Shown: in pieces, positions 1 through 64,000 of the stretch | Position numbering within the stretch: position 1 is the first letter of the stretch | Layout: every line of letters starts with the position of its first letter | NCBI GenBank assembly: GCA_963422385.1 | Contig: OY729432.1 | Coordinates: forward strand, 355,376 to 419,375 | From: Candidatus Binatia bacterium | Lineage (GTDB): Bacteria > Desulfobacterota > Binatia > UBA9968 > JAJDTQ01 | Reading direction: 5' to 3' | Length of the DNA: 64,000 nt | The notes under the pieces: model-generated | The model's input: only the letters and a program-made list of their open reading frames with translations | Told to the model about the DNA's origin: nothing | Databases searched by the model: none | Position numbers and translations under genes: made by a program

Positions 1-683
1 TCGTCCAGGATCTTGCGCGTCTCCCGGACCATCTTCATCTCTTCCCTGGTGTAACCGTTGGGCAGGAACGAATCGATGTGCGGGATGCAGTTGAACGCGA
101 TCTGGTGCGGGAACTGCTCGCACTCCACCTCGTGGTTGTTGAACAACGCCGCGGTCTGCTTGCCGAGCTCCTCCATGGCCCGGCGGCCGGCTCCGGAAAC
201 CGACTGGTAGGTAGACACCACGATGCGGGTGATGCCTGCGGCGTCGTACAAGGGCTTCAGCGCCACTACCATCTGGATGGTGGAGCAGTTGGGGTTGGCG
301 ATGATGCCCCGGTGGACATGCTCGGCGATCTTGTCGGCGTTGACCTCCGGAACCACCAGCGGGATCTCGTCGTCCATCCGGAAATGGCTGGTATTGTCGA
401 TAACCACGGCGCCGGCGGCCACCGCGACCTGGGCGTACCGGGCACTGACCGACGAGCCCGCCGAGAACAGCGCGATGTCCACGTCTTCGAAAGAATCGTC
501 GTCCAGCACCTCTACCGGAATCTGCCGGCCGTCGAAATCGAGCCGCTGGCCGGCGGATCGCTCGGACGCCAGCAAACGAAGCGTGTCCACGGGGAACAGA
601 CGCTCCTTGAGAATCTTCCGCATCTCCTCGCCCACCGCTCCGGTGGCTCCCACTACCGCGACGTTGTACTTTTCTTTGCTCAT
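1..683 (-). CDS. asd: aspartate-semialdehyde dehydrogenase, N-terminal part (gene runs off the window start)
   Basis: Absent from the ORF track because no stop lies in the window. Manual minus-strand translation from ATG 683-681 gives [25 protein letters not shown]...[19 protein letters not shown]...[11 protein letters not shown]. This shows the Rossmann GxxGxxG and the NPNCST active-site block of Asd. Confidence 0.9.
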
Positions 684-690
684 GGTCACG

Positions 691-1785
691 CTACGCTACG
701 CGGTTGGCGGCAATCTCCTGCCGCACCAGCGAGCCCATCTCCCTGCAACCCACCACCGGTGCCTTCCCTTCGGTGATGTCCAGGGTGCGGTGACCGGCCT
801 CGAGTACCCGCTCCACCGCCTGCTCGATGCAGTCGGCGGCGGCCCCCTGGTCGAAGGAGTGACGCAGCATGAGCGCCACCGTCAGAATGGTGGCCAGCGG
901 GTTGGCCTTGTCCTGCCCGGCAATGTCCGGTGCGCTGCCGTGCACCGGCTCGTACATGCCCACCTTGCCGCCGAGGCTGGCCGACGGCAGCATGCCGATG
1001 GAACCCGTGAGCATGGCGGCTTCGTCGCTCAGGATGTCTCCGAACATGTTGGTGGTGACGATGACGTCGAACTGCCGGGGATCCCGAATGAGTTGCATGG
1101 CGCAGTTGTCCACCAGCACGTGGTCGAGCTCGACGTCGCCGTAGCCTTCCTCGTCGTGGATCCGGGTCACCACCTTGCGCCACAGCTCGGTGGACTCCAG
1201 CACGTTGGCCTTGTCCACCGAGGTCACCCGGCCGCGCCTCCTGCGGGCGGCGTCGAAAGCCACCCGGGCGATCCGTTCGATCTCGGGCGTCGTGTAGACG
1301 AGGGTGTTGACGCCGCGCTCGGTCCCGTCGGGCTCGGCGGTGACGCCCTTGGGCTGCCCGAAGTAGATGCCGCCGGTGAGCTCCCGCACGACGATCAGAT
1401 CGGTTCCCTCCACCACCTCGGGCTTGAGGGTCGATGCCTGCGCCAGCGGCGCGAACAGCTTCACCGGACGCAGATTGGCGAACAATCCCAGCTCCTGGCG
1501 CAACGCCAGCAACGCCCGCTCGGGACGGATGGAGTAGTCCAGTCCATCCCACTTGGGGCCGCCCATGGCCCCCAACACCACCGCATCGCTGGACTTGGCC
1601 TGGGCCAGGACCTGGTCGGTCAGGGGCGTTCCGTGAGCGTCGATGGATGCTCCGCCCACCAGCCCCTCCTCGACGTCGACGGTGAAACCGAAGATCTCGC
1701 CCGCCTGTTGCAGCACCGTCATGGCCTCTGCCACGACTTCCGGACCGATGCCGTCGCCCGGAAGCATCATCAGCTTGTGACTCAT
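691..1785 (-). CDS. leuB: 3-isopropylmalate dehydrogenase
   Basis: 364-aa ORF reading [18 protein letters not shown]...LYFGQPKG...[16 protein letters not shown], the typical isocitrate/isopropylmalate dehydrogenase signature. Its ATG overlaps the leuA stop (ATGA). Confidence 0.95.
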
Positions 1786-3338
1786 GGACCCCCCTCAACT
1801 GCAGCCCGACGGTGGCGCTTGCGATATTCCAGACGGTTCAACGCGTTCACGTATGCCAGCGCACTCGCCATGATGATGTCCGTGTGGGAACCTTTCCCGG
1901 AGATGTTGACGTCCTTTTCCTCAAGCATGCACGACACCTCGCCCTGGGCGTCGGTGCCGCCAGTGACGCTCGAAACCGAGTAGCGCCGCAGCTTCGCGCT
2001 GCTGCCGGAAATCCTGGCGATGGCTTTATAACACGCATCCACCACCCCGTCACCCGTGTCGTGCGCCATCCTCTCCTCGCCGTCCACCCGCATCCGTACG
2101 GTGGCCGACGGCACTGCGGATGAGCTCGACGCAATGTTCATGTACACCAGCTCGTATCGGTCCGGCTGGCCCGGTATTCTCAGCACCTCGTCCGCCACCA
2201 AGGTCTCGATGTCCTCGTCGAACACCTCTTTCTTCTTGTCGGCAAGCTGCTTGAACCGCTCGAAGGCGCGGTTGATTTCATTCTTGCCGAGCGAAAAACC
2301 GAGTTGCTGCAACCTCTCTCCGAAGGCGTGCCGGCCGGAGTGTTTGCCCATCACCAGCCGGTTGCCCGTGATGCCGACGGTCTCGGGCTTCATGATCTCG
2401 TAGGTCAGCTTCTGCTTCAGCACGCCGTCCTGGTGGATCCCGGCCTCGTGGGCAAAGGCGTTGTCTCCCACGATCGGTTTGTTGAGCGGCACCGCGATGC
2501 CGGTAACCTGGGACAGCAGACGCGACGTCGGATAGATCTGCTCGGTGTGGATGCGCGTGTCGAGATTAAAGACCGGTTGCCGCGTCTTGAGGGCCATGAC
2601 CACCTCTTCCAGCGAGGTATTGCCGGCCCGCTCGCCGATGCCGTTCACCGTACACTCCACCTGCCGCGCCCCGTTGGCCACCGCCGCCAGGGAGTTGGCC
2701 ACGGCCAGGCCCAGGTCGTTGTGGCAGTGGGCGCTCCAGGTGACCTTCTCCGAGCCCTCGGTATTCTCGATCAGGTACCGCACCAGCTCGCCGAACTCCG
2801 ACGGGATGGCGTAGCCCGTGGTATCCGGGACGTTAAGGGTCTTCGCGCCGGCCCTGATGGCCTCGGCGAAGACTTCCAACAGAAACCCCGGGTCGCTGCG
2901 AGAAGCGTCCTCCGCCGAGAACTCGACATAGTCCAGATACCTCCGGGCCTGCACCACCGCCGTGCCCACCGACTCCAGCACCTCCTCCCGGGACATCCGG
3001 AGCTTGTGCTTCATATGGATGTCGGAGGTGGCGATGAAGGTGTGGAGCCCGGGCTTTCGCGCCCCTTCCACCGACTTGACGGCCTTCCGGATATCGCCCT
3101 GCTGCGCTCTCGCCAGACTCAGCACGACGGGACGCTTGACGGCCTTGCACACTTGCACCACGGACTCGAAGTCCCCCGGCGACGACACGGCGAAGCCGGC
3201 CTCGATCACGTCCACTCCCAGCTTTTCGAGTTGACGGGCAATCAGGACCTTCTCGTCGATGTTCATGCTTGCCCCGGGCGACTGCTCGCCGTCCCTGAGG
3301 GTGGTATCGAAAATGTTCACAACGTTTTTGGCGTCCAT
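1782..3338 (-). CDS. leuA: 2-isopropylmalate synthase
   Basis: Motifs [16 protein letters not shown] and [16 protein letters not shown], plus a C-terminal LeuA regulatory domain. Start placed at ATG 3338 (MDAKNV), which is preceded by GAGGAGGAAG; the track start at 3353 is a TTG. Confidence 0.93.
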
Positions 3339-3351
3339 GGTCTTCCTCCTC

Positions 3352-3385
3352 AAAAAAAAACTCCCGCGGCGGTCCGGCGGGAGTT
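3352..3385 (-). terminator. intrinsic terminator after pssA, abutting the leuA ribosome-binding site
   Basis: The minus strand reads ACTCCCGCCGGACCGCCGCGGGAGT followed by T9, then GAGGAGGAAGACC-ATG of leuA. This is a GC stem plus U-tract. Confidence 0.75.
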
Positions 3386-3415
3386 TGGATCATGCAAGCT
3401 GAGGTTCGCTTTTGG

Positions 3416-4252
3416 TCAGGCTTGTATGAGTGCCTGCTCTTCCCTCCGTCGCTTTCGCACGGCGAGCAGCCCTAACAGGGGACCCGATAGGGTGTACGAC
3501 AATAACGCCGAGAACAGCACGATTTGCCACATTGCGATGGTTAGTATAACGACTGCAAGCGCGGAAAGCAACAACCCCATGGTGCTGCGTTTCTTGAAAT
3601 GGTGCTGTTTCAGGCTGAAATAGCGGAAATTGCTCACCATCAGCCCCGCCAGCACACACGCGATGACGATAAAGACCAAGGGCTTGCTGCCGGTGTTCTC
3701 GAGCCCCAGCATGAAGTACATGAAGAGGGTGGCCGCGATCATGGCGGCGGCGGCCGGAATCGGCAATCCGGTAAAGTAGCTCTTTTCCGCAGCCAGGGTC
3801 TGGACGTTGAAGCGCGCCAGGCGCAAAGCCCCGCAAACGGCGAACAGCGCCGCCCCGAACCCGCCCCAGGTACCCCACGGTTCGAGCGCGAAGACGTAGG
3901 CCAGAACGGCCGGGGCCACCCCGAACGAGACCACGTCGGCCAGGGAATCGAACTCGACGCCGAACTGGCTGGTCGTGTGGGTCAGCCGCGCCACCGTGCC
4001 GTCGACGCCGTCCAACAGGCTCGCGGCCACGATCAACAGGGCGGCCTTGTGGTACTCACCGTTGATGGCGAACAGGATGGCGAATACGCCACAGAAGAGA
4101 TTCCCCGCCGTGAACAGGCTGGGCAGCAGATATATGCCCTGGCGCAACCGGTTCGCCGGACCCCTGCGCTTGACGCGGCGGCGCCTGCCCTTCTCCCTCG
4201 GAATGAGCCGAACCCTTCTGAACCGCGACTCGGACTTTTCGTTGCTGTCCAT
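3416..4252 (-). CDS. pssA: CDP-diacylglycerol--serine O-phosphatidyltransferase
   Basis: CDP-alcohol phosphatidyltransferase block LLDGVDGTVARL...FGVEFDSLADVVSFG and multiple TM segments. ATG 4252 (MDSNEK) is preferred, because the track start at 4285 is a GTG inside a repeat motif. Confidence 0.85.
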   Translation of the reverse strand: MDSNEKSESRFRRVRLIPREKGRRRRVKRRGPANRLRQGIYLLPSLFTAGNLFCGVFAILFAINGEYHKAALLIVAASLLDGVDGTVARLTHTTSQFGVEFDSLADVVSFGVAPAVLAYVFALEPWGTWGGFGAALFAVCGALRLARFNVQTLAAEKSYFTGLPIPAAAAMIAATLFMYFMLGLENTGSKPLVFIVIACVLAGLMVSNFRYFSLKQHHFKKRSTMGLLLSALAVVILTIAMWQIVLFSALLSYTLSGPLLGLLAVRKRRREEQALIQA

Positions 4253-4276
4253 CACATCTGTAACCCTGTTTGCGAG

Positions 4277-4293
4277 ACGGGACACGACACTAG
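4277..4293. repeat. solo MITE-terminus-like motif ACGGGACACGACACTAG containing the psd TAG stop
   Basis: Identical over 16 nt (CGGGACACGACACTAG) to 22571-22586 and near-identical to the right ends of the 165-bp elements. The complement of 4290-4292 is the psd stop codon. Confidence 0.6.
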
Positions 4294-4976
4294 AGTCTGG
4301 CGACGACGGTTTCCCCGCCCCGGACCCGCTGGCCGGGGTGCACTTCGACGGTTGCAGCCCGCGGCAGGAACAGGTCTACGCGGGATCCGAACATGATCAT
4401 GCCAAAACGCTCGCCCCGCTTCAACGAATCACCGCGGCCTACGTAACACACGATCCGACGGGCGAGAAAGCCCGCGACCTGCACGATACGAAACGTTCTG
4501 CCCCCATCGTCCACGAGATCAATGGCATTGCGTTCGTTCTCCTCGGATGCCTTGCCCTTGTAGGCCGCCAGGAAGTGACCCGTCTGATAGCGGACATCGG
4601 TCACCCGTCCGTTCATCGGGGCCCGGTTGATGTGCACATCCAGGGGAGAAAGAAAGATGCTGAGCCTGCGGCTGTCAGCGGCCGAGACATCGCCGACGGA
4701 CACCACCTTGCCGTCCGCCGGAGACACGACGATGCCTTCCCCGTCCGGCGAAACGCGCTTTGGATCGCGAAAGAACCCTGCCACCACCGCCGCCGCCGCC
4801 GCCAGTACCGCCCCGGCCACGAACCAGCCCACGGCCGAGGCAGCGGCCGCCAGCCCCAACAAGGTGAAAACGAACCGATAACCTTCCTTCGCGATCCTTA
4901 TGGGAATGTCCTCCAATGCGCCGTTGGCGGTCTGTGTCAGCCCACAGGCGGTCGGGCAGGGGCGGGCTTGAAACAC
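4290..4976 (-). CDS. psd: phosphatidylserine decarboxylase (short type)
   Basis: Motifs IAKEGYRFV, LSPLDVHINRAPMNGRV and FGSRVDLFLP (Gly-Ser self-cleavage region). The start is uncertain because GTG 4976 lies inside a half hairpin repeat. Confidence 0.85.
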   Translation of the reverse strand: MFQARPCPTACGLTQTANGALEDIPIRIAKEGYRFVFTLLGLAAAASAVGWFVAGAVLAAAAAVVAGFFRDPKRVSPDGEGIVVSPADGKVVSVGDVSAADSRRLSIFLSPLDVHINRAPMNGRVTDVRYQTGHFLAAYKGKASEENERNAIDLVDDGGRTFRIVQVAGFLARRIVCYVGRGDSLKRGERFGMIMFGSRVDLFLPRAATVEVHPGQRVRGGETVVARL

Positions 4977-4984
4977 GACACTAG
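4957..4984. repeat. half REP-like hairpin (CAGGGGCGGGCTTGAAAC) fused to an ACACGACACTAG motif that carries the ilvC stop
   Basis: The left arm and loop match the hairpins at 14177, 40326, 54549 and 58652, but the right arm is replaced by ACGACACTAG. The complement of 4981-4983 is the ilvC TAG. Confidence 0.6.
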
Positions 4985-5997
4985 TTCTTGCTCTTGTCCA
5001 CCAGCCGGTTCTCGGCCAGCCACGGCATCATCGACCTGAGCTGCTCACCCACCTTCTCGATGGGATGGCTCCGGGAGGCCTGGCGCAGCTCGTTGAACTG
5101 CGGCGAGCCGGCACGGTGCTCGTCCATCCACTCGTCGGCGAATCTTCCCGATTGAATGTCCGCCAGGATCTCCTTCATGACCTTGCGGGTGTCGTCTCCG
5201 ACGATCCGTCTCCCCCGGGTGAGATCACCGTACTCCGCAGTGTTGCTGACGGAGTAGCGCATGTTGGCCAGCCCGCCCTCATATATCAGATCGACGATCA
5301 GCTTGACCTCGTGACAGCACTCGAAGTAGGCCATTTCCGGCGGATAGCCCGCCTCCACCAAGGTTTCGTAGCCCGCCTGGATCAGCGACGTAAGGCCGCC
5401 GCAGAGTACCGTTTGTTCGCCGAACAGGTCTGTTTCCGTCTCGTCCTTGAAGCTGGTCTCGATGACCGCGGCGCGGGCGCCGCCGATGGCGGCGGCATAA
5501 GCCAGACCCACCGGCGTGGTATCTCCGGAGGGATCCTGCTCGACGGCCAGGAGACAAGGCACTCCCCTGCCCCGCTCGAACTCGCTCCGCACCAGGTGGC
5601 CGGGCCCCTTAGGGGCCACCATGAAGACATTGACGTCCTCGGGAGGAACCACCCGCTTGAAGTGGATATTGAAGCCGTGCCCGAAGGCGAGGTAGTTTCC
5701 CGGCTTGAGACCGGGCCGGATGACCTCCTTGTAGACGTCTCCCTGAAGCTCGTCGGGCAGCAGCACCATGACCACGTCCCCCGCTTCGGCCGCCTCCGCG
5801 GTCTCCATCACCGTCAGGCCGGCATCCGCCGCCTTGGCCCAGGACGCGCTGTCGCGCATCAATCCCACCACCACGTCCACGCCGGAGTCGCGCAGATTGC
5901 TGGCGTGTGCGTGTCCCTGGCTGCCGTAACCGAGTACCGTGACCTTGCGGTCGCGGATCCGGCTCAGGTCCGCGTCCTGGTCATAGTAGACCTGCAT
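4981..5997 (-). CDS. ilvC: ketol-acid reductoisomerase
   Basis: 338-aa class I KARI: [12 protein letters not shown]...[21 protein letters not shown]...FGHGFNIHF... Confidence 0.95.
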
Positions 5998-6012
5998 GTC
6001 AAACCTCCCTGT

Positions 6013-6177
6013 CTAGTGTTCCGTCTTACAAATAGGGTTGCAAATCTGCCGGTCTTTCTTGCCGTCGGCTGCGTTGCTCCTCCTCGCCTGGTATCGGGCA
6101 CTGCTCGTCGTCGCGCCTTGCCGACAACAGGAAATCCTGCACATCTTTGTAAACCTGTTTGTGGGACAGAACACTGG
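6013..6177. mobile_element. divergent copy of the 165-bp MITE-like element, in the ilvN-ilvC spacer
   Basis: Ends CTAGTGTTCCGTC...GGGACAGAACACTGG form imperfect terminal inverted repeats. The core GCCGTCGGCTGCGTTGCTC..CTCGC.TGGTAT.GGCACTGCTCGTC.TCGCGCCTTGCCGACAACA.GAAATCCTGC aligns with 20919-21083. Confidence 0.7.
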
Positions 6178-6209
6178 CAACCTGGAACCGAAGCCCGGCA
6201 GAGCCCCGG

Positions 6210-6689
6210 CTACAGCGATTCGCGCGCGACGGCGATGCGGCCCGTGCGAACGATCTCCTTGATGCCCATGGGCTTCAACAAGTTGATCACCGCCTGAATT
6301 TTGCCGGCGTCCCCCGACACTTCGAGGGTATAGGTCTGCGGGGTCGAGTCGACGATGTTGGCGCGGAAGATATGCGCGATCCGCATGGCCTCGTCCCGGT
6401 GGGCCTGCTTGGCCAGGATCCTTATCAGCGCCGTTTCCCGGTCGATGTGGTCCTCTTCGGTGAGGTCCACGACCTTGAGAACTTCGATGACCTTGTTGAG
6501 CTGTTTCATGATCTGCTCGATGACGTCCTCGTCACCCGAGGTCACTACCGTGATCATGGATATACTGGAATCCGGGGTCGGAGCCACGGACAGACTCTCG
6601 ATGTTGTAACCTCGTGCACTGAACAAGCCGGCCACGCGCGCAAGCACACCGGCTTTGTTCTCAACCAGAACCGAGATGATGTGTTCCAT
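6210..6689 (-). CDS. ilvN: acetolactate synthase small (regulatory) subunit
   Basis: MEHIISVLVENKAGVLARVAGLFSARGYNIESLSVAPT is the ACT domain of IlvN/IlvH. Start at ATG 6689; the longer track ORF to 7028 overlaps ilvB out of frame. Confidence 0.92.
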   Translation of the reverse strand: MEHIISVLVENKAGVLARVAGLFSARGYNIESLSVAPTPDSSISMITVVTSGDEDVIEQIMKQLNKVIEVLKVVDLTEEDHIDRETALIRILAKQAHRDEAMRIAHIFRANIVDSTPQTYTLEVSGDAGKIQAVINLLKPMGIKEIVRTGRIAVARESL

Positions 6690-6700
6690 CCGCCAAACCC

Positions 6701-8476
6701 CTACGCCGGCAGCACGGCGTCCACATCCTCTCCCTTTTTCCGCGAGGACCCGCGCGCGGTCCTCAGTTGAGGCGGATCTTCCAGCATCATCTCGTGCTGT
6801 GCGCCGCCGGCAGGGATCATCGGATAGCAGTTCTCGAACCGGTCGATGGCGAAGTTCATCAGCACCGGGCCCTTGTGCCTGAGCCCCTCCTTCAGCACCC
6901 CTTCCACGTCCGCGGGACCTTCCGAGTGCAGCCCGAGGATCCCGTAGGCCTCCGCGAGCTTGACAAAATCCGGGATGGCGCCCAAGTCGCTGGAAGCGTA
7001 ACGCCCCTGGTAGAAGAGGTCCTGCCACTGCCGCACCATTCCGTGGAACTGGTTGTTGAGCAAAATGATCTTGACCGGGAGCTTGTGGATGGCCGCCACC
7101 GCCAACTCCTGAAGATTCATCTGGAAGCTGCCTTCACTGGTGATGCAGAGCACGGTCTTGCTGGGATACGCCTTCTGCGCGCCGATGGCGGCCGGGAATC
7201 CGAAGCCCATGGTGCCGAGCCCGCCAGAGGTGAGAAAAGTGCGTTGGGTGGCGCCCTTGAAATACTGTGCCGCCCACATCTGGTGCTGACCCACGTCGGT
7301 CACGACGATGGCCTTGTGCCTGGTCAACTCGTAGGCCTTCTCGATGACGTACTGCGGTTTGGTCTCCTTCCTGCCTTCCTGCTGGTAGGACAGCGGATGC
7401 TCCGAAGCCCATTCGTTTACCTGCTTGAGCCACGGGCGGCGCTGCGCCTTGACGCTGGCAGGGTTGCCGTCCATGGAGCTCAACACGCCCACCAGCTCCC
7501 GCAACACCACCTTCACGTCGCCGACGATGGGGATGTGGGCGTGGACGTTCTTCTTGATGGAAGTCGGGTCGATGTCGATATGGATCACCCGGGCCCGGGG
7601 TGAGAACTCGGACAGCTTGCCGGTCACGCGGTCGTCGAACCGGGCGCCCACGGCGATGAGCAGGTCGGCCTCGTGCATGGCCATGTTGGCGCAGTACGTG
7701 CCGTGCATGCCCAGCATGCCCATGGACAGCGGATGGGTCCCGGGAAAGGAGCCGAGGCCCATCACCGTCATGGTCACGGGGATCTGCGTCATATCCGCGA
7801 ACTCGCGCACCTCGTTGGCCGCGCCGGAAAAGACCGCTCCGCCGCCCACGTAGATGACCGGCTTCTTCGCCTTCAGGATCTCGCTGGCGGCCTGCTTGAT
7901 CTGGTAGCGGTTGCCGGACACCGTAGGGCGGTATCCCCGAAGGTTGACCTTGTCGGGATAGCGGAACTCGGCGGATTCGGTGCTCACGTCCTTGGGGATA
8001 TCCACCAGCACCGGACCCGGGCGGCCCGTGTTGGCGATGTAGAAGGCCTCCTTGATGGTGGCGGCGAGGTCGGCGACGTCCTGCACCAAGACGTTGTGCT
8101 TGGTGCAGGGACGGCTGATCCCGATGTTGTCCGCTTCCTGGAACGCGTCGTTGCCGATGAGGCTGGTGGGAACCTGTCCGGTGAACGCCACCAGCGGCAC
8201 GGAGTCCATCATGGCGTCCGCCAGGCCCGTTACGATGTTGGTCATCCCCGGACCCGAAGTCACCAAGGCAACGCCGGCCTTGCCCGTGGCCTTGCCGTAG
8301 CCCTCGGCCATGTGCACCGCGCCTTGCTCGTGCCGGGTCAGGATAACCTCGACGTCTTTCTGTTGGTGCAGGACGTCAAACAGCTTGAGGACCACTCCGC
8401 CGGGAATTCCGAAAATGGTCTTCACTCCCTCGCGCTTGAGCGACTCCACAAATATTTCCGACCCGGTCAACTTCAT
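6701..8476 (-). CDS. ilvB: acetolactate synthase large subunit (biosynthetic type)
   Basis: 591 aa reading MKLTGSEIFVESLKREGVKTIFGIPGG...GGLGTMGFGFPAAIGA, a ThDP-binding enzyme of the AHAS type. Confidence 0.95.
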   Translation of the reverse strand: MKLTGSEIFVESLKREGVKTIFGIPGGVVLKLFDVLHQQKDVEVILTRHEQGAVHMAEGYGKATGKAGVALVTSGPGMTNIVTGLADAMMDSVPLVAFTGQVPTSLIGNDAFQEADNIGISRPCTKHNVLVQDVADLAATIKEAFYIANTGRPGPVLVDIPKDVSTESAEFRYPDKVNLRGYRPTVSGNRYQIKQAASEILKAKKPVIYVGGGAVFSGAANEVREFADMTQIPVTMTVMGLGSFPGTHPLSMGMLGMHGTYCANMAMHEADLLIAVGARFDDRVTGKLSEFSPRARVIHIDIDPTSIKKNVHAHIPIVGDVKVVLRELVGVLSSMDGNPASVKAQRRPWLKQVNEWASEHPLSYQQEGRKETKPQYVIEKAYELTRHKAIVVTDVGQHQMWAAQYFKGATQRTFLTSGGLGTMGFGFPAAIGAQKAYPSKTVLCITSEGSFQMNLQELAVAAIHKLPVKIILLNNQFHGMVRQWQDLFYQGRYASSDLGAIPDFVKLAEAYGILGLHSEGPADVEGVLKEGLRHKGPVLMNFAIDRFENCYPMIPAGGAQHEMMLEDPPQLRTARGSSRKKGEDVDAVLPA

Positions 8477-8485
8477 CGTATCTCC

Positions 8486-8713
8486 CTAACTCGCGGACTT
8501 GTACTTGCCGAGAATCTCCATGATCTTGTCCTTGCCTACGAGCTTGAGCTTCTGGATGCGCTTCTTCTCCATCTCCTCTTCCGGAGACAGGTAACCCTTG
8601 TCGTGCAGATCCACCAAACGCTTCTCGTACGCCAAGTGTTCTTCATAGTATTTGCGCAGTTCCGGGTCCTTATCCAAGACAGAGGCAATCATCTGCTCCT
8701 CTCTCTCCTCCAT
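8486..8713 (-). CDS. DUF465 (YdcH-like) small coiled-coil protein
   Basis: 75 aa: LRKYYEEHLAYEKRLVDLHDKGYLSPEEEMEKKRIQKLKLVGKDKI, the typical DUF465 pattern. It is the first gene downstream of a strong promoter-like site. Confidence 0.7.
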   Translation of the reverse strand: MEEREEQMIASVLDKDPELRKYYEEHLAYEKRLVDLHDKGYLSPEEEMEKKRIQKLKLVGKDKIMEILGKYKSAS

Positions 8714-8752
8714 TGGACGACCTCCTGATCGATGGTTTGGGGCAAGCCGTCA

Positions 8753-8781
8753 AATTTATCCAACGGCCACGTTTTTGTCAA
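8753..8781 (-). promoter_or_regulatory. sigma70-like promoter for the DUF465-ilvBNC transcription unit
   Basis: The minus strand reads TTGACA-17 nt (AAAACGTGGCCGTTGGA)-TAAATT, about 40 nt upstream of the DUF465 ATG. Confidence 0.5.
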
Positions 8782-8967
8782 TGAGCGGCCGCTGCCTGGC
8801 CAAGGCGACCCAAGGCTGGGTATGATGAGACGGGAACCGACTGCGAGTCCCGTCCGGGAGGCGCGGAGACGCGCGTCCGCTCCGAGTCAGGTGGTGGATT
8901 CAGGAGTGGCCGAGCCGCTCCCGTGCCTGGGAGCCAGTCTCGAAAATTCCTGCGCAATTTCATAAAC

Positions 8968-9720
8968 CTACTCATGAGACAGGACACGAGCCACGGCATC
9001 CGGCGGGCGTATGTAATGGGGAGTCAAGGACTCGGCCATCGTGACCGGCGCGGTGCGGAACCTCTCTTCAGCGATGCCGGCAACAGCGAAGGCGGTGGAA
9101 GGGAAATAAGCACCGACGGTGACCTGACCGCGGCCCCCGGTACATCGGGCGATGACCTCCGCATAAGCCTGCGCGCCGGTTCCGACAAAGAGGCACGGAC
9201 CCGTCGCCAGGGAAGCCACTTGCCGGGCCAGGGAATCCGGCGCCGCCAGGGAATCCTCGACAAGGCACTCGAACGCGGTGGCGGTGCGGCGGTAGAGCGC
9301 GCCATAGACTTCGCCTTTTCGGGCGTCGATCATGGGGCAGATAAAAGTCGTGCCGTCTCCCATGGGCACTCGGTAAGCGGCGGCTTCCAGCGTGCGTACC
9401 CCCACTACCGGCGTATCCGAACCGTAGACCAAGCCCTTGGCCGTGCTGATCCCGATCCTCAAACCGGTGAAGGAACCGGGTCCGACCGCGACCCCTACGA
9501 GTGACAGGCCCGCAAAGTCCGTCTCCGCACGCCGGAGCACCTCATCGATTAAGGGGATCAGGCCCGCCGCATGGTTGGACCGGCCTGGCCGGCTGTCCTT
9601 GGACCGCGTCGATTCCCGAGCGCGTTCGGCCACGAGCTTGCCGCCGTCCAGAACCGCGGCGCTCAGCAGGGCCGTCGACGTGTCGATGCCCAATACCTTC
9701 GTGCCCGCGTTCGTCATCAA
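8968..9720 (-). CDS. tsaB: tRNA threonylcarbamoyladenosine biosynthesis protein TsaB
   Basis: VLGIDTSTALLSAAVL...VAVGPGSFTGLRIGISTAKGL is the YeaZ/TsaB signature. Confidence 0.88.
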   Translation of the reverse strand: MMTNAGTKVLGIDTSTALLSAAVLDGGKLVAERARESTRSKDSRPGRSNHAAGLIPLIDEVLRRAETDFAGLSLVGVAVGPGSFTGLRIGISTAKGLVYGSDTPVVGVRTLEAAAYRVPMGDGTTFICPMIDARKGEVYGALYRRTATAFECLVEDSLAAPDSLARQVASLATGPCLFVGTGAQAYAEVIARCTGGRGQVTVGAYFPSTAFAVAGIAEERFRTAPVTMAESLTPHYIRPPDAVARVLSHE

Positions 9721-10793
9721 CTCCCGAAAATTCGCGCCAGATCGTTGTAGAACGCGTAGACCATGACGAAGAGCAGCAACATCATGCCCACCTGCTGGGC
9801 CCGCTCCCGCTGCCGGGCTTCGAGGGGCCTTCCGCGCACGGCTTCGATCGCGAAAAACAGCAGGTGTCCGCCGTCCAGCATCGGGATGGGGAGCAGGTTC
9901 AAGACGCCGAGGTTGATGCTCAGGAGCGCCACCAGGAACAGATAGTCCGCAATCCCCCTTTGGGCCTGTTGTCCGGCCAACTGGGCGATCATCAGTGGGC
10001 CGCCGAGATTCGCCGAATCGACGCGCCCGACCACCATCTTGGCCAGCACCTCCAGCGTCAGCCCCGAGATCTTCACGGTTCGGGAAACCGCCAGCCAGCC
10101 AGCCGTCAGGGGATTTCCCCTTTCCACCTGGACGGTTCCGGCGCTTTGAATCCCGATCAACCAGGTTTCCTCGGGCTCACCCAGAAGATTCCGCGTCTGT
10201 CCCTTTGTGGGACTCAGCGTGACCGTGAATTCCCTGTCGCCGCGGACCACGCCCAGAACCATCGGGCGGCCCTGGCTCGCCCTGACCTCGCCGGACAGTT
10301 GATCCCAGGAACGGATGGGGCGTTCGGCCACCATGACCACCCGGTCGCCGGCCGCGAGTCCCGCGCCGGCCGCGGGCGAACCGGGCTGTACGCCGCCGAT
10401 CTCCGCGGTGCGGTAGGGCACGCCGAAGAACGTGAAGACGCAAAGGAACACCACCATGGCCAACAGGAAATTCGCACCCGGCCCGGCCGCCACGATGGCG
10501 GAGCGACTGGCCAGACTCCGGTGTGCGAAGGACCGGTCCCGGTCTTCGGAGCCCACCTCCTCACGAGGGTCTTCGCCCACCATCTTGACGTACCCTCCCA
10601 AGGGGAAGGCACTCACGCAGTATTCGGTTTCACCGTAGCGGCGGATCAGTACCTTCGGACCGAAGCCGATGGAGAAGGTCACTACGCCCACGCCGGCCTT
10701 CTTGGCCACGAGGAAGTGGCCGAGCTCGTGGAGAAACACCAGCACGCCAAACGCCACGATGGCGGCGACAATCATGTAGGCGACGTCGATCAC
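9717..10793 (-). CDS. rseP: RIP metalloprotease RseP (site-2 protease)
   Basis: HELGHFLVAKKAGV (HExxH), a PDZ region, and the C-terminal NLLPIPMLDGGHLL motif. The GTG start abuts the dxr stop. Confidence 0.92.
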   Translation of the reverse strand: MIDVAYMIVAAIVAFGVLVFLHELGHFLVAKKAGVGVVTFSIGFGPKVLIRRYGETEYCVSAFPLGGYVKMVGEDPREEVGSEDRDRSFAHRSLASRSAIVAAGPGANFLLAMVVFLCVFTFFGVPYRTAEIGGVQPGSPAAGAGLAAGDRVVMVAERPIRSWDQLSGEVRASQGRPMVLGVVRGDREFTVTLSPTKGQTRNLLGEPEETWLIGIQSAGTVQVERGNPLTAGWLAVSRTVKISGLTLEVLAKMVVGRVDSANLGGPLMIAQLAGQQAQRGIADYLFLVALLSINLGVLNLLPIPMLDGGHLLFFAIEAVRGRPLEARQRERAQQVGMMLLLFVMVYAFYNDLARIFGS

Positions 10794-11954
10794 CTAGCTA
10801 GTGTCCTGCTGCACAAGCTCCCGGGCGAACGCCCGTGCCCATTGATCGACCTTGAGAACCTGCTGCAGGGTCTTCGGTTTGATGGACTCGTGGGACTCGA
10901 TGGTCTTCCGGCTGATCTCATGGATCTGGCGAAAACCGATGCGCCCGTCCAGGAAGGCAGCCACCGCCACCTCGTTGGCGGCGTTGAGAACCGCCGGAAC
11001 GGTGCCGCCCTGGGCCAGGGCCCCGTAGGCGACATCCAACGCCGGGTAACGCCGGCCCTCCAGCTTCATGAAGGTGAGCTCGCCCTGCTTCTGCAAGTTC
11101 AACGGCGCCAGCCCGGTAGCGAGCCGTTCGGGATAGGAGAGCGCGTAGGCGATGGGGATGCGCATGTCGGGAATGCCGAGTTGCGCCATGACCGCGCCGT
11201 CACGGTAGCGCACCATGGAGTGGACGATGCTCTGGGGGTGGATCATCACCTCCACTCGCTCGCCGGGCACGCCGAACAGCCAACGGGCCTCGATCACCTC
11301 CAGCCCCTTGTTCATCATGGTGGCCGAATCAATGGTGATCTTGGGCCCCATCTTCCAGGTGGGATGTTGCAGCGCCTGCTCGATGGTCACACGGCGAAGC
11401 TCCCGAAGCGGCGTGCGCAGGAACGGTCCTCCGGATGCCGTCAGGATGATCCTGTCGACGTCTTCCCGGCGGTTTCCCTCGAGACACTGGAACACCGCGC
11501 TGTGCTCGCTGTCCACTGGCAGAAGCTGCACGCCCCGCTTCCTGGCCTCCCGCACGAAGAGCTCGCCGGACATGACCAGGGCTTCCTTGTTGGCCAGCCC
11601 CACGTCCTTGCCCGCCTGCACCGCGGCGAAGGTAGGCACGAGCCCCGCCCCGCCCACGATGGCCGCCAGCACGAAGTCCGCCGTGGGCGCGGTGGCCGCG
11701 GCCACCGCGCCCTCCTCTCCGTAGACGATCTCGACCCTGCGCCGGCCGATGAGCTTGCGCAGGGCATCGACATCAGCCCGGTCCCTGACGCTGATGATAC
11801 GCGGGGCGAACTCAACGACCTGACGCGCCAACAATTCCAGGTTGCGCCCGGCCACCAGTCCGCCGACCTTGAACCGTCGCTTGAAATTCCGGATGACGTC
11901 GAGGGCGTTGACGCCGATGGCGCCGGTGGATCCCAGAATGACGATGGATTTCAT
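10794..11954 (-). CDS. dxr: 1-deoxy-D-xylulose 5-phosphate reductoisomerase
   Basis: MKSIVILGSTGAIGVNALDV...LLPVDSEHSAVFQCL...HPQSIVHSMV. Confidence 0.95.
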   Translation of the reverse strand: MKSIVILGSTGAIGVNALDVIRNFKRRFKVGGLVAGRNLELLARQVVEFAPRIISVRDRADVDALRKLIGRRRVEIVYGEEGAVAAATAPTADFVLAAIVGGAGLVPTFAAVQAGKDVGLANKEALVMSGELFVREARKRGVQLLPVDSEHSAVFQCLEGNRREDVDRIILTASGGPFLRTPLRELRRVTIEQALQHPTWKMGPKITIDSATMMNKGLEVIEARWLFGVPGERVEVMIHPQSIVHSMVRYRDGAVMAQLGIPDMRIPIAYALSYPERLATGLAPLNLQKQGELTFMKLEGRRYPALDVAYGALAQGGTVPAVLNAANEVAVAAFLDGRIGFRQIHEISRKTIESHESIKPKTLQQVLKVDQWARAFARELVQQDTS

Positions 11955-12727
11955 GGTTGAAGGAACCGCAGGCAGTAGGTACTCAGAACTCCCGGGAAGA
12001 TCAGGCTGTCAAGCCGGTCCATCAGGCCGCCGTGGCCGGGGAGGATGCCACCCGAATCCTTGGCCGCGAAGCCTCGCTTGATCAATGATTCGAACAGGTC
12101 GCCGACCTGAGCGAGCAGTGCGACGGCCAGGGAAACCCACAATACTTGACTGGATGACACGGGCAGGAACCACCAACCCGACAGCCATCCGGCGGCGAGG
12201 CCCGCCACAGTGGCGGCCACGGCCCCTTCAACCGTCTTCCCCGGGCTGACCGAAGGATACAACTTTCTTCGACCCAGAGCCACACCGGCAAAGTAACCGG
12301 CGGCGTCGGCCGAGAAGACGACGATCAGCAGCCACAGCACCCACTCATACCCGCTACGGTAGAGGATGGAGAAATGCGGGAACAGATAACCCAGGTACAA
12401 CGCCCCGGCCAACGCCAGTGCGAGATGCCGGTAACGTTCCTCCACCGTACCGCCGGTGAAGATGAACACCGGGAACAGGCCTGCCAGAATGACCGGGAAC
12501 AGGCCCGAGAACCCGGGCACCACGAGGGTCAGCGACATCAGCATGCCGGCCGCGACCCCCGTGAGGCGCACCCGTCCATGGTCCGGAAAGGCCATGCGGA
12601 AGTATTCATGCAGGGCGACGAGGGCGAGGACCTCAATGAACGACGAGAACAGCCAGACGCTGTCCAGGACGACGATCCCGATGACAACGGGCCCCCCAGC
12701 CAAGGCGGTCAGTAACCGGGTACGCAT
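11951..12727 (-). CDS. cdsA: phosphatidate cytidylyltransferase
   Basis: Multi-TM protein with the C-terminal CTP-transferase motif KRGFAAKDSGGILPGHGGLMDRLDSLIF. Confidence 0.9.
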   Translation of the reverse strand: MRTRLLTALAGGPVVIGIVVLDSVWLFSSFIEVLALVALHEYFRMAFPDHGRVRLTGVAAGMLMSLTLVVPGFSGLFPVILAGLFPVFIFTGGTVEERYRHLALALAGALYLGYLFPHFSILYRSGYEWVLWLLIVVFSADAAGYFAGVALGRRKLYPSVSPGKTVEGAVAATVAGLAAGWLSGWWFLPVSSSQVLWVSLAVALLAQVGDLFESLIKRGFAAKDSGGILPGHGGLMDRLDSLIFPGVLSTYCLRFLQP

Positions 12728-12756
12728 CTACGTAACTCCACGTCAGGCTCCTGGCC

Positions 12757-13500
12757 TCAACCCTGCAGGATCTGCTCGTCCGTCTTGCCGAATCGCCGCT
12801 GCCGTCGTTGAAATTCCAGCAATGCCTGAAAGTATTCCTGCTCGCCGAAATCGGGCCAGAACTTCGGCGTGAGGTACAGCTCCGTATAGGGTATCTGCCA
12901 CAGAAAGAAGTTGCTGATCCGCATTTCCCCGCCCGTCCGGATCAACAGGTCCGGATCGGGGATGGAGCCGGTTTCCGTGTTCGCCGCGATCATGGACTCG
13001 TCGATCTCTTCGGGCTCGCATTGCCCTGTCTTCACTCTCCGAGCGATCTCCCGAATCGTCTGGACGATGTCGCGGCGACCGCTGTAACTGAGGGCCAGGA
13101 TGACCGTGATGGCGGTGTTGTGGCGCGTGAGGCCGATATTGCGATCCAGGACGCGGCGGACGGAGGGAGGCAGACGTGTCCGATCGCCAATGGCCATGAG
13201 ACGGACGCCTTCGCACATCATGCGGTCCAACTCGCGCTGCAGGAAATTCTCCAGGAGTCCCATCAGTCCCACGACCTCCGTGTGAGGGCGATTCCAATTC
13301 TCGGATGAGAACGTGTACAGCGAAAGATAGCGAATACCGAGATCGCGGCTCATCTCGACCGTGGTTTTGACCGAGTTCATTCCCTCGCGGTGACCTTCGA
13401 GGCGAGTCATGCCCCGAAGCCCGGCCCAGCGTCCATTGCCGTCCATGATGATCGCGACATGGGTGGGCAATCGACTCTTTTCCAGTCCGTGGAGTTCCAT
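12757..13500 (-). CDS. uppS: di-trans,poly-cis-undecaprenyl-diphosphate synthase
   Basis: HVAIIMDGNGRWA...YLSLYTFSSENWNRP...LLIRTGGEMRISNFFLWQ. Confidence 0.95.
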   Translation of the reverse strand: MELHGLEKSRLPTHVAIIMDGNGRWAGLRGMTRLEGHREGMNSVKTTVEMSRDLGIRYLSLYTFSSENWNRPHTEVVGLMGLLENFLQRELDRMMCEGVRLMAIGDRTRLPPSVRRVLDRNIGLTRHNTAITVILALSYSGRRDIVQTIREIARRVKTGQCEPEEIDESMIAANTETGSIPDPDLLIRTGGEMRISNFFLWQIPYTELYLTPKFWPDFGEQEYFQALLEFQRRQRRFGKTDEQILQG

Positions 13501-13573
13501 TCCGGAAAGATTGAAAAGGCAGGTGTTGCCGAAGGACGCGGCGTGGGTGTCCCGTACGGACCGCCGCGGGCAT

Positions 13574-14131
13574 CTAGACCTCCATGATCTCCTCTTCCTT
13601 GGCCCTGAGGAACCCGTCCACCTTGGCGATGAACTCGGCGGTGATCTTCTGGATGCGTTCCTGCCCCTGCTTCACCTCGTCCTCAGTGATCTCCTTACCC
13701 TTCTGCATCTCCTTCAAGCCGTCGATGGCGGAGCGCCGATGGTTTCGTACGGAGACACGATAATCTTCGGCGGTCTTGCGGACCTGCTTCACGAGATCCT
13801 TGCGCCGCTCGCCGCTGAGCTCCGGTATCGGCACCCGGATCAACTTGCCGTCATTGGCCGGCGTGAGGCCTAGGCCGGCCTTCAGGATGGACTTCTCCAT
13901 GCTGGCGATGGCGTTCCGATCGTAGGCCTGGATCGTCACCAGCCGGGGCTCGGGGACCGCGATGGCAGCGATCTGGTTCAACGGCGTCCGAGTGCCGTAA
14001 TAATCCACGGTGACGCCGTCGAAAAGCGAGGCCGAGGCCCGTCCGGTCCGCACGCGTGCCAACTCCCGGCGCATGGCCGTCAAGGTTTTCTCCAACTCTT
14101 CCTGGAAAGCGCTATAGAAGGCGTCGTCCAT
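13574..14131 (-). CDS. frr: ribosome recycling factor
   Basis: LARVRTGRASASLFDGVTVDYYGTRTPLNQIA. Start at ATG 14131 (MDDAFY) gives the canonical spacing of 27 aa before RTGRAS; the track start at 14176 lies within or next to a repeat hairpin. Confidence 0.9.
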   Translation of the reverse strand: MDDAFYSAFQEELEKTLTAMRRELARVRTGRASASLFDGVTVDYYGTRTPLNQIAAIAVPEPRLVTIQAYDRNAIASMEKSILKAGLGLTPANDGKLIRVPIPELSGERRKDLVKQVRKTAEDYRVSVRNHRRSAIDGLKEMQKGKEITEDEVKQGQERIQKITAEFIAKVDGFLRAKEEEIMEV

Positions 14132-14176
14132 CTCGCACCTGAATCCACTCAAAAACGTCAGCGCGGTATCGGCCAC

Positions 14177-14207
14177 GGGCGGGCTTGAAACATTTGAAAC
14201 CCGCCCC
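14177..14207. repeat. REP-like GC hairpin (GGGCGGG-CTTGAAACATTTGAAAC-CCGCCCC)
   Basis: A 7-bp GC stem with the TTGAAAC loop motif duplicated. It lies 8 nt downstream of the pyrH stop and is a member of a 5-copy family. Confidence 0.7.
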
Positions 14208-14214
14208 TACGATG

Positions 14215-14949
14215 TCACCGGTCGCCGATGCCTACGAGGGTCCCGATGGGCTGACCGTTCACAACCTTGCGAATGTTACCCCGTTCCATGACGTTGAAGA
14301 CGATGATGGGAAGTTTGTTGTCCATGCAAAGTGATATGGCGGTGGAGTCCATCACCTTGAGCTCCTTGCTCAGCACCTCCATATGGGTGAGCTCCCGGAA
14401 GAGCTTCGCCTCGTGGTTCTTCAACGGGTCGGTGTCGTAGACACCCCGTACCTTGGTTGCCTTCAGGATGACCTCGGCGCCTACCTCCATGGCCCGGAGG
14501 CTCGCCGTGGTGTCCGTGGTGAAATAGGGATTGCCGGTTCCTCCTGCGAAAATGACGACCCGGCCCTTTTCCAGATGCCGGACGGCACGCCGCCGGATGT
14601 ACAACTCGGCCACCTGACGCATCTCGATGGCCGACATGACCCGGGTGGACACGCCGATCTTTTCCAACGCATCCTGGAGCGCGATGCTGTTGATGACCGT
14701 GGCCAGCATGCCCATGTAATCGGCGCTGGCGCGGTCGATACCGTGGTCACTGGCCTCGGCGCCACGCAGGATGTTGCCGCCCCCGATGACCAAGGCAATC
14801 TCACAGCCGAGCTCGTGAACTTCCCGGATCTCTTCCACGAACCGCGCGACGGTGGCCGGATCGATCCCGTACTGGCGCTTCCCCGCGAGCACCTCTCCAG
14901 TGATTTTCAGAATGACTCGCTTGTATCTCAGATCCTCCACGCCGGTCAT
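14215..14949 (-). CDS. pyrH: UMP kinase
   Basis: [13 protein letters not shown]...[12 protein letters not shown]...[19 protein letters not shown]. Confidence 0.95.
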
Positions 14950-14977
14950 TCGGTGGGACCCTGGTTTGCTGGCGACA

Positions 14978-15583
14978 CTACTCCTTCATCCCCTCGCCTA
15001 CGGAATAGCGGACGAAACGCCTGACCCGGATGTTCTCGCCCAGACGGGCGATAGCGTCCTGTATCAGGTCCTTGACCCGGCGGGCTGGCTCCTTGATGTA
15101 GGCCTGCTCCATGAGACAGGCTTCCTCGTAGAAACGCTCCATCTTGCCGTCGACGATCTTCGCCAGCACGGCCTCGGGCTTGTTCAACTCCTCTGCCTGT
15201 TGTCGATAGATCGCTTTCTCCCGCTCCACCTCCTCGTCGCCGACATCCTCGCGCCGGACATAGCTCGGGCTGGCCGCGGCGACCTGCATGGAAAGGTCCT
15301 TGACCAGGGCCTGAAATTCTTCGGTACGAGCCACGAAGTCAGTCTCGCAATTTACTTCCAGGAGCACCCCGATCCTGTTACCGCCGTGGATGTAGGCGCC
15401 GACCAGCCCCTCGCTCGCCTCACGACCGGACTTGCGTGCGGCAAGCGCCAATCCCTTCGCTCTCAGGTGGTCCACGGACTTCTCGAAGTCGCCCTCGCAC
15501 TCCACCAGGGCCTTCTTGCAATCCATGAATCCCGCGCCCGTTTTGTCCCGTAGTTGCTTGACCAGACTCGCATCGATGATCAT
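14978..15583 (-). CDS. tsf: translation elongation factor Ts (short form)
   Basis: [37 protein letters not shown] is the UBA-like N-domain plus EF-Ts core. Confidence 0.93.
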
Positions 15584-15589
15584 GCTACC

Positions 15590-16531
15590 TCAGCTCCCCG
15601 CCACGGTCGGCGTACCCGTGGACGTCCCGGTCTTGGGTTTTTCCTGAACGGGGTCCGCCACTGCTGCTCCCGGTGCCGCCTGCGTTGTTGCTTGCGACGC
15701 TCCCGCTGCCGGCGGCGCTGCTGTTCCCGGCGCGACCGTTTCCGGCGGCGCTACCGCCTCCGCTGCCACCGGCTTCTCCCTTGCTGGCCCCCCTTCCGCG
15801 GCGGCCTCTGCCTTCGCGGCCTCCGCCTCCATCCTCGCCTGGTCGCAGAGGGCCTTGCCTTCATTGACGGCCTCGGCCATGAGGCCGCAGAAGAGCCGGA
15901 TGGCGCGAATCGCATCGTCATTGCCGGGGATCTTGTAGTCCACCAGATCCGGGTCGCAGTCGGTGTCGATGATCGCGACCACCTTGATGCCAAGCTTGCG
16001 AGCCTCGCGTACGGCGATGGCTTCCTGTCCGGGGTCGATGATGAAAACCGCGTCCGGCAGCTTCCTGATGTCCTTGATTCCCCCGAGGGCGCGCTCCAGT
16101 TTGGCCCGCTCGCGGCCATGCGAAAGCATTTCCTTCTTGGTCAGCGCCTCGACGACCTTGGGGTCGTTGGCCATTTCCTCAAGCTTCTTGAGGCGTTCGA
16201 TGCTCTGACGGACGGTCTGGAAGTTGGTCAGCGTGCCGCCCAGCCAACGGTGATGAACATAGGACATGCCGCAACGTTCCGCCTCTTCGCGAACCGAGTC
16301 CTGCGCCTGCTTCTTGGTCCCGACGAACAGGACGTGGCCCCCGGCCACGATCAGATCCCGAACCTGGGCACAGACGTCCTTGACCATTCGTACGGTCTGC
16401 TGGAGGTCGATGATATGAATCCCGTTCCGCGCCCCGAAGATGTAAGGCTTCATCTTGGGATTCCAGCGACTGGTCTGGTGCCCGAAGTGGACCCCGGCTT
16501 CCAGTAGCTGCTTCATGGATATGTCCGTCAT
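15590..16531 (-). CDS. rpsB: 30S ribosomal protein S2 with an Ala/Pro-rich C-terminal extension
   Basis: [27 protein letters not shown]...FVGTKKQAQ; the last ~70 aa are low-complexity A/P/E-rich sequence in the same frame. Confidence 0.93.
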
Positions 16532-16708
16532 AACGCCAGAACCTCGAATTCTAGGTAGCTCAACATCTACTCTCCTGCCTCAAAACCTGTGGGATGAACT
16601 GCCGGCCCCAATCTGCTGTGCGCGGCCGGGTATGGAAGAAAGCAACGATGGCTAATAGCAAAATCGGCACCACCACGCAAGAGAACTCCCGAGAAGGCCG
16701 GAACCCGG

Positions 16709-18085
16709 TCAAGTGTTCATGGATTCGAGGAATTCCTTGTTGCTCTTGGTGCCGCGGAGCTTGTCGAGAAGGAACTCCATGGCCTCGACCACGCTGAGTT
16801 GCGACAGCACCTTACGGAGGATCCAGATGCGGTTGAGGTCCTCCCTGGGGATCAGGAGCTCTTCCTTGCGGGTGCCGGACTTGTTGATGTCCACGGCCGG
16901 GAACACTCGCTTGTCCATCAGCCTGCGGTCCAGGTTGATCTCCATGTTGCCGGTCCCTTTGAACTCCTCGAAGATCACCTCGTCCATGCGGCTTCCCGTG
17001 TCGATCAGGGCCGTTGCGATGATCGTGAGGCTGCCGCCGTCCTCGATGTTCCGCGCGGCGCCGAAGAACTTCTTCGGCTTGTGCAGCGCGTTGGAATCCA
17101 CGCCGCCGGAGAGAATCTTGCCGCTCGGCGGAACCACGGTGTTGTAGGCCCGGGCCAGGCGAGTGATGCTGTCCAGCAGGATGATTACGTCCTTGCCGTG
17201 CTCCACAATCCGTTTGGCCTTCTCGATGACCATCTCGGCCACCTGCACGTGGCGCGTTGCGGGTTCGTCAAAGGTGGAGCTGACCACTTCCCCGATCACC
17301 GACCGCTGCATGTCGGTCACCTCTTCCGGGCGTTCGTCGATGAGCAGGACGATGAGCACGGCGTCCTCGTGATTGTGGGCAATGGCCTTGGCGATGTTCT
17401 GCAACATCATGGTCTTGCCCGTCCGCGGCGCCGCCACCACCAAACCCCGTTGTCCCATGCCGATGGGCGTCAGCAAATCGATGAAACGCGTCGTGTATTC
17501 GTCCGGCTGGTGCTCCAACGAAATGCGCTTGTTGGGATAGAGTGGAGTGAGGTTGTCGAAGAGAATCTTGTCCCGCACCTTGTCGGGGTCGCCGTTGTTG
17601 ATGCTCTCGACCTTCAGGAGCGCAAAATACCGCTCACCATCCTTCGGAGGCCGGATCTGGCCGGAAATGATGTCTCCGGTGCGCAAGCCGAAACGCCTGA
17701 TCTGGCTGGGCGATACGTAGATGTCATCCGGGCCGGGCAGGTAATTGTAGTCCGGCGCCCTCAGAAAGCCGAAACCGTCGGGCAGGGTTTCCAGAACACC
17801 CTCTCCGTAAACATACCCGTTCTTCTCGGTTTGCGCCTGCAGGATGGCGAATATGAGATCCTGCCGCCGCATGTTCGCCGCGCTTTCGATGCTGAAACCC
17901 TTGCCGATATTCGCCAATTCGGCGATCTTCTTGGCCTTGAGCGAGCTCAGGTTCAAGCCGTTCTGGTGCATGGGCTCCGCTGCCGACGCTGCCCGGCTCC
18001 GGCGATGATTCGGAGCCGTTTCGACCCTGGACTCACCTTCTCCTGCGGAGCGCGTTCGTACATTAGCCATAAAACTTCCTTTCAA
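16709..18085 (-). CDS. rho: transcription termination factor Rho
   Basis: N-terminal RNA-binding domain [14 protein letters not shown], Walker [11 protein letters not shown], and the C-terminal Rho ATPase core. The start may instead be ATG 18070 (MANVRT). Confidence 0.95.
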
Positions 18086-18217
18086 TCACGCTGTCGGCGG
18101 CCTGTCCAACTGGACAAGAAGCGACTGCGAAGCAGGAAACCGGATCAATTTGTAGCAATGATTGATAAAACGGATTGGACTGGAAACGATTGGGTTACGG
18201 CGCCGCAAGACGCAAGC

Positions 18218-19189
18218 CTAGATGTTAGGTGAAACAGGGGACTTTGTCAAGCATGACGCGACCGGGCTCTCGGGACCGTTGCGGCTCAGCACCCGGCGGG
18301 CGTGGACGACATCCTCCGCGATCTGGCGAACGAGCCCTTCAACCGACGGGAAATTTCGTTCCTCCCGAAGCCTCTCCACGAAGAATATCTGCAAACGGCG
18401 GCCGTAAAGATCTTCCTTGAGATCCAGTATGTGGGTCTCGATAGTCCTGGGTCCCGACCCGAAGGTAGGGTTCACTCCGATGCTGGTGACGCAATGCATC
18501 TGCCGTCCACCCACCTGAACCAGCGTCGCGTAGATTCCGTTGGGCGGCACGACCTCCGTCCTGCTGCGTACATTGGCGGTGGGAAAGCCGAGTTCCCGGC
18601 CCCGTTGATGCCCTTTGACAACCAACCCTTCGATGAAATGGCAACGACCCAACTGCCGGCGCGCGGTATCGACTCGGCCCTCTTCCAGCAATGCGCGGAT
18701 TCGACTGCTGCTGATGGCGTGATCCGAGTCCGCCACGGCCGGAATGACCTCGATCTCCATTCCGGCCGCGGGACCCCACGTCATGAGTTCCCTGACCGTC
18801 CCGGCTCTGTCCTTGCCGAAACGAAAATCGTCTCCAACCCACAGCCTCTCCACGCCGAGCCGGACCAGATACCGACTTACGAAGTCGTGCGGCAACAACG
18901 CGCAAAAGCTCGAGGTGAAGCGCTGAATCACCACGAAGTCGATGCCGACACGCCGCAAGAGCGCCAGCTTGTCCTTGCGGGCCAGGATCAACCGCGGCGC
19001 GAAACTTGGGGCAAGAATCTTCAGCGGATGGGGTTCGAATGTCAGGACCACGGCGGATCCCCCGCGTGACCGCGCATCTTCCATCACACGGCGCAACAGT
19101 TCCTGGTGCCCCAGATGCACCCCGTCGAAGTTTCCGATGGTCATGACGGGACGGACGAGGGGGTGGGTGACGTGCCGCAGAATCTGCAT
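18218..19189 (-). CDS. ribF: bifunctional riboflavin kinase / FAD synthetase
   Basis: MTIGNFDGVHLGHQELL...GFPTANV...IETHILD. Start at ATG 19189 (MQILRH); the longer track ORF is an unsupported extension. Confidence 0.9.
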   Translation of the reverse strand: MQILRHVTHPLVRPVMTIGNFDGVHLGHQELLRRVMEDARSRGGSAVVLTFEPHPLKILAPSFAPRLILARKDKLALLRRVGIDFVVIQRFTSSFCALLPHDFVSRYLVRLGVERLWVGDDFRFGKDRAGTVRELMTWGPAAGMEIEVIPAVADSDHAISSSRIRALLEEGRVDTARRQLGRCHFIEGLVVKGHQRGRELGFPTANVRSRTEVVPPNGIYATLVQVGGRQMHCVTSIGVNPTFGSGPRTIETHILDLKEDLYGRRLQIFFVERLREERNFPSVEGLVRQIAEDVVHARRVLSRNGPESPVASCLTKSPVSPNI

Positions 19190-19274
19190 GGTGTTCCTGG
19201 AGGACTGCCCGTGCGAGCTTGATCGGGCTCGGATCCCTTTGTTCGCCCTCGCGAAAGATCCAGGCGATCGAGGG

Positions 19275-20168
19275 TCAGGTGTCCAGCGCTCGAATCTTCT
19301 CTTGCGCCTTTTCGGCTTCTTTGGATCGTGGATACCGATTGATGACTTCCTGGAGAATGAGCCTTGCGTCGACCCTGTTCCCCAGTTCGGCAAAAGCGTA
19401 GCCTATCTTGAGCCAGGCCGCGGGGACCTTGTCGCCGTCCGGATACTTCTTGCGGACCACGTCGAATTCCAGAATGGCTTCGTCGAAGTCCTGGAGCGCA
19501 TAGTAACTCTCACCGATCCAGTACTGTGCGTTGTCCGCCAGATTGCTGTCCGCGTTCTGTTGGACGAATTTCTTGAACTGTTCGATGGCGCCGCGATAGT
19601 CCCCTTCGCGGAGACGCTTCCACGCATCTTCGTAGTCCCGTTGGGCTGCCGCCACGTCATCATCGCGTCGGGCTTCGCCCTGGGGTACGGCGGGTTTGGA
19701 AACCGCCGTTGCGGGAGCCGCAGATCCCGGTTCCCGGGCCGCGGTATTCGCGGGCGTCTTGCCGGTCTGCAGGACCGCGTCGCGCAGCAGGCGAAGCTCC
19801 TCCTCACGCACCTTCAACAGCTCTCGCTGGGTCCTGACCTCCGCTTCGAGCGTCGCCAACCGACGACCGAGATCCTGGACATTTCCGGGACCGGCTCCCT
19901 GCCTCACTTCGCTTCGTATCTCCTGGACGGCTCCCTCCGCGGCGTTCAAACGACTCCGCATAGCGGCAAGCTCCGCACGGGTATCGGCCAATTGCTTCCG
20001 GGTCTGGTCGAGTTGCGCCGCCAACTCGTTCAACACCGCCCACTCGCGCTCCGTCAACGAGGCACGATCCTGGGGCGTGGGCGCCGCATGATAGTCTACG
20101 GTGCAGCCCCATACCGGGACCAGCAAGGTAAGGGTTAGCGTGATCCGGGCGATGATTCGCATAGACAT
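19275..20168 (-). CDS. cpoB: Tol-Pal system protein YbgF/CpoB
   Basis: Signal/lipobox-like N-terminus (LLVPVWGC), a coiled coil, and the C-terminal TPR block AQYWIGESYYALQDFDEAILEFDVVRKKYPDGDKVPAAWLKIGYAF. Confidence 0.85.
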   Translation of the reverse strand: MSMRIIARITLTLTLLVPVWGCTVDYHAAPTPQDRASLTEREWAVLNELAAQLDQTRKQLADTRAELAAMRSRLNAAEGAVQEIRSEVRQGAGPGNVQDLGRRLATLEAEVRTQRELLKVREEELRLLRDAVLQTGKTPANTAAREPGSAAPATAVSKPAVPQGEARRDDDVAAAQRDYEDAWKRLREGDYRGAIEQFKKFVQQNADSNLADNAQYWIGESYYALQDFDEAILEFDVVRKKYPDGDKVPAAWLKIGYAFAELGNRVDARLILQEVINRYPRSKEAEKAQEKIRALDT

Positions 20169-20238
20169 GCAGCCTTCTCGCGAATGGAGAAGCGGCGAGC
20201 GACGACTACCAGAAGCTTGTCCGAGCAAGCAAAACTCT

Positions 20239-20814
20239 CTACGAGGCCGGCTTTTGATCCCGGACGACGAAATGCGCACGCCGGTTCTTGCGCCAACACT
20301 CCTCCGAGTTCACCCCGCAAACCGGGAGTTCCTCACCGTAACTGATGGTAGAAAGACGATCCGGAGCATTTCCCAACGTAACGAGATAGTCCTTGACCGC
20401 CTGTGCTCTACGGGCGCCCAAGGCGAGATTGTATTCGTTGGTACCCCGATTGTCCGCATGACCCTCGATCTCGATCGAGACACCGGGGTTCTGCTTGATC
20501 CAGTCCGCGTTACGCTGGAGAAGGTCACGAGCCTCGACTTCCAGATCGGAGCGGTCATACGCGAAATAGACGTCCGCCAGCACACCCTCGTCCGGAGGCG
20601 TGCCCTGCTGATGGGCGTCCAGACTCCCTTGACCCAGCCCCGCTTGCGATGGATTGCCCTCGGCAATGGCGCTCGGATCGTTTCGAGCCGCCGTATCCGT
20701 TCCGGCCAACGAATCCGCAGCCGGCTCATCCGGCTCTACCGGTGGCGGCACACAGGAGGCCAGCAGCAGCGAAGACAGGAAACAGAACAGCAAGACAAGC
20801 GCTTTTCTCATCAT
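20239..20814 (-). CDS. pal: peptidoglycan-associated lipoprotein Pal (OmpA-like)
   Basis: Lipobox LLLASC and the OmpA C-like domain VYFAYDRSDL...IEGHADNRGTNEYNLALGARRA. Start at ATG 20814 (MMRKAL). Confidence 0.9.
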   Translation of the reverse strand: MMRKALVLLFCFLSSLLLASCVPPPVEPDEPAADSLAGTDTAARNDPSAIAEGNPSQAGLGQGSLDAHQQGTPPDEGVLADVYFAYDRSDLEVEARDLLQRNADWIKQNPGVSIEIEGHADNRGTNEYNLALGARRAQAVKDYLVTLGNAPDRLSTISYGEELPVCGVNSEECWRKNRRAHFVVRDQKPAS

Positions 20815-20918
20815 CCGTTTACCTCTTGCCTTCCCAAGGCTGGATTGGAACAGGACATGATGGCAAATGGCCTCCATTGCCCTGCCTCTCGCTACGATTC
20901 GCTTGCTCGGACAGGCTG

Positions 20919-21083
20919 CTAGTGTGGTGTCCGGTCAATTCGCGAGATAATCTACTGGTCTTTTTTGTCGTCGGCTGCGTTGCTCTGCCTCGCGTGGTAT
21001 TGGCCACTGCTCGTCATCGCGCCTTGCCGACAACAAGAAATCCTGCGCATCTTGTCTTGCGTATTTACCGGACACCACACTAG
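20919..21083. mobile_element. 165-bp MITE-like element, reference copy
   Basis: CTAG-TGTGGTGTCCGGT...ACCGGACACCACA-CTAG gives ~17-bp terminal inverted repeats flanked by CTAG on both sides. There is also an internal long inverted repeat (TTGTCGTCGGC...GCCGACAACAA). About 90 percent identical by eye, in inverted orientation, to 27476-27640. Confidence 0.8.
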
Positions 21084-22456
21084 GGGAATCGAGGTGACCA
21101 CGACGGGTTTGTATCATCTGCCGTGGATCCTGTCAATCTGCGCTGGCTCTCACCATCCACGCGCATGGTATAAATCCGGCGGCCACCGGTCCGGTCGGAC
21201 GTAAACGCCATGAATCGCCCGTCCGGGGCCCACGACGGGTCTTCGTCATTGTGACGATCGGACGTGATCATCCGCTGTTCGCTGCCGTCCGGTCGTATGG
21301 TAAAGATATTCATCACACCGTTCGACCTTCCCGCGAAGGCGATCCGCTCGCCCGTGGGCGACCAGTCAGGCGACTGATTGTAGGAACCTTTTAGCGTCAG
21401 CCTCCGAATCTCGCCCGTGGCGACGGTCAGAATGTAGAGCTGCGGGGAGCCGTGTCGGTCGGACACGAATGCGATTCGGTCCCCCGAGGGCGACCAAGTG
21501 GGCGAGATGTCGATGCTCCGGTCCCGGGTGAGTCGCTCCACGATCTGCCCCCCCCGGTTCAGCAGGTACAGATCCACATTTCGCCCCAGCTCCAACGGGA
21601 TGGCGAGTTGCTTTCCGTCCGGCGACCACCGGCCACGCAGGTTCAACCCATCCCGAGTCGAGATCGGCGTCTCACGGTTGGTAAGAAGATTGAATCCGAG
21701 AACTTGGGGCTTGCCCTTCTTGTACGATATGTAGACGAGCCTTTTGCCGTCGGGCGCCCACGAAGGGAACAGATTGATGGTCCGGTTGTCGGTGACCTTC
21801 TTCTTCTCGGTGCCGTCGAGGTGCGAGACGTAGATCTCCTTGAACCGATCCCCTCCGGTGGACACGTAGGCGATCCGGGTATCGAAAACGCCACGGGTTC
21901 CGGTGAGCTTGAGGATGATCTCGTCCACGAACTTGTGCGCCATGCGACGCGCGTCCCGGATTTCGCCCGAATACGCCTTGCCGAGGACCACGGAACGCCG
22001 GAATATATCATACAGCCAAAACTCGAACTTGATCCTGCTGCCCGGGAGAATCCGAAAGCCGCCCTTGATGAGCCCTTCGGCGCCTATGGTGGCCCAGTCA
22101 CGGAAGTCGAAGCCGCGCAGGCGGATCCCGGTCTTCTGGGGATCCTCGATGTGTGCGGATCGGTCGATGATCTTGAACCAGCCCGACCGATCGAGATCAT
22201 CCGCGATGATGTCGGCGGTCTTTTCCGAAAACCGCTCGACGTCAGGCCCGGTACCGAGGTTCTTGAGCAGGGAAACCGCCAACCGGTAACGCTCGGCCCC
22301 CGGGCCCAGTATCAGACCCTTGACCTGCGCCTGTCCCACTCCCCCAAAAAGCGGGCAAAGCACCAAGCCGGCGACGACCCACCCGAACACCCGGCGTAGT
22401 CCGTCTACCCGCCTACCGCCTCCATGGGCTGCCGGTAGCATGTTTCTTCTTCTCAT
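21080..22456 (-). CDS. tolB: Tol-Pal system beta-propeller protein TolB
   Basis: TolB N-domain followed by repeated PxWSPDG blades (SWAPDGKRL, RWSPDGKQL, TWSPSGDRI, DWSPTGERI, SWAPDGRFM). The stop TAG lies inside the MITE terminus. Confidence 0.92.
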   Translation of the reverse strand: MRRRNMLPAAHGGGRRVDGLRRVFGWVVAGLVLCPLFGGVGQAQVKGLILGPGAERYRLAVSLLKNLGTGPDVERFSEKTADIIADDLDRSGWFKIIDRSAHIEDPQKTGIRLRGFDFRDWATIGAEGLIKGGFRILPGSRIKFEFWLYDIFRRSVVLGKAYSGEIRDARRMAHKFVDEIILKLTGTRGVFDTRIAYVSTGGDRFKEIYVSHLDGTEKKKVTDNRTINLFPSWAPDGKRLVYISYKKGKPQVLGFNLLTNRETPISTRDGLNLRGRWSPDGKQLAIPLELGRNVDLYLLNRGGQIVERLTRDRSIDISPTWSPSGDRIAFVSDRHGSPQLYILTVATGEIRRLTLKGSYNQSPDWSPTGERIAFAGRSNGVMNIFTIRPDGSEQRMITSDRHNDEDPSWAPDGRFMAFTSDRTGGRRIYTMRVDGESQRRLTGSTADDTNPSWSPRFP

Positions 22457-22523
22457 GATCCATGGGTCCTTTTCGCACACGTCGAGTACGCCGTCCAGGA
22501 GCCTTCCGAGTAAAGCAGGAATC

Positions 22524-22557
22524 TACTGCGAGGCAGGGAATACTGCGAGGCAGGGAA
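22524..22557. repeat. perfect 2 x 17-bp tandem repeat (TACTGCGAGGCAGGGAA) in the tolA-tolB spacer
   Basis: Read directly: 22524-22540 equals 22541-22557. Confidence 0.8.
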
Positions 22558-22565
22558 ATGGGTCC

Positions 22566-22586
22566 ATTTACGGGACACGACACTAG
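22566..22586. repeat. solo MITE terminal repeat (ATTTACGGGACACGACACTAG) carrying the tolA stop
   Basis: Matches the last ~21 nt of the elements ending at 27640 and 38970. The complement of 22583-22585 is the tolA TAG. Confidence 0.65.
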
Positions 22587-23605
22587 CCATCCAGGTCATG
22601 CGGCCGGAAAGTTACCTCGACCTCGGCGAAATTGCGCGCATGATTCGCCGGCGGCGGCGGCAACGGACTTGCCCGCCGCACCGCCCGCACTACCGACTCG
22701 TCGTAGGACGCATCACCCGAGACCTTCAGCAGCCTAACCCCGAAGATTTCCCCATCGACCCCTACCCCGAAACCCACGGTTACATCGAGGTCCTTGCGTT
22801 TGCCCAACCAGGTCCAACGATCTTTTATCCGGCTGAGCAACTCGTTACGGTAGACCAGGAATTCCATTCCTCTCACCACGCCTCCGCCGCTACCGTTGCC
22901 ACCGCCGGCCGTGCCCACCCCGGCGCCCCCCTGCTTCGTGACGAGGGACTCGCGGCGCAACCGGGCCCGCTCCCTGGCCGTGGCCACGGCAGCGTCGATA
23001 CGCCTCTGCCTCAGCCTCTTGACGAGCTGCGAATCCTTGCCGGCGCTACGCTTCGGCTTCGCTGCCCTGGTCTGTTTCCTGGGCGCCACGGGCTTCTTGC
23101 GCTTGACGACCTTCTTCTGCTTCGCCTTCTTTTTCCTGACGACCTTTTTCGGTTTGGCGACCTTCTTTTTCGGCTTTTCGGGCGGCGCCTGCCTTACCTT
23201 CAACTCCGGCTTCTTCGCCTGCTTCTTTTCCTTCGGCGGAGGTGGGAGCTTCTCGGCAACCTCGGGCGGCTTCGGAACCGCCGGGTCGAGCAATGCCTCG
23301 TCCAGCGAGGGAGGGACCTCGACCTGCGCCGGTTTCATCTCCTGCAGCGCGGGTTTTCGGGGGTCGGGCTTTGGCGTCGGGCTGACGCCCGCCACGAGAT
23401 CCACCGAATACACGGGTATGGAGACATCCCGGCGCGCCGTGCTCGTCGGCGCCACCAGCAGAGTCAGAATAAGCACCAGATGGAGAGTCCCCGAGAAACA
23501 GGTCCACCACATCAGGCGATTGGCGCCCGATCCGACAAGCCTCCGCAGGAGGTCACCCGTTCCGGAAAAGAGGTCTCGCAACATCGTCGGTCCGGATCCT
23601 CTCAC
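22583..23605 (-). CDS. tolA: TolA / TonB-family energy-transducing protein
   Basis: N-terminal TM anchor, a long Pro/Lys-rich linker (PPPPKEKKQAKKPELK...), and a C-terminal TonB_C-like domain (VTVGFGVGVDGEIFGVRLLKVSGDASYDESVVRAV). Positioned between tolR and tolB. Confidence 0.8.
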   Translation of the reverse strand: MRGSGPTMLRDLFSGTGDLLRRLVGSGANRLMWWTCFSGTLHLVLILTLLVAPTSTARRDVSIPVYSVDLVAGVSPTPKPDPRKPALQEMKPAQVEVPPSLDEALLDPAVPKPPEVAEKLPPPPKEKKQAKKPELKVRQAPPEKPKKKVAKPKKVVRKKKAKQKKVVKRKKPVAPRKQTRAAKPKRSAGKDSQLVKRLRQRRIDAAVATARERARLRRESLVTKQGGAGVGTAGGGNGSGGGVVRGMEFLVYRNELLSRIKDRWTWLGKRKDLDVTVGFGVGVDGEIFGVRLLKVSGDASYDESVVRAVRRASPLPPPPANHARNFAEVEVTFRPHDLDG

Positions 23606-24021
23606 TGATCGGCCAGAGGCAGGGCCATCATGCCGAGCTTCTCGATACCGGCCCCCTTGATCTCACCGATGGCGGCGACCACCGACCCGTATCGAACGTC
23701 GCGGTCCGCCCGCAGGTAAACGGGCTTTTGCGCATCCAGGTTCCTGATGGCCTGGAGCTTCTTCCGGAGCTCGGCCGGGGTCACCTCGTTGTCGTTCAGA
23801 TAGACCTGGCCTTCCCGCGAAACGGTGACGATCAAGGGCTCGGCTTCGTTCGCAACGGGGCCGGCCTTGGCTTGCGGCAGATTCACCTCCACGCCCTGTT
23901 GAATGATCGGCGCCGTCACCATGAAAATGACCAGCAACACCAACATCACGTCCACGAAAGGGGTGACGTTGATGTTCGACAACGGCAACTTGTCCCGCCC
24001 CTGGCTTAAGTCAGCCGCCAT
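23602..24021 (-). CDS. tolR: biopolymer transport protein TolR (ExbD family)
   Basis: INVTPFVDVMLVLLVIFMVTAP. ATG 24021 is preceded by GGAGAAAGG; the track start is 24057. Confidence 0.88.
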   Translation of the reverse strand: MAADLSQGRDKLPLSNINVTPFVDVMLVLLVIFMVTAPIIQQGVEVNLPQAKAGPVANEAEPLIVTVSREGQVYLNDNEVTPAELRKKLQAIRNLDAQKPVYLRADRDVRYGSVVAAIGEIKGAGIEKLGMMALPLADQ

Positions 24022-24063
24022 GGCTCGGCCTTTCTCCGTACGGACCGCCCGTGTCACGGACCT

Positions 24064-24819
24064 CTACGCCTTCTTGGTGAAATGACGCTCCGCGATATTG
24101 AGAAACTCCTGTGTGAAATTCTCCATGTCCGCGGTCAACACCCGGATCTCCTGAAGGAAGTGGTTATACGCTATCAGCGCGGGGATCGCCGCCACCAGGC
24201 CGGCGGCCGTGGCGATCAATGCTTCGGCGATTCCCGGCGCGACGGCCTGGATCGTCGACGAGCGGGTAACGCTGAGCCCGCGGAACGCGTTCATGATGCC
24301 CCACACCGTGCCAAAGAGCCCGATGAACGGCGTGGAGCCGGAGGTCGTCGCCAGGAAGGTCAGCGTCTTCTCCAGTTTGGTCAACTCGACATTGGCCGCG
24401 CGCTTCATGGCCCGCGCCACGTTGTCCACTCCGCTCAGGTCCGTGGTGAGGCCTTCCGCTTCCGCCGCGTTCCGGCGGGATACCCGGAGCAGCTCCTCGT
24501 AACCGGCGGTGAAGACCTGCGCGACCGGGCTCGCCTCCAACTCCTGGCTGGCTTCGTGTATGGAGGCCAGGTTACGGCTCTCCCAGAAGATCTCGGTAAA
24601 CCGGGCCGACTGGATCTTTGCCTCGCGCAAGTGCCTGAACTTGAAAAGGATGATACCCCAACTGGCCACCGAGAAGAGGATCAGCAGGTAGAGCACGATC
24701 TGGACCACCGGACCCGCTCCCATCACCAGATCCGGGATGCCCTGTTGCTGCATTCTCATATAGTCCGGCTGAACCGCTAGCTGGTAGATCGAGAAGTACG
24801 GCATCAAAACCCCTGCCAT
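24064..24819 (-). CDS. tolQ: Tol-Pal proton channel protein TolQ (MotA/TolQ/ExbB family)
   Basis: Three TM segments and the conserved block LATTSGSTPFIGLFGTVWGIMNAF...IAEALIATAAGL. The start is uncertain; in-frame ATGs lie at 24819, 24804 and 24759. Confidence 0.88.
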   Translation of the reverse strand: MAGVLMPYFSIYQLAVQPDYMRMQQQGIPDLVMGAGPVVQIVLYLLILFSVASWGIILFKFRHLREAKIQSARFTEIFWESRNLASIHEASQELEASPVAQVFTAGYEELLRVSRRNAAEAEGLTTDLSGVDNVARAMKRAANVELTKLEKTLTFLATTSGSTPFIGLFGTVWGIMNAFRGLSVTRSSTIQAVAPGIAEALIATAAGLVAAIPALIAYNHFLQEIRVLTADMENFTQEFLNIAERHFTKKA

Positions 24820-24996
24820 CTTGAAAAGTTATTATAATCGCTGTACCTAGTCAATTGGCCTCGCCTCGACCCCGCGGTTTGCCGCAGTTCCAGGATATGG
24901 AGTGACAGGGGGTCCGTTCCACAGAGATCGATCGCCATCTGCGGATCCATTTTGCGGCCGATTTCCGGGGTGCGGGATCGTAAGACGCGCGAATTC

Positions 24997-26184
24997 ATGC
25001 TCCGCAAAGTGTCAGAACTGGATGTTGGGGGGAAAACGGTGTTTCTCCGGGTGGACTTCAACGTGCCGCTGGCGGATGGAACCATCACGGAGACGCACCG
25101 TATCGACAGTTCGCTGCCAACGATCCGGTTCCTGGCCGAGAAGGCGGCCCGGCTCGTGATCGCCTCCCACCTGGGCCGGCCTGGAGGGAGTCCCGACCCC
25201 CGGTGGAGTCTCGCGCCGGTGCAACGTTACCTGGAGCGGAAACTCTCCCTTCCAATGCAACTCGCTCCCGACTGCGTCGGGCCGGCGGTTCGACAATTGT
25301 TGACAGACCCGGAGGGACCCAGGATCGTGCTGTTGGAGAACCTTCGGTTCGACCCAGGTGAGGAAACCAACAACCCGGAGTTCGCAGCGTCGCTTGCGAA
25401 TCTGGCTGACGTCTACGTCAATGACGCCTTCGGTGCGGCCCATCGGGCTCACGCGTCGACCGCCGGCATGGTCGAGCACTTCCGGGAAAAAGGGGCAGGC
25501 GTCCTGTTCAGCCAGGAGGTCGAATACCTGTCGCGGATTCTGAGTGCGCCGGAGCGCCCCGTGGCCGCCATCCTGGGAGGCGCCAAGGTTTCGGACAAGA
25601 TCGGAATCCTCAAGAACCTGATACCCCGAGTGGACCGGATCATGGTGGGCGGCGCCATGGCGTACACATTCCTGAGCGCCCGAGGCGTGGCCATCGGACG
25701 ATCTCTGCTGGAAAGGAATTCCATCGCCGTAGCCAGGGAGATCATGGAAGAGGCGGAGAGATGCGGGGTCCCGTTCCTGCTTCCGGTGGACCACGTCGCC
25801 GCCGAGGAAACCAGCGCCGACGACCCCGCCGTAACCCCCGACGCCGGCATCCCGAGGGACCGGATGGGGCTCGATATCGGTCCGAAGACGGCCGCCCTGT
25901 TCGCCGACAAGCTGGCAAACGTCGCCCTGGCGCTCTGGAACGGTCCGCTCGGGCTGTTCGAGCGGGAACCGTTCCGTCGCGGAACGGTATCGGTGGCCCG
26001 GGCTCTGTCGGCCTCGGGAGCCACCACCGTCATCGCCGGCGGAGACACGGTGGCGGCCGTGCGGCTTGCCGGGGCCGCTGAAGACATGACCCACCTGTCC
26101 ACCGGAGGCGGCGCCACGCTGGAGTTTCTCGAAGGCAAGACGCTTCCCGGAGTCCGGGCCCTGGAGGTCGGGGACCCCATCTGA
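24997..26184 (+). CDS. pgk: phosphoglycerate kinase
   Basis: GKTVFLRVDFNVPL...ASHLGRP...GGAKVSDKI...GGGDT-like GGDTVAA. Start at ATG 24997 (MLRKVS). Confidence 0.95.
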   Translation: MLRKVSELDVGGKTVFLRVDFNVPLADGTITETHRIDSSLPTIRFLAEKAARLVIASHLGRPGGSPDPRWSLAPVQRYLERKLSLPMQLAPDCVGPAVRQLLTDPEGPRIVLLENLRFDPGEETNNPEFAASLANLADVYVNDAFGAAHRAHASTAGMVEHFREKGAGVLFSQEVEYLSRILSAPERPVAAILGGAKVSDKIGILKNLIPRVDRIMVGGAMAYTFLSARGVAIGRSLLERNSIAVAREIMEEAERCGVPFLLPVDHVAAEETSADDPAVTPDAGIPRDRMGLDIGPKTAALFADKLANVALALWNGPLGLFEREPFRRGTVSVARALSASGATTVIAGGDTVAAVRLAGAAEDMTHLSTGGGATLEFLEGKTLPGVRALEVGDPI

Positions 26185-26197
26185 CGGGGACCGTACC

Positions 26198-26986
26198 ATG
26201 GAAAAACACACGGTCATCGCCAACTGGAAGATGCACGGGAATCAGGCCGAGGCCGTCGCCTTGGCGCGGGGTGTCCGACGGCTGTTGGGCAACCGTTTTC
26301 CCACCGTCGAGGTGGTGCTGGCGCCTCCGTTCACCTCCCTCGAAACCGTACGGCGGACCATCAAGGGAAGCCGGCTCCGCCTTTCCGCGCAAAACCTCCA
26401 CTGGCAGCCCCAGGGCGCGTTCACCGGAGAGGTGAGCGCGGACATGCTGCGCGACGCCGGCTGCAGTCACGTGATCGTGGGCCACTCCGAGAGACGCCGG
26501 CTCTTCGGCGAGACCAACGGCGACGTCGGAAGAAAGCTCGCCGCCGCCCTGGATGCGTCCATGCAACCCGTTCTCTGCATCGGCGAGACCCTGCGGGAAC
26601 GCCGCGAAGGGCGCACGCGACATACCCTCTCCGCGCAACTGTCGGGCGCATTGAAGGGCGTTCCGAAAAGTGTTAATGGTTGTCTCGTATTGGCGTATGA
26701 GCCGGTTTGGGCCATTGGTACGGGAAGAAACGCGGCCCCGGCGCAGGTGATGGAAACCCACGGCTGGATCCGGCAAGCGCTCGCACGCAGGTTCGGAGCC
26801 GCGCAGGCGCGTCACATTCCCATTCTTTACGGTGGCAGCGTAAACCCGGCCAACGCGTCAGAGCTGGCCACGGTTCCCGAAGTGGATGGGGTCCTTGTAG
26901 GGGGCGCCAGCCTGGATCATCGAAGCTTCGTGGAGATCGTAAACGCGTTTTCGGACTGGAAAGCCCGACGGACAGAGGACGCATGA
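26198..26986 (+). CDS. tpiA: triosephosphate isomerase
   Basis: VIANWKMHGN...VIVGHSERR...LAYEPVWAIGTG...ILYGGSV. Confidence 0.95.
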   Translation: MEKHTVIANWKMHGNQAEAVALARGVRRLLGNRFPTVEVVLAPPFTSLETVRRTIKGSRLRLSAQNLHWQPQGAFTGEVSADMLRDAGCSHVIVGHSERRRLFGETNGDVGRKLAAALDASMQPVLCIGETLRERREGRTRHTLSAQLSGALKGVPKSVNGCLVLAYEPVWAIGTGRNAAPAQVMETHGWIRQALARRFGAAQARHIPILYGGSVNPANASELATVPEVDGVLVGGASLDHRSFVEIVNAFSDWKARRTEDA

Positions 26987-27351
26987 TCATTCTGGTGACA
27001 ACGGTTCATGTTCTCGTGTGCCTGGGACTCATCGTCGTGGTGCTGCTGCAAACCGGCAAGGGCACCGACATGGGCGCCGCCTTCGGCGGAGGCTCGAGCA
27101 CGACGGTCTTCGGCAGCAGTGGCGCGGGCAATTTCCTGACCCGCGTGACCACCGGAATGGCCGTCGTGTTCATGCTGACCTGTCTGACACTGGGGTACTT
27201 TGCCGAGCAGGGTCCCGTATCGAGCATCTTCGACAGCGTCACCCCGCAGACTCGGACCGGTGGCGCAGCCGCTCCCGCCGACGTACCGGCGGCGAACGTA
27301 CCCCCGACAGAGCGTCCGGAGAAGCCTTCGGAAGCACCGGCTTCTCCCTGA
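26983..27351 (+). CDS. secG: preprotein translocase subunit SecG with a Pro/Ala-rich tail
   Basis: MIILVTTVHVLVCLGLIVVVLLQTGKGTDMGAAFGGGSSTTVFGSSGAGNFLTR. The ATG overlaps the tpiA stop (ATGA). Confidence 0.88.
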   Translation: MIILVTTVHVLVCLGLIVVVLLQTGKGTDMGAAFGGGSSTTVFGSSGAGNFLTRVTTGMAVVFMLTCLTLGYFAEQGPVSSIFDSVTPQTRTGGAAAPADVPAANVPPTERPEKPSEAPASP

Positions 27352-27370
27352 AACATGCCCACCGAGACGT

Positions 27371-27457
27371 GCGAGGATGGCGGAATAGGCAGACGCGCTA
27401 GCTTGAGGGGCTAGTGCCAGCAATGGCGTGGGGGTTCAAGTCCCCCTCCTCGCACCA
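27371..27457 (+). tRNA. tRNA-Leu (anticodon GAG), CCA encoded
   Basis: Acceptor stem GCGAGGA/TCCTCGC. Anticodon stem CTAGC/GCTAG with loop TTGAGGG. Long variable arm. T-arm GGGGG-TTCAAGT-CCCCC. Discriminator A plus CCA. Confidence 0.9.
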
Positions 27458-27475
27458 CAACCCCATTCATAGTCA

Positions 27476-27640
27476 CTAGTGTGATGTCCGGTAAATTCGC
27501 AAGACAAGATGCGCAGGATTTCTTGTTGTCGGCTTGGCGCGATGACGAGCAGTGGCCAATACCACGCGAGGAAGAGCAACACAGCCGACGGCAAAAAAGA
27601 CCCGTATATTATCTTGCGTATTTACCGGACACCACACTAG
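27476..27640. mobile_element. 165-bp MITE-like element, inverted relative to the copy at 20919
   Basis: CTAGTGTGATGTCCGGTAAAT...ATTTACCGGACACCACACTAG. It starts 19 nt after tRNA-Leu, and its right CTAG contains the yggT stop codon. Confidence 0.8.
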
Positions 27641-27936
27641 TGCAGGGCGCGAGCGAGGTCGTAGAGCGACGTCACGAGGAAGGCGCGCAAGAACCAGAGG
27701 ATGAATATAGCCACGACGGGCGAGACGTCGATGCCGCCGAAGCCCATGGGGAGAGCCTGCCTGAGACGGTCCAGAACCGGGTCGGTCAGGTTGCACAGCA
27801 TGCGAACGATGGGATTGTAGGGATCGGCGTTGACCCACGAAATCACCGCACGCGCCACGATCACCCAAACGTAAAGGGTCAGGACGGTGTCGAGAACTCC
27901 CGCCAGCGCCCCCAGTAAATTGCCTGCAACAAACAT
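27637..27936 (-). CDS. yggT: YggT family membrane protein
   Basis: 99 aa: LYVWVIVARAVISWVNADPYNPIVRMLCNLTDPVLDRLRQALP...IDVSPVV, the typical YGGT repeat. Start at ATG 27936. Confidence 0.85.
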   Translation of the reverse strand: MFVAGNLLGALAGVLDTVLTLYVWVIVARAVISWVNADPYNPIVRMLCNLTDPVLDRLRQALPMGFGGIDVSPVVAIFILWFLRAFLVTSLYDLARALH

Positions 27937-27944
27937 GTCCCCGG

Positions 27945-28667
27945 CTATCCTCGAGCCTTGATCCCTGCCTGTGCCGACGGGCTCCTGGGCCCGAACAGAG
28001 CGGTCCCGACCCGCACCATCGTCGATCCTTCGGCGACCGCCACCTGGTAATCGTGGGTCATGCCCATGGACAGTTCCTCCAGCGCCACGTTGGGAAGGCC
28101 GAGCTCGTTCAACGAATCGCGCAGCTCCCGCAGCCTCCGGAAGTAAGGCCGGCTCGCTTCGGGATCCTCGGCGAACGGCGGAACGATCATCAGCCCCTTG
28201 ACCCGGATGCGCGACAGACCGGACACGTCCCGCAACAGGGGCGCAAGACCCTCCTCGGCCACGCCGGTCTTCGACCGCTCTCCGGCGAGGTTGACTTCCA
28301 CCAGAACGTCGACGTCGTGGTTCCGTCCCCGGGCCTCCCGGTCCAGTATCCGGGCCAACCCGAGATTGTCCAACGACTGGATGACCGAAAACAGGCCCAC
28401 CGCAACCCGCGCCTTGTTTCTCTGGAGATGCCCGATCAGATGCCACTCGGCGATGTCGCCGACGGTGTCCTTCTTGGCCTGCGCTTCCTGAACGTAGTTC
28501 TCTCCCAGAAGACGCACGCCGGCTTCGACCGCCGCGCGTACCGCGGGCGCGGCCCGGGTCTTGGTGGCGGCGAGCAGCTTGACCTGTTGCGAATCCCTGC
28601 CGCTCCGCTCCGCTGCATTGGCGATTCCTTCCATGACCCGTTTGCAGTTATCCGCGATGTCGACCAT
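27945..28667 (-). CDS. yggS: YggS-family pyridoxal-phosphate homeostasis protein
   Basis: KLLAATKTRAAPAVRAAVEAGVRLLGENYVQEA...WHLIGHLQRNK...LSMGMTHDYQVAVAEGSTMVRVGTALFG. Start at ATG 28667. Confidence 0.9.
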   Translation of the reverse strand: MVDIADNCKRVMEGIANAAERSGRDSQQVKLLAATKTRAAPAVRAAVEAGVRLLGENYVQEAQAKKDTVGDIAEWHLIGHLQRNKARVAVGLFSVIQSLDNLGLARILDREARGRNHDVDVLVEVNLAGERSKTGVAEEGLAPLLRDVSGLSRIRVKGLMIVPPFAEDPEASRPYFRRLRELRDSLNELGLPNVALEELSMGMTHDYQVAVAEGSTMVRVGTALFGPRSPSAQAGIKARG

Positions 28668-28909
28668 CACTCCGCCACGCCCTTGAACCCTGTCCGACCG
28701 GACGAACAGCCCCACTGTGTCCGTGCCGGACAGGTACGTTTTCTCATATACCTCACTATACCACAGGACCGGGTGTCCTGCGGAACGCATCGAAGCGCGA
28801 CCCGACCACCGTTGGACACCTGCTCCAAGCCCTCGGTCCTTACCCCATGGCCCATAGCCTGTTACCATGGTCTGTTACAATTCAACGCAGCTTCCGTTCC
28901 CACGCAATC

Positions 28910-30988
28910 ATGAAAACGCTCACCTGTTGCCTCTGGGTCCTTCTGACGTGGCTGTCCGTACCTCCCGTGCACGCGGCGACGGGAGCCGAGGCAGAGTTCG
29001 TTCGAGCCTACCGGTACTACTCCCAGGGTGACCACTCGCGGGCGAAAACGCTCTTTCAAAGCGCGCTGGCCGACGTCACCCTCATCCTCGGAGACTACGC
29101 CCTCTACTATCTCGGACGAATCGCCTCGGAGGCGGGAAAGCACGACGAGGCGCAGGATTACTTCACGCGGTTGAAGAAGTCCTTCCCCGAGAGCATCTGG
29201 GCCACGGAAGCCTCCTTCCTGCGGGTCGAGCTCGACCTGGCCCGGAAGCGGTATCAGGGGGCCATCCGCCGCGCCGTCGCGCTGAAGAAGACGTCGATCG
29301 GAAGAGGGGCCCGGGCCAGAACCGCCTACTACCTCGGCCAGGCCCACGAAGCCTTGGGCAAGGACAGCAAGGCGCACGCCTTCCATCAGGAGGCACGCCG
29401 TCGCGCACCCCGTTCCACCTGGGGGAGCCGCGCCCGGCAAAGGGTTCACGAGCTTCGCCGGAAACACCCGAAACGGCTCGGACTCGGCAACGGCAACGCC
29501 ATGCTGCGGGAAGCCCGGCAGCTTCGACGGGAACGGGACTACCCCGCGGCCGCCGACCTCTACCGGCGCATCCTGCGGGAAACCAACTTCCGTCGGCTGT
29601 CCCTTGAAGGGCTCGCCGAAGTTTACCGAAAGATGCGGCAACGGGACCGGGAAGAGCAGGTTCTCCGCCGGTACATCCGGCACTATCCGCAACGCGCCCG
29701 TGCCGGCGAGGCGCTCACGCGGATCGCCACCATCCAATGGAATCGCGACGACAACGCCGGGGCATTGGAAACCCTCCGTGAGTTCAGGAGAAAGCATCCC
29801 GGTCATCTCCGGAGGCGCTATGCCGTCTACGTGATCGGCCGCATCCACGAATCCATGGGCCAAAGGGAGGCGGCGGTCCGGACGTATCGACGGCTCTTGT
29901 CGAAGGAGCATCGCTACAGCCGGTTCCGCGACGACGCGGCGTGGCGCCTGGCATGGATACATTACCGGAGGTCCGACTATCCGGCGGCCATGGCCGTCTT
30001 CCACGACGTCGCCCGCAGGCGCGGCAATTTCAAGACGGCCGCCGCTTTCTGGAAGGCCCGCATCGCCGAGAAGCTGAAGGATACCGTCACCGCCACGCGA
30101 CTCTACCGGCGGGTGGTCAAGAAGGATACGGAATCCTACTACGCGGTCCTGGCATCCCGGCGACTCGCGGACCTCGGCGTCGCCATCCCCGACCCGTTGC
30201 CTCACGGGCGCCCCCGGCAAGAGGCCGGCGCCCCGCGCCTGGACGCCCGGGCCAGGTTCCACCTCGCCCGGGCGCGCGCACTGGCGCGGCTCGGCCTGAA
30301 CCAGATCGCGCACCCGGAGCTGGACCACGTCCGAAGGCACTCCACGCGTACCGCCGGTCTCAAGCTGCTGCTGATGCGCGAGTACGCGCGGACCCACGCC
30401 CACCACCGCAGCCTCTCTCTGGCGCTGCAATCACCGCGGTCCCCCGAGACGCTACGACTCCGATATCCCCTGGCCCACTGGGATGCCGTGCGACGGTACG
30501 CGGCCGAAAACGAGGTGGACCCCTACCTGGTGTTGTCCCTTATGCGGCAGGAGAGCATGTTCAAGCCTAGGGCCGTGTCCTCCGCCAATGCGTACGGGCT
30601 CATGCAGCTACTTCACGAAACCGCGCGCACCGAGGCCTTGAAAATCGGCCTGCCGGAGCCCGAGGCGCGGCAGCTTTTCGATCCGGGACTGAACATCAGG
30701 CTCGGCGTGCACCACTTGAAGGGACTGCTCGAAGACTACGCCCACAGTCAGGCCAAGGCGCTGGCCGCCTACAACGCCGGCAAGGAGGCGGTGGAACGCT
30801 GGACCCGAGACCTCGGGTCCGACAACGATATGGAGTTCATCGAGCGGATCTCCTATCGGGAGACGCGCCAGTACGTCAAGGCGGTGCTGCGGAACTACCA
30901 CGCCTACAGAACCCTCTACGGCGAGGCCCCACTCGAAGAGCCCGCCGGACAGGCGGGCTGCCCCCCGTGCGCCGAATCGGGCTCTTGA
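28910..30988 (+). CDS. soluble lytic murein transglycosylase (Slt70-like: superhelical repeats plus SLT domain)
   Basis: Signal peptide MKTLTCCLWVLLTWLSVPPVHA and long TPR-like repeats. The C-terminal SLT catalytic block reads LMRQESMFKPRAVSSANAYGLMQLL...AYNAG. Confidence 0.85.
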   Translation: MKTLTCCLWVLLTWLSVPPVHAATGAEAEFVRAYRYYSQGDHSRAKTLFQSALADVTLILGDYALYYLGRIASEAGKHDEAQDYFTRLKKSFPESIWATEASFLRVELDLARKRYQGAIRRAVALKKTSIGRGARARTAYYLGQAHEALGKDSKAHAFHQEARRRAPRSTWGSRARQRVHELRRKHPKRLGLGNGNAMLREARQLRRERDYPAAADLYRRILRETNFRRLSLEGLAEVYRKMRQRDREEQVLRRYIRHYPQRARAGEALTRIATIQWNRDDNAGALETLREFRRKHPGHLRRRYAVYVIGRIHESMGQREAAVRTYRRLLSKEHRYSRFRDDAAWRLAWIHYRRSDYPAAMAVFHDVARRRGNFKTAAAFWKARIAEKLKDTVTATRLYRRVVKKDTESYYAVLASRRLADLGVAIPDPLPHGRPRQEAGAPRLDARARFHLARARALARLGLNQIAHPELDHVRRHSTRTAGLKLLLMREYARTHAHHRSLSLALQSPRSPETLRLRYPLAHWDAVRRYAAENEVDPYLVLSLMRQESMFKPRAVSSANAYGLMQLLHETARTEALKIGLPEPEARQLFDPGLNIRLGVHHLKGLLEDYAHSQAKALAAYNAGKEAVERWTRDLGSDNDMEFIERISYRETRQYVKAVLRNYHAYRTLYGEAPLEEPAGQAGCPPCAESGS

Positions 30989-31014
30989 ACCGTTTCGGCG
31001 CACGGGCGCTTCGG

Positions 31015-31042
31015 TGGACAAATCCCTGCCGTTCTCTATATT
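31015..31042 (+). promoter_or_regulatory. sigma70-like promoter placed to give a leaderless or near-leaderless egtD mRNA
   Basis: TGGACA-16 nt-TATATT, with the -10 ending 6 nt before the egtD ATG (31049). No Shine-Dalgarno sequence lies in between. Confidence 0.4.
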
Positions 31043-31048
31043 GACCGG

Positions 31049-32113
31049 ATGACCTCTCAACCCACAGCGACCCACGAACCCGCAGGGATCCTCTCGATCC
31101 ACGAACGGGGTGCCTGGAGCGTCACGGATCCGACGACTCCGACCCCCGGAGAACGCTCTTCCAACGATGCCGCCGCCGGAATGGTCAAGACCCTGTTCGA
31201 CCGTCCCCGGTGGCTCGAGCCCTGTCATCTCTACGACGAAAGAGGCTCGCTGTTGTTCGAGGAGATCTGCGAGCTGCCGGAGTACTACCCGACCCGCACC
31301 GAGGCGGCCATCCTCGAACGCGAGTCCGGCACCCTCATGAGCCTGGCACCGGTGGAATGCATCGTGGAGCTTGGCGCCGGTTTCTCGAAAAAGACCATCC
31401 ACCTGCTCAAGGCGCTGACCCGGGCCCGGGGACGCGGCACCTTCGCACCGGTGGACGTTAGCGCCACCGCGCTCATGGCGTCGAAACGCATGGCCGAGGA
31501 GCTGTTCCCGGAGCTTGCGTTCACCGGACTCGAAGCCCGCTTCGAAGACGCCATCGCCAGCATCACCCGGGACATTCCGAAGCTCGTCGTGTTCCTCGGC
31601 AGCACCATCGGCAATTTCACCCCCACCGACATGCTGCACTTCTTCACGCACCTGTGCGATCACATGGGACCGGACGACTACCTCCTGCTCGGGGTGGACC
31701 GGATCAAGGATCCGGAGATCATCGAGCGCGCCTACGACGACTCCCGCGGCGTGACCGCCGCCTTCATCCTCAATGCCTTCAGCAATGTCAACCGTATCAC
31801 CGGAGCCGGCTTTCAGCCCGACAAAATCTCCTACCGAAGCGGCTACAACCGCGAACGGCAACAGGTGGAGATGTACGGAGTCAGCACCGAAACCCACCGC
31901 GTGGAGTTCCCACGGCAGTCCGCGTCGTTCACTTGGGAGAAGGACGAAGGGATACTGGTGGAGACCAGCCGCAAGTTCGACCCTGACGACCTGCAAGTAC
32001 AGCTCCGGTGTTTCGGGCTCGAGAACCTGGGGCATTGGACCGACTCGAACGAGTGGTTCTCGCTGCTGCTCTTCCGCCGGAGCGCACCATCCGGTGGACT
32101 GGAGTCGAGATGA
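31049..32113 (+). CDS. egtD: L-histidine N-alpha-methyltransferase (hercynine synthase, EgtD family)
   Basis: YDERGSLLFEEICELPEYYPTRTEAAIL, VELGAGFSKKT, VFLGSTIGNF, RAYDDSRGVTAAF, VEMYG and LVETSRKF. These blocks include the positions equivalent to the EgtD residues known to select histidine (N166, Y206, M252, E282, S284 in the mycobacterial enzyme). Confidence 0.85.
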   Translation: MTSQPTATHEPAGILSIHERGAWSVTDPTTPTPGERSSNDAAAGMVKTLFDRPRWLEPCHLYDERGSLLFEEICELPEYYPTRTEAAILERESGTLMSLAPVECIVELGAGFSKKTIHLLKALTRARGRGTFAPVDVSATALMASKRMAEELFPELAFTGLEARFEDAIASITRDIPKLVVFLGSTIGNFTPTDMLHFFTHLCDHMGPDDYLLLGVDRIKDPEIIERAYDDSRGVTAAFILNAFSNVNRITGAGFQPDKISYRSGYNRERQQVEMYGVSTETHRVEFPRQSASFTWEKDEGILVETSRKFDPDDLQVQLRCFGLENLGHWTDSNEWFSLLLFRRSAPSGGLESR

Positions 32114-33435
32114 AAAAGATCCCCGATACGACGCCCGCGTACGATCTCACCGATTCCCGGTTCTGGGACGAGAAGGACCTGCGCTCCGAGGTCGAGCGCG
32201 TCTTCCATCTGTGCTCCGAATGCCGGCTGTGCGTGAAGTTCTGCGGCAGCTTTCCGAAGCTCTTCGACGCCATCGATTCGTACTGCACCGAGGAGGAGTT
32301 CGCGGAGGTGGACTCGACCAGGCTCAGGCCGGGCGACGTGGACGAGGTGGTGGACCTGTGCTTCCAATGCAAGCTCTGCAACATCAACTGCCCGTACACT
32401 CCCGGGGACCATGACTGGGCCATCGACTTTCCGCGACTGATGGCGCGGGCCAAGGCCCAGCACGTGAGGAAGCACGGGGTCTCTCTGACGGACCGCGTGC
32501 TGGGGAACCCCGACCTGGTGGGCAAGCTCGGTTCCGCCACCGCGCCCATGGCCAACTGGGGCAATGAGAACCGGGTGCACCGCCTGTTCATGCAGGGGGC
32601 TCTGGGCATCCACAAGGACAAGAAGCTGCCGCCGTTCGCGTGGAAGACCTTCGCTTCGCGGTTCCGGTCCGAGCACCGGGAGCCCGAGGCCGAGCCGGTG
32701 GCCAGGATCGCCTACTTCGCCACCTGTTTCGTCAACTACAACGAGCCGGGCATCGGGTTGGACACCCTGGAGGTCATGGCCCGGAACCGGGTGGACGTGG
32801 CGCTCACGTACCAGGAGTGCTGCGGCATGCCGTCCTGGCACAACGGCGACATGGCCAAGGCCAAGGCGCAGGCGCAACGGAACGTCGAGTTCCTGACGCC
32901 GTTCGTGGCCGAGGGCCGGACCATCGTCGCCACCAACCCCACCTGCTCGCTGACCCTGCGCGACGAATATCCCCGACTGCTGGGAACCCAGGCCGCCCGT
33001 GACGTGGCCGGGCACACCACCGATCCCACGGCGTTCCTGGCCTCGCTTCATGCCGAGGGCAAGCTCAACCGCGACTTCAAGACCGGCCCGGGCAGGATCG
33101 CGTATCACCAGCCGTGCCACCTGCGGGCCCAGCGGCCGGGCAACAAGACCAGCGCGCTGCTGTCGCTGCTCCCCGACACCGAAGTCACCATGATACAGGC
33201 CTGCTCGGGACACGATGGCACCTGGGCCATGAAGCGGGAGAACTTCGAGGCCTCCATGCGGTGGGGCCGGCAGGCGTTCAGGGGCATCGAGGGCGTCGGC
33301 GCCGAGGTGGCCTGCTCCGACTGTCCCCTGGCCGCCATCCAGATCGAGCAGGCCACCGGGAAACATCCGCTGAACCCGTTGCAGATCCTGGCGAAGAGCT
33401 ATCGTGGGGAAGGCTTCGAGGAGGCCGGGAGCTGA
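32110..33435 (+). CDS. HdrD/GlpC-like iron-sulfur protein (two 4Fe-4S ferredoxin motifs plus two CCG-type Cys-rich domains)
   Basis: CSECRLCVKFC and CFQCKLCNINCPY (CxxCxxCxxxC twice). The first CCG domain is ATCFVN...QECCGMP and the second is PTCSLT...HQPCHLR...QACSGH. The ATG overlaps the egtD stop (ATGA). Confidence 0.75.
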   Translation: MKKIPDTTPAYDLTDSRFWDEKDLRSEVERVFHLCSECRLCVKFCGSFPKLFDAIDSYCTEEEFAEVDSTRLRPGDVDEVVDLCFQCKLCNINCPYTPGDHDWAIDFPRLMARAKAQHVRKHGVSLTDRVLGNPDLVGKLGSATAPMANWGNENRVHRLFMQGALGIHKDKKLPPFAWKTFASRFRSEHREPEAEPVARIAYFATCFVNYNEPGIGLDTLEVMARNRVDVALTYQECCGMPSWHNGDMAKAKAQAQRNVEFLTPFVAEGRTIVATNPTCSLTLRDEYPRLLGTQAARDVAGHTTDPTAFLASLHAEGKLNRDFKTGPGRIAYHQPCHLRAQRPGNKTSALLSLLPDTEVTMIQACSGHDGTWAMKRENFEASMRWGRQAFRGIEGVGAEVACSDCPLAAIQIEQATGKHPLNPLQILAKSYRGEGFEEAGS

Positions 33436-33444
33436 CGACCGCCG

Positions 33445-35448
33445 ATGAAGACCGCGAGGACGCTCATGAACGCCACCCTGATCATCGAGGAACGCGCGCC
33501 CTTTGCCGAAGGGGCCGACTTCGGTCCCGTCGGCGCCTACGAACGGATCAACGGACGCGTCCGGTTCGCCATCGACCCGCGCCACCCCGCCAACCGGCAC
33601 ATCGTGGACCTGACGCTGGCGCCCGCCGACGACCGTGGCCTGGTGGAGTATTCCACCGAGTTCTTCATCATCAAGCCCGTGGACATGAGCCGCGGCAACC
33701 GCCGCCTGCTCTACGACGTCAACAACCGCGGCAACAAGCGGGCGCTTCAATTCTTCAACGACGCCCCGCCCAACAACGACCCGCGCACCGCGCGGGACGC
33801 AGGCCACGGGTTTCTGATGCGTCGGGGCTACACTTTGGTGTGGTGCGGGTGGCAGGGGGATCTACTTCCGGGGGACGGGCGCATGACCATGGAACTGCCC
33901 GCCGCTACCGGACCGGACGGCGCCGTCACGGGACCCTTCCGGGCGGAGTTCATCAACGAGCAGCCCGGAGCAACGACCGTGTCCCTGGGCGGGCACGACT
34001 ACATCCGGCCCCGTCCATCCGTGGACCTGGACACCCGGGCAGCCACCCTCACCTGCCGGCCACTGGAGCAGGACAGCCGGCGGCCCGTCCCCGCGAGCGA
34101 CTGGCAATTCGCCGCCGTGGACGCGGCCGGCAACGTCGTGCCGTCGGCCACTAGCTGCCACCTTCCCGGCGGCTTCCGGCCCGGATGGATCTACGAGCTC
34201 ATCTACACCGCGAAGGACCCGCTGGTGCTGGGGCTGGGCTTTGCCGGGGTGCGCGACCTCATCGACTTCCTGCGCCATGCCGACGGGGATGCCGCGGGAC
34301 GGGCCAATCCGCTCCGGCAGGGGTCGCCGGGCGTCGAGAAGGCCTATGCCTGGGGTCGCTCCCAGAGCGGGCGCTTCCTGCGGGCGTTCGTCTACGAGGG
34401 GTTCAACGCCTCGGAGGGCGGCCGGCGCATCTTCGACGGCGTGTTCTCCCACGTGGCCGGAGGCGGGCGGCTTCAGCTCAACTACCGCTTCGCGCAGCCC
34501 GACCGCTACCCGCGCCAGCACGAGGACCACCTCTACCCGTCCGAGGAGTTTCCGTTTGCCTACGGCCGCGCCGAGGACCCGTTCACCGGGCGGCGGGACT
34601 CGGTCCTGAAACGCCCGGACACCGACCCCTTGGTCATCCACACCCAGACCGCCACCGAGTACTGGCAGCGGCGCGGCTCCCTGGTGCACACCGACCCCCG
34701 CGGCAACGACCTCCCGGAGCACGACAATGTCCACGTCTACCTGCTCTCCTCCCTCCAGCACAATGACGCGGCCGCTGCCCTGGAAGGCGGAGCGCCACGC
34801 TATCCGCAGAACCCGCTGCCGGCCAATCCGGTTCTCCGTGCCCTGCTGAGCGCCCTGGACGAATGGGTCACCGAGGGCGTCCCGCCCCCCGAGAGCCGCG
34901 TCCCGACGCGGTCCGGCGGCAGGCTGATCACCGGCGACGCCTTTCGGAGCGGCTTCCCGGCGGTGCCTGCCTTCGTCTGCCCCGAACCCCACGTGCTCCA
35001 TCACGTCCACCGCGGGGCGAGCTTCACCCAAGGCGTCATCACCCGCGAGCCACCGCTGGAAGACAAGACGCACGAATATGCGGTTCTGGTGCCTTCGGTG
35101 GACGCCGACGGCAACGAAAGCGCGGGCGTGCGGGTTCCGGAAGTGGCCGTCCCCCTCGCCACCTACCTGGGCTGGAACGTGCGGCGGGACTCGGAGGTCA
35201 TGGCGGGTATCGTCGGCAGCATCCTCCCCTTCGCCGAGACGGAGGAAGCGCGGGCCGCCCAGGGCGACCCGCGTCCCTCCATCGAGGCGCGTTATCGCTC
35301 CCGGGAAACATACCTGGATGCGGTCCGGGCGGCGGCGTCCTCCCTCCAGGAGGAGCGGCTGTTGCTGGCCGAGGACGTGGAGCGTTGCGTAGCCGCGGCG
35401 GGAAGCCGCTGGGACGCCCGTCCCGGGACCGGACCCAGGGGTGGATAG
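33445..35448 (+). CDS. large conserved hypothetical protein, probable alpha/beta-hydrolase-fold enzyme
   Basis: 667 aa starting 9 nt after the Fe-S gene. It has a nucleophile-elbow-like AWGRSQSGRFL and the N-terminal block FGPVGAYERINGRVRFAIDP...NRGNKRALQFFN. No signal peptide or TM segment was noticed. Confidence 0.5.
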   Translation: MKTARTLMNATLIIEERAPFAEGADFGPVGAYERINGRVRFAIDPRHPANRHIVDLTLAPADDRGLVEYSTEFFIIKPVDMSRGNRRLLYDVNNRGNKRALQFFNDAPPNNDPRTARDAGHGFLMRRGYTLVWCGWQGDLLPGDGRMTMELPAATGPDGAVTGPFRAEFINEQPGATTVSLGGHDYIRPRPSVDLDTRAATLTCRPLEQDSRRPVPASDWQFAAVDAAGNVVPSATSCHLPGGFRPGWIYELIYTAKDPLVLGLGFAGVRDLIDFLRHADGDAAGRANPLRQGSPGVEKAYAWGRSQSGRFLRAFVYEGFNASEGGRRIFDGVFSHVAGGGRLQLNYRFAQPDRYPRQHEDHLYPSEEFPFAYGRAEDPFTGRRDSVLKRPDTDPLVIHTQTATEYWQRRGSLVHTDPRGNDLPEHDNVHVYLLSSLQHNDAAAALEGGAPRYPQNPLPANPVLRALLSALDEWVTEGVPPPESRVPTRSGGRLITGDAFRSGFPAVPAFVCPEPHVLHHVHRGASFTQGVITREPPLEDKTHEYAVLVPSVDADGNESAGVRVPEVAVPLATYLGWNVRRDSEVMAGIVGSILPFAETEEARAAQGDPRPSIEARYRSRETYLDAVRAAASSLQEERLLLAEDVERCVAAAGSRWDARPGTGPRGG

Positions 35449-35479
35449 CGGGCCTCGATGCCGGACGCGGGACGGCAGG

Positions 35480-36262
35480 CTATTCCATCAAGCCGTTGTC
35501 CCGCAGAAACTCCACCACCAGAGCATCGAACCCGGCGGGATCCTCGATACAGCAGGCGTGACCGGTGCCCGGCAACACCTTGTGGACCGCTCCGGGGGTT
35601 AACGCCGCGGTCCTCCTGCCACCCTCCAGAGACATATCGTGCTCGCCGTTGATGACCAGGGTCGGCACCTTCATCTCCGACAGACGCGGGGTCATGTCGG
35701 TGCCGGCGCGGGCGCGGAAGATCCGCGCGATGGATTTACCCGACAGCCACGGGTTGCGCTCGAGAAAGATGTCCAGCAGATACTTGCCGAGCCGGGTGCG
35801 CTCGAAGCCGGGGGCCACCAACTCCTTGATGTGGGTCTCGTGATACGTGGTCACGTCGTCCGTGTAGCCGCGGACGCGGGCGTCGATGCGTGCTCCCCCG
35901 CCGCTGCTTCCGCCCACGAGAATCACGCACCGGAACATCTCCGGATGATCGAGCCCCAGCAGCAGCGCGATGCCGGAGCCGACGCTCACGCCGCCGATGA
36001 CCGCCTCCCGCACGCCTTCCGCCCGACACACCGCAAGCGCGTCGCTCGCCATGTCCCCCAGTGAGAACGGCGTCTCCGGCTTGTCGGACCGGCCGTAACC
36101 CCGGATGTCCAGCGAGATCACCTTGAACCAGGTCGAGAAGTGGGCCACCTGGTACATGAGGAGATTGTGGTCGAACGGATTGGCGTGCACCCAGATGAAG
36201 GGCAGGCCCTCTCCGGAGACCTCGTAGTAGATGCGGACTCCATCGGAATCGACGTATGGCAT
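35480..36262 (-). CDS. alpha/beta hydrolase
   Basis: IWVHANPFDH...DIRGYGRSDKP...VIGGVSVGSGIAL (GxSxG)...GHACCIEDP. Start at ATG 36262 (MPYVDSDGV). Convergent with the 667-aa gene. Confidence 0.8.
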   Translation of the reverse strand: MPYVDSDGVRIYYEVSGEGLPFIWVHANPFDHNLLMYQVAHFSTWFKVISLDIRGYGRSDKPETPFSLGDMASDALAVCRAEGVREAVIGGVSVGSGIALLLGLDHPEMFRCVILVGGSSGGGARIDARVRGYTDDVTTYHETHIKELVAPGFERTRLGKYLLDIFLERNPWLSGKSIARIFRARAGTDMTPRLSEMKVPTLVINGEHDMSLEGGRRTAALTPGAVHKVLPGTGHACCIEDPAGFDALVVEFLRDNGLME

Positions 36263-36603
36263 GGGACACCTCGGCTGACGGATGCGTTCGTCGTAGCGGA
36301 GCAACGGCTGCATCGTTCCAACCACGAAACCGCGCTCACTGCAAACCTGGCCGGTGATTCGCGCCAAAAGCATGTTATAAAGACGCCGTGACGGCTGCCG
36401 GGAGCGTTCGCCTGGACCAGCGGCCGTGGGCGGCGCGGTTCTTCAAGACGCCCCCGGTTCCAGGCCCGAGGCATCTCCGTCCGGGAACGCGGCGGACGGC
36501 CCACCAGGAAGGACTGCCGGGATCCGGCGCGTTTCGCGCGTGAGGACTGACGCGGATCCCGCCTTCCCGGAACCGGGTCCTGTCCGCAGAGAGGCAAGGG
36601 GGT

Positions 36604-37659
36604 ATGGCTTCTTTCGAGGTGAAGGTTTACCGGATTCAGGTCGAGGAACATCCGAATGCGGATGCCTTGGAGTTGGCTCGCGTCGGTGGGTACGTGAGTC
36701 TTGTCAGGAAGGAGTCTTTTTCGACGGGAGACCTGGCGGTTTACATTCCCGAGGCGTCCGTCGTTCCCGAGGATGTGATTCAGGAGCTTGGGCTTGAGGG
36801 CCGTCTTGCCGGGAAGGCGAAGAATCGGGTGAAAACGATCAGGCTTCGCGGCATCTTGTCCCAAGGCCTGATCTACCCCGTTACGGGGAACCGCCTTCGC
36901 GGGACTTCCGTGAACGAGGGCGACGATGTGATGGAGGCCCTTGGCGTGGAGAAGTGGGAGCCTCCGATCCCGGTCCATTTGTCCGGCAAGGTGCAGAATT
37001 CTCATGGGGCGACGCTTCATTTCGACATCGAGGACATCAAGAAGCATCCGGAGGTTTTCAAGGCCGGGGAAGAGGTGGAAGTCACCGAGAAGATTCACGG
37101 GACCTGGTGTTGTCTCGGTTGGAATCGGGAGCGTGGGCCGATCGTGACGTCGAAGGGGCTATCTTCCCAAGGGCTGTCCTTCAAGGTCGAGGACCCGGAC
37201 AATGCTGACAATCTGTATGTCCGGATGTGGAAGAAGTACGGCGACCTTGTGAAGCAGCGGGCGGAGCATTGCGGTCAGTCGGTGTATATCCTGGGGGAGA
37301 TCTTCGGACGTTCGGTTCAGGATCTTCGGTACGGCGAGAAGGCACAGGCTTTCGCCGTTTTTGACGTGTACGTCGGAGACCCCGGTTCCGGCAGGTATCT
37401 GACCCGCTCCGAGGTGTTGGAGTTTATTGGCGAGGATTTTCAGATGGTTCCGGTCCTGTACCGGGGTCCGTTTGACGAAAGTCTTCTTTCGGAGTGGACT
37501 TCCGGCAAGACCCTGTGGGGCGAGGGGGTTGACCAGATTCGAGAGGGGGTCGTGATTCGGGATTGCGCCGAAGGGTCGGAACTCGAGATTGGACGGCGCA
37601 TTCTCAAGAGCGTGGCCGAGGGTTATCTTCTTCGGAAGGGAGGAACGGAGTTCAATTAG
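36604..37659 (+). CDS. ATP-dependent RNA ligase, DRB0094/Rnl5-like (N-terminal tRNA-binding-type OB fold plus nucleotidyltransferase domain)
   Basis: The N-terminus VEEHPNADALELARVGGYVSLVRKESFSTGDLAVYIPEASVVP resembles the tRNA_bind OB fold. Candidate motif I is VTEKIHGT (adenylated Lys). Later blocks are YILGEIFG, AFAVFDVYV and EGVVIRD...RRILKSV. Third codon positions are visibly T-rich and less GC-biased than in neighbouring genes. Confidence 0.6.
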   Translation: MASFEVKVYRIQVEEHPNADALELARVGGYVSLVRKESFSTGDLAVYIPEASVVPEDVIQELGLEGRLAGKAKNRVKTIRLRGILSQGLIYPVTGNRLRGTSVNEGDDVMEALGVEKWEPPIPVHLSGKVQNSHGATLHFDIEDIKKHPEVFKAGEEVEVTEKIHGTWCCLGWNRERGPIVTSKGLSSQGLSFKVEDPDNADNLYVRMWKKYGDLVKQRAEHCGQSVYILGEIFGRSVQDLRYGEKAQAFAVFDVYVGDPGSGRYLTRSEVLEFIGEDFQMVPVLYRGPFDESLLSEWTSGKTLWGEGVDQIREGVVIRDCAEGSELEIGRRILKSVAEGYLLRKGGTEFN

Positions 37660-37678
37660 GACCGCGGCCGGTTCCTCT

Positions 37679-37717
37679 TATATGTGGGTAGAAATGCCGC
37701 TATAATACCCACATATA
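37679..37717. promoter_or_regulatory. AT-rich perfect 12-bp inverted repeat (TATATGTGGGTA-15 nt-TACCCACATATA) with TATAAT in the spacer
   Basis: Read directly. It lies 20 nt after the RNA ligase stop and 23 nt before the ATPase remnant, so it could be an operator, a terminator or an element boundary. Confidence 0.35.
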
Positions 37718-37739
37718 TCAACGAGCCCTCCTTTCCCGC

Positions 37740-38785
37740 TTGTCGGGAAAACGCCGGAGCGTTCTGCTCCTCGGCCCGCGACAGGTTGGAAAATCAACCC
37801 TGCTCGCGTCCCTCAAGCCCGACCTCTCCATCAACCTTGCGAGTCCGGCCGTCTTTCGCGACTATGTTGCGCAACCCGAACGGCTGGAGCTTGAACTGCG
37901 CGCGGCCGGCCCTCGCACCCGAACCATTCTGATCGACGAGGTGCAGCGGGTTCCAGCGCCAGAAAGCTCCATCGCGGGCAGGCCAATCTGCTACCCGGGC
38001 GGGTGCATCTGCACTATCTCCATCCGCTGCTCCAGCACGAACTGGACCGGGACTTCGATCTCCAGCGCGTGCTGGCCCATGGCAGCCTCCCGGGCGTCTA
38101 CGCCGAGCCGGATCAGGCAGCGCGCGATCAGGATTTGCGCGCCTACGTGGACGCCTACCTGCGCGAAGAAATCCAGGCGGAAGCGCTGGTACGCAATCTG
38201 GGGGGCTATGCCCGGCTGCTGGACCTGACGGCGGCGGCTTCGGGGACCATCCTCAACCTCAACGCCCTGAGCCAGGACGCCGGCATCGGCCACGAAACGG
38301 CACGGCGGTACCTGGAGGTTCTCGAAGACACGCTCATCGTGTTCCGTATCCCGGGCTGGAGCGGCTCGGATCGGGCCAGTCTGCTGAACCATCCGAAGAT
38401 TTTCTTCTTCGACGTTGGGGTGCGAAACGCGCTGTTGAGACGGCATCTCGATCGCATCCTCGAAGATGAACGGGGGCTCCTGTTGGAACATTTCATCGCC
38501 CAGGAATTGTACCGCCGGACGGGAACACTCTGGCCCGAACTTGCCCTGTCGCATTACCGGACCCGACATGGCGCGGAAGTCGACTTCGTCATGGAGGTCG
38601 GTCGGGAACTCTGGGCCGTCGAGGTCACGTCATCGCGGCGGGCATCCCGGAGCGCGTTGCGAGGATTGCGGTCTTTCGCCGAGAGGGCAGGCCGTGTCCA
38701 CCGTTCCATCGTGGTTTTTCCGGGACCGCGCAGACAGCGGTTGGAGGAGGTTGAGGTCCTGCCGGTGATGGACTTCCTGGGGTGA
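37740..38785 (+). pseudogene. AAA ATPase (AAA_14 plus DUF4143 family) disrupted by an internal out-of-frame deletion
   Basis: Frame 0 reads LLLGPRQVGKSTL...ILIDEVQRVP. The sequence then continues in another frame as SARKLHRGQANLLPGRVHLHYLHPL...DUF4143-like...EVDFVMEV. The ~25 residues normally between the Walker B/VQR block and the SARKL block are missing. Confidence 0.7.
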
Positions 38786-38888
38786 GCTCCCGTGCTGACT
38801 GCGTCTGCCTGGCGCAACGCTCCGTCCGTCGGCAGTACCGTGTCGGGTTACGCCTTCGGCCAACCCGGGCTACGGCGGAACCCCATCC

Positions 38889-38970
38889 ATACCACGCGAG
38901 GCGAAGCAACGTAGCCGACGGCAAAAAAGACCAGTCGATTATCTTGCGTATTTACCGGACACGACACTAG
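38889..38970. mobile_element. 5-prime-truncated copy (right ~80 bp) of the MITE-like element
   Basis: ATACCACGCGAGG.GAAGCAACGTAGCCGACGGCAAAAAAGACCAGTCGATTATCTTGCGTATTTACCGGACACGACACTAG aligns with the right half of 27476-27640. Its terminal CTAG holds the cinA stop. Confidence 0.7.
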
Positions 38971-40214
38971 AACTCCTCCAGCAGCACCGTCCGGATCAAC
39001 GATATGGCGTTGAGGCTCATGCGGGTGCGGTCGGGCCCGCCACGGCCGCCCAGGTTGTAGGTGCGGATCCGGGACCGTGTGCCGTCGGTAATGGCGATGC
39101 AGGTATGGCCCCTCGCCAGGTTGACGGCGGTGTCCCCCGGGGCCTCCACCGCGTGCAACGCCAGGCCGAGGTCGCTGTCGGCCTGCTGCCGGATGCTCCA
39201 GGCCAGCTCCTCGGTGAGCTGCTCGGGCTGCTCCAACAGGGCATCGGCCTGCTCCGCCCGGCGTGACCGGGCCAACAGCCGCCGCGTCCCGCGCTCTCCC
39301 GGCGCCACCATGCCTTCCACGAAGTGCTCCTTGCTGGCCCGCTGCAAGCGGTCGGCCACGAGCCCCGCGGTCATGTCCTCGAAGACGGCCACGCTCCGGT
39401 CCTTCTCCCGCAGGAGGGCGCCCACCGCGTCTTCCATGGTCTCGTCGTCTACCGCGAAGATGTGGCTGGTGAGGAGCGCCCGGACCTGGGCGTCAACGGG
39501 CGCGATGAGCTTCATGGCCTCTTCGCGGCTCGACGCCTTGGCGGTGATGCGTACGTCCACCTGACCGGGGTGCGCGAGCACCCCCACGGTGGGGTTGCTC
39601 GAGTTGGCGATGAGGTGTCCGATCTTGTCGTCGACGGAGCTTTCGCCCATGTCGGTGACCTTGAGCACCCGGTAGCTGATGGTCTCGGAAAGATCGAACT
39701 TGCGCTGCGCGTACGGGACCACCTCGTTCTCGAACAGCCACTTCATCTCGTGGGGCACTCCCGGCAGCGCGTAAATGATGCCCTTCTCGTGCTCGACGAT
39801 GAACGACGGCGCGGTGCCGTTGGGATTATCCACCGGAATGGCGCCCTCGGGGATGTCAGCCTGGCGCTCGTTGTTGGGGGTCATGATCATGTTGCGGCGG
39901 CGGAACCGCCGGTCGATCTGCTCCAGCAGCCCCGCGTCACGCACCAGCCTGCGGCCGCACACCTCGGCGATGATCTCCCGGGTGAGATCGTCCCGGGTCG
40001 GCCCGAGCCCGCCGCTGGTGATGACGAGGTCGGCCCGGTCCAGCGCCCGGCCGATGACGTCCTTCATGCGCCCCGGGTTGTCGCCGACGATGGTCTTGAA
40101 AAAGAGGTTGACTCCGAGATCGGAAAGACGCTGCGCCATCCACGCGGAGTTGGTGTCCACGATCTGACCCAGCAGCAACTCCGATCCTATGGCAACGATT
40201 TCGGCGTTGGGCAC
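38967..40214 (-). CDS. cinA: CinA family protein (competence/damage-inducible; MoCF-like N-domain plus nicotinamide-nucleotide amidase PncC domain)
   Basis: AEIVAIGSELLLGQIVDTNSAWMAQRL...VITSGGLGPTRDDLT plus the C-terminal CinA domain. GTG 40214 is the likely start; the track ATG is at 40301. Confidence 0.85.
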   Translation of the reverse strand: MPNAEIVAIGSELLLGQIVDTNSAWMAQRLSDLGVNLFFKTIVGDNPGRMKDVIGRALDRADLVITSGGLGPTRDDLTREIIAEVCGRRLVRDAGLLEQIDRRFRRRNMIMTPNNERQADIPEGAIPVDNPNGTAPSFIVEHEKGIIYALPGVPHEMKWLFENEVVPYAQRKFDLSETISYRVLKVTDMGESSVDDKIGHLIANSSNPTVGVLAHPGQVDVRITAKASSREEAMKLIAPVDAQVRALLTSHIFAVDDETMEDAVGALLREKDRSVAVFEDMTAGLVADRLQRASKEHFVEGMVAPGERGTRRLLARSRRAEQADALLEQPEQLTEELAWSIRQQADSDLGLALHAVEAPGDTAVNLARGHTCIAITDGTRSRIRTYNLGGRGGPDRTRMSLNAISLIRTVLLEEF

Positions 40215-40325
40215 GATGCACTCCCATGCCTGGTGTGCCGCGTCACGGTCACAACAGGTTTCCTTGACGGCTTGTGTGACTTTCGTGCCAGAACCGGGCA
40301 CGGCTTGGCAAGAGACGAGCTACAC

Positions 40326-40355
40326 GGGCAGGTTTGAAACGTTTGAAACCGCCCC
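40326..40355. repeat. REP-like GC hairpin (GGGCAGG-TTTGAAACGTTTGAAAC-CGCCCC)
   Basis: Same family as 14177-14207, with the duplicated TTGAAAC loop. Its last base (40355) overlaps the first position of the RND permease stop (complement of 40355-40357). Confidence 0.65.
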
Positions 40356-43300
40356 TATGTCTCGCCGCGGGCGGACTCCGGTGCGGCCACCGGCTCCGTG
40401 CGGAGCTGCTCGCCGGCCGGCCGGCGCCGGACCCTCGCGATCACGTCGAGCCACAGGGAATAGAGCGTCGGAGTCAGCACCAGCGTGAACAGTGTGGACA
40501 CGGCCAACCCGCCCAGCACGGCGGAACCCAGGCCGCGGTAGAGCTCGGAACCGGCGCCCCGTGACAGCACCAGAGGCAACATGCCGAACACCGTGGTGGC
40601 CGCGGTCATGAAGATGGGGCGGATGCGCGTGCGCACGCTGGCGAGCAGGGCCGCCTGCGGCGGCTCGCCGGAGCGAATGAAGTTGAGCGTCTGGTGCACG
40701 ATGAGGATGGCGTTGTTCACCACGATGCCGGCCAGGATGATGAACCCCAGCATGGTGACCGTATCCATCTTGATGGTGGGCTCGGTGGCGTGTCCCAGGC
40801 TCACCGCCAGCACGCCTCCGGTGGCCGCAAGAGGCACGCTGAACATGATGATCAGGGGATAGCTCCAGGACTCGAACAACGAGCACATGACCAGATAGAC
40901 CACCACCACGGCCAACAGAAACGTCCATTTGAACGCGTCCCAGGCTTCCGTGAGCTTCTGGGCCTGACCGGTGACGTCGATGGAATAACCCAGCGGCAGC
41001 GTCTGCCGGACGGCCGTCACCGCGTTCTCCTCCACCAGCCGCACCGCCTCCTCCAGCGGCAGCGTCTCCTGCATGTTCACGTTCAGCTTGATGGCGCGGT
41101 CGAGGTCCACGTGCTCGACCTTGGTGGGTCCGTTGCCGGCCCGGATCTCCGCGATGTCCGATAGCTGTACCAACCGCCCGGAGCCGCCGGAGAGCGTCGT
41201 CGCACCCAGGTCCTGCGTGTGCGCCAACTCCGCGCGAGGCCCCTTGAGGATGATGTCGATCTCCTTGCCCCGCTCCCGGAAACGCCCGGCCCGGGTGCCC
41301 TCCACCACCGTCTCGATGACGTCGCCCACGTCCGAGGCCCGCAACCCCAGGGCCGACACCCGGTCCCGATCCAGCACCACGCGAATCTCGGGGTTGCCCC
41401 ACTCGAAGGACGAATTGACGAAGTTCACCCCCGGCACGCCGCGAATCCGCCCCTCCAGGCCCTGGGCGATCTGCCGGATGGACTGCAGATCGTCCCCCTT
41501 GACGTCCAGGGCCACGTTGTTGCCGCCGAAGAAGGCGCCCTGCTGCCGAAAGAGCGCAGCCTGGGTGATGAAGACCGCCTGGGTTCCCGGGATGCCGCCG
41601 GCGGCGCGGCGCATGGAAGCCACCACCCGGCGCATGCCCTCAAGATCCGTATAGGGCTCCTTCACGATGGCCCCCATGATGGGGGTGTCCACGCGTATCA
41701 CCGCGAACATCCCGTCGATCTCGGGTATGGCCCGAATGCGCGATTCGAGAACCTTGATGATCTTCTCCTTCTGGTCCGTGTTGAAACCCGGAGGCGTCTT
41801 CACCACGCCGAAGATGAAATTGCGGTTCCCCCGGGGCAGATAGTCGAGGGGCGGAGCGAACCAATAGGCCAGCCCCACCGATCCTCCCACGATGAGCAGG
41901 ACCATCGCCAGCCTGCGGACGGCCCCGCGCTGGAGCCACGCCAGCATTCCCAGGACCAGCCGGGAGAACAGAGCGCCGCCCTTGTCCGGCAGCGACATGA
42001 CCGCACGCAGGCGCCGAAACCATACCCGCGGCTGTTCCGGCAGGACGTGGGCGGAGAGCATGGGCACCACGGTGAGAGCCACCACCAGGGACAGCGCCAC
42101 CGCCACGGAAACGGCGAGGGCGATGTCCCGGAACAACTGTCCGGCCTCCTGCCGGACGAACAATACGGGGACGAACACGGCCACCGTGGTCAGCGTCGAT
42201 GCCACGATGGCCCCGCCCACCTCCCGGGCTCCGTCCACCGCGGCGCGCAGGCGCCCCTTGCCCATTTCCCGGTGGCGGAACACGTTCTCCAGCACCACCA
42301 CGGCATTGTCCACCACCATGCCGGTGGCGAAGGCCAGACCGGCCAGCATGACAACGTTGAGCGACGAGCCGAGGGCGTCAAGGACCACGAACGTGGTGAC
42401 GATGGACACCGGGATCGCCACCGCCACCACGACGATGCCGGCGACGCTTCTCAGAAACAGCAGCAGCACCAGCACCGCCAGGGCGACGGCGAAGTAGATG
42501 TTTCGCGTCACCAGACGGATGGAGTCCCGTATGTAGTCCGTCTCGTCATAGACCATCTCGATACGGATGCCCTTGTCGCCGTACCGTTCCTGTAATCGGT
42601 CCAGCGCCTGCCGGACCCCCTCCATGACCTCCATGGTGTTGGCTCCGGAGCGGCGCAGCACGCCCATCCCCAGCGCCGGCTTGCCATTGATGCGCACCGC
42701 GAAGTCCCGGTCCTCGTAGCCGAAGGAGACGTCGGCGAGGTCCCGCACGTAGACGGAACCCTGGCCGTCGTGGCGCACCACCACGTCGCCGATGTGACGC
42801 AACTCGTCGAACTGGCCGAGGGTGCGCACCAGGTGTCTTCGCTTGCCCTCGTTCAGGTCGCCACCCTTGACGTTGCGGTTCTCCCGGATGATGGCCCGCC
42901 GGACGTCGGATACCGTGATGCCGCGGGCCGCCATGGCCCGCGAATCCAGGGTCACGTGCACTTCCCGGTCCCGGCCGCCGAACCGCCACACCGCGCCGAC
43001 CCCCGGTACCCGTTCGATCTGCGGCACGATGACGTCCTGCAACTCCTCCCAAACCCGGTTGAGGTCGCCGTCCGTGTCCACCATGATCCACGAGATCGGA
43101 CTTTCCTCGTCGGTGTTGACGGCGCGGATCCGGGACTCGCCCACGTCCGGCGGCAATCCGGTGACGGTGTCAAGCTTCTCGGAGACGCCCAGGCGCGCCA
43201 CGTCCTTGTTGGTGCCCCAGTCGAACTTGAGAACGACCCTGGACCGGCCTTCGATGGAGGTGGAAGACACCTGCTTGAGCCGCTCCACCGCGTTGAGCTT

Positions 43301-43507
43301 CTCTTCCAGCCGGTCGGTCACCTCACGCTCCACCTCCAGAGGGCCGGCGCCGCTGTAGTCGGTCTCCACCGTGATCTCGGGCCGATCCACCGTGGGGATC
43401 ATCTGGATGGGCAGACGCAACAGGGCGATGGTCCCGAACAGCACCGCCAGGATGATGCCGACGGTCACCGAGACCGGATTGCGGACACAGAAATCAGCGA
43501 TCCCCAT
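40355..43507 (-). CDS. efflux RND transporter permease subunit (AcrB/HAE family)
   Basis: ~1050 aa with 12 TM segments and two large periplasmic loops. N-terminus reads MGIADFCVRNPVSVTVGIILAVLFG. Start at ATG 43507. Confidence 0.9.
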   Translation of the reverse strand: MGIADFCVRNPVSVTVGIILAVLFGTIALLRLPIQMIPTVDRPEITVETDYSGAGPLEVEREVTDRLEEKLNAVERLKQVSSTSIEGRSRVVLKFDWGTNKDVARLGVSEKLDTVTGLPPDVGESRIRAVNTDEESPISWIMVDTDGDLNRVWEELQDVIVPQIERVPGVGAVWRFGGRDREVHVTLDSRAMAARGITVSDVRRAIIRENRNVKGGDLNEGKRRHLVRTLGQFDELRHIGDVVVRHDGQGSVYVRDLADVSFGYEDRDFAVRINGKPALGMGVLRRSGANTMEVMEGVRQALDRLQERYGDKGIRIEMVYDETDYIRDSIRLVTRNIYFAVALAVLVLLLFLRSVAGIVVVAVAIPVSIVTTFVVLDALGSSLNVVMLAGLAFATGMVVDNAVVVLENVFRHREMGKGRLRAAVDGAREVGGAIVASTLTTVAVFVPVLFVRQEAGQLFRDIALAVSVAVALSLVVALTVVPMLSAHVLPEQPRVWFRRLRAVMSLPDKGGALFSRLVLGMLAWLQRGAVRRLAMVLLIVGGSVGLAYWFAPPLDYLPRGNRNFIFGVVKTPPGFNTDQKEKIIKVLESRIRAIPEIDGMFAVIRVDTPIMGAIVKEPYTDLEGMRRVVASMRRAAGGIPGTQAVFITQAALFRQQGAFFGGNNVALDVKGDDLQSIRQIAQGLEGRIRGVPGVNFVNSSFEWGNPEIRVVLDRDRVSALGLRASDVGDVIETVVEGTRAGRFRERGKEIDIILKGPRAELAHTQDLGATTLSGGSGRLVQLSDIAEIRAGNGPTKVEHVDLDRAIKLNVNMQETLPLEEAVRLVEENAVTAVRQTLPLGYSIDVTGQAQKLTEAWDAFKWTFLLAVVVVYLVMCSLFESWSYPLIIMFSVPLAATGGVLAVSLGHATEPTIKMDTVTMLGFIILAGIVVNNAILIVHQTLNFIRSGEPPQAALLASVRTRIRPIFMTAATTVFGMLPLVLSRGAGSELYRGLGSAVLGGLAVSTLFTLVLTPTLYSLWLDVIARVRRRPAGEQLRTEPVAAPESARGET

Positions 43508-44825
43508 TTCGCCTCGAATCCGGCCCCGGCTTCGATTCAGTCTTCGGCTTCGATTGGGAACTCGTCCCGTTCCCGAGCGCAACCTTGGCGCCGTCGCGTA
43601 ACACCTCGTTGCCCAGGGTCACTACCTGCTGGCCGGGTCTGAGGTCGCCGCCGGAGATCTCCAGGAACGCGCGATGGCCGCGCCCGGTGCTGACCTTGAC
43701 GGCCTTGGCCCGGCCGTCGGACACCACGAAAACGATCTGGTCGGAGCCCCGTCGCACCACGGCGTCCTTGGGAACGAGGACGCTCGGCTCGCCGCTCGCC
43801 ACGGAAACCGCGATGCGGGCCAGCATCCCCGCCTTCAGCCGCTCGCGGGCGTTGGAGAGCCGCACCTTCACCGGGAAGCTGCGGCTGCGCGTGTCCGCCT
43901 GGGGAACGATGTGCGCCACTTCCCCGGCAAACACCTCGCCCGGGAAGGCATCCAGCGTGACCGTGGCCGGGAGACCGGTGCGGAGCCGCGCGATCTTCCG
44001 CTCTCCCACCGGTCCGGCGGCCAGGACCGGGTCCAGGTCCACCAGGTCCGCCACCGGCTCGCCCGCGTTCACCCAGTCGCCCACGTCCACGTGCCTCCTG
44101 ACGATGTAGCCGGATATGGGCGCGAGCAGCGTGCTCTTCTCGATCTCGTAGGCCACCGCGTCCATACGGGCCTGGGCCTCGTCGTGCTCGGCCTCGGCCA
44201 TGGCGATGTCCTGGGCCCTGGCGCCGGAGCGGGTGAGTCTGAGCGCGGCGCGTGCGCTGCCGTGCTTCTCGCGCGCCGCGATGTAGTCGCTCTCGACCTT
44301 CTGGAACTCGGCAAGGCTGATGAGCTTTCCTTCATGGAGGCGTCGCGCGCGCTCCAGGTCACGCTGGTGGTGTTGCAGAACGGCCTCCTGCTCCTTGACC
44401 CCGGCAAGGCGCTGCGCCACCTCCTCCGAACGAAACCCCTCTTTTACCTTCTCCCACTGCTTCTTCGCCCGAGCCACCGCGGCCGCGCGTTCCCGCAATG
44501 CGATCTCACGCCCTCCCCGGTCCACCTGCAGCAGGATGGTCCTGCCCGCCACCACGGAGTCGCCTTCCCTGAAATCAGCCGCTGCCACCCTGCCCGAGAC
44601 CAAGGCCGCGACGGTGGTGGCGACGTTCGGCTCGATGGTGCCGATGAAGGAGACCTCCTCGGGGATCGCCGCCGATTCCACCGGCGCCACCCTCACTGCC
44701 ACCGGACGCGCGCCCCAACGCTGCGCCGACACGCTGGTGGCGGCGAAGAGCACAGCGGTCAGGGCGCAGCAGGCAACGATTGCCGGCGACGCCATCACTG
44801 AGAAGGTTCGCGAATGGTCGAACAT
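43494..44825 (-). CDS. efflux RND transporter periplasmic adaptor (MFP/HlyD family)
   Basis: Signal anchor, then lipoyl/hairpin/beta-barrel pattern (GTIEPNVATTVAALVSGRV...LLAPISGYIVRRHVDVGDWV...). Overlaps the RND start by 14 nt. Start at ATG 44825. Confidence 0.85.
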   Translation of the reverse strand: MFDHSRTFSVMASPAIVACCALTAVLFAATSVSAQRWGARPVAVRVAPVESAAIPEEVSFIGTIEPNVATTVAALVSGRVAAADFREGDSVVAGRTILLQVDRGGREIALRERAAAVARAKKQWEKVKEGFRSEEVAQRLAGVKEQEAVLQHHQRDLERARRLHEGKLISLAEFQKVESDYIAAREKHGSARAALRLTRSGARAQDIAMAEAEHDEAQARMDAVAYEIEKSTLLAPISGYIVRRHVDVGDWVNAGEPVADLVDLDPVLAAGPVGERKIARLRTGLPATVTLDAFPGEVFAGEVAHIVPQADTRSRSFPVKVRLSNARERLKAGMLARIAVSVASGEPSVLVPKDAVVRRGSDQIVFVVSDGRAKAVKVSTGRGHRAFLEISGGDLRPGQQVVTLGNEVLRDGAKVALGNGTSSQSKPKTESKPGPDSRRNGDR

Positions 44826-44927
44826 GACAGTTCCCGGATTCGGTGTTCTTGAACGAAGTCGAGGATAGGGCTTTTGCGATGGAGAGGCAACCGCTGCCAT
44901 CGTTCGCGAGAAGAGGGTTTGGCTTGC

Positions 44928-44956
44928 TTGACAGGGTATCGGGAACGGCCTAGGAT
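44928..44956 (+). promoter_or_regulatory. sigma70-like promoter for the amidohydrolase-GH84-senA-senB unit
   Basis: TTGACA-17 nt-TAGGAT about 70 nt upstream of the ATG at 45026, which has GGAGGAGGAAA as its RBS. Confidence 0.4.
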
Positions 44957-45025
44957 CCGGAAGTCCCGATCAGGACGGAACGCCCGAACTTCGAGAGAGA
45001 CCACTCTCCATCGCGGAGGAGGAAA

Positions 45026-46150
45026 ATGGCCAAACAAGGATTCAAGGCAATGGATTCCGATATGCATGTCTTCGAGCCTGCCGACCTCTGGGAGCGCTAC
45101 ATCGACCCGGAGTTCAAGGACCGCGCTCCCAAGGGCCTGCAACGCGATTTCCGGGATCTCGGCGTCGAGCTCGACGGCAAGATCCTTCCCGTCCCGAGGC
45201 GGCCGGAAAACCCTGCCTTGAGGGACTACCGGCTGAATACTCTCAAGGAGAAATACAGCGACGTGGCCGAGCGCAACTTCGACGGCGTCAGCCAGGTCAT
45301 GGCCATGGAGAAGGAAGGCCTGGACGTGGCCTTTCTCTTTCCCACCCGCGGACTCTTCGTCCTCGGCATCGACGGCCTCGATCCCGAGTTGGCCGCGGCC
45401 ATCTCCCGGGCCTACAACGATTGGCTCCACGACTTCGCACAGGCCGCGCCCGACCGGATGATCTGCGTCGCCATGGTGCCGCCCCAGAACGTCGAGGCGG
45501 CGGTGGCCGAGACCAGGCGCACGGTGACCGAAAAGGGTTTCCGGGGCATCTTCATGCGCCCCAACCAGACCAACGGGCTATGCTGGAGCGATCCCTACTA
45601 CGATCCCCTGTGGGACGTCTGTCAAAGCCTGGACATCCCGGTGGGCTTCCACGAAGCGGGGCGGGTCTATCAGCCGCAGCCCGCCATCTCGCAGTTCATC
45701 CCGACCTTCTCCATGTTCAACACCCTGAGCTTTCCGATGGCCAACATGTTCGCCTGCTCGGACATGATCTACGGCGGCGTGATGGAGCGCTTCCCCAAGC
45801 TGCGCGTGGCCTTTCTGGAGGGGAACTGCTCCTGGCTGCCCTGGCTCCTGTGGCGCATGGGCGACTACATGGAGTCGGTGGGCAAGGCGGAGTACCCGGA
45901 CCTCAAGCTCGAGCCCCTGGAGTATTTCCAGCGCCAGTGCTTCGGCGCCGTCGAATGCGACGAGATCACCGCCAGGCACATGCCCGAGTACGGCCTGGAG
46001 GACAACCTGGTCTTCTCCACCGACTATCCGCACCTGGACGTCAAGTATCCTCACTCGCTGGATAGTTTCCTGGAGATGCCGTTCTCCGAAGAGTCCAAGC
46101 GGAAGTACCTCTGGGACAACTGCGCCAGGCTGTACAATCTCGGTCAGTAA
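45026..46150 (+). CDS. Amidohydrolase_2 (TIM-barrel metal-dependent hydrolase/decarboxylase) family protein
   Basis: MDSDMHVFEP (metal-binding D/H-x-H), GFHEAG, and the C-terminal VFSTDYPHLD. Confidence 0.8.
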   Translation: MAKQGFKAMDSDMHVFEPADLWERYIDPEFKDRAPKGLQRDFRDLGVELDGKILPVPRRPENPALRDYRLNTLKEKYSDVAERNFDGVSQVMAMEKEGLDVAFLFPTRGLFVLGIDGLDPELAAAISRAYNDWLHDFAQAAPDRMICVAMVPPQNVEAAVAETRRTVTEKGFRGIFMRPNQTNGLCWSDPYYDPLWDVCQSLDIPVGFHEAGRVYQPQPAISQFIPTFSMFNTLSFPMANMFACSDMIYGGVMERFPKLRVAFLEGNCSWLPWLLWRMGDYMESVGKAEYPDLKLEPLEYFQRQCFGAVECDEITARHMPEYGLEDNLVFSTDYPHLDVKYPHSLDSFLEMPFSEESKRKYLWDNCARLYNLGQ

Positions 46151-46163
46151 CAGCCCGGCCTCC

Positions 46164-47306
46164 ATGCGGACTTTCGAGCGGCGGGGGATCGTCGAAGGTT
46201 TCTTCGGTCCCCCGTGGAGCATGGGCCACCGCGCGGCCATGCTCGCGTTCGGCGCGCCGCGCGGCATGAACACCTATCTCTACGCGCCCAAGGACGATCC
46301 CTACCACCGCGAGCGCTGGCAACTGCCCTACCCCGAGCCGGAGTGGCGCGCGCTCTGCCGGCTCATCGACGCCGCGCGCGGGCACGGGATCGACTTCGTC
46401 TACGGCTTTCACCCCGGCAAGGACCTCTGCTTCGCCGCCACGGAACCGGTGCGGATCCTGCTCGACAAGGCCGCCCGGCTTCATGACCGGGGCGTGCGCA
46501 CCTTCGCCGTTCTGTTCGACGACATTCCCTCTCATCTCACGGACGCCGGTGACGTGAAAAAATTCGACGGTAGCCTGGCCAGGGCAGAGTCCCTCTGGCT
46601 CCAGGCCGTGCTGGAACGGCAGCCCGCCGGCTGGGAGGTGGAGTGGTGGTTCTGTCCCTCGTACTACACCGACGATCCGCTGCTGGCCCGGGTCTTCGGC
46701 GAATTCGAGCCGGAGTTCCCGGAGACCGTGGGCCGCCATTTGCCGCCGACCGTGGACTGTTTCTGGACCGGGCCCAAAGTCGTGCCCGAGAGCATCACCT
46801 TGGCCGACGTGGAGGACATCGGAGAACGGATGGGGCACCGGCTGCTCCTGTGGGACAACTATCCGGTCAACGACCTCACCATGCGGGACGAACTGCACAT
46901 CGGGCCCCTGACCGGGCGGGACCCGCGATTGCCGGAGCGCGTCCACGCGCACCTGGCCAACCCGCTGCTGCAGGAGGATCTCAGCTTCATCCCGTTGGCC
47001 ACCTGCTTCGACTACGCCCGTGACCCCGCGGGATACGACCCGGAAAAGAGCTGGGAGGAAATCGTGGTCCGGCGGTTCGGCGCGCCGGCGCTGGAGCATT
47101 GGCGGGCGCTCCGGCGATTTTGTGAAAGCGACGCGGACGCTCCGGCAACAGTATCGGTTCCGGAGCGCGCCGCGCTCCATGCCGCTTGTGACTATCTGCT
47201 GGCTCACCGGAGCGAACGGTGGTGCCGGGAATTCGGGCCATGGCAAGAAAGACTGGAGCAAGCGCTCCGGAAGGAACATGGAAGACAGAACCGTATCCAG
47301 TCGTGA
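46164..47306 (+). CDS. GH84 family beta-N-acetylglucosaminidase (O-GlcNAcase-like) catalytic domain protein
   Basis: GIVEGFFGPPWS...MNTYLYAPKDDPYHRERWQLPYP...IDFVYGFHPG...GVRTFAVLFDDIP...WDNYPVND. It matches the GH84 signature blocks, including the catalytic Asp-Asp pair. Confidence 0.8.
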   Translation: MRTFERRGIVEGFFGPPWSMGHRAAMLAFGAPRGMNTYLYAPKDDPYHRERWQLPYPEPEWRALCRLIDAARGHGIDFVYGFHPGKDLCFAATEPVRILLDKAARLHDRGVRTFAVLFDDIPSHLTDAGDVKKFDGSLARAESLWLQAVLERQPAGWEVEWWFCPSYYTDDPLLARVFGEFEPEFPETVGRHLPPTVDCFWTGPKVVPESITLADVEDIGERMGHRLLLWDNYPVNDLTMRDELHIGPLTGRDPRLPERVHAHLANPLLQEDLSFIPLATCFDYARDPAGYDPEKSWEEIVVRRFGAPALEHWRALRRFCESDADAPATVSVPERAALHAACDYLLAHRSERWCREFGPWQERLEQALRKEHGRQNRIQS

Positions 47307-48606
47307 GGTAATGGCAACGCTGGACGAAGTCCGTTCCAGGACCCTGGGCCTGGTGCAGGATCTTTCCGACGAGCAGCTCACCGTGCCCATGCTGAACATC
47401 GTCAACCCGCCGCTCTGGGAGATCGGGCACATTGCCTGGTTTCACGAGCGATGGGCGCTGCGGCATCTGCGCGGCCACGACCCCATCATCGACAAGGGTG
47501 ACGAAATGTACGACTCCGCCGCCGTGCACCATGACACCCGGTGGGTCCTGGGGTTGCCGCCGCTGGAAGAAACCCTCGCCTACATGGAGCGCGTCCTCCA
47601 GCGCATCGCCGGGGAACTGCCCGCCGGGCGACTGAGCCCGGAAGAGACCTATTTCCACAAGCTGGGCATCTATCACGAGGACATGCACGCGGAGGCCATG
47701 ACCTATACCCGTCAGACCCTCGGTTACCCCCGGCCCCGTTTCGCCGGCGAGAGGACGGCGTTGAACGGAGGACCCTGTCCGGGCGACGTGGAGGTCCCCG
47801 GCGGCGAGTTCCTTCTCGGCGCCACCCCGGACCTCCCCTTTGTCTTCGACAACGAAAAATGGGGCCACCCGGTGATGGTGGCGCCCTACCGTATCGCCCG
47901 CACCCCGGTGACGAATGCCGAGTTCGCCGGGTTCTTGGACGACGGTGGCTACGAGGATCCAAGGTGGTGGAGCGACGACGGCTGGAACTGGCGGCAGACC
48001 GGCGGGGGACCGCATCCCGTGTACTGGAAACGGGAGTCCGGGGGACGGTGGCTGGAACGGACCTTTGGCCAATGGCTGCCGCTTCACGCCGAGCTCCCGA
48101 TCATCCACGTCAACTGGCATGAGGCCGAGGCTTACTGCCGTTGGGCCGGGCGCCGGCTGCCGACGGAGGCCGAATGGGAGATGGCGGCGGCCGTAGATCC
48201 CGCTGACGGCTCGAAGGCCGAGGCTCCCAAGCGCGGCTATCCCTGGGGCGACGCGCCCCCGGACCCCTCCAACGGCAACCTCGACTGGGCCGCGGGCGGC
48301 CGGGTGCCCGTGGACGCGCTTCCGGCGGGCGATAGCGCCGTTGGCTGCCGCCAGATGATCGGCAACATCTGGGAATGGACGGCCGACGCCTTCGGCCCCT
48401 ACCCCGGTTTCGTCCGGGACCCCTACAAGGAGTATTCGGAGCCCTGGTTCGGCGACCGCAAGGTGCTGCGCGGCGGATGCTGGGCCACCCGCTCCCATTT
48501 GATCCGGAACACGTGGCGGAACTTCTTTACGCCGGAGCGGCGGGACGTGCTCGCCGGTTTTCGCACGTGTGACCGGGAATGGACGGCAAGGAAGACCGGC
48601 GCATGA
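47278..48606 (+). CDS. senA: EgtB/SenA-type nonheme-iron C-S/C-Se bond-forming enzyme (DinB_2 plus FGE-sulfatase domains); candidate selenoneine synthase
   Basis: NPPLWEIGHIAWF and YHEDMHAEA form a 3-His iron site. The FGE-like C-domain reads YRIARTPVTNAEF...HVNWHEAEAYCRWAGRRLPTEAEWE...GNIWEWT...VLRGGCWAT. The SenA call rests on adjacency to the SenB-like gene. The start may instead be ATG 47311. Confidence 0.6.
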   Translation: MEDRTVSSREVMATLDEVRSRTLGLVQDLSDEQLTVPMLNIVNPPLWEIGHIAWFHERWALRHLRGHDPIIDKGDEMYDSAAVHHDTRWVLGLPPLEETLAYMERVLQRIAGELPAGRLSPEETYFHKLGIYHEDMHAEAMTYTRQTLGYPRPRFAGERTALNGGPCPGDVEVPGGEFLLGATPDLPFVFDNEKWGHPVMVAPYRIARTPVTNAEFAGFLDDGGYEDPRWWSDDGWNWRQTGGGPHPVYWKRESGGRWLERTFGQWLPLHAELPIIHVNWHEAEAYCRWAGRRLPTEAEWEMAAAVDPADGSKAEAPKRGYPWGDAPPDPSNGNLDWAAGGRVPVDALPAGDSAVGCRQMIGNIWEWTADAFGPYPGFVRDPYKEYSEPWFGDRKVLRGGCWATRSHLIRNTWRNFFTPERRDVLAGFRTCDREWTARKTGA

Positions 48607-48659
48607 GTACACGTACCTGTGAGGCGCGACGCTGGGCAAACGGCGTCCTTCGACCGCGC

Positions 48660-48699
48660 CTCGCTACGCTGCCCCGAGCCCGTCGAGAAGCGTAGCGAG
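48660..48699 (+). other. perfect 11-bp stem hairpin in the senA-senB spacer
   Basis: CTCGCTACGCT-18 nt-AGCGTAGCGAG, with no downstream U-tract. Confidence 0.5.
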
Positions 48700-48721
48700 C
48701 ACAGTTCAGGTCAACGCCGGA

Positions 48722-49714
48722 TTGGAAGAGGCATTGGCACAAGAGAACACCGGAACCGCCAGAATCGCCCTCGTAACCCCGGCCGGCCCCACGCGACGTA
48801 CGGGCAACCGCATCTCGGGAGGCAGGTGGGCGCGAATCCTGCGGGCCTCGGGACATCGGGTCACGGCCCTGGACCGCTACGAGCGCGAGCGCTGCGACCT
48901 GCTGATTGCGCTCCACGCGCGACGCAGCCATCCGTCCATCCAGCGGTTCCGCCGGTTGCACCCCGACAAGCCGCTGGTCGTGGTGTTGACCGGGACCGAC
49001 CTGTACCGCGACATCCACGTGGACGAGGACGCCCGGGAATCCCTGCAACTGGCCACCCGTCTGGTGGTGCTCCAACGCAAGGGCCTGGACGAGCTCGCTC
49101 CCGCGCTACACGAGAAGACACGGGTGATCTACCAGTCCGCATCCCCCTCCCTCGGCCGCCCCGGCGACCGTCACCGGCAATTCACCGTTGCGACGGTGGG
49201 CCACATGCGCTCCGAGAAGGACCCGTTCCGGACCGCCATGGCCGTGCGGTCCTTGCCGTCCTCGTCGCGGCTCCGGGTCGTGCACATCGGCGCGACTTTG
49301 AGCGAGGGCATGGCCACACGCACGGAGCGGGAGATGGAACGCAATCCCCGTTACCGGTGGCTGGGTGAACTTCCCCACTGGAAGACACGGCAACTCATGG
49401 CCCGCAGCCACATCCTTTCCATCACCTCACGCATGGAGGGCAGCTCCAATGTCTTGTGTGAGGCGTTGGCCTCCGGTGTCCCCGTGGCGGCCTCCAGAAT
49501 CTCCGGGTTGGTAGGCACCCTGGGCAACGACTATCCCGGCTACTTCGACCTCGGCGACACCGCCGGGCTCAAGCGTCTCCTGGTCCGGGCCGAGAACGAC
49601 CTGCCGTTCTACGAGAGTCTGGCCCGGCACTGTGCCGAGGTCGCGCCGCTGGTGAACCCTGAACGGGAGGTCCGGGCGTGGGAGGATCTTGTCCGCGAAT
49701 CCATGGGATCATAG
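48722..49714 (+). CDS. senB: SenB-like glycosyltransferase (TIGR04348-type); candidate selenosugar synthase
   Basis: RIALVTPAGPTRRTGNRISGGRWARILRASGHRV...DLLIALHARRSHPSIQRF...LVVVLTGTDLYRDI...LVVLQRKGL...TRVIYQSA...RMEGSSNVLCEALASGVPV. I recognise this as the EgtB-homologue-linked GT family. The start codon is uncertain (TTG 48722 or 48734). Confidence 0.55.
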   Translation: MEEALAQENTGTARIALVTPAGPTRRTGNRISGGRWARILRASGHRVTALDRYERERCDLLIALHARRSHPSIQRFRRLHPDKPLVVVLTGTDLYRDIHVDEDARESLQLATRLVVLQRKGLDELAPALHEKTRVIYQSASPSLGRPGDRHRQFTVATVGHMRSEKDPFRTAMAVRSLPSSSRLRVVHIGATLSEGMATRTEREMERNPRYRWLGELPHWKTRQLMARSHILSITSRMEGSSNVLCEALASGVPVAASRISGLVGTLGNDYPGYFDLGDTAGLKRLLVRAENDLPFYESLARHCAEVAPLVNPEREVRAWEDLVRESMGS

Positions 49715-49738
49715 GACACTACGCTGACACCACACTAG
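49712..49738. repeat. stop-to-stop spacer made of MITE-terminus-like motifs (TAGGACACTACGCTGACACCACACTAG)
   Basis: The TAG at 49712-49714 is the senB stop. The complement of 49735-49737 is the stop of the aminotransferase gene. GACACCACACTAG equals the element terminus. Confidence 0.6.
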
Positions 49739-50886
49739 GTCTCGTCGGAAAGGACCTCGATGAGCTTCTCCGCCACCGTATCCAGCTCCGCGTGACTGAT
49801 GACCAGGGGCGGCAGCAGCCGGACCACCGTCGCTCCCGCGGGTAGCGCCAGGACCCCCTTCTCCATGAGGCGCACGAGGTGGGGCTGGGACTTTTCCTTG
49901 AGCTCGATGCCGATCATCAGGCCGAGTTGACGTATGTCCCTGACCTTGGGCAGTTCCGCCGCCTTCAGACGCTCCATCAGACAGGCACCCTTCTCCGCGG
50001 CGGCCTCGGCCAACCGTTCCTCCATCATGGCGTCGATGGCGGCCAGCGACGCGGCGCACGCCAGCGGGTTGCCGCCGAAGGTGCTGCCGTGCCGGCCCAC
50101 GGGGACCTCGATCCCGTCGGAGCAGACCACCGCGCCCATGGGGATTCCGCCGGCCATGGACTTGGCCAGGCACAGGATATCGGGCTCCAGGCCGAAGTGC
50201 TCGCAGGCGAACATCTTCCCGGTGCGGCAGAAGCCGGTCTGGACCTCGTCGATGATGAGGAGGATCCCCCTCTCCCGGCACAGCTCGCTCACCTGCGCGA
50301 AGAACTCGGCCTTGCCGAGGTTCACGCCGCCTTCGCCCTGGACGATCTCGAGCATGATCGCAGCGGTGTCGTCGCCCACCTTCTCCGCCAGCTTGGCGAA
50401 GTTGTTGAACGGCGCGAACCGGAAGCCCTCTACGACGGGCGCGAAGGGCTCCCGATACTCCCGGGTGAAGGTGGCGCTCAACGCCCCCATGGTGCGGCCG
50501 TGAAAGCCGCGCATGGCGCACACCAGCTCCTGCTTGCCGGTGGTGAAGCGGGCGAACTTGATGGCCGCCTCGATGGTCTCGGCGCCGGAGTTGCACAGGA
50601 ACGCGCGGGTGAGGTTCCCGGGGGTGATGCCGGCCAAACGCTCCAGCAGCCGCGCCTTGACGTCGTTGTAGAAGACCCCGGAGCAACTCAACAAGCGCTG
50701 CGCCTGCTCGGCCACCGCTTGCACCACCTTGGGGTGGCAATGGCCCAGGTTGGCGACGCCGTGGCCGGCCACGCAATCGATGTACTCCCGGCCGGTATCG
50801 TCCCACACCCTGGCGCCCTCGCCGCGCACCAGCACCACGTCGCGCTTGGGATAGACATCGAACTCGTACTGCCGCTGCAGCTTCAT
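49735..50886 (-). CDS. lysJ: acetylornithine / [LysW]-aminoadipate-semialdehyde aminotransferase (ArgD/LysJ family, class III)
   Basis: VWDDTGREYIDCVAGHGVANLGHCHP...LIIDEVQTGFCRTGKMFA...LCLAKSMAGGIPMG. Start at ATG 50886; the 683-aa track ORF is an artefactual extension across lysZ. Confidence 0.85.
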   Translation of the reverse strand: MKLQRQYEFDVYPKRDVVLVRGEGARVWDDTGREYIDCVAGHGVANLGHCHPKVVQAVAEQAQRLLSCSGVFYNDVKARLLERLAGITPGNLTRAFLCNSGAETIEAAIKFARFTTGKQELVCAMRGFHGRTMGALSATFTREYREPFAPVVEGFRFAPFNNFAKLAEKVGDDTAAIMLEIVQGEGGVNLGKAEFFAQVSELCRERGILLIIDEVQTGFCRTGKMFACEHFGLEPDILCLAKSMAGGIPMGAVVCSDGIEVPVGRHGSTFGGNPLACAASLAAIDAMMEERLAEAAAEKGACLMERLKAAELPKVRDIRQLGLMIGIELKEKSQPHLVRLMEKGVLALPAGATVVRLLPPLVISHAELDTVAEKLIEVLSDET

Positions 50887-50894
50887 GAAGTCCG

Positions 50895-51686
50895 TCACCG
50901 AATCACCGTTCCTTTCCCCGCCAGGGCATCGCGGACCGGATGCTCCACCCGGCCGTCGCTCATGACGACCTTTTCCGTGCCTTCCTCGAAGAGCCGTCGC
51001 AGCGCCAGCATCTTGCGCTTCATGCGCCCCTCCACCTCGGCCTCCCGCTGCTCCAACTCGGCGGCGCGGATTCGGGGCACCACCGTGCTCTCGTCGTCCT
51101 TGTCGGCGAGGAAGCCGGGCGCCTCGATGAGCTGCAGCACCAGCTCGGCGTGAAAGGCGGCCTGGAGCACGTTGACGATGTCGTCGTTCTCCGAGTTGAT
51201 GGCGGTGTGGCGCTCGTCGATGATGGGGATGGAGAGCACCGGCGCGTAGCCGCCGTCGAGCAGCAACTGGAACAGCTCCTTGTTGGCCTTCCCGGGCTTG
51301 CCCGAGAAGTCCCGGACGATGAGGGTCTTGCCGTTCTTCCTCACCCGGATGCCCTTGTTGCGCCGTCCCTGGATCGCCCGGCCGTCGATGCCCGAGAGGC
51401 CCACGGCGTTGACGCCGTTCTGTTGCAGCAGCTCCACGATGCGCTTGTTCTGCACGCCCGCGTAGCCCATCAGGATGGCGTCCAGGGCGGCCTTGTCCGA
51501 CAGCACGCTGGTGTAACCCGACACCGATGTGACCACCTGGGTGGGGGTGCCGAGCCTGGCCGCGATGGCGTCGCGCACTGCGTTGGCGCCATGGACCACG
51601 ATGAACGGGTCCGACAGCGCCGCCAGGTCCTCGGCGATACCCGGGAGGTTGATGTCGCTGCCACCGCCGATCTTCACCAGGATCAT
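50895..51686 (-). CDS. lysZ: [LysW]-aminoadipate / acetylglutamate kinase
   Basis: MILVKIGGG...FIVVHGANAV... is the amino acid kinase fold of the ArgB/LysZ type. The ATG overlaps the stop of the upstream gene (ATGA). Confidence 0.8.
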   Translation of the reverse strand: MILVKIGGGSDINLPGIAEDLAALSDPFIVVHGANAVRDAIAARLGTPTQVVTSVSGYTSVLSDKAALDAILMGYAGVQNKRIVELLQQNGVNAVGLSGIDGRAIQGRRNKGIRVRKNGKTLIVRDFSGKPGKANKELFQLLLDGGYAPVLSIPIIDERHTAINSENDDIVNVLQAAFHAELVLQLIEAPGFLADKDDESTVVPRIRAAELEQREAEVEGRMKRKMLALRRLFEEGTEKVVMSDGRVEHPVRDALAGKGTVIR

Positions 51687-52321
51687 CGAAGCCGCTCCAC
51701 CGTGTCGTTGGGAATCGTGCGCCACTCCCCGTGCTCCGGCACGGTCTCGGAACTGACGGTGAACCCGTCGCTGCTCTCCCGGGCACGAAGCCTGAAATAC
51801 GCCGGGTCCTCGTTGAAGACCGACCCGACGTAGACGTTTTCCCTGTCGGCGATGATCATGTTCATGGCTCGCACGTAGCGCGTCCTTCGGACGATGATGT
51901 CCATCCCTTTTCGGATGGCCGCGGCCATGTCGCCCTTGTCGAAGCGCTTGATGTAGTTGAACACCTTCTCCGCGCCGATGCGGCCCTCCGCGGTGACGCG
52001 AACTCCCCGGAGCTCGCCGTTGAAGGCGAACACGTAGCGGTCGTCGGAAAACGGCATGTTGTTCTCCACCACGATGTTCTCATCGCGGAACGCGCTGCGC
52101 GCGTGAGCCACCAGCAGCGTCGTCGCGCCGAACTGTCCCAGGTCGTCTTCCCATACCGGCTTGATGTTCCGGTACACCTTCCACTCACCGTCCACCAGAT
52201 AGGCGCAGCCCCAGCCGTGGCCCTGGTACTCCGGGCTGTTCCGGGCGACGTCGGCCAGATGTGACAAGCGTTGGCCGATATCGAACGGTTGCTGATTCTT
52301 GACGCACAGCAAGCGGCACAT
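51683..52321 (-). CDS. class II glutamine amidotransferase-like Ntn hydrolase (YafJ/EgtC-like), stand-alone
   Basis: 212 aa starting MCRLLCV (Cys2 nucleophile after Met removal), then GHGWGCAY...LVAHARSAF...NNMPF...FAFNGEL. No synthase domain is fused. Confidence 0.7.
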   Translation of the reverse strand: MCRLLCVKNQQPFDIGQRLSHLADVARNSPEYQGHGWGCAYLVDGEWKVYRNIKPVWEDDLGQFGATTLLVAHARSAFRDENIVVENNMPFSDDRYVFAFNGELRGVRVTAEGRIGAEKVFNYIKRFDKGDMAAAIRKGMDIIVRRTRYVRAMNMIIADRENVYVGSVFNEDPAYFRLRARESSDGFTVSSETVPEHGEWRTIPNDTVERLR

Positions 52322-52341
52322 GGCGACGATACCGAAAGGCT

Positions 52342-53394
52342 CTACGCGCCCGGGTGCAGTCCCGGGAATTCGAGGCCCAGGGTCTCCTCGAAGCCGTTCA
52401 TGACGTTGAACGCCTGGACCGCCTGTCCCGAGGCGCCCTTCACGAGATTGTCCAGCGCACTGAGCACCACCAGACGATCGGAGTCCTTCTCCTTCTGGAA
52501 GCCGATGTCGCAGTAGTTGGTGCCGCTGAGCAGCTTGGGCTCGGGAAACCGGTAGATGCCGTCGGCCTCCTTGACGATACGGATGAACGGCTCTTTGCCG
52601 TAGGCCTCGCGGTAGATCTTCCACACGTCCTTCTCTTCCAGCGGCTCGCGCAGGAAGAGGTGGGCGGTGGCCAGCACGCCGCGCACCATCTCGATGGAGG
52701 TGGCGGAAAAATACACACGGATCTGCCGGCCGAAGCCCAGCTCCTGCACGATCTCCGCGCCGTGGCGATGCAAGGTGGGCATGAACGAGCGTACGGCGCC
52801 GCTGCGCTCCGGGTGATGAGAGGCGTCGCTGGCGGCGTTGCCGCCTTCGCTGGAGCCCACCTTGACCTCCACCACCGTGCGGTCCGGGTCCACCAGTCCT
52901 TTCTTGAAGAAGGGATAGACGCCGAGAATCGTCGCGGTGGCGTTGCACCCGGCGCCGGTGACGAAGCTTGCACCTCGTATCTCCTCCCGATGCAACTCGG
53001 GGATGCCGTACACGAAATCCTTCATCAGCTCCGGCCGCGCGTGCGGCTTGCCGTACCAGCGCTGGTACTCGTCCGGATCATCGAGCCGGAAGTCCGCGCT
53101 CAGGTCGATAAGCTTCGGCGCCAGCCCGCGGAGGGACTCGATGCGCTCCATCGCCTGGCCGTGAGGCAGGCAGAGAAAGAGAACGTCGCACGGCTTCAAC
53201 TCCTCCATCCGGCAGAACCGGAGCTGCGTCCGCCTGCGCAGATTGGGATGGGCCTTGAACACGAACTTCCCCGTGTAGCGCTCCGAGGTAACCTCGCACA
53301 ACTCCACCCCGGGATGCCACAGAAGCAGGCGCAGGAGCTCGCCGCCGGTGTAGCCGGACGCCCCCACGATGGAGACCTTCAGCTTCTCGGTCAC
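52342..53394 (-). CDS. lysY: [LysW]-aminoadipate 6-phosphate / N-acetyl-gamma-glutamyl-phosphate reductase
   Basis: VSIVGASGYTGGELLRLL...VTGAGCNATA (active-site Cys)...LVKGASGQAVQAFN. GTG start at 53394. Confidence 0.88.
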   Translation of the reverse strand: MTEKLKVSIVGASGYTGGELLRLLLWHPGVELCEVTSERYTGKFVFKAHPNLRRRTQLRFCRMEELKPCDVLFLCLPHGQAMERIESLRGLAPKLIDLSADFRLDDPDEYQRWYGKPHARPELMKDFVYGIPELHREEIRGASFVTGAGCNATATILGVYPFFKKGLVDPDRTVVEVKVGSSEGGNAASDASHHPERSGAVRSFMPTLHRHGAEIVQELGFGRQIRVYFSATSIEMVRGVLATAHLFLREPLEEKDVWKIYREAYGKEPFIRIVKEADGIYRFPEPKLLSGTNYCDIGFQKEKDSDRLVVLSALDNLVKGASGQAVQAFNVMNGFEETLGLEFPGLHPGA

Positions 53395-53451
53395 GGCTTG
53401 TGCCTCCCCTTCCCGTCCAGGTCGATGATCCGGGTCACGTCCGCCGGCCCC

Positions 53452-54324
53452 TCAGGCCGCACCCTTCCGTTCCCGTTCCGCCCGCCCCACCCGAAGCACA
53501 TGCTCGACGATCAGGCCGGGGATGTTCACCCCGGTGGTGTCGATGCTGTTCCGGAACTCCATGGTGTAGTTCACCTCGTTGACCAGCAGGCCCTCGGGGG
53601 TCTCGAAAAGGTCCACGGCGACGATGCCGCCTCCCACCGCGCGGCACGCCCGGACCGAGAGGTCCCGAAGCTCGTCCGTCACCGGACAGTTCCCGGCGCG
53701 CCCGCCCCGGGCCGTGTTGGTGATCCAGTGGTCGCTGTAACGGTAGATGGCGGCCACGCATTCGTCACCGATGACGAAGCTCCGGATGTCGCGCCCGGTC
53801 TTCTCGACGTATTGCTGAATGTAGAAGATGGAGTGGTGGTAGGAGCCGAGGATCGCCTTGTGCTCCAGGATCGACTCCGCCGCGTCCCGATCGTTGATCC
53901 TGGCGAGGAGCCGGCCCCAGGAGCCCACGGCGGGCTTGAGCACCACGGGATAGCCCATCTCCTCGATGGCCTCCAGGGTGGATTCCTCGGTAAAGGCGAT
54001 GCGCACCTCGGGCTGGGGCACCCCACCATCCTGCAACTGCACCGAGGTGAGGATCTTGTCGCCGCACACGCCTGCCACCGACGACGAGTTGACGCAGCGC
54101 ACGCCGGCGCTTTCGAACAGCCGCAGACCGTGCAGCGCCCGGGAGTGATTGATGCACCGCTCCAGCAGCACGTCCAGGTCGTATCGGTCCTTGCCCAGGT
54201 TGAACGACAATCGCCGGTCGTCGATCATCCGGAGCTCCACGCCGGGCCGTTGCCTGATCTCCTTGATCAGGAGCTTCTCCTCGGGCCGGACCAGTGAATG
54301 CAGCAAACCGATCTTCAAGCTCAT
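53452..54324 (-). CDS. lysX: RimK/LysX-type ATP-grasp ligase (alpha-aminoadipate--LysW ligase)
   Basis: [20 protein letters not shown]...[11 protein letters not shown]...[19 protein letters not shown]. The ATG overlaps the lysW stop (ATGA). Confidence 0.85.
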
Positions 54325-54485
54325 TCTCCCCAGTCTTCCTCTTCCTTGGGCGCCTCGTCCACCGCCGGCGGATCGAGGCTCGTGACCTCCAGCTCGGTGC
54401 CGCAGTCGGCGCAGGCGATCAACTCGCCCTCCACCGCGTCATCTTCAAGCTCCAGCTCTGCTCCACAAACCGGACATTCAACCAT
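54321..54485 (-). CDS. lysW: amino-group carrier protein LysW
   Basis: 54 aa: [34 protein letters not shown]...EEEDWGE. It has a zinc ribbon (CxxC...CxxC) and the acidic C-terminal EDWGE tail. RBS GGAGGT. Confidence 0.85.
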
Positions 54486-54548
54486 CGACGGATACCTCCA
54501 TGGTGGTGTGTAACGTACAAATCCGTAGTGACGGGGGCCCCGCGACAC

Positions 54549-54569
54549 GGGCGGGTTTGAAACCCGCCC
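54549..54569. repeat. REP-like GC hairpin (GGGCGGGTTTGAAACCCGCCC)
   Basis: Perfect palindrome lying between the aminotransferase stop (54597) and the lysW start. Confidence 0.7.
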
Positions 54570-54596
54570 GGACAGGGCAAGATGCGGCCGGCGTCG

Positions 54597-55985
54597 TTAT
54601 GGCAGTACGGCTTGCGCGACCGTGGTGACGGCGTTCCGCAAGATTGTAACGATGCCGTCGATCTGTTCTTTCGTGACCACCAGCGGCGGACACACGGCCA
54701 GCGCGTGGGCGCCGCACACGCGCAGCAGCAGTCCGTTGGCCAGGCACTCGTCGCAGACCCGCCGGGGCACCTGCTGCTCCGGATCAAAGGACTCCCGGGT
54801 CTCCTTGTCCTTCACCAGCTCCACCGCGGCGATGAGCCCCCGGCCGCGCACCTGACCCACCATGGGCAGGTCCGACAGCGTTGCCAGCCGCTCCTGCATG
54901 TAGGCGCCCAACTCCGCCGCCCGCTCCACCAGATGCTCCCGCTCGATGATGTCGAGGTTGGCCAGCGCCGCGGCGCACACCACCGGATGTCCGGTGTAGG
55001 TGTAGCCGTGGTAGAACGCGTCGTCCGCCTTGGCCAGCAGGGTCTGGAAGATCTCTTCCCGGAACAGCATCGCGCCCAGCGGCAGGTAGCCGCTGGTGAT
55101 GCCCTTGGCGGTGACCAGCACGTCCGGGGTCACGTTCTCGCCGGCGCACGCGAACAGGGCGCCGGTGCGCCCGAACCCCGTGATCACCTCGTCGCAGACC
55201 ATCAGGATACCATACCGGGTACAGATCTCCCGAATCCTGGCCAGCCATCCCTCGGGCGGCACGATGACCCCGCCAACGCCCTGGACGGGCTCGGCCACGA
55301 AGGCCGCGACGGCGTCCGGACCTTCCCGTTCCACCAGCTGCTCCAGCTCGTCGGCGCAGGCGATGTTGCAGCTCGGCCAGGTCTTCCCCAGCTCGCAACG
55401 ATAGCAGTGAGGCCGCGCCATGTGGTGCACGTCCGGCAGACCCGGCTCCATCTGCCGGTTGAACAGCGGTATCCCCGTCAGCATGGCCGCCCCGCTGGAA
55501 GAGCCGTGATAGCCCTGGTTCAGGGTGACGAACCGGGTCCGTTGCGGCTGCCCCCTGGCTTTCCAATAAGCCCGCACCAAGCGGATCATGCTCTCGTTGG
55601 TCTCGGAACCGCCGGAGGTGAACACCACGCGGGTCAGCCCTTCCGGGGACATCTCCGCGAGCCGGGACGCCAGCCGGATGGTGGGTTCGGCCGTGGGCCC
55701 GATGAGCGTGGGCGCGTAGGCGAGCCGGTCCATCTGCTCCGCCACCGCACGGGTGATCTCCTTCCGCCCGTGGCCGACGTGGACGTTCCAGAGAGTGGAG
55801 AGGCCGTCGATGTAGCGCTTGCCCAGGGAGTCCCAGAGGTAGACCCCCTCGGCCCGGACGAACACCGGCACGCCGTCCGCCTGATGCTTTGTCAACGGCA
55901 CGAAGCCGTGGACGAGATGGTCCCGGTCGGCGCGGCTCATGGCCGCGGCGCGCTCGAGATCCACGGGGTCGGAAGGGTTCGTCAT
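54597..55985 (-). CDS. class III (omega-type) aminotransferase
   Basis: LWNVHVGHGRKEI...GGSETNE...MVCDEVITGFGRTGALFA...VTAKGITSGYLPLGA. Start at ATG 55985 (MTNPSDP). Confidence 0.85.
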   Translation of the reverse strand: MTNPSDPVDLERAAAMSRADRDHLVHGFVPLTKHQADGVPVFVRAEGVYLWDSLGKRYIDGLSTLWNVHVGHGRKEITRAVAEQMDRLAYAPTLIGPTAEPTIRLASRLAEMSPEGLTRVVFTSGGSETNESMIRLVRAYWKARGQPQRTRFVTLNQGYHGSSSGAAMLTGIPLFNRQMEPGLPDVHHMARPHCYRCELGKTWPSCNIACADELEQLVEREGPDAVAAFVAEPVQGVGGVIVPPEGWLARIREICTRYGILMVCDEVITGFGRTGALFACAGENVTPDVLVTAKGITSGYLPLGAMLFREEIFQTLLAKADDAFYHGYTYTGHPVVCAAALANLDIIEREHLVERAAELGAYMQERLATLSDLPMVGQVRGRGLIAAVELVKDKETRESFDPEQQVPRRVCDECLANGLLLRVCGAHALAVCPPLVVTKEQIDGIVTILRNAVTTVAQAVLP

Positions 55986-56052
55986 GGGTTCCGGCGAGTG
56001 TCCGCGGCAGGGCCTCGGGGCCCTTGGCCCTGCCGTGTCCGTCGTCTTGGGC

Positions 56053-57084
56053 TTACAGCCCGTAATAGCGCCTGGGGTTATCGCACAGGATCTTCCTGCG
56101 CAGCTCGGGGTTGAGGTCCTCCCGGGCAAAAAAGTCCGGCAGATCGTGGAAGAACTCCGAGCGCGCCCGCTCGTGGGGGTAGTCGGAGGCCCACAGCACC
56201 TGATCCCCGCCCAGACGTTCCAGCACGTAGGGCAGGCTCTTCTCGTCCACCTCGCAGGTGAAGAAAATGTTGCCGCCACGGATGATGTCGCTGGGGCGCT
56301 GCTTGACCGCCAGCGCGTGGCCGCGCCGCTCCCAGTTCTCGTCCAGCGCGTCCATCATGAACGGCACCCAGCCGGTGCCGCACTCCAGATAGGCCACCCG
56401 AAGGTTGGGAAAACGGTCGAACACGCCGCTGTTGATCATGCTCATGATCTGTACCATCTGCGGCATGGCGTGCTCCAGCGGTCGCGCCTCGGCCAGACTC
56501 TCGAACATGTCCAGGCCCAGGCCCGTTACCGGACCGCCGTGAACCGCCAACGGGCAATCCAACCGTTCCGCCTCCGCGTAGAGCGGGTCGAACTGGCCGC
56601 CGCCCAGGCCCACCAGCGGCGCCATCACCGACGGGATCACGCCGGCCACCATGCCCTGCTCCTCCACGCACCGGCGCAACTCCTGGACCGCGGCGTCGAT
56701 GTCCTGCACCGGCAGCAGCGCCACGCCCTTGAGGCGGTCCGACTGGCGCCCGAAAGAGTCGTAAAGCCAGTCGTTGTACGCCTGAGCCACGGCCACCGCC
56801 CAGCCCTTGTTCCTGATCTGGCCGTGAAACAGCGCGTTGCTGGGATAGAGGATCGTCTGGTCGATCTTCGAGTCGTCGAGGAAGCTCAGCCAGTTGGCCG
56901 CGTCCGGGACCTCGGCCTTGTGGCGGGACGACATGCCGCGCATCCAGCCGTCAGTGAGGGGAAAGAGATAATACTCACGGGTCCAGTCCTTGTCGGACCA
57001 GGGCGCGGGCAGATACCGACGCAGGTCCTTGTCCTGGTCCACCACGTGGCCGTCCGCGTCAATAATCTCGTGTTCATGTTCCAT
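56053..57084 (-). CDS. Amidohydrolase_2 family protein (paralogue of 45026-46150)
   Basis: IIDADGHVV (metal site)...LAVHGG...LWASDYPHE. ATG 57084 is preceded by GGAGG. Confidence 0.8.
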   Translation of the reverse strand: MEHEHEIIDADGHVVDQDKDLRRYLPAPWSDKDWTREYYLFPLTDGWMRGMSSRHKAEVPDAANWLSFLDDSKIDQTILYPSNALFHGQIRNKGWAVAVAQAYNDWLYDSFGRQSDRLKGVALLPVQDIDAAVQELRRCVEEQGMVAGVIPSVMAPLVGLGGGQFDPLYAEAERLDCPLAVHGGPVTGLGLDMFESLAEARPLEHAMPQMVQIMSMINSGVFDRFPNLRVAYLECGTGWVPFMMDALDENWERRGHALAVKQRPSDIIRGGNIFFTCEVDEKSLPYVLERLGGDQVLWASDYPHERARSEFFHDLPDFFAREDLNPELRRKILCDNPRRYYGL

Positions 57085-57136
57085 GGAAACCTCCAACGTC
57101 CGGAAATCCGATACGCGCACGCGAGGGGCCCGCTCG

Positions 57137-58606
57137 TCAGCGTATCATCAGCCGGCCGGATTCGCCCGAATAGTTGATAAAGACGGTCTTGAGCTCGGTA
57201 AAGAAATTGACGCCCTCCTCGGACATTTCCCGCTCCCCTACCCCGGTGGCCTTGATGCCGCCGAAGGGAAGCTGGGCCTCACCGCCGATGGTGGGCTCGT
57301 TCACGTGGACCATGCCCGTCTCCACGTCCTCCACGAAGCGCATCACCTTGTCCACGTCCCGGGTGAAGATGGACGTGGTGAGGCCGAAGTCCACCGAGTT
57401 GGCGAACCGGATGGCTTCGTCCAGGTCCGAGGCCGCAGCCACCGACAGCACCGGGCCGAAGATCTCCTCGCGAAAGATGCGCATGTCCGGTGTGACGTTG
57501 TCGAACACCGTGGGCTCGACGTAATACCCGTGTTCCAGCCCCGCGGGCTGGTTCCCGCCCACCACCAGGCGGGCGCCCTCCTGCTTGCCCACTTCGATGT
57601 ACTCCAGGTCGGTCTTCCACTGGCTCTCGTCCACCGCCGGCCCCATGTCCACGTCCCGGTCGAGGCCCGGGCCCACGCGCATCTTTCGGGCGTGTTCCTC
57701 CAGCCTGGCCACCAGCTCGTCCTTCGTGGAGCCGATGGCGATGACCCGGGAGGTGGCGGTGCAGCGCTGGCCGGTGGAGCCGAAGGCGCCGTCCCGTATG
57801 GCCACGGCCGCCTTCTCGAGGTCGCAGTCGGGCATCACGATGACCGCGTTCTTGCCGCCCATCTCGCAGGTCACCTTGGCGCCCCGGGAGGCGGCCTTGA
57901 CGTAGAGGTCGCTGCCGATCTCGTTGGACCCGGTAAACGAGACCACCGGGATCCGTGCGGACCTGACCATGGTTTCGCCGACCTCGGACCCGGAGCCGAC
58001 GATGACGTTGAAGACGCCCTTGGGAAGACCGGCTTCCTCGTATACTTCCGCCAGGAGACCCGCAGTAGCCGGGGTCAGGGACGCCGGCTTGAGCAGTACC
58101 GCGTTGCCGGCCACCAGCGCCGGCGCGGACTTCCACACCGGGATCGCCCAGGGAAAGTTCCACGGCGCGATCAGCCCCACCACGCCCATGGGCTGCCGGA
58201 TGGTGTAGGTGAAAGTGTCCCGGGCCTCGGACGGAAGAGTCTTGCCGCCGAGCCGGTAGCCGGCGCCGGCGTTGTACTCCAGGAGCGAGATCCCCTTGAG
58301 CACCTCGCCCCGCGCCTCCTTGAAGATCTTCCCTTCTTCGCGCGTCATGACCTCGGCGATCTCGTCCACACGACGGCGCGCGATGTCCGCGGCGCGCCAG
58401 ATCACCCGACCGCGCTCCGGCCCCGGCGTCTTCCTCCATCCCTGGAAGGCGGCCGCGGCCGCATCGATGGCCCGCTCCGTGTCCGCGCCCGTGGCCATGG
58501 GAAACTCGGCGATGACGTCGCGGGTGTCCGCGGGATTGACGTTGCGTACCTGCCGGCCGGAGCTCGGCTGGACCCACTCCCCGTTGATATACGAACCGGT
58601 CTGCAT
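57137..58606 (-). CDS. NAD(P)-dependent aldehyde dehydrogenase
   Basis: SFTGSNEIG...[13 protein letters not shown] (catalytic Glu)...GQRCTATSR (catalytic Cys). ATG 58606 is preceded by AAGGAG. Confidence 0.9.
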
Positions 58607-58651
58607 GGGTGTCTCCTTGGAGCTGGTATCGTGGGTCGCCAATGGATCGGG

Positions 58652-58678
58652 CAGGGGCGGGCTTGAAACCCGCCCCTG
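58652..58678. repeat. REP-like GC hairpin (CAGGGGCGGG-CTTGAAA-CCCGCCCCTG)
   Basis: 10-bp perfect stem located in the divergent aldH/rnhA intergenic region. Confidence 0.7.
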
Positions 58679-58737
58679 CACCTTGTCGTCGCACCCGGGA
58701 GCCTGTCCGACGGCAAGCATTCCCGCACCGCTTCATG

Positions 58738-58758
58738 CGACGCTGGAAACCAGCGTCG
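58738..58758. other. perfect 9-bp stem hairpin (CGACGCTGG-AAA-CCAGCGTCG) followed 16 nt later by an A8 run
   Basis: Read directly. There is no U-tract in the position needed for an intrinsic terminator on either strand. Confidence 0.4.
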
Positions 58759-58857
58759 GGCGTGTGTGCGATTAAAAAAAACAAACGGTTCCGTGTCAAG
58801 CGTTCACAGCGTGTTGCGGCGCCGGGCCGTTGACCTCTATACTCCCCTGACCGAGCA

Positions 58858-59340
58858 ATGATGAAAAACGTGACCCTCTATACCGACGGAGCATGCCTCG
58901 GGAATCCGGGACCCGGAGGCTACGGCGCCGTCCTCCTCTACAACACGGCTTCGCCTACCCGCAAGGAGCTGAGCGGCGGCTACCGCAAGACCACCAACAA
59001 CCGCATGGAGATCATGGCCGTCCTGAAGGGGCTTCGATCCCTGACCGAACCGTGCCGGGTGACGCTCTACAGCGACTCCCGGTACGTGGTGGACGCCATG
59101 TCCAAGGGATGGGCCGAGCGCTGGCGCGCCAAGGGATGGCGGAGAGGCGACAAGGCGCCGGCCCTGAATCCCGATCTCTGGGCCGAGATGCTGGACCTGT
59201 CTGAACGGCACCAAGTCGACTACCGCTGGGTCAAGGGGCACTCGGGCGACCCCGAGAACGAGCGGTGCGACCAGCTCGCCGTGGCGGCCGCCAACGGAAC
59301 CGATCTTGCGCGCGACGAGGCCTACGAGAGGAAGGGATGA
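58858..59340 (+). CDS. rnhA: ribonuclease HI
   Basis: [21 protein letters not shown]...[11 protein letters not shown]...LYSDSRYV...[18 protein letters not shown]. Confidence 0.93.
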
Positions 59341-59436
59341 AAACCTTGGGACCCGTGCGGCCATCGCTCGGATTTCAACCGGCCAGCGGAGCGGCGATCA
59401 CTATGAATAATCCCGCCCGGTGCTAAATTGGAGTCC

Positions 59437-60489
59437 ATGAAGGTTGGACTCACAGGATTCTCCAGAGCGGGCAAAACCACCCTTTACAATGCTCTCACCG
59501 GCCTCAGCGCCGCGGTGGGGGGCTTCGAGACCCGCCACGAGGCGGCCATGGCGGTGGTCAAGGTGCCAGACCCTCGCGTGGACGCGCTGAGCGAGATCGT
59601 CCATCCCAAGGACAAGAAGTACGCGGAGGTCACCTTCCTGGACTTCCCGCCGTCGCAGGAACGGAAGGCGGCGCTGGAGAACCAGTCCCTGGTACAACTG
59701 CGCGAGGTGGATGCCATGGCCCAGGTAGTCCGGGCCTTCGATGACCCGCTCGCGGACGAGCCTCCCGCGCCCGTGCGGGACCTCAACGCCTTTCAGGCCG
59801 AGTTGATCCTCGCCGACCTGGCGGTCATCGAGAAGCGCGTGGAGCGGATCCGGAAAGAGGCCGGCAAGGACCGGGGACGGGAGTCGGACCTTCTGGCGCG
59901 CTGCCAGAGCACCCTGGAAGAGGAACGCCCCCTGCGCGCCCTGGAATTCCTGCCGGAGGAACGGACCCTGCTCTCGGGTTTCGCCTTCCTCAGCGCCAAG
60001 CCTCTGCTGGTGGTCTGCAATACCGACGAGACGGCGCTGCAGGAGCCCCTGCCCGCGGAGGTCGCCGAATTCGCCCGAGAGGAAAACCTGACGGTGGTCC
60101 CCGTCTGCGGCAAGCTCGAGATGGAGATCGCCCAGCTCGATCCCGGCGAACGGGCGGAGTTCTTATCGGAGCTCGGACTTTCCGAGACGGCCCGGGACCG
60201 CTTCATCCGCCAAGCCTACGACCACCTCCGCCTCATGAGCTTCTTTACCGCCGGCCCCATGGAGGTGCGCGCCTGGACCATCGCCCGGGACACCCCCGCG
60301 GTCAACGCCGCCGGCAAGATCCACTCCGACATCGAACGCGGCTTCATCCGCGCCGAGGTCATCTCCTACGACGACTACATCGAGCACCGCGGTGAAGCCG
60401 GCTGCCGCTCCGCCGGCAAACTGCGCCTCGAAGGCAAGGAGTACCGCGTGCAGGACGGGGACGTCATGCACATCAGGTTCAATGTGTGA
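59437..60489 (+). CDS. ychF: ribosome-binding ATPase YchF (Obg-like)
   Basis: MKVGLTGFSRAGKTTLYNALTG (P-loop) and the C-terminal TGS-like block FFTAGPMEVRAWTI...AAGKIHSDIERGFIRAEV. The track start is 59428. Confidence 0.88.
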   Translation: MKVGLTGFSRAGKTTLYNALTGLSAAVGGFETRHEAAMAVVKVPDPRVDALSEIVHPKDKKYAEVTFLDFPPSQERKAALENQSLVQLREVDAMAQVVRAFDDPLADEPPAPVRDLNAFQAELILADLAVIEKRVERIRKEAGKDRGRESDLLARCQSTLEEERPLRALEFLPEERTLLSGFAFLSAKPLLVVCNTDETALQEPLPAEVAEFAREENLTVVPVCGKLEMEIAQLDPGERAEFLSELGLSETARDRFIRQAYDHLRLMSFFTAGPMEVRAWTIARDTPAVNAAGKIHSDIERGFIRAEVISYDDYIEHRGEAGCRSAGKLRLEGKEYRVQDGDVMHIRFNV

Positions 60490-60714
60490 GGGTGGAAGAA
60501 ACGCGCCGGCTGTTTCGGCGGCATCGTTGATTCAGGCGATGGACGCCAGACCCTCCTCCCGAACCAGCGTCAGAAGTTCGAGCGAGGCGCCCGCCGGATC
60601 TTATCCCCTCCGGTCAGTGCGATGGTTTCGAGCTAAACCGCCCGGCCAGAGGGGAAATGATGACACGGTGGCGGACCCCTCCACAGCAGATTCCCGGTTA
60701 CGTCGAACACGACC

Positions 60715-61077
60715 TCAACTCCGGAAAACCCGGATACTCAGGGGAGTGATCCCCCACGTGGTTCGCCATGCCCGGTTGCGCGAGGACACCCCGCGGGGCG
60801 ACGAAGCTGTTGATACGGTGTTGATACGGCGAACCCGCCGCTCGTGCCACCGGAGGTTGATCGCTGCGTAGATGGGAAAGAACGTCATCTCGGAGTAAGG
60901 CAAGTGGTCGTGAATCCACCATGCCAAGGCCTGCCACAGCGTTCCGGCTTCATAGCGCTCCACGAACCAGGGAAGGACGATGCAGGCGGTAACGCGCATG
61001 AAGAAATGCTCCGACAGCCGGACCCGGCCGAGCCTTTCCAACGCTTTTATGGAAGCGGGCTTACGAATGGGGTGCAC
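60715..61077 (-). CDS. hypothetical protein or gene remnant
   Basis: 120-aa ORF. The first ~75 aa look protein-like (KALERLGRVRLSEHFFMRV...WWIHDHLPYSEMTFFPIYAAINLRWHE), and the tail is Arg/Ser-rich as if out of frame. No family recognised. Confidence 0.25.
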   Translation of the reverse strand: MHPIRKPASIKALERLGRVRLSEHFFMRVTACIVLPWFVERYEAGTLWQALAWWIHDHLPYSEMTFFPIYAAINLRWHERRVRRINTVSTASSPRGVSSRNRAWRTTWGITPLSIRVFRS

Positions 61078-61306
61078 TTGGTCGAAGTCTCACCGGCTGG
61101 CTCGTTCCGGTTCCGACCAAAGAGAATCGACTTGGGGAAACTCTTGACGCCCCGCTCCGGGAGCGATCGCGCCCCAAATAGCCAAAACCCACCGAATCAG
61201 TAGCACACAGAGACTCAAGGAGGGTAGCTACCGATGGATGGCTTGACCTTACCGCAAATACAGACTTGTCTAAAACCAGTTGTATCTTCTGCGGAGGTTT
61301 GTTTCC

Positions 61307-61549
61307 ATGCCGGAAATCGGTGCTTTCCAAGCGAAAACCCAACTGTCACAGTTGCTCCAGCGCGTTCAGGCAGGGGAACGATTCGTAATCACCAAACACA
61401 ATCGCCCCGTGGCCGAGCTGATTCCGTTTCAGCCACACGATTCCGACGAGGTGCGCGCCGCGGTCGCCGGCCTGAAAGCTTTTCAGGAGGCCCACAGTCT
61501 GGGTGGGTTGTCGGTTCGCCGGATGATCGAAGAAGGACGCAAGTACTGA
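61307..61549 (+). CDS. type II antitoxin, Phd/YefM family
   Basis: MPEIGAFQAKTQLSQLLQRVQAGERFVITKHNRPVAELIPF is the typical Phd/YefM N-terminal fold. The stop overlaps the toxin ATG (TGATG). Confidence 0.8.
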   Translation: MPEIGAFQAKTQLSQLLQRVQAGERFVITKHNRPVAELIPFQPHDSDEVRAAVAGLKAFQEAHSLGGLSVRRMIEEGRKY

Positions 61550-61965
61550 TGGCGTTCGTTCTCGACTGCTCGGTCACTATGGCATGGCTCTTCCCCGACG
61601 AGGCCAACGAAACCACCGACCGTTTGCGAGACTCGCTTGTCGAAGACCGCGCATTCGTCCCGTCCCACTGGCCGGTAGAGGTAGGCAATGTACTGCTGGT
61701 TGCCACCCGCCGGGGCCGAATCCATGTAGAAGAGTGGCCGCAGATTCGCCGGTTTCTGGCGGCATTGCCCCTCGAAATCGACCCCGTGACCACATCCCGC
61801 GCGTGGGGCGCGTCACTGGAACTCGCGCAAGCGTACCAGCTTTCCGTCCACGACGCGATGTATCTCGAGCTGGCGGTACGGATGCGCATGACGCTCGCCA
61901 CGCTGGACCGCGCGCTCCGGAACGCCGCACAAACCCTGGGGATCGACGCACCGCCGATCATGTAG
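61549..61965 (+). CDS. vapC: type II toxin VapC (PIN-domain ribonuclease)
   Basis: MAFVLDCSVTMAWLF (first acidic residue), ...EVGNVL..., and SVHDAMYLELA...LATLDRAL, the PIN acidic quartet pattern. Confidence 0.8.
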   Translation: MAFVLDCSVTMAWLFPDEANETTDRLRDSLVEDRAFVPSHWPVEVGNVLLVATRRGRIHVEEWPQIRRFLAALPLEIDPVTTSRAWGASLELAQAYQLSVHDAMYLELAVRMRMTLATLDRALRNAAQTLGIDAPPIM

Positions 61966-62099
61966 CCTGACGAAGCTCGTTTCCGTTCTGCTGATGGCCA
62001 CTGGCACGGGTAGGAGCGCCTTCGTCTGCCACTTGGCCGAACACTCGGCCCGGAGGCCCTGACAGCCAACCGCTCCACAGAGCCTCAACCACCCCGACG

Positions 62100-62357
62100 C
62101 TACAACTGTCGCAACCTGGAGATGGTAGTGGCGAGCCGCTCTGCCAGCAAGGCCATATGCCGTGCCGCGCCCAATGGGTCAATCGCCCATCCCCGACTCG
62201 ATTGTTCCGAAGTGCTGCCCACTTTCTCGGTAAAGGCATCCTGCTCGAACAAGCCGTGCGTTTCATCAACGACGGACTGGGCTTCGGCAGGAAACTTGAC
62301 CCAGTTGGATGCGCCAAAAGTGAAACCCTTGAAATTCTCGTAGTAAACGCGGTCCAC
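62100..62357 (-). CDS. hypothetical protein
   Basis: 85-aa ORF with non-shadow-like composition (MDRVYYENFKGFTFGASNWVKFPAEAQSVVDETHGLFEQDAFTEK). No family recognised. Confidence 0.3.
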   Translation of the reverse strand: MDRVYYENFKGFTFGASNWVKFPAEAQSVVDETHGLFEQDAFTEKVGSTSEQSSRGWAIDPLGAARHMALLAERLATTISRLRQL

Positions 62358-62386
62358 CGATGGAAACAGTCAAGCTACGGTGACCG

Positions 62387-62773
62387 GTGATTTTTGGAAT
62401 GAGCAGGATACGCGAATCGAGATTCCCTGGTCTCCCGGGTCAACCAATTATCGTGGGCATACACGCGACGTTACAGACGGATGCAGACAGTTTCTTCGTT
62501 GCAAACGCCAACTATCAGCAAGGCCATTCATGCTCACCGTCGAATCCTGAAGACGAGAACGTGGCCCGGTTTCGCCGTCCGTTCCCGCGGTTTGAGTCCC
62601 TCTACCGCCTCGCCCGGGATCTGGACGTGTTGCTGGCGCTTGCCGGCAAGGTATCGGCCGACCTTCGGGCGATTATCTGCAGGCGGCCGCGGCTGTTCGC
62701 GGACCTGACCCGTCAATTGAAGGAAACGCCCGACGAGGCGGTGCGGCGCATCGTGCGCGAGGGCAACTGGTAG
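62387..62773 (+). CDS. hypothetical protein
   Basis: 128-aa ORF (GTG 62387 or ATG 62399) immediately upstream of the degraded gene. No family recognised. Confidence 0.3.
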   Translation: MIFGMSRIRESRFPGLPGQPIIVGIHATLQTDADSFFVANANYQQGHSCSPSNPEDENVARFRRPFPRFESLYRLARDLDVLLALAGKVSADLRAIICRRPRLFADLTRQLKETPDEAVRRIVREGNW

Positions 62774-62785
62774 GGAGAATATTCG

Positions 62786-63671
62786 ATGATTATTCTTGAA
62801 GGCGACCGTCTGGAATTCTGCTTTGACGAGGTTCACACGGCGGCGCACTGTACGATCGAGTTCCAGCGTACCCTGCGCATTCCCGACGACGGCCGCGACT
62901 ATCCGCTCCGCCGGGTCTCGGTGCTTTCCCGCTGCGTCACCTCGACGACTACGCCGCGCGATTGCCGGAAGCCTGGCGCCAGCGTGGTGGTGTCGTAGCT
63001 CCGACGCATCAGGCCGAGGCGCTGTGGATTAATTTTGCCTCGGATTATCCGTTCGCTGTCAAAGTGGCGACCGGCAAGAGCTGCGCAATCACCGGCGATG
63101 CCTGGGCCGAACATCTGAACCGCAGTCCACAGCGGCTTGCAGTTGGTCGCCTACCCCATAGGCCGAGCACTACGTGGCGCTCATGACGGAGCAGGCTGAG
63201 TTTCGCGACGCTGTCCTGTATTCCCCCGAGTTCGTCACGGAGGAACCCATGGGTCTCGCGCCGGGTGGCCGAATGAAACAGGACATCCAAGACGATCCCC
63301 ATAGGCCCGACGCCTGGGACCAGCGGCATGGCAGCCGCTGCCTCGTTTCCCTGCTCAACACCGCCCAATGGATGACAATCACCGGCGAGCGGCCGCTGAC
63401 CGCGCAGGCCTATGCCGTGTGCGGCCTGCCCTGGTTCGATTACTATGGCGGGGATTTGCAGGCGGTGACCGGCAGCGAAAACTGCGGGGGCTCGCGAGCA
63501 CCGCCGAACATGCCGAGGCAACGGGACAGTCGCCTCGGCCGGACAACGGAACGATCGGTGCACCATCTACTGTCGCGCTCGGGAAATCGCGTCGGGGGCG
63601 GGAAGGCGCTGGCCAAGGTGCCGAAGCCTGGAGAGTTCGGCCCCATGCATCTGCCATCATCGGACAAGTAG
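62786..63671 (+). pseudogene. degraded conserved-hypothetical gene split over three reading frames
   Basis: Consecutive same-strand pieces: TIEFQRTLRIPDDGRDYPL (62786-62998), PEAWRQRGGVVAPTHQAEALWINFASDYPFAVKVATGKSCAITGDAW (62962-63186), and MGLAPGGRMKQDIQDDPHRPDAWDQ...GLPWFDYYGGDLQAVTGSE (63174-63671). They read like one protein interrupted by frameshifts and possibly a deletion. Confidence 0.5.
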
Positions 63672-63677
63672 CTACCA

Positions 63678-64000
63678 ATGGAGGGCGAAACAGTGACAAT
63701 GGAGGGCGACATGGAGACGGAACGCGAGCCCACGGCCCTGGAGATATCCGGGCGCTGGTCGAATTTCTGCCGAAACCATACGGCGACGGCACACAGCCGG
63801 TGATCGAGCGATGGGTTACGCAGAACGGAGACGGATCGCTGACCCTGCCCTGGCCGAAATACAACGAAACGGTGGAGAGCTTCATCCACCTGATCGTGAA
63901 CCAGAACTGCTGGATCGACGCCGGCTACGTCCCCGAAGAGGCAGAAAGACTGCTCATGGACGAAGCGGCGGTCAAGGATGCGACCATTCCAGAAATACGG
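63678..64000 (+). pseudogene. partial gene running off the window end, with an apparent 1-nt frameshift near its start
   Basis: ATG-initiated frame MEGETVTMEGDMETEREPTALE stops at 63784-63786. From 63743 another frame reads DIRALVEFLPKPYGDGTQPVIERWVTQNGDGSLTLPWPKYNETVESFIHLIVNQNCWIDAGYVPEEAERLL through to position 64000. The junction CTGGAGATATCC would be in frame as CTGGAGGATATCC. Confidence 0.4.

Follow-up and report, generated by a model that had tools for sequence, protein, structure and literature searches.

Overlap of egtD with the gene for an RFO-type iron-sulfur protein in one clade of Binatia

Introduction

Selenoneine synthesis by the sen pathway takes hercynine from EgtD, and egtD is itself found in a subset of sen clusters (bioRxiv 10.1101/2022.04.13.486033). 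The last step of the pathway is given in the same work as 'reduction or disproportionation', with DTT added in vitro. The active-site motif of SenA is ...YYN(F/Y)(F/Y)R, whereas that of OvsA is ...YMQAYR (PMC11030361).

An iron-sulfur protein gene that overlaps egtD, as described here, has to be compared with another set of systems, namely proteins with CCG domains such as GlpC, HdrB/HdrD, LutA, EtfD and RFO. In HdrB the CCG motif reads Cx31-39CCx35-36CxxC; there are two such motifs with five cysteines each, and they go with noncubane 4Fe-4S clusters. [quoted passage not shown] The Fe-S oxidoreductases associated with rubrerythrin were named RFO in 2016 (PMC5114695).

The DNA analysed here, referred to as the window, is a stretch of 64,000 nucleotides from a Candidatus Binatia bacterium. 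An earlier note, made from its sequence alone, had pointed to three consecutive open reading frames, coding for EgtD, an HdrD-like Fe-S protein and a hydrolase-like protein. All three were confirmed at the same coordinates, with only the start of the hydrolase revised (Table 1).

Table 1. Features of the window discussed in the text (positions are those of the window)
Feature	Position	Strand	Remarks
Sigma-70-like promoter match (TGGACA, 16 nt spacer, TATATT)	31015..31042	+	just 5' of egtD; weak, a single consensus match at 10/12 positions
egtD, predicted L-histidine N-alpha-methyltransferase (hercynine synthase), 354 aa	31049..32113	+	Pfam Methyltransf_33 PF10017, E = 3e-89
ATGA stop/start overlap of egtD and the Fe-S gene (translational coupling)	32110..32113	+	GGAG at 32101-32104
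Predicted GlpC-like RFO-family Fe-S protein, 441 aa	32110..33435	+	two CxxCxxCxxxC motifs, two CCG domains; Pfam CCG E = 5e-18
Abhydrolase_10 (PF20091) protein	33445..35448, probable true start 33466 (660 aa)	+	E = 2e-42; syntenic neighbour, outside the conserved pair
GH84-like beta-N-acetylglucosaminidase	46164..47306	+	directly 5' of senA; Pfam NAGidase E = 2e-80
senA, predicted selenoneine synthase, hercynine-consuming	47278..48606, alternative start 47311	+	NF041186 518 bits vs cut-off 420
senB, predicted selenosugar (SeGlcNAc) synthase	48722..49714	+	TIGR04348 396 bits vs cut-off 300

EgtD and the selenoneine genes of the window

The proposal that EgtD keeps the residues responsible for histidine specificity was borne out by alignment to the structures of Mycobacterium smegmatis EgtD (PDB 4uy7/4pim; E = 7e-52 by sequence). 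Each of the YYPTR, GSTIGN, AYDD, GVTAAF, VEM and ETS blocks is conserved, and the histidine-binding residues of the mycobacterial enzyme (Y56, N166, Y206, T213, M252, E282 and S284) are retained. The TIGR03438 score is 287.0 bits, the curated equivalog cut-off being 290.9. Judging from its sequence, the window EgtD is very probably histidine-specific, with hercynine as its product.

The earlier note had also stated that none of the known partners of EgtD is adjacent to it. This is literally true but misleading at the scale of the window, since senA and senB lie 13.8 kb downstream of the egtD/Fe-S pair on the same strand. Both products score above their family cut-offs, and SenB matches SenB structures in the PDB with E = 1e-61; on the EgtB model TIGR03440, SenA reaches 345 bits against a cut-off of 360. 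The best PDB match of the senA product is OvsA, and the latter scores higher owing to an insert of about 50 aa, missing from Variovorax paradoxus SenA. Assignment as OvsA, an enzyme of ovoselenol synthesis, was ruled out by the substrate motif: in the window protein, as in V. paradoxus SenA, the motif positions are the Y of KEYSEPW and the NFF of WRNFFTPERR, whereas wild-type OvsA has M and QA there. Its predicted hercynine-binding residues are thus the Y/N/F of the V. paradoxus SenA type and not the M/Q/A of OvsA.

The arrangement resembles the SenA/SenB/SenC cluster (Kayrouz et al. 2022) in that egtD is on the same strand and in the same region as senA and senB. It differs in that unrelated genes fill about 13 kb between egtD and senAB, that a GH84-like gene and an amidohydrolase gene precede senA, and that SenC and SelD were not found in the window, where genes of the LysW pathway follow senB. 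A GH84-like gene also adjoins senA in 13 of 80 metagenomic senA loci. One locus (L174) carries an AIRS-family gene beside egtD that scores below all cut-offs. These Binatia are predicted selenoneine producers.

The Fe-S protein as a member of the RFO family

The GlpC/HdrD-type architecture read from the sequence earlier stood: the 441 aa contain a pair of ferredoxin motifs and a pair of CCG domains. The ferredoxin motifs are C35xxC38xxC41xxxC45 and C84xxC87xxC90xxxC94, and the CCG motifs are C206...C237C238...C279 and C336...C365...C402xxC405, with four cysteines each; membrane segments are not predicted. A sequence search of the PDB gave no matches. In the structural model, whose confident part covers only about residues 180-435, the C-terminal half appears to share the double-CCG fold of LutA (Foldseek E = 5e-9, TM 0.79), HdrB (8rwn_B and 5odc_B, E = 1e-5 to 7e-5, TM about 0.6 normalised on the target) and mycobacterial EtfD (E = 5e-5). 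Unlike HdrD and HdrB, however, the protein has four instead of five cysteines in each CCG motif, and no HdrE-type or other membrane partner is encoded nearby. The disulfide chemistry at a noncubane cluster that the earlier note had attached to this architecture is therefore an extrapolation, because the 4 + 4 cysteines correspond to E. coli GlpC rather than to the 5 + 5 of HdrB.

Like the RFO proteins, the protein is of the COG0247 type; at 41-72% identity it shares with them the length of about 440 aa, the two 4Fe-4S ferredoxin motifs and the two CCG domains. Homologues within this range have as neighbours aerobic-type rubrerythrin, DUF3501 or another di-iron protein, and never egtD. Those at 41-47% identity belong to rubrerythrin/Fe-S/DUF3501 triads, while those at 64-68% adjoin a gene for a PF14518 di-iron protein; a homologue at 66% identity has rubrerythrin, but not DUF3501, directly upstream, and FUR and OsmC close by. 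Binatia-type members of the group have two additional cysteines, C59 and C402. In a neighbour-joining (NJ) tree, the egtD-linked Fe-S proteins form one clade nested among the rubrerythrin- and di-iron-linked proteins and away from E. coli GlpC, the one true GlpC included, so that on the GlpC question the tree is coarse. Fixed differences between the egtD-linked copies and other Binatia RFOs amount to 15 of 441 positions and involve no cysteines, and hence a sequence sign of changed function is absent. What sets the window gene apart from RFO genes elsewhere is its translational coupling to egtD, and that neither rubrerythrin nor DUF3501 was found within the 64 kb or in the 30 clade loci. By these sequence criteria we place the Fe-S protein in the RFO oxidative-stress family as an ordinary member. 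To our knowledge, the function of this family has had no experimental or biochemical characterisation to date.

The egtD/Fe-S junction and its conservation

The stop codon of egtD (TGA, 32111-32113) overlaps the ATG of the Fe-S gene, which starts at 32110 and is preceded by GGAG 6 nt upstream (junction sequence ...GGAGTCGAGATGAAA); the ATGA overlap was thus seen correctly in the earlier note. It is not peculiar to this genome. Of 30 related loci, all from one Binatia clade, 29 have the overlap, which is therefore more than chance: in 26 it measures 4 nt and in three 1 nt, and the remaining locus has a gap of 27 nt. It also persists despite rearrangement of both flanks, where a GFA gene has been gained on the upstream side, and on the downstream side ABC, toxin-antitoxin and SulP genes have been gained or lost. 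Such persistence could reflect selection for joint expression that goes beyond mere co-regulation.

Outside the clade, egtD was found within 6 kb of an RFO gene in none of 51 RFO loci, and an RFO/GlpC homologue was present in none of the 80 metagenomic senA loci. The SLT...ABH10...AcrB synteny also surrounds egtD in other Binatia, which lack the Fe-S gene there. The association of EgtD with CCG-domain proteins, suggested earlier as something to look for in genome neighbourhoods, is kept in one Binatia clade but is not seen in the other RFO or senA loci. The egtD/Fe-S linkage is lineage-specific and has a single evolutionary origin.

Interpretation of the gene pair

We favour, with a probability of roughly 0.6, the explanation that egtD and the Fe-S gene are a lineage-specific co-translated pair combining two antioxidant functions without a shared substrate, the hydrolase being a mere neighbour. 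EgtD would trimethylate histidine and the hercynine would go to SenA, which would receive its selenosugar from SenB. The RFO-type Fe-S protein is presumed to donate electrons to di-iron peroxide-defence proteins like those encoded alongside it in other lineages. In the ancestor of the clade, the Fe-S gene may have landed directly behind egtD and become translationally coupled to it, so that both products would be made together. Co-expression of an antioxidant precursor with a redox-protein reductase seems the most economical account. The adjacency of the hydrolase gene in the window would then be due to the loss of an ABC-transporter pair that still lies between it and the Fe-S gene in relatives. 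From the observed gene identities, overlap and conservation pattern we infer co-transcription, the electron-transfer role and the usefulness of co-expression. Several observations nonetheless speak against this explanation. The overlap has outlived the flank rearrangements, rubrerythrin and DUF3501 were not found in the window, and in selenoneine biosynthesis the conversion of selenenic acid to selenol is a step without an assigned enzyme, which a CCG protein could fill.

It is tempting to speculate, then, that the Fe-S protein forms a functional pair with EgtD and uses its CCG clusters to reduce hercynyl selenenic acid after the SenA reaction, or to recycle selenoneine from its diselenide or seleninic acid, or ergothioneine from its disulfide. 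The retained coupling argues for this, as do the published reduction step with its added DTT, the disulfide reduction carried out by CCG relatives such as HdrB and HdrD, and the fold match to HdrB. It also fits that our literature search turned up no selenoneine reductase. However, the association of the two genes arose only once in the NJ tree and does not recur in the other senA and RFO loci. One clade member has egtD and the Fe-S gene, yet sen genes were not found within 10 kb downstream of its hydrolase gene, their place in the window. The egtD-linked copies show no sequence sign of altered function, and their CCG cysteine count is that of the quinone-linked GlpC and not that of HdrB. We found nothing relevant in the literature that links EgtD to a heterodisulfide reductase or an Fe-S oxidoreductase, in agreement with the earlier note, which knew of no described pathway joining EgtD to an HdrD-like protein. 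The reduction of selenoneine intermediates proposed there can still be fitted to the locus, but independent support for it did not emerge. We therefore regard a role in the redox chemistry of selenoneine or ergothioneine as rather unlikely. The more specific idea, that the egtD-coupled CCG protein acts as the reductase missing from the selenoneine system and regains the selenol from hercynyl selenenic acid or from the diselenide or seleninic acid of selenoneine, is plainly doubtful.

Two further explanations carry far less weight. In one, egtD would make up a three-gene pathway with the Fe-S and hydrolase genes for oxygen-independent insertion of sulfur or selenium into hercynine, or for betaine catabolism. 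The three genes do lie on one strand with short gaps in the window, and they occur together in most clade genomes. Nonetheless, the distance from the Fe-S gene to the hydrolase gene in related loci is as small as 1 nt and as large as 5.4 kb; in about 12 genomes transporter or toxin-antitoxin genes take up 1.2-5.4 kb between the two. In one locus (L089) no hydrolase gene follows the Fe-S gene, and in Binatia without the Fe-S gene the hydrolase still keeps its place. The three-gene operon of the earlier note is thus ruled out as a conserved unit. Oxygen-independent chalcogen insertion, also suggested there, is unnecessary because an O2-dependent SenA is encoded in the window, and sulfur-transfer domains (rhodanese, cysteine desulfurase, radical SAM) were not found beside the pair. 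We consider such a pathway very unlikely. In the other, the protein would be what automatic annotation calls it, a true GlpC, subunit C of anaerobic glycerol-3-phosphate dehydrogenase. It scores 297 bits on NF008369 (cut-off 278), several database homologues bear the name, and it has the domain order of E. coli GlpC, with 15 of 17 cysteines in the same pattern. However, the NF008369 match is unspecific, being passed by rubrerythrin-linked homologues as well, while TIGR03379 is failed with 225 bits against 280. Identity to E. coli GlpC is only 31%, and tblastn with E. coli queries detected GlpA or GlpB homologues neither in the window nor in about 170 retrieved loci. Clustering with a characterised unrelated family, for which the earlier note gave GlpC as an example and which it counted against its own reading, is partly borne out, in that the protein groups with the already described rubrerythrin-linked RFOs. 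As a true GlpC it was ruled out; the notion is scarcely credible.

If the coupling means co-expression alone, the value of these observations is corrective: the neighbourhood of egtD is not a new pathway, and the "GlpC" annotation of these Binatia proteins is wrong. Should the Fe-S protein instead act on the redox states of selenoneine or ergothioneine, it would be the first known bacterial recycling enzyme for these antioxidants. The widespread RFO family would obtain its first function and substrate, and the sen pathway would gain an enzyme for its unassigned reduction step. With a selenoneine reductase, selenoneine would become a catalytic peroxide scavenger.

The neighbouring Abhydrolase_10 gene

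The hydrolase-like protein noticed earlier for its GRSQSG elbow scores 146 bits on PF20091 (gathering cut-off 23). A sequence search of the PDB gave no matches for it, and a fold search with its model (pLDDT 80) gave weak esterase-like matches (E > 0.004) and no functional lead. Its reported length of 667 aa and distance of 9 nt from the Fe-S gene did not hold up as well as its motif. The ATG at 33466 is more likely the start, giving a predicted protein of 660 aa and a gap of 30 nt: it is preceded at 6 nt by GAGGA, and homologues, whose sequences open with MNITL..., measure 659-660 aa. The GRSQSG motif lies within an invariant block (W303, G304, S306, S308, G309, R310), and S306 is invariant in 31 homologues.

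Conservation of the egtD/Fe-S pair

The three reading frames reported in the earlier note proved real, and the first of them, egtD, retains all of its histidine-binding blocks (YYPTR, GSTIGN, AYDD, GVTAAF, VEM and ETS) in alignment with the solved structures of M. smegmatis EgtD (E = 7e-52), as had been stated for the specificity residues. On TIGR03438 it scores 287 bits against a slightly higher cut-off of 290.9. The reported ATGA overlap with the Fe-S gene is also present: the junction reads GGAGTCGAGATGAAA, with TGA at 32111-32113, ATG at 32110 and GGAG 6 nt 5' of this ATG.

The earlier note staked its proposal on the linkage being conserved outside this genome, and for the pair it is. Wherever the Fe-S protein shares at least 80% identity with that of the window, egtD lies immediately 5' of its gene; this holds for 30 loci, about 27 of them from species representatives. 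The genes overlap by 4 nt in 26 of these loci and by 1 nt in three, the last having a 27-nt gap, and GGAG is kept in most. EgtD identity within the set drops as low as 59%, so the clade is not shallow. The nearest relatives of the window organism are species-level Candidatus Binatia MAGs. Other Binatia carry an egtD (53-57% identical) in the same syntenic region without the Fe-S gene; an MFS transporter or other genes come next instead.

Beyond the clade, the link was absent from the loci covered. [quoted passage not shown] Of 80 loci from a metagenome scan for SenA, 60 have SenB, 16 egtD, 13 a GH84-like gene and six selD; homologues of RFO/GlpC, as well as Abhydrolase_10, rubrerythrin and DUF3501, are missing from all 80. 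Judging from this distribution, the egtD/Fe-S association had a single origin, with no independent replicate. Each component belongs to a known family, and the coupled egtD-RFO arrangement, which we did not find in a literature search, is confined to one clade.

Features of the window and of related loci (L numbers denote loci fetched from other genomes or metagenomes)
Feature	Position	Strand	Remarks
egtD	31049-32113	+	Methyltransf_33, Pfam E = 3e-89
Fe-S protein gene, 441 aa	32110-33435	+	two CxxCxxCxxxC motifs, two Pfam CCG domains; passes NF008369, no glpAB
Hydrolase (Abhydrolase_10)	probable start 33466	+	PF20091, E = 2e-42
RNA ligase and DUF4143 protein	36604-38785	+	DRB0094 family (TIGR02306, 236 bits)
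Selenoneine locus	45026-49714	+	Amidohydro_2, GH84-like beta-N-acetylglucosaminidase, senA, senB
senA	ORF 47020-48606, real start 47278 or 47311	+	DinB_2 and FGE-sulfatase architecture
senB	48722-49714	+	SenB model 396 bits, cut-off 300
LysW-pathway-like genes	49735-54324	-	
Other RFOs that pass or nearly pass NF008369	L043:5872-7266; L033:5989-7290; L057:6001-7047		no glpAB
PF14518 neighbour of RFO	L033: about 7330-8100		
ABC pair before hydrolase	e.g. L019:7430-10345		L006, L007, L010, L019, L021-L023, L035
Permease fragment	L009:7351-7656		about 100 aa only
GFA gene	L001:6278-6754		
Split SulP/STAS transporter	L001:11352-12718		
AIRS/AIRS_C protein	L174:1946-2956		

The Fe-S protein and the hydrolase

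Motif and Pfam results agree with the domain layout first described for the Fe-S protein. Its family is another matter, since a neighbour-joining tree places the egtD-linked proteins as a single clade nested within the Binatia RFO group; the earlier note would have counted membership of an unrelated family against its proposal, and this grouping does so in part. The protein passes the NCBIfam PRK11168 GlpC model (297 bits, above 278) and stays below the cut-off of TIGR03379 (225 against 280). The PRK11168 score is not GlpC-specific, as rubrerythrin-linked proteins pass this model as well. E. coli GlpC is 31% identical and, like the Fe-S protein, has four cysteines per CCG motif, whereas HdrB has five; GlpA and GlpB homologues are absent from the window and from every fetched locus. 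The AlphaFold model is confident only in the CCG half, whose fold matches LutA (E = 5e-9), HdrB (about 1e-5) and mycobacterial EtfD (5e-5). Besides disulfide reductases, the wider CCG family includes quinone-linked and electron-transfer enzymes.

Scanning a single genome of each species for homologues gave 78 loci. Acidobacteria and Proteobacteria homologues (41-47% identity) show the order rubrerythrin, Fe-S protein, DUF3501; a homologue at 66% identity has rubrerythrin immediately 5', with FUR and OsmC close by. For those at 64-68% identity, the tail-to-tail neighbour is a haem-oxygenase-like di-iron protein (PF14518), a second di-iron context of RFO beside rubrerythrin. This CADD-like neighbour was seen in L030-L034, L037, L038 and L046, with a NUDIX gene and a pyridine-nucleotide disulfide oxidoreductase close by. 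The NF008369 (GlpC) equivalog is passed or almost passed by rubrerythrin-linked and stand-alone RFOs without glpAB. The name 'anaerobic glycerol-3-phosphate dehydrogenase subunit C' is therefore probably wrong for many database entries, and the GlpC label on RFO proteins is unreliable.

The hydrolase, which the earlier note included in a three-gene operon, is a neighbour and not part of the unit. Among clade loci, as little as 1 nt and as much as 5.4 kb separate it from the Fe-S gene, it is absent after the pair in L089, where unrelated genes follow, and it keeps the same synteny in one Binatia genome without the Fe-S gene; beyond that synteny its neighbours are unrelated. In eight genomes the intervening genes encode a 360-aa ABC substrate-binding protein and a fused double permease of 584 aa, every NCBIfam match of the two being under cut-off, and L009 retains only a permease remnant; the close spacing in the window thus reflects a secondary deletion. 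Other clade genomes have toxin-antitoxin genes there. The gap in the window is probably 30 nt rather than the reported 9, since homologues begin MNITL... and have 659-660 aa (not 667), and GAGGA precedes the corresponding ATG. The GRSQSG motif noticed earlier lies in an invariant block. The hydrolase model has a pLDDT of 80, and carbohydrate esterases match it weakly.

Selenoneine genes and the role of the pair

The claim that EgtD has no known partner nearby holds for adjacent genes and fails at the scale of the window, which encodes SenA and SenB. SenA scores 518 bits on its NCBIfam model (cut-off 420) and 345 bits on the EgtB model, under the cut-off of 360; SenB crystal structures match the senB product at 1e-61. 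In the PDB, the SenA-like protein is matched best by the ovoselenol enzyme OvsA. Despite this, OvsA identity is ruled out by Y, N and F at the discriminating positions, as in V. paradoxus SenA, where OvsA has M, Q and A (PMC11030361). The window yielded no selD/senC gene. In the published pathway EgtD supplies the hercynine that SenA couples with a selenosugar, and some sen clusters include egtD (bioRxiv 10.1101/2022.04.13.486033). Most simply, then, the window egtD serves selenoneine synthesis, and Binatia of this kind are predicted selenoneine producers.

For the pair as a whole, we favour, with a probability of about 0.62, a reading in which EgtD would make hercynine for SenA, the Fe-S protein would be an ordinary Binatia RFO, and a lineage-specific rearrangement would have put both genes under joint expression. 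Co-expression without a common substrate is plausible, since both functions represent oxidative-stress defence. It is tempting to suggest instead a reductase role for the RFO, acting on selenoneine intermediates or on selenoneine in its oxidised form, because the final step of the pathway has been left to 'reduction or disproportionation' (bioRxiv 10.1101/2022.04.13.486033), our literature search found no selenoneine reductase, and the overlap survived rearrangements of both flanks. We nonetheless regard this as unlikely in view of the single origin, the missing link at 80 other sen loci and an RFO protein without sequence change in egtD-linked copies (these and the other Binatia RFOs share the same fixed residue at 190 positions and differ in a fixed manner at only 15, none a cysteine). 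Further readings share the remainder. In the clade member L176, the 10 kb downstream of the hydrolase gene contain no sen gene. At this locus, then, the pair can persist on its own, which weakens a strict functional tie, although sen genes could lie elsewhere in that genome.

A useful by-product is the recurrence of the GH84-like gene, immediately 5' of senA in 13 of the 80 metagenomic loci. Se-GlcNAc conjugates, for example the hercynyl-SeGlcNAc selenoether that arises as a shunt product, are possible substrates of the enzyme; we found no paper making this link.

Other observations on the region

The region is set among housekeeping genes, with tol-pal genes, pgk, tpi and a TPR lytic transglycosylase upstream and an RND efflux pump downstream. 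In L027 the amidohydrolase that precedes GH84/senA/senB in the window is only about 2 kb past the small alpha/beta hydrolase. The L174 locus, from a Binatia genome outside the clade, has a fragment of this amidohydrolase after the efflux pump, in the window order. The RNA ligase/DUF4143 pair, between the small hydrolase and cinA, varies in presence and position within the clade. The LysW-like run comprises a class III aminotransferase, an amino-acid kinase, a semialdehyde dehydrogenase and a RimK/LysX ATP-grasp protein; past it are a second aminotransferase, an amidohydrolase and an aldehyde dehydrogenase.

In L001, a 93% relative, a glutathione-dependent formaldehyde-activating-like (GFA) gene is inserted in the transglycosylase/egtD gap, and a SulP/STAS anion transporter follows Abhydrolase_10; putative selenate transporters have been reported near some sen clusters (bioRxiv 10.1101/2022.04.13.486033). 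The AIRS/AIRS_C protein of L174, 1 kb 3' of egtD in a genome without the Fe-S gene, is under cut-off on each of the HypE, ThiL and SelD models and could be a divergent SenC. Four metagenomic sen loci (L102, L120, L121 and L124) have an extended layout, in which egtD and a betaine-type ABC transporter, made up of a fused permease/binding protein and a ProV-like ATPase, lie in divergent orientation, followed by a LysE-type exporter, GH84, senA, senB and an AmpG-like MFS transporter.

Follow-up and report, generated by a model that had tools for sequence, protein, structure and literature searches.

The window, a stretch of 64,000 nucleotides from a Candidatus Binatia bacterium, contains four tightly packed plus-strand open reading frames at positions 45026-49714, and it raises the question of what a glycoside hydrolase and an amidohydrolase-type enzyme could be doing upstream of what appear to be genes for selenoneine synthesis. 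An earlier note had described this block, and its coordinates, strand and spacings (a 13-nt gap, a 29-nt overlap and a 115-nt gap) all agree with the sequence, as do the motifs GFFGPPWS, YAPKDDPYH and FAVLFDDIP and the H...HxxxH site of the third protein (WEIGHIAW...YHEDMHAE) with the translations. All four frames have the GC3 bias that coding sequence typically shows in the window. A sigma-70-like promoter (TTGACA-17-TAGGAT, 44928-44956, plus strand), recognized by consensus match only, lies upstream of the block, with 10 of 12 consensus positions matched and a single site where shuffles lead one to expect 0.3, and the ribosome-binding site GGAGGAGG precedes the ATG at 45026. No credible terminator was detected in our scan inside the block, which together with the promoter fits a single transcription unit. 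The sections below build on what this analysis observed: which families the four proteins belong to (assigned by scores far above chance), which signature residues they carry, and that the linkage of their genes is conserved.

SenA, SenB and the supply of their substrates

The third gene (47278-48606, plus strand; 442 aa from the ATG at 47278, in a frame open from 47020) encodes a protein with DinB_2 and FGE-sulfatase Pfam domains, which scores 518.9 bits against the selenoneine (selenoxide) synthase family NF041186 (cut-off 420), stays under the cut-off of EgtB family TIGR03440 (346 against 360 bits) and reaches 152 bits with the OvoA N-terminal model. Its WEIGHIAW and YHEDMHAE segments align with the histidine ligands of OvsA, VpSenA and MthEgtB. 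At the positions of MthEgtB S43 and D48 it carries N and E (...vNpplwEigH...), at the R87 position a histidine followed by TRW (R90; ...vhHdTRW...), and at the D416 position Phe417 (...wrNFF...), while its hercynine motif reads Y386/N415/F416, where wild-type OvsA has M/Q/A. The earlier assignment to a SenA-type enzyme of the EgtB family is borne out by the two cut-offs and by these SenA-specific residues, and by sequence the product is SenA, predicted to couple hercynine and SeGlcNAc through a C-Se bond.

The fourth gene (48722-49714, plus strand; 330 aa), previously described as SenB-like, scores 395.8 bits against TIGR04348 (cut-off 300), with the next family at 109 bits, and the SenB structures in the PDB match it at about 210 bits. 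Its residues N29, H65, R68, T90, T92 and D93 correspond to VpSenB N20, H58, R61, T83, T85 and D86, and R163, K166 and E239 to R155, K158 and E231, so that the conserved set spans the selenophosphate pocket, the lysine that cleaves the Se-P bond (VpSenB K158) and the catalytic residues; E247 is invariant in the family, and of the VpSenB residues in contact with the sugar (N20, T23 and V157) two differ, T23 being S32 and V157 being E165. The sugar-donor motif EGGAHV reads EGSSNV. Among 70 diverse SenBs the consensus at this motif is EGGANV, and the beta-proteobacterial EGGAHV is therefore not universal. Family score and signature residues agree that the product is, as judged from its sequence, SenB, a selenosugar synthase of the GT-B fold predicted to make SeGlcNAc.

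Hercynine is probably supplied by an EgtD-like histidine N-alpha-trimethyltransferase (31049-32113, plus strand; TIGR03438, 287 bits against a cut-off of 290.9), encoded 13 kb upstream of the block and outside the operon, and 53% identical to an EgtD found about 3 kb upstream of GH84 in another locus (L003). Searches by tblastn with three SenC/SelD probes detected neither senC nor selD in the 64-kb window, nor in any of 31 Binatia-type loci, a search made at the level of the loci. SelD lies within 10 kb in 11 of the 80 SenB loci overall. It is adjacent in 11/64 of the other SenB loci against 0/31 of the Binatia type (p = 0.014, not corrected for phylogeny), and in most sen loci of any phylum selD is encoded away from the locus. 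The description of the block as a selenoneine-type locus thus stands as far as SenA and SenB are concerned, but not for senC/selD, the defining third sen gene, which is missing from the 64 kb.

Two upstream genes and their linkage to senA and senB

Two undescribed accessory enzymes had been claimed for this locus, and of these GH84 stands through its recurrent linkage, whereas the linkage of the amidohydrolase-type gene is weak. The latter (Amidohydro_2, 45026-46150, plus strand; 374 aa) encodes a metal-dependent TIM-barrel enzyme scoring 120 bits against PF04909 (cut-off 26.4) and matching no NCBIfam family. Its best solved relative is PtmU3 (115 bits), followed by DitZ, LigW, the gamma-resorcylate, 2,3-DHBA and ACMSD decarboxylases and the hydratase LigJ. 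We considered a role in processing sugar or GlcNAc and rejected it, as there is no match to NagA-type (Amidohydro_1) or sugar-deacetylase families in Pfam or NCBIfam; the proposal that the enzyme processes the released sugar likewise sits poorly with closest characterized relatives that are PtmU3, DitZ and aromatic-acid decarboxylases rather than sugar amidases. The gene adjoins GH84 only in the shallow clade of the window and in L169 (L001, L009-L013, L065, L169), and is missing from at least 25 other GH84-sen clusters, which speaks against a general sen accessory. Homologs at 77% and 67% identity occur in unrelated contexts, the 77%-identical copy lying elsewhere in a metagenome-assembled genome that also has GH84-senA-senB. 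The gene is probably co-transcribed in this genome, and in terms of the pathway it is most likely a lineage-specific passenger.

The second gene (46164-47306, plus strand; 380 aa) encodes a single-domain GH84 beta-N-acetylglucosaminidase. It scores 271 bits against the NAGidase family PF07555, its closest PDB sequence match is the Thermobaculum terrenum OGA (5diy, 208 bits), and the top Foldseek matches of its structural model are all GH84 (TM about 0.62). The catalytic pair D119-D120 and K43, Y168, N232, D237 and N266 are invariant in the subfamily and align with the CpNagJ motifs of K218, D297/D298, Y335, N396 and D401. The -1 subsite residues are established by this alignment and not by pocket geometry, since the active-site loops 231-241 and 251-269 are modeled with pLDDT below 50. 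The earlier recognition of a clear GH84 catalytic domain directly upstream of senA is upheld by the family score, the Asp-Asp pair and the aligned subsite, and the enzyme appears from its sequence to be intact and catalytically competent. Homology begins at residue 2, leaving no room for a signal peptide, as befits a cytoplasmic enzyme. Against the NagJ-type multidomain equivalog NF041654 it reaches 188.6 bits (cut-off 1000), over profile positions 144-423 of 732 only. Together with its relatives it forms a discrete sen-linked subfamily, whose members are at least 52% identical to one another and share no more than 42% identity with the remaining GH84s recovered.

Linkage was surveyed from both sides. 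Among 80 species-level SenB loci, GH84 adjoins the SenB locus in 11 of the 13 informative Binatia-type loci, and in none of the 64 from other phyla. In the reverse survey of metagenomic loci, GH84s of at least 56% identity (the close clade) have senA(/senB) directly downstream on the same strand in 16/20 informative loci, and distant GH84s (31-42% identity) in 0/24 informative loci. The linkage is consequently not unique to this genome. The order GH84-senA-senB is kept even where amino-acid identity has fallen to about 52-60%, with entirely different flanks: RND efflux and lysine genes in the window, and at other loci EgtD, LysE, a short FGE-like gene and an AmpG-like MFS. There are exceptions: GH84 is followed directly by senB in L007/L008 and L169 and accompanies a divergent senB in L104, each without a full-length senA; four close-clade GH84 genes (L002, L106, L107, L111) have no senA or senB within the retrieved sequence; and two senA/senB loci (L019 and L031) have the MFS but no GH84. 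Fisher p-values for the linkage take no account of shared ancestry, all positive loci coming from one lineage, and inherited synteny makes up part of the signal. GH84 is nevertheless a genuine, conserved partner of senA/senB, confined to one lineage, the Binatia. It is not essential, given that the sen loci of all other sampled phyla lack it. No paper in the literature searched links GH84 to sen or egt clusters, in keeping with the earlier note, and the GH84-sen cluster is a variant of the known selenoneine system not previously reported in that literature. As an addition to the published pathway, GH84 hints at an unrecognized step of sugar removal or recycling.

Possible roles of the GH84 enzyme

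GH84 had been proposed to provide exactly the chemistry needed to remove the sugar. In the published pathway, however, the sugar is lost through spontaneous selenoxide elimination, and the three enzymes make selenoneine in vitro without a glycosidase (Kayrouz et al. 2022, 10.1101/2022.04.13.486033), so this description goes too far; the substrate of GH84 would rather be the reduced shunt product, free selenosugar or the glycal by-product. Besides the elimination, the same work observed formation of the reduced hercynyl-SeGlcNAc selenoether in vitro, and found thioglucose to be a very poor SenA substrate, giving a stable sulfoxide and no ergothioneine (10.1101/2022.04.13.486033).

We give somewhat less than an even chance to the reading that we favor, namely that the block is a Binatia-type selenoneine locus with GH84 as a dedicated cytoplasmic accessory for the GlcNAc carrier, most likely cleaving the hercynyl-SeGlcNAc selenoether. 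Selenophosphate would be provided by a SelD whose gene lies elsewhere, and SenA would couple SeGlcNAc oxidatively to hercynine from the EgtD-like enzyme, yielding the hercynyl-SeGlcNAc selenoxide. Where thiols reduce this selenoxide in place of spontaneous elimination, the selenoether would result, and GH84 would hydrolyze its beta-Se-GlcNAc bond by substrate assistance, releasing selenoneine and free GlcNAc, so that the dead-end shunt product is recovered and the sugar is used again. The reactions of SenA and SenB, the elimination and the shunt product are taken from published work, and we infer the substrate and reaction of GH84. According to Macauley 2005, as cited in PMC10636738, GH84 enzymes are able to cut thioglycosides that have good leaving groups, and need no acid catalysis to do so. 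Human OGA (hOGA), however, does not cut alkyl S-GlcNAc on cysteine, so activity of GH84 on a Se-glycoside would depend on the quality of the leaving group.

We consider it unlikely that GH84 is instead an unrelated housekeeping enzyme, removing O-GlcNAc from proteins as in Thermobaculum or freeing GlcNAc from muropeptides that the AmpG-like permease brings in, with its position next to the sen genes reflecting inherited Binatia synteny, or at most a feeding of the UDP-GlcNAc pool. The T. terrenum O-GlcNAc hydrolase as best solved relative, the restriction to one lineage, the frequent nearby AmpG-family-like MFS (TIGR00901, 254 bits, under the cut-off of 350) and the four close-clade genes without retrieved sen neighbors would all fit such a role. 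It is harder to reconcile with adjacency, strand and order that persist to about 52-60% identity as the flanks turn over, with the 0/24 linkage among informative distant GH84 loci, and with the retention of either GH84 or MFS beside senA/senB when the other is missing (no MFS in the window clade; no GH84 in L019 and L031).

The loci in which GH84 adjoins senB without a full-length senA point to the product of SenB, not that of SenA, as the substrate. GH84 would then hydrolyze free SeGlcNAc, or adducts such as its diselenide, into GlcNAc and selenide, as a safety valve or recycling step for a reactive selenosugar pool that operates independently of SenA. Free selenosugar is a real intracellular species, as SeGlcNAc builds up in vivo in an ovsA mutant. 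We nonetheless regard this as rather improbable: it would set up a futile cycle with SenB, senA and not senB directly follows GH84 in most loci, and the exceptional genomes may simply encode senA elsewhere.

Less probable still, in our estimate, is a hydration of 2-acetamido-D-glucal, the expected by-product of elimination, to GlcNAc, by which a dead-end enamide sugar would be salvaged. The published selenoxide loss is an internal (Cope-type) or beta elimination, and by inference a syn-elimination of the selenoxide would give a 1,2-unsaturated sugar. Beta-N-acetylhexosaminidases with the same substrate-assisted mechanism are reportedly able to hydrate 2-acetamidoglucal (Lai and Withers, in Biochemistry in 1994). 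Against this, the sugar by-product of the elimination is not identified in the literature examined, and the GH84-senB pairs without senA are left unexplained. We also know of no report of glycal hydration by GH84.

A bolder extension, which we hold to be highly speculative, is that GH84 makes removal of the carrier enzymatic, so that the cluster could handle sulfur as well as selenium in a GlcNAc-carrier ergothioneine or mixed S/Se route without clustered SelD; GH84 would here be indispensable as a thio-/seleno-glycosidase, and a GlcNAc-conjugated intermediate might be transported by the AmpG-like permease. If true, such a cluster would constitute a previously unknown GlcNAc-carrier route to ergothioneine. 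Last, we think it very improbable that the Binatia-type cluster uses sulfur, or either chalcogen, with a thio-GlcNAc donor giving a hercynyl-S-GlcNAc sulfoxide that undergoes no spontaneous elimination and GH84 as the enzyme required for release in a new ergothioneine route: given the stable sulfoxide formed from thioglucose, cleavage in a sulfur version would have to be enzymatic, and SelD is adjacent in none of the Binatia-type loci or the 64 kb, but all selenophosphate-pocket residues and the Se-P-cleaving lysine of SenB are conserved, the enzyme scores as SenA and not as EgtB, thioglucose is a very poor substrate, no biological thiophosphate donor is known to us, and selD commonly lies away from sen loci in any phylum, the SelD search covering loci rather than Binatia genomes.

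Comparison with known systems

The window enzyme resembles the known GH84 O-GlcNAcases (T. terrenum OGA 5DIY, C. perfringens NagJ, B. thetaiotaomicron BT_4395 and human OGA) in its TIM-barrel catalytic domain, Asp-Asp pair, conserved -1 subsite residues and C-terminal helical bundle. Unlike these, it is only about 380 aa long, without carbohydrate-binding, N-terminal or HAT-like domains, and the sen-linked members adjoin senA/senB rather than OGT or glycan-degradation genes. Most Binatia-type loci, though not the window itself, pair an AmpG-family-like permease with a cytoplasmic beta-N-acetylglucosaminidase, recalling AmpG-NagZ muropeptide recycling; here, however, the glycosidase is GH84 and not the GH3 NagZ, the two genes lie on opposite strands with senA-senB between them, and either one stays with senA/senB when the other is missing.

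The ovs ovoselenol cluster (OvsA and OvsM with senB/senC; PMC11030361) has the SeGlcNAc donor cassette in common with the window, whose SenA scores highest among PDB entries against OvsA chains (345 bits). The two differ in the hercynine motif (Y/N/F against M/Q/A in wild-type OvsA), and the window has an EgtD-like gene and lacks an OvsM-type methyltransferase.

Closer is the senABC system of Variovorax paradoxus (Kayrouz et al. 2022, 10.1101/2022.04.13.486033), whose SenA and SenB orthologs in the window keep the catalytic and substrate-pocket residues, with senA followed by senB on one strand and a probable EgtD encoded nearby, as in some of the published clusters. Unlike senABC, the window cluster and its 64 kb lack senC/selD, and there is a conserved extra GH84 upstream of senA, plus Amidohydro_2 in the window clade; sister clades add an alpha/beta-hydrolase, a VOC-family protein, a short exported FGE-like protein, LysE, a ProV/OpuAC-type ABC transporter and an AmpG-like MFS. 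Deglycosylation is not an enzymatic step in the published senABC pathway.

The egtABCDE pathway, of which EgtB, EgtC and EgtE are not encoded in the window, follows the same chemical logic: an iron enzyme of the EgtB family joins hercynine oxidatively to a chalcogen donor, whose carrier then has to be removed. The carrier in the window is a sugar and not a cysteinyl peptide, and its proposed removal would be glycoside hydrolysis rather than PLP-dependent lyase chemistry; GH84 would be the analog of the carrier-removing EgtC and C-S lyase EgtE.

The four-gene block and its products

The block consists of four tightly spaced genes on the plus strand, encoding an Amidohydro_2 enzyme (45026-46150; PF04909, 120 bits), a GH84 NAGidase (46164-47306; PF07555, 271 bits), SenA (47278-48606; DinB_2 and FGE-sulfatase domains) and SenB (48722-49714). 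The coordinates, strand and spacings (13 nt between the first two genes, a 29-nt overlap of the second and third, then 115 nt before senB) proposed in an earlier note were all confirmed on the window sequence, the motifs quoted there were found in the translations, and all four reading frames display the strong GC3 bias of real genes (window GC 62-67%). A sigma-70-like consensus match, TTGACA-17-TAGGAT (44928-44956), and a ribosome-binding site (GGAGGAGG) precede the first gene, and a terminator scan revealed no credible terminator within the block, so that the four genes plausibly form one operon in the source genome. The senA-senB spacer contains a perfect 10-bp inverted repeat (CTCGCTACGC ... 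GCGTAGCGAG; 48660-48699) with a 20-nt loop and no T tract. At L011, a related locus of the window's clade, the tblastn matches to senA and senB lie only ~10 nt apart, which suggests that the spacer is not conserved.

The reading of the third and fourth genes as SenA-like and SenB-like holds in profile searches, including the SenB check that had been proposed, with both proteins above curated cut-offs and signature residues kept. SenA scores 518.9 bits against NF041186 (curated cut-off 420) and 346 against the NCBIfam EgtB model, under that model's own cut-off of 360; SenB scores 395.8 bits against TIGR04348 (cut-off 300). Alignment to VpSenB indicates that the selenophosphate pocket is fully kept, together with the lysine proposed for Se-P cleavage (VpSenB N20, H58, R61, T83, T85, D86, R155, K158 and E231 correspond to window N29, H65, R68, T90, T92, D93, R163, K166 and E239). 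Three sugar-contact differences were evident: T23 to Ser, V157 to Glu and EGGAHV to EGSSNV. Since the consensus across 70 diverse SenBs is EGGANV, the beta-proteobacterial EGGAHV motif is, judging by this alignment, not universal among SenBs. The best PDB match of the SenA protein is OvsA (345 bits; V. paradoxus SenA 272, MthEgtB 255). Assignment as OvsA on this higher score was rejected, as the top-scoring chain is an engineered 'YNF' variant and the window protein itself has the Y/N/F motif. It further has Asn/Glu at EgtB S43/D48, His at R87, the TRW arginine and Phe at D416, the substitutions published as distinguishing SenA from EgtB (Kayrouz et al., 2022).

Relatives of the GH84 enzyme form a very large family of ~380-aa single-domain proteins. 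Aligned to the motifs of C. perfringens NagJ, the window protein keeps D119/D120 as the Asp-Asp pair, as well as the conserved residues K43, Y168, N232, D237 and N266. Its homology starts at residue 2, so a signal peptide is absent and the enzyme is predicted to be cytoplasmic. An AlphaFold model from a 14-sequence alignment (pLDDT 71.8) retrieved only GH84 structures in Foldseek, T. terrenum OGA first; the model suggested earlier as a check on the protein thus confirmed the GH84 fold but not the -1 pocket, the active-site loops being disordered or poor.

Linkage of GH84 to senA and senB

In the best genomic match, L009 (OZ243984.1, 'uncultured Candidatus Binatia bacterium'), all four genes recur, with proteins 86-98% identical to those of the window. 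An initial neighborhood look-up covered five GH84 relatives on long contigs. The window's synteny is shared by L001 (GH84 85% identity). A wholly different neighborhood, with EgtD ~3 kb upstream, surrounds GH84-SenA-SenB in L003/L004 (59%) and L005/L006 (62%), and the L003 proteins exceed the cut-offs for SenA (497.6 bits) and SenB (397.7 bits). SenB directly follows GH84 in L007/L008 (62%), and GH84 stands on its own in L002 (66%).

The SenB survey took 150 representatives at 40-55% identity and scanned one genome per species with a 14-sequence alignment, a 70-sequence one being too diverse for the locus scan; it yielded 80 loci from at least 10 phyla. A tblastn census of these placed GH84 beside senA/senB in 11 of the 80, comprising L009-L013 and L065 from the window's clade and five deeper Binatia-type loci (L014, L016, L017, L020, L021), and in none of the 64 SenB loci from other phyla. 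Among the other Binatia-type loci, the sequence ends upstream in three and GH84 is missing from two (L019, L031). In the reverse direction, a GH84 alignment scanned over metagenome contigs gave 80 loci of two kinds, those of a close clade, mostly at 56-71% identity, and distant GH84s, at 31-42%. Within the close clade, senA, with senB where the contig extends, lies directly downstream on the same strand in 16 of 20 informative loci (one of the remainder has a divergent senB and three are negative), as against senA or senB at none of 24 informative distant loci (Fisher p ~1e-8, a value that ignores shared ancestry, all positives coming from one lineage). By both surveys, the linkage is not confined to the source genome. 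While the flanking genes turn over completely, the order, strand and adjacency of GH84 and the sen genes last down to ~52-60% identity, which argues for selection on the linkage rather than mere inertia. The divergent arrangement of L104 (4684-10528) has senB without senA, an adjoining ArsR-rhodanese fusion, and a fatty-acid hydroxylase and CobW-type GTPase in its surroundings.

In loci beyond the window's clade, EgtD is usually part of the cluster as well, adjoined by a fused permease/OpuAC-binding protein and a ProV-like ATPase (L003:4053-6376; equivalents in L005, L091, L093, L094, L109 and L119), an arrangement that resembles the EgtUV ergothioneine importer. Some non-Binatia sen loci have weaker relatives too (L027, L035, L036, L039, L055). 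A LysE-family exporter and a fatty-acid desaturase are likewise usual there. An AmpG-family-like MFS protein (TIGR00901 254 bits, under the 350 cut-off) is encoded convergently on senB, and it and GH84 each remain with senA/senB where the other is missing. An alpha/beta-hydrolase of ~275 aa (at least 15 loci, e.g., L016:7544-8362) and a two-domain VOC/glyoxalase-like protein (seven loci, e.g., L016:6712-7518) are encoded between GH84 and senA or just upstream, the former staying by senA in L019 and L031, which have no GH84; both are candidates for further accessory genes. Most Binatia-type loci also have, divergent from GH84, a gene for a short FGE-sulfatase protein of ~275 aa (L003:9088-9924, minus strand; equivalents in L007, L089, L091, L094, L097, L100, L108, L109, L116, L119, L120, L125 and L169). 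Lacking the DinB iron domain and starting with a signal-like hydrophobic segment, this protein probably does not stand in for SenA as the cytoplasmic selenoxide synthase of L007-type loci. None of these extras was found in the window, where an EgtD-like gene lies apart from the block.

The Amidohydro_2 gene, which the earlier note regarded as a sen accessory processing the released sugar or an intermediate, has a far narrower distribution. It adjoins GH84 in the window, L001, L009-L013 and L065 at 90-98% identity, occurs in L169 at 84% (order Amidohydro_2-GH84-SenB, no SenA), and is absent from every other GH84-sen locus surveyed. The MAG assembly GCA_050735075.1, which has the GH84-SenA-SenB locus L014, encodes a 77%-identical homolog on a separate contig, between an epimerase-family gene and an FAD oxidoreductase, and the context of a 67% homolog is likewise unrelated. 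Among proteins of solved structure, the closest to it are PtmU3, DitZ and aromatic-acid decarboxylases, not sugar deacetylases; on these relatives and contexts the sugar-processing role was rejected. The gene is probably co-transcribed in the source genome, and the sequence comparisons provide no good evidence for it as a pathway member. A second paralog in the window (56053-57120) shares 29% identity with it and lies in a group of minus-strand genes (54597-58720) with a class-III aminotransferase and an aldehyde dehydrogenase, which may be a separate catabolic module.

Possible roles of the GH84 enzyme

The published SenA product is the hercynyl-SeGlcNAc selenoxide, which eliminates spontaneously to selenoneine; with DTT present, the reduced selenoether was also seen (Kayrouz et al., 10.1101/2022.04.13.486033). 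Since the selenoxide eliminates spontaneously, a glycosidase is not required for the core chemistry, and the earlier description of GH84 as "exactly the chemistry needed" goes too far. As the most parsimonious function of such a conserved cytoplasmic enzyme, we tentatively suggest that GH84 acts on the reduced hercynyl-SeGlcNAc selenoether, where it would hydrolyze the beta-Se-GlcNAc bond to give selenoneine and GlcNAc. We expect selenoneine to act as a good leaving group. GH84 enzymes are reported to cleave activated thioglycosides without acid catalysis (Macauley 2005, as cited in PMC10636738). Alkyl S-GlcNAc on cysteine is not cleaved by the human GH84 enzyme, hOGA.

An O-GlcNAc or muropeptide role unrelated to the pathway, to be set beside the lasting adjacency to the sen genes, is unlikely. 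Hydrolysis of free SeGlcNAc is favored by the GH84-senB pairs without senA, and we consider it rather less probable still. Hydration of the presumed by-product 2-acetamidoglucal has a precedent in GH20 enzymes; the literature offered nothing usable on glycal hydration by hexosaminidases, and this activity is distinctly doubtful. A version of the pathway that could also use sulfur, and for which GH84 would be obligatory, recalling the stable sulfoxide that builds up with thioglucose as substrate (Kayrouz et al., 10.1101/2022.04.13.486033), is highly improbable.

The 2022 reconstitution of the selenoneine pathway used three enzymes and ascribed the final loss of GlcNAc to spontaneous chemistry (10.1101/2022.04.13.486033). 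A glycosidase subfamily syntenic with senA/senB throughout a lineage suggests that sugar loss may not be spontaneous in living, thiol-rich cells, where the sugar carrier may be enzymatically removed or recycled, or the selenosugar pool policed. If that holds, GH84 would rank as the first dedicated Se-glycosidase. It would account for the avoidance of a dead-end hercynyl-SeGlcNAc selenoether in cells and would provide an obvious handle for higher selenoneine titers in engineered hosts. In the Binatia-type set (including EgtD, betaine-type ABC transporter, LysE, AmpG-like MFS, alpha/beta-hydrolase and VOC protein) there are candidate genes for transporting selenoneine or hercynine and for additional tailoring. 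Given the abundance of Binatia in soils, organic selenium in the environment may pass through their pathway in quantitatively important amounts.

Precursor supply, surroundings and relation to known sen clusters

The window's EgtD-like methyltransferase gene (31049-32113, plus strand; TIGR03438 287 bits, cut-off 290.9) has a plus-strand gene on either side, one for a TPR/lytic-transglycosylase protein (28847-30988) and one for a GlpC-like Fe-S oxidoreductase, the reading frame of which (32008-33435) overlaps the end of the methyltransferase gene; no EgtB, EgtC or EgtE was found near it (28847-33435). No SelD/SenC was detectable anywhere in the 64-kb window. SelD, recovered by unbiased clustering of reading frames around sen loci, is a neighbor of senB in 11 of 64 non-Binatia loci vs none of 31 Binatia-type loci (p = 0.014, phylogeny ignored). 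Among the top 120 matches of a SenC/SelD profile search was one 'Deltaproteobacteria' selD context (L173-L175), not assignable to Binatia. SenB homologs at ~51% identity without SenA within 10 kb (L050, L051, L053, L054, L072, L073, L074, L080, L088) come from Hydrogenophilales/Nitrosomonadales-type genomes, several beside CTP synthase, a DAHP/KDO8P-synthase-family gene and RNase HII, and may reflect SenB-only selenosugar use or simply dispersed genes. L054 (Sulfuricella), a presumed canonical senABC locus, was ruled out as such, its senB standing alone among housekeeping genes with no other sen gene beside it. L080 (10001-12030), from a Thiobacillus MAG, encodes a SenB-SelD fusion, and several SenB representatives of ~650 aa (P0129, P0138, P0180, P0241, P0261) may be similar fusions.

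The block is flanked on the minus strand by genes for a membrane-fusion protein, an RND pump and CinA upstream and by a LysW-type lysine/arginine biosynthesis cluster downstream. The latter's LysW/AAA-type genes (49735-54324) encode a class-III aminotransferase (LysJ/ArgD-like), an amino-acid kinase (LysZ-like), a semialdehyde dehydrogenase (LysY-like) and a RimK/LysX ATP-grasp protein; the syntenic L001 also has the LysW zinc-ribbon gene. At 36604-38785 are genes for an RNA ligase (PF09414, with a PHA02142 OB domain) and for a DUF4143 fragment of 260 aa. An intact AAA_14/DUF4143 ATPase is encoded just upstream of the L001 cluster and also upstream of the lone GH84 of L002, and the element may therefore be the marker of a rearrangement point.

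Full-text searches of the openly available literature, with targeted reading of published work on sen and ovs, turned up no mention of a glycoside hydrolase in these clusters, in line with the earlier view of GH84 as undescribed there. Compared with the senABC cluster of Kayrouz et al., the window shares the SenA/SenB system, but senC is not co-localized; the locus therefore belongs to the SenA/SenB system and not to the three-gene senABC cluster as defined. The core enzymes were already known, and what is new is a GH84 subfamily tied to senA/senB, together with a wider accessory set.

Follow-up and report, generated by a model that had tools for sequence, protein, structure and literature searches.

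The window, a 64,000-nt stretch of the Candidatus Binatia contig OY729432.1 (GCA_963422385.1) belonging to a complete 3.95-Mb chromosome, holds an operon in the order lysW-lysX-lysY-Ntn-lysZ-lysJ (49735-54485), with all genes head to tail (Table 1). LysW, LysX, LysY, LysZ and LysJ are adjacent and each exceed a family cut-off: LysW on TIGR01206 (68.7 bits vs 53.2; PF21344 also matched), LysX on the LysX model TIGR02144 (350.6 vs 275.6), LysY on TIGR01850 (391.4 vs 233.6), LysZ on the [LysW]-aminoadipate kinase model NF010659 (248.6 vs 223) and LysJ on TIGR00707 (433 vs 410; its LysJ_Th_th score of 463.8 bits is under that model's cut-off of 700). The lysW product shares with the solved LysW proteins 3wwl and 5k2m both 50-60% sequence identity and the EDWGE end. 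Compared with Marinithermus, the LysW/X/Y/Z/J proteins are 44-55% identical (LysX 55%, LysY 54%, LysJ 53%). The lysX start overlaps the lysW stop (ATGA).

Table 1 Features of the lysW operon and its selenoneine neighbour in the window
Feature	Coordinates	Strand	Product and predicted role
lysW	54321..54485	-	54-aa amino-group carrier protein; zinc ribbon and acidic tail ending EEEDWGE
lysX	53452..54324	-	ATP-grasp ligase; loads substrate onto gamma-carboxyl of LysW C-terminal Glu
lysY/argC	52342..53394	-	[LysW]-aminoadipyl/glutamyl-phosphate reductase (ArgC family); upstream of Ntn gene
Ntn gene	51683..52321	-	212-aa Cys-Ntn amidohydrolase, class II amidotransferase fold, EgtC-like; proposed LysW product-releasing hydrolase
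lysZ	50895..51686	-	[LysW]-aminoadipate/glutamate kinase; downstream of Ntn gene
lysJ	49735..50886	-	[LysW]-semialdehyde aminotransferase (class III)
SenA (EgtB-family)	47020-48606		selenoneine synthase, 518 bits vs cut-off 420

The Ntn ORF translates to MCRLLCVKNQQPFD...VERLR. The plus strand at 51679-51690 reads ...caggatcatcga..., which places the lysZ start codon (ATG, 51686-51684) and the Ntn stop codon (TGA, 51685-51683) of the minus strand within a single 4-nt ATGA. ORF coordinates and this read bear out the sequence-only reading, which had placed the gene between lysY and lysZ with its stop overlapping the lysZ start and had described the operon as devoid of an M20-family deacylase (LysK/ArgE): no M20 gene lies within 49735-54485. 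The identical 4-nt overlap recurs in 37 related loci, and the two genes overlap or abut in most of the remaining ones. The Ntn gene is probably translationally coupled to lysZ, which we count among the support for its acting as a substitute for LysK. A longer, GTG-started ORF in the program-made list (51683-52948) was rejected as a gene because it overlaps lysY. A search for transcripts found no RNA run containing the operon.

Fold and active site of the Ntn protein

By sequence, the class II amidotransferase call is weak (Pfam GATase_4, 24.1 bits vs cut-off 23), and no Pfam or NCBIfam model names the family at present. The AlphaFold model (pLDDT 94.5) has the four-layer alpha-beta-beta-alpha Ntn fold; its best PDB matches in Foldseek are EgtC structures (4zfl/4zfj, TM 0.82, E 6e-13), and EgtC, 3mdn, 1te5, PurF and GlmS are all matched with a Foldseek probability of 1.00. 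On this predicted structure, the assignment to the class II amidotransferase fold is firm. Apparent Ntn-LysZ and LysY-Ntn fusions (P0183, P0220) were rejected as frameshifted gene calls.

The protein begins MCRLL. Among the 197 family sequences whose N-terminus could be aligned, 195 keep Cys2, the N-terminal nucleophile; a loss of this residue in orthologues, which the sequence-only reading had named as evidence against its proposal, is not the rule. Arg75 (206/206 family members) and Asn101-Gly102 (205/206) align with the HxR and NG motifs of 1TE5 and of the genome's own GlmS, PurF and AsnB, corresponding to the alpha-carboxylate-binding Arg and the Asn-Gly oxyanion hole of the superfamily. 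The superfamily's alpha-amino-binding Asp (S/TD[ST]E motif) is replaced by Gly116 in 204 of 206 members. This equivalence comes from automatic alignment (MAFFT) for the Asp of GETDSE in 1TE5, and from a reading of motif and secondary structure for that of S/TDTE in GlmS, PurF and AsnB, which MAFFT set against a non-conserved KGD; a predicted helix in the AlphaFold model begins at 116, supporting Gly116 as the Asp equivalent. The comparison covers 1TE5, GlmS, PurF and AsnB. As read from alignment and model, the replacement fits a peptide-linked C-terminal Glu as substrate. The MAFFT alignment with GlmS, PurF, AsnB and the real 1TE5 sequence took the place of a profile comparison between the family alignment (A1) and the genome's GlmS amidotransferase domain, which gave no usable alignment.

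Invariant residues particular to the family are Gly116, Arg3 and Lys119. Basic substitutions occur locally near the catalytic motifs (Arg3, Arg114 and Lys119, corresponding to Glu, Glu and Ala in 1TE5); a global charge match to the acidic LysW was not seen in the family, which is not uniformly basic (pI 4.8-11.2, median 7.8). YafJ-type GATase_4 proteins of unknown function (PF13230; PDB 1te5, 3mdn) have the fold and the MC, GWG, HxR, NxxP and NG motifs in common with the Ntn protein, but its Pfam match is borderline, its loop from NG to the next helix is shorter, and their GETDSE has become G-R-I-G-A-E-K, with the Asp lost and two basic residues gained. The closest fold (TM 0.82) is that of EgtC (gamma-glutamyl-hercynylcysteine sulfoxide amidohydrolase; PDB 4zfj/4zfk/4zfl; TIGR03442), likewise a free-standing domain of ~220 aa that has the class II amidotransferase fold and a Cys at its N-terminus, and which hydrolyses a gamma-glutamyl amide and passes no ammonia on (PMC9103826). 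Identity to EgtC is only 18-19%, the partners are lysWXYZJ rather than egtABDE, and the proposed substrate is a protein C-terminus instead of a small molecule.

Association with lysW operons and absence of LysK

In every one of the 84 loci examined, which span more than ten phyla, the Ntn gene lies within a lysW-type operon; the groups represented are Binatia, Ignavibacteria/Melioribacter, Calditrichia, Rhodothermaceae, Bacteroidota, Gemmatimonadota, Planctomycetota, KSB1, several Gammaproteobacteria and DPANN archaea. The full lysW-X-Y-Ntn-Z-J order is present in 57 of the 84, most others being interrupted by contig ends. Distant relatives (25-33% identity) remain with lysW-pathway genes in divergent orders, namely X-Y-Ntn-Z-J, W-X-Y-hcs-Z-J-Ntn followed by a class I lysyl-tRNA synthetase, hcs-Ntn and Z-Ntn. 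The family occurs in hundreds of other species. LysX exceeds its cut-off in 16 of 401 Bacteroidota genomes drawn evenly, and exactly the same 16 and no others carry the Ntn family (Fisher p = 6e-29), ~2 kb from LysX where both are on one contig (15/16 genomes).

The metal enzyme LysK is regarded as required for the last step of the LysW route to lysine and ornithine. On the whole complete Binatia chromosome, the best TIGR01902 score is 51.5 bits (cut-off 163.1), and the best M20 paralogue reaches 81.9 bits on the [LysW]-lysine hydrolase model NF003367 (cut-off 363). The search for lysK/argE homologues that the sequence-only reading had called for thus returned no LysK over the cut-off and only ~10 other M20 paralogues, which could in principle release the product and count against a LysK substitute. 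TIGR01902 passes its cut-off in the positive controls Thermus, Deinococcus, Haloferax and Sulfolobus, and does so in none of 45 Ntn-carrying genomes (1 + 28 + 16); six of the 28 give no match even at E <= 1e-5, one of them a complete archaeal chromosome and another the isolate Rosettibacter primus. The co-occurrence of the family with lysW operons lacking LysK, likewise proposed as a check, therefore holds in these 45 carriers, with an exact association in the 401 Bacteroidota.

With the operon-encoded M20 LysK homologue of Marinithermus as query, only M20 paralogues of 22-29% identity were found in the Binatia genome and no match in the 84 loci, none of which contains an M20 gene. In the Marinithermus operon, lysY is directly followed by lysZ, with no Ntn gene, and the M20 gene stands at the operon end, a position held by the Ntn gene in one locus (L121). 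LysK and the Ntn family seem to be mutually exclusive, given the 45 genomes and the Marinithermus operon. LysK (M20, ArgE/DapE family; TIGR01902, NF003367; Thermus, Sulfolobus, Thermococcus) has the proposed step, the pathway and the operon encoding in common with the Ntn enzyme, but it is a di-metal hydrolase whereas the latter is a cysteine N-terminal nucleophile; the folds are unrelated and there is no sequence similarity. Neither PF01546 nor TIGR01902 (M20, LysK) matches the Ntn protein, which would be a functional analogue of LysK and not a homologue. In the phylum of genome G022 (301 small DPANN-type genomes), the LysK search yielded only sub-threshold M20 genes; in the four cases with identifiable neighbours, the gene belongs to an acetyl-type argC-argD-argB cluster lacking lysW. 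DPANN-type archaea were dropped as a LysK-type contrast set, and Deinococcota LysW proteins and the Marinithermus operon were used instead.

Of 67 Ntn-associated operons, 10 encode a LysW with a Gln end (EDWGQ) and the other 57 one with a Glu end. The Gln-ended carriers occupy several separate tree positions and also occur in close sister pairs (L093 Q with L091 E; L098 Q with L092 E). A Gln end is found in 0/120 Thermus-type LysW clusters and 0/3 solved LysW proteins, counts that ignore kinship and use one LysK-type lineage (Deinococcota) as contrast. As these carriers end in Gln and not Glu, deamidation is needed.

The Binatia genome encodes DAP-lysine genes (LysA, DapF, DapA, DapB) and acetyl-arginine genes (ArgJ, 420 bits; ArgB, ArgC, ArgD) and lacks homocitrate synthase, its two LeuA-family genes scoring as LeuA and CimA. 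The lysW operon is therefore not obviously needed in this organism; its product may be either ornithine or lysine.

Predicted role of the Ntn enzyme in the LysW pathway

Since the Ntn family always occurs with a lysW operon and LysK is missing, the most likely role of the Ntn enzyme is to free the finished amino acid from its carrier. On comparative grounds, we consider it likely that the gene encodes a cysteine N-terminal-nucleophile amidohydrolase doing LysK's job in the LysW carrier-protein pathway; every comparative test run spoke for the original proposal that a gamma-glutamyl amidase of Ntn fold replaces LysK. We infer substrate, chemistry and product by analogy with the class II amidotransferase and EgtC paradigm. 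Cys2, exposed by methionine aminopeptidase, would attack the isopeptide bond by which the finished amino acid is joined, through its alpha-amino group, to the gamma-carboxyl of the C-terminal Glu of LysW, with Asn101-Gly102 as oxyanion hole and Arg75 holding the free alpha-carboxylate of the terminal Glu. Gly116, in place of the alpha-amino-binding Asp of glutamine-using relatives, would leave room for the LysW chain (-Trp-Gly-) on that nitrogen. The released product would be lysine in operons with homocitrate synthase, and ornithine or lysine in this Binatia genome; water would then hydrolyse the LysW gamma-thioester and regenerate LysW. The same chemistry would convert Gln-ended LysW into the active Glu form. 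A parallel exists in ArgJ (ornithine acetyltransferase, Thr-Ntn), also an Ntn enzyme removing an amino-protecting group at the last step of a homologous pathway; unlike the Ntn protein, ArgJ belongs to the DmpA/OAT fold family, is self-processing, uses a Thr nucleophile and transfers rather than hydrolyses.

The evidence that points to a hydrolase would serve equally for a gamma-glutamyl transferase, in which the LysW gamma-thioester is resolved by the amino group of the incoming alpha-aminoadipate or glutamate, so that the carrier is reloaded without ATP and LysX is used for priming only. ArgJ recycles the acetyl group in the sister pathway, and a Gln-ended LysW would itself provide the acyl group for the first round. 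We nevertheless regard transfer as unlikely: LysX is kept in 16/16 Ntn-family genomes with no sign of a relaxed role, hydrolysis, not transfer, is the reaction of EgtC and of class II amidotransferase domains, and the sequence data do not separate the two reactions. An enzyme that activates a Gln-ended pro-carrier and then transpeptidates the gamma-thioester onto the next alpha-aminoadipate or glutamate, sparing LysX ATP after priming, is conceivable by analogy and would be something of a long shot. It is improbable, too, that the Ntn enzyme services the carrier only, by deamidating Gln-LysW or removing misloaded amino acids, and that an unrelated hydrolase, an M20 paralogue or another, releases the product. 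Ten Gln-ended LysW must indeed be deamidated, and ArgE/DapE-type M20 paralogues exist in this Binatia genome and many others; yet the Ntn gene is always kept although the 57 Glu-ended carriers need no maturation, six carrier genomes are without any LysK-like M20 match, and besides the lack of M20 genes in the 84 loci, no second conserved gene was noticed in their annotated flanks.

The sequence-only reading had offered a true EgtC, serving an EgtB-like enzyme encoded 3 kb away, as its alternative. That EgtB-family gene is real, but it scores as SenA and adjoins SenB (396 bits vs cut-off 300), and is not an EgtB using gamma-glutamylcysteine; the SenA pathway uses none. With SenA as the neighbour, the EgtC alternative finds no support. 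The Ntn protein also reaches just 43.3 bits on the NCBIfam EgtC model (TIGR03442; cut-off 218.65), over residues 36-116 only, and its Rosettibacter orthologue 45.4 bits. More broadly, a true EgtC, or an amidase of the YafJ type acting on some small gamma-glutamyl compound, for instance of the nearby ergothioneine/selenoneine locus, with an incidental placement beside lysW, would accord with EgtC as the nearest solved structure. We judge it highly improbable, given that the Asp for a free alpha-amino group is lost and that sen genes near the operon are confined to the Binatia clade, whereas the lysW link spans the 84 loci of many phyla and holds where no sen genes are seen beside the operon; across phyla the family tracks lysW rather than sen or egt genes. 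The fold and N-terminal Cys would also suit a glutaminase subunit feeding ammonia to another operon enzyme; but the protein has no synthase domain, the operon offers no ammonia-using partner (LysJ is a transaminase), and the position that would contact the alpha-amino group of free glutamine is Gly in 204/206 members, so that we give this role very little credence.

No paper placing the Ntn family in the LysW pathway turned up in a full-text literature search; a non-orthologous displacement had already been suspected by those who described the Caldithrix abyssi genome (PMC5317091). If the Ntn enzyme does release the product from LysW, the apparently incomplete LysW pathway in at least 519 species genomes, among them Ignavibacteria, Calditrichia, Binatia, marine Gammaproteobacteria and small-genome archaea, would be complete, and predictions of amino-acid auxotrophy for the carrier organisms would change. 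On that view, the LysW proteins with a Gln end would be pro-carriers whose cap is genetically encoded. The family would represent a non-orthologous replacement in core metabolism and a new enzyme type, a hydrolase that targets the C-terminal residue of a protein at its side chain.

The Ntn gene in lysW operons

The gene for the 212-residue Cys N-terminal-nucleophile amidohydrolase (Ntn gene) belongs to a head-to-tail, minus-strand array of six genes on a complete chromosome of 3.95 Mb, whose closest relatives are Candidatus Binatia MAGs. The reading frame proposed from sequence alone, between lysY and lysZ with its stop overlapping the lysZ start, was confirmed; ATGA is common to both. The lysW gene is immediately preceded on this strand by a trio of genes whose arrangement is kept in 20 of 20 close Binatia loci and in no other phylum; its aldehyde dehydrogenase is nearest to alpha-ketoglutaric semialdehyde dehydrogenase (563 bits, under the model cut-off).

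Features and their coordinates (window positions unless a locus, L, or the chromosome of the same genome, C1, is given)
Feature	Position	Strand	Details
lysW	54321-54485	-	TIGR01206, 68.7 bits (cut-off 53.2)
lysX	53452-54324	-	TIGR02144, 350.6 bits (cut-off 275.6)
lysY	52342-53394	-	TIGR01850, 391 bits (cut-off 233.6)
Ntn gene	51683-52321	-	212 aa, MCRLLCVKNQQ...VERLR
lysZ	50895-51686	-	NF010659, 248.6 bits (cut-off 223)
lysJ	49735-50886	-	TIGR00707, 433 bits (cut-off 410)
Upstream trio	54597-58720	-	aldehyde dehydrogenase, Amidohydrolase_2 protein, omega-aminotransferase
sen string	45026-49714	+	Amidohydrolase_2, GH84 N-acetylglucosaminidase, SenA, SenB
Nine-gene string, outside the window	C1:2387640-2397776		argB-argD-argF-argG-argH-lysA-dapF-dapA-dapB
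Type-2 argC	C1:3309047-3310003
argJ	C1:916189-917358
Divergent operon	L121:6001-8979		Ntn gene last
Marinithermus lysW-like genes	L150:8696-9171		tandem, 101 aa and 56 aa
Marinithermus hydrophobic ORF	L150:13065-13631		188 aa, no Pfam match, between lysJ and M20 lysK

We examined 84 loci from Binatia, Ignavibacteria/Melioribacter (including the isolates Rosettibacter primus and Melioribacter sp.), Calditrichia, Rhodothermaceae, other Bacteroidota, Gemmatimonadota, Planctomycetota, KSB1, Arenicellales, Woeseiaceae, Acidiferrobacteraceae and DPANN archaea. The Ntn gene lies among lysW-operon genes in all 84; the complete order lysW-lysX-lysY-Ntn-lysZ-lysJ is present in 57, contig ends cutting most others. 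An identical 4-nt overlap of Ntn stop and lysZ start recurs in 37 loci, and the genes overlap or abut in most others. Divergent members (25–33% identity) are still found in lysW operons with other gene orders: lysX-lysY-Ntn-lysZ-lysJ (L120), lysW-lysX-lysY-hcs-lysZ-lysJ-Ntn followed by class I lysyl-tRNA synthetase (L121; hcs, homocitrate synthase gene), hcs-Ntn (L122) and lysZ-Ntn (L123). That the association persists through so much sequence change and reordering points to a common function. In L121, the last position is that of LysK elsewhere, with the lysyl-tRNA synthetase gene directly after it. L082 (genome G013) reads lysW-hcs-lysX-Ntn-lysZ-lysJ; its lysX is followed by the Ntn gene with no recognisable lysY in between, and lysY could be encoded at another site or have diverged beyond recognition.

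Co-occurrence with LysX and search for LysK

Among 401 evenly drawn Bacteroidota genomes, LysX scored over the cut-off in 16, and the Ntn family (E ≤ 1e-73) is encoded by exactly these 16 and by none of the other 385 (Fisher p = 6e-29), about 2 kb from lysX when both are on one contig (15 of 16). None of the 16 encodes LysK, the usual M20 enzyme releasing lysine or ornithine from the C-terminal Glu of LysW, over the TIGR01902 cut-off of 163.1 bits (best 93.2). The proposed co-occurrence with lysW-type operons lacking LysK was thus found, and the absence of an M20 LysK noted for the operon itself extends to the complete Binatia genome (best 51.5 bits). Nor did LysK exceed the cut-off in 28 other Ntn-carrying genomes (best 100.9 bits), six of which yield no TIGR01902 match at E ≤ 1e-5, archaeon GW2011_AR15 (complete chromosome) and Rosettibacter primus (isolate) among them. 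Positive controls (Thermus, Deinococcus, Haloferax, Sulfolobus) all scored over it. On the [LysW]-lysine hydrolase model, M20 paralogues of the Binatia genome reach at best 81.9 bits (cut-off 363). LysK-like M20 genes of 107–130 bits, sub-threshold, occur in DPANN-type small genomes (L137–L140) within argC-argD-argB clusters without lysW or lysX, which look like acetyl-type ornithine clusters of small archaeal genomes.

In contrast, the LysK-type operon of Marinithermus hydrothermalis (hcs-lysT-lysU-lysW'-lysW-lysX-lysY-lysZ-lysJ-orf-M20) contains no Ntn gene. Its LysW, LysX, LysY, LysZ and LysJ share 44–55% identity with their counterparts in the window. With its M20 LysK homologue as query, the Binatia genome yielded only M20 paralogues at 22–29% identity and the 84 Ntn loci no match. 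This operon also carries tandem lysW-like genes and a hydrophobic ORF.

Fold, active site and alternative roles

Sequence models barely recognise the Ntn protein (GATase_4, 24.1 bits, cut-off 23). An AlphaFold model built with 30 homologues (pLDDT 94.5) has EgtC, the ergothioneine-pathway amidase, as its top PDB match (4zfl/4zfj; TM 0.82, 18–19% identity), others being 3mdn, 1te5 and the amidotransferase domains of PurF and GlmS. The family is compact (205–230 aa in nearly all members), comprising about 3,000 clusters at 90% and 380 at 50% identity, and is encoded in at least 519 species genomes.

Across 206 full-length members, Arg75 is invariant, Asn101-Gly102 is kept in 205 and Gly116 in 204; Cys2, whose loss in orthologues the sequence-only reading took as grounds for rejection, is kept in 195 of the 197 with an aligned N-terminus. 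Cys2, Arg75 and Asn101-Gly102 align with the nucleophile, the alpha-carboxylate-binding Arg and the Asn-Gly oxyanion hole of GlmS, PurF and AsnB from the same genome and of PDB 1TE5, roles established for PurF and GlmS. At the position of Gly116, 1TE5 has the Asp of its GETDSE motif, which corresponds, by motif reading, to the S/TDTE Asp of GlmS, PurF and AsnB, the ligand of glutamine's free alpha-amino group. The family motif is instead G-R-I-G-A-E-K, with Arg114 and Lys119 gained; Arg3, adjoining the nucleophile, is also family-specific. The retained Arg75 would fit the free alpha-carboxylate of the LysW C-terminal Glu, whose gamma-amide would be the bond to cut, and loss of the Asp together with the small Gly116 would fit an alpha-nitrogen engaged in the peptide bond to Gly. 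From these residues we infer an active site suited to the LysW C-terminal Glu.

Despite the EgtC-like fold, the alternative of a true EgtC serving a nearby EgtB-like enzyme is not supported. The neighbour at 3 kb encodes SenA and adjoins SenB; the SenA/SenB pathway uses a selenosugar, not gamma-glutamylcysteine; the protein scores 43.3 bits against an EgtC cut-off of 218.65; and only loci of the close Binatia clade have sen genes beside the Ntn operon. The Binatia genome encodes no other GATase_4 protein except PurF. The sen string itself is interpreted as a selenoneine locus that also encodes a glycosidase. The comparative tests support replacement of LysK by the Ntn protein, which we consider quite probable; the main alternative is that the enzyme is a transferase, not a hydrolase.

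Carrier terminus and pathway product

LysW in Ntn operons ends in EDWGE in 57 of 67 cases and in EDWGQ in 10 (among them L050, L053, L071, L072, L083, L085, L090, L093 and L098), the latter from Melioribacteraceae, Ignavibacteria, Arenicellales, Acidiferrobacteraceae, other Gammaproteobacteria, a delta-proteobacterial MAG and a DPANN archaeon. Parsimony places six changes of the Gln/Glu label on the Ntn tree, of which well-supported branches force only two; Gln labels cluster no more tightly than shuffled labels, and close sister pairs are discordant (L093 Gln/L091 Glu; L098 Gln/L092 Glu). All three solved LysW proteins end in Glu, and no Gln end occurs among the 120 best Thermus-type LysW clusters (Fisher p = 2e-5, for one lineage and with a statistic that ignores kinship). 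Since LysX requires a gamma-carboxylate, a Gln-ended carrier must be deamidated first, and deamidation is the ancestral reaction of the Ntn protein's fold.

Of the 84 loci, 27 carry a short hcs-like gene (~385 aa; TIGR02146, 320–430 bits) inside or next to the operon, an example being Rosettibacter primus (lysW-hcs-lysX-lysY-Ntn-lysZ-lysJ). LysA is missing in Rosettibacter and related Melioribacter, where ArgJ and ArgB are present, so the operon there is the lysine pathway. The Binatia genome has two LeuA-family genes, one scoring as LeuA (769 bits) and the other as CimA (752 bits), and so lacks a homocitrate synthase. It encodes LysA, DapF, DapA and DapB as well as ArgJ, ArgB, type-2 ArgC, ArgD, ArgF, ArgG and ArgH, and the nine-gene string with argC and argJ elsewhere thus provides canonical arginine and DAP-lysine routes besides the LysW operon. 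Candidate products are ornithine from glutamate, lysine from aminoadipate supplied by some other route, or another compound; the choice among them leaves the proposed release chemistry unchanged.

A full-text literature search, with most subscription journals outside it, returned no paper linking the Ntn family to LysW; the Caldithrix abyssi genome paper (PMC5317091) describes a LysWXZYJ + Hcs locus of eight genes, and its authors suspected a non-orthologous displacement. Relative to publications, the Ntn protein would be a new enzyme family for the known release step and so a new form of the known LysW pathway.
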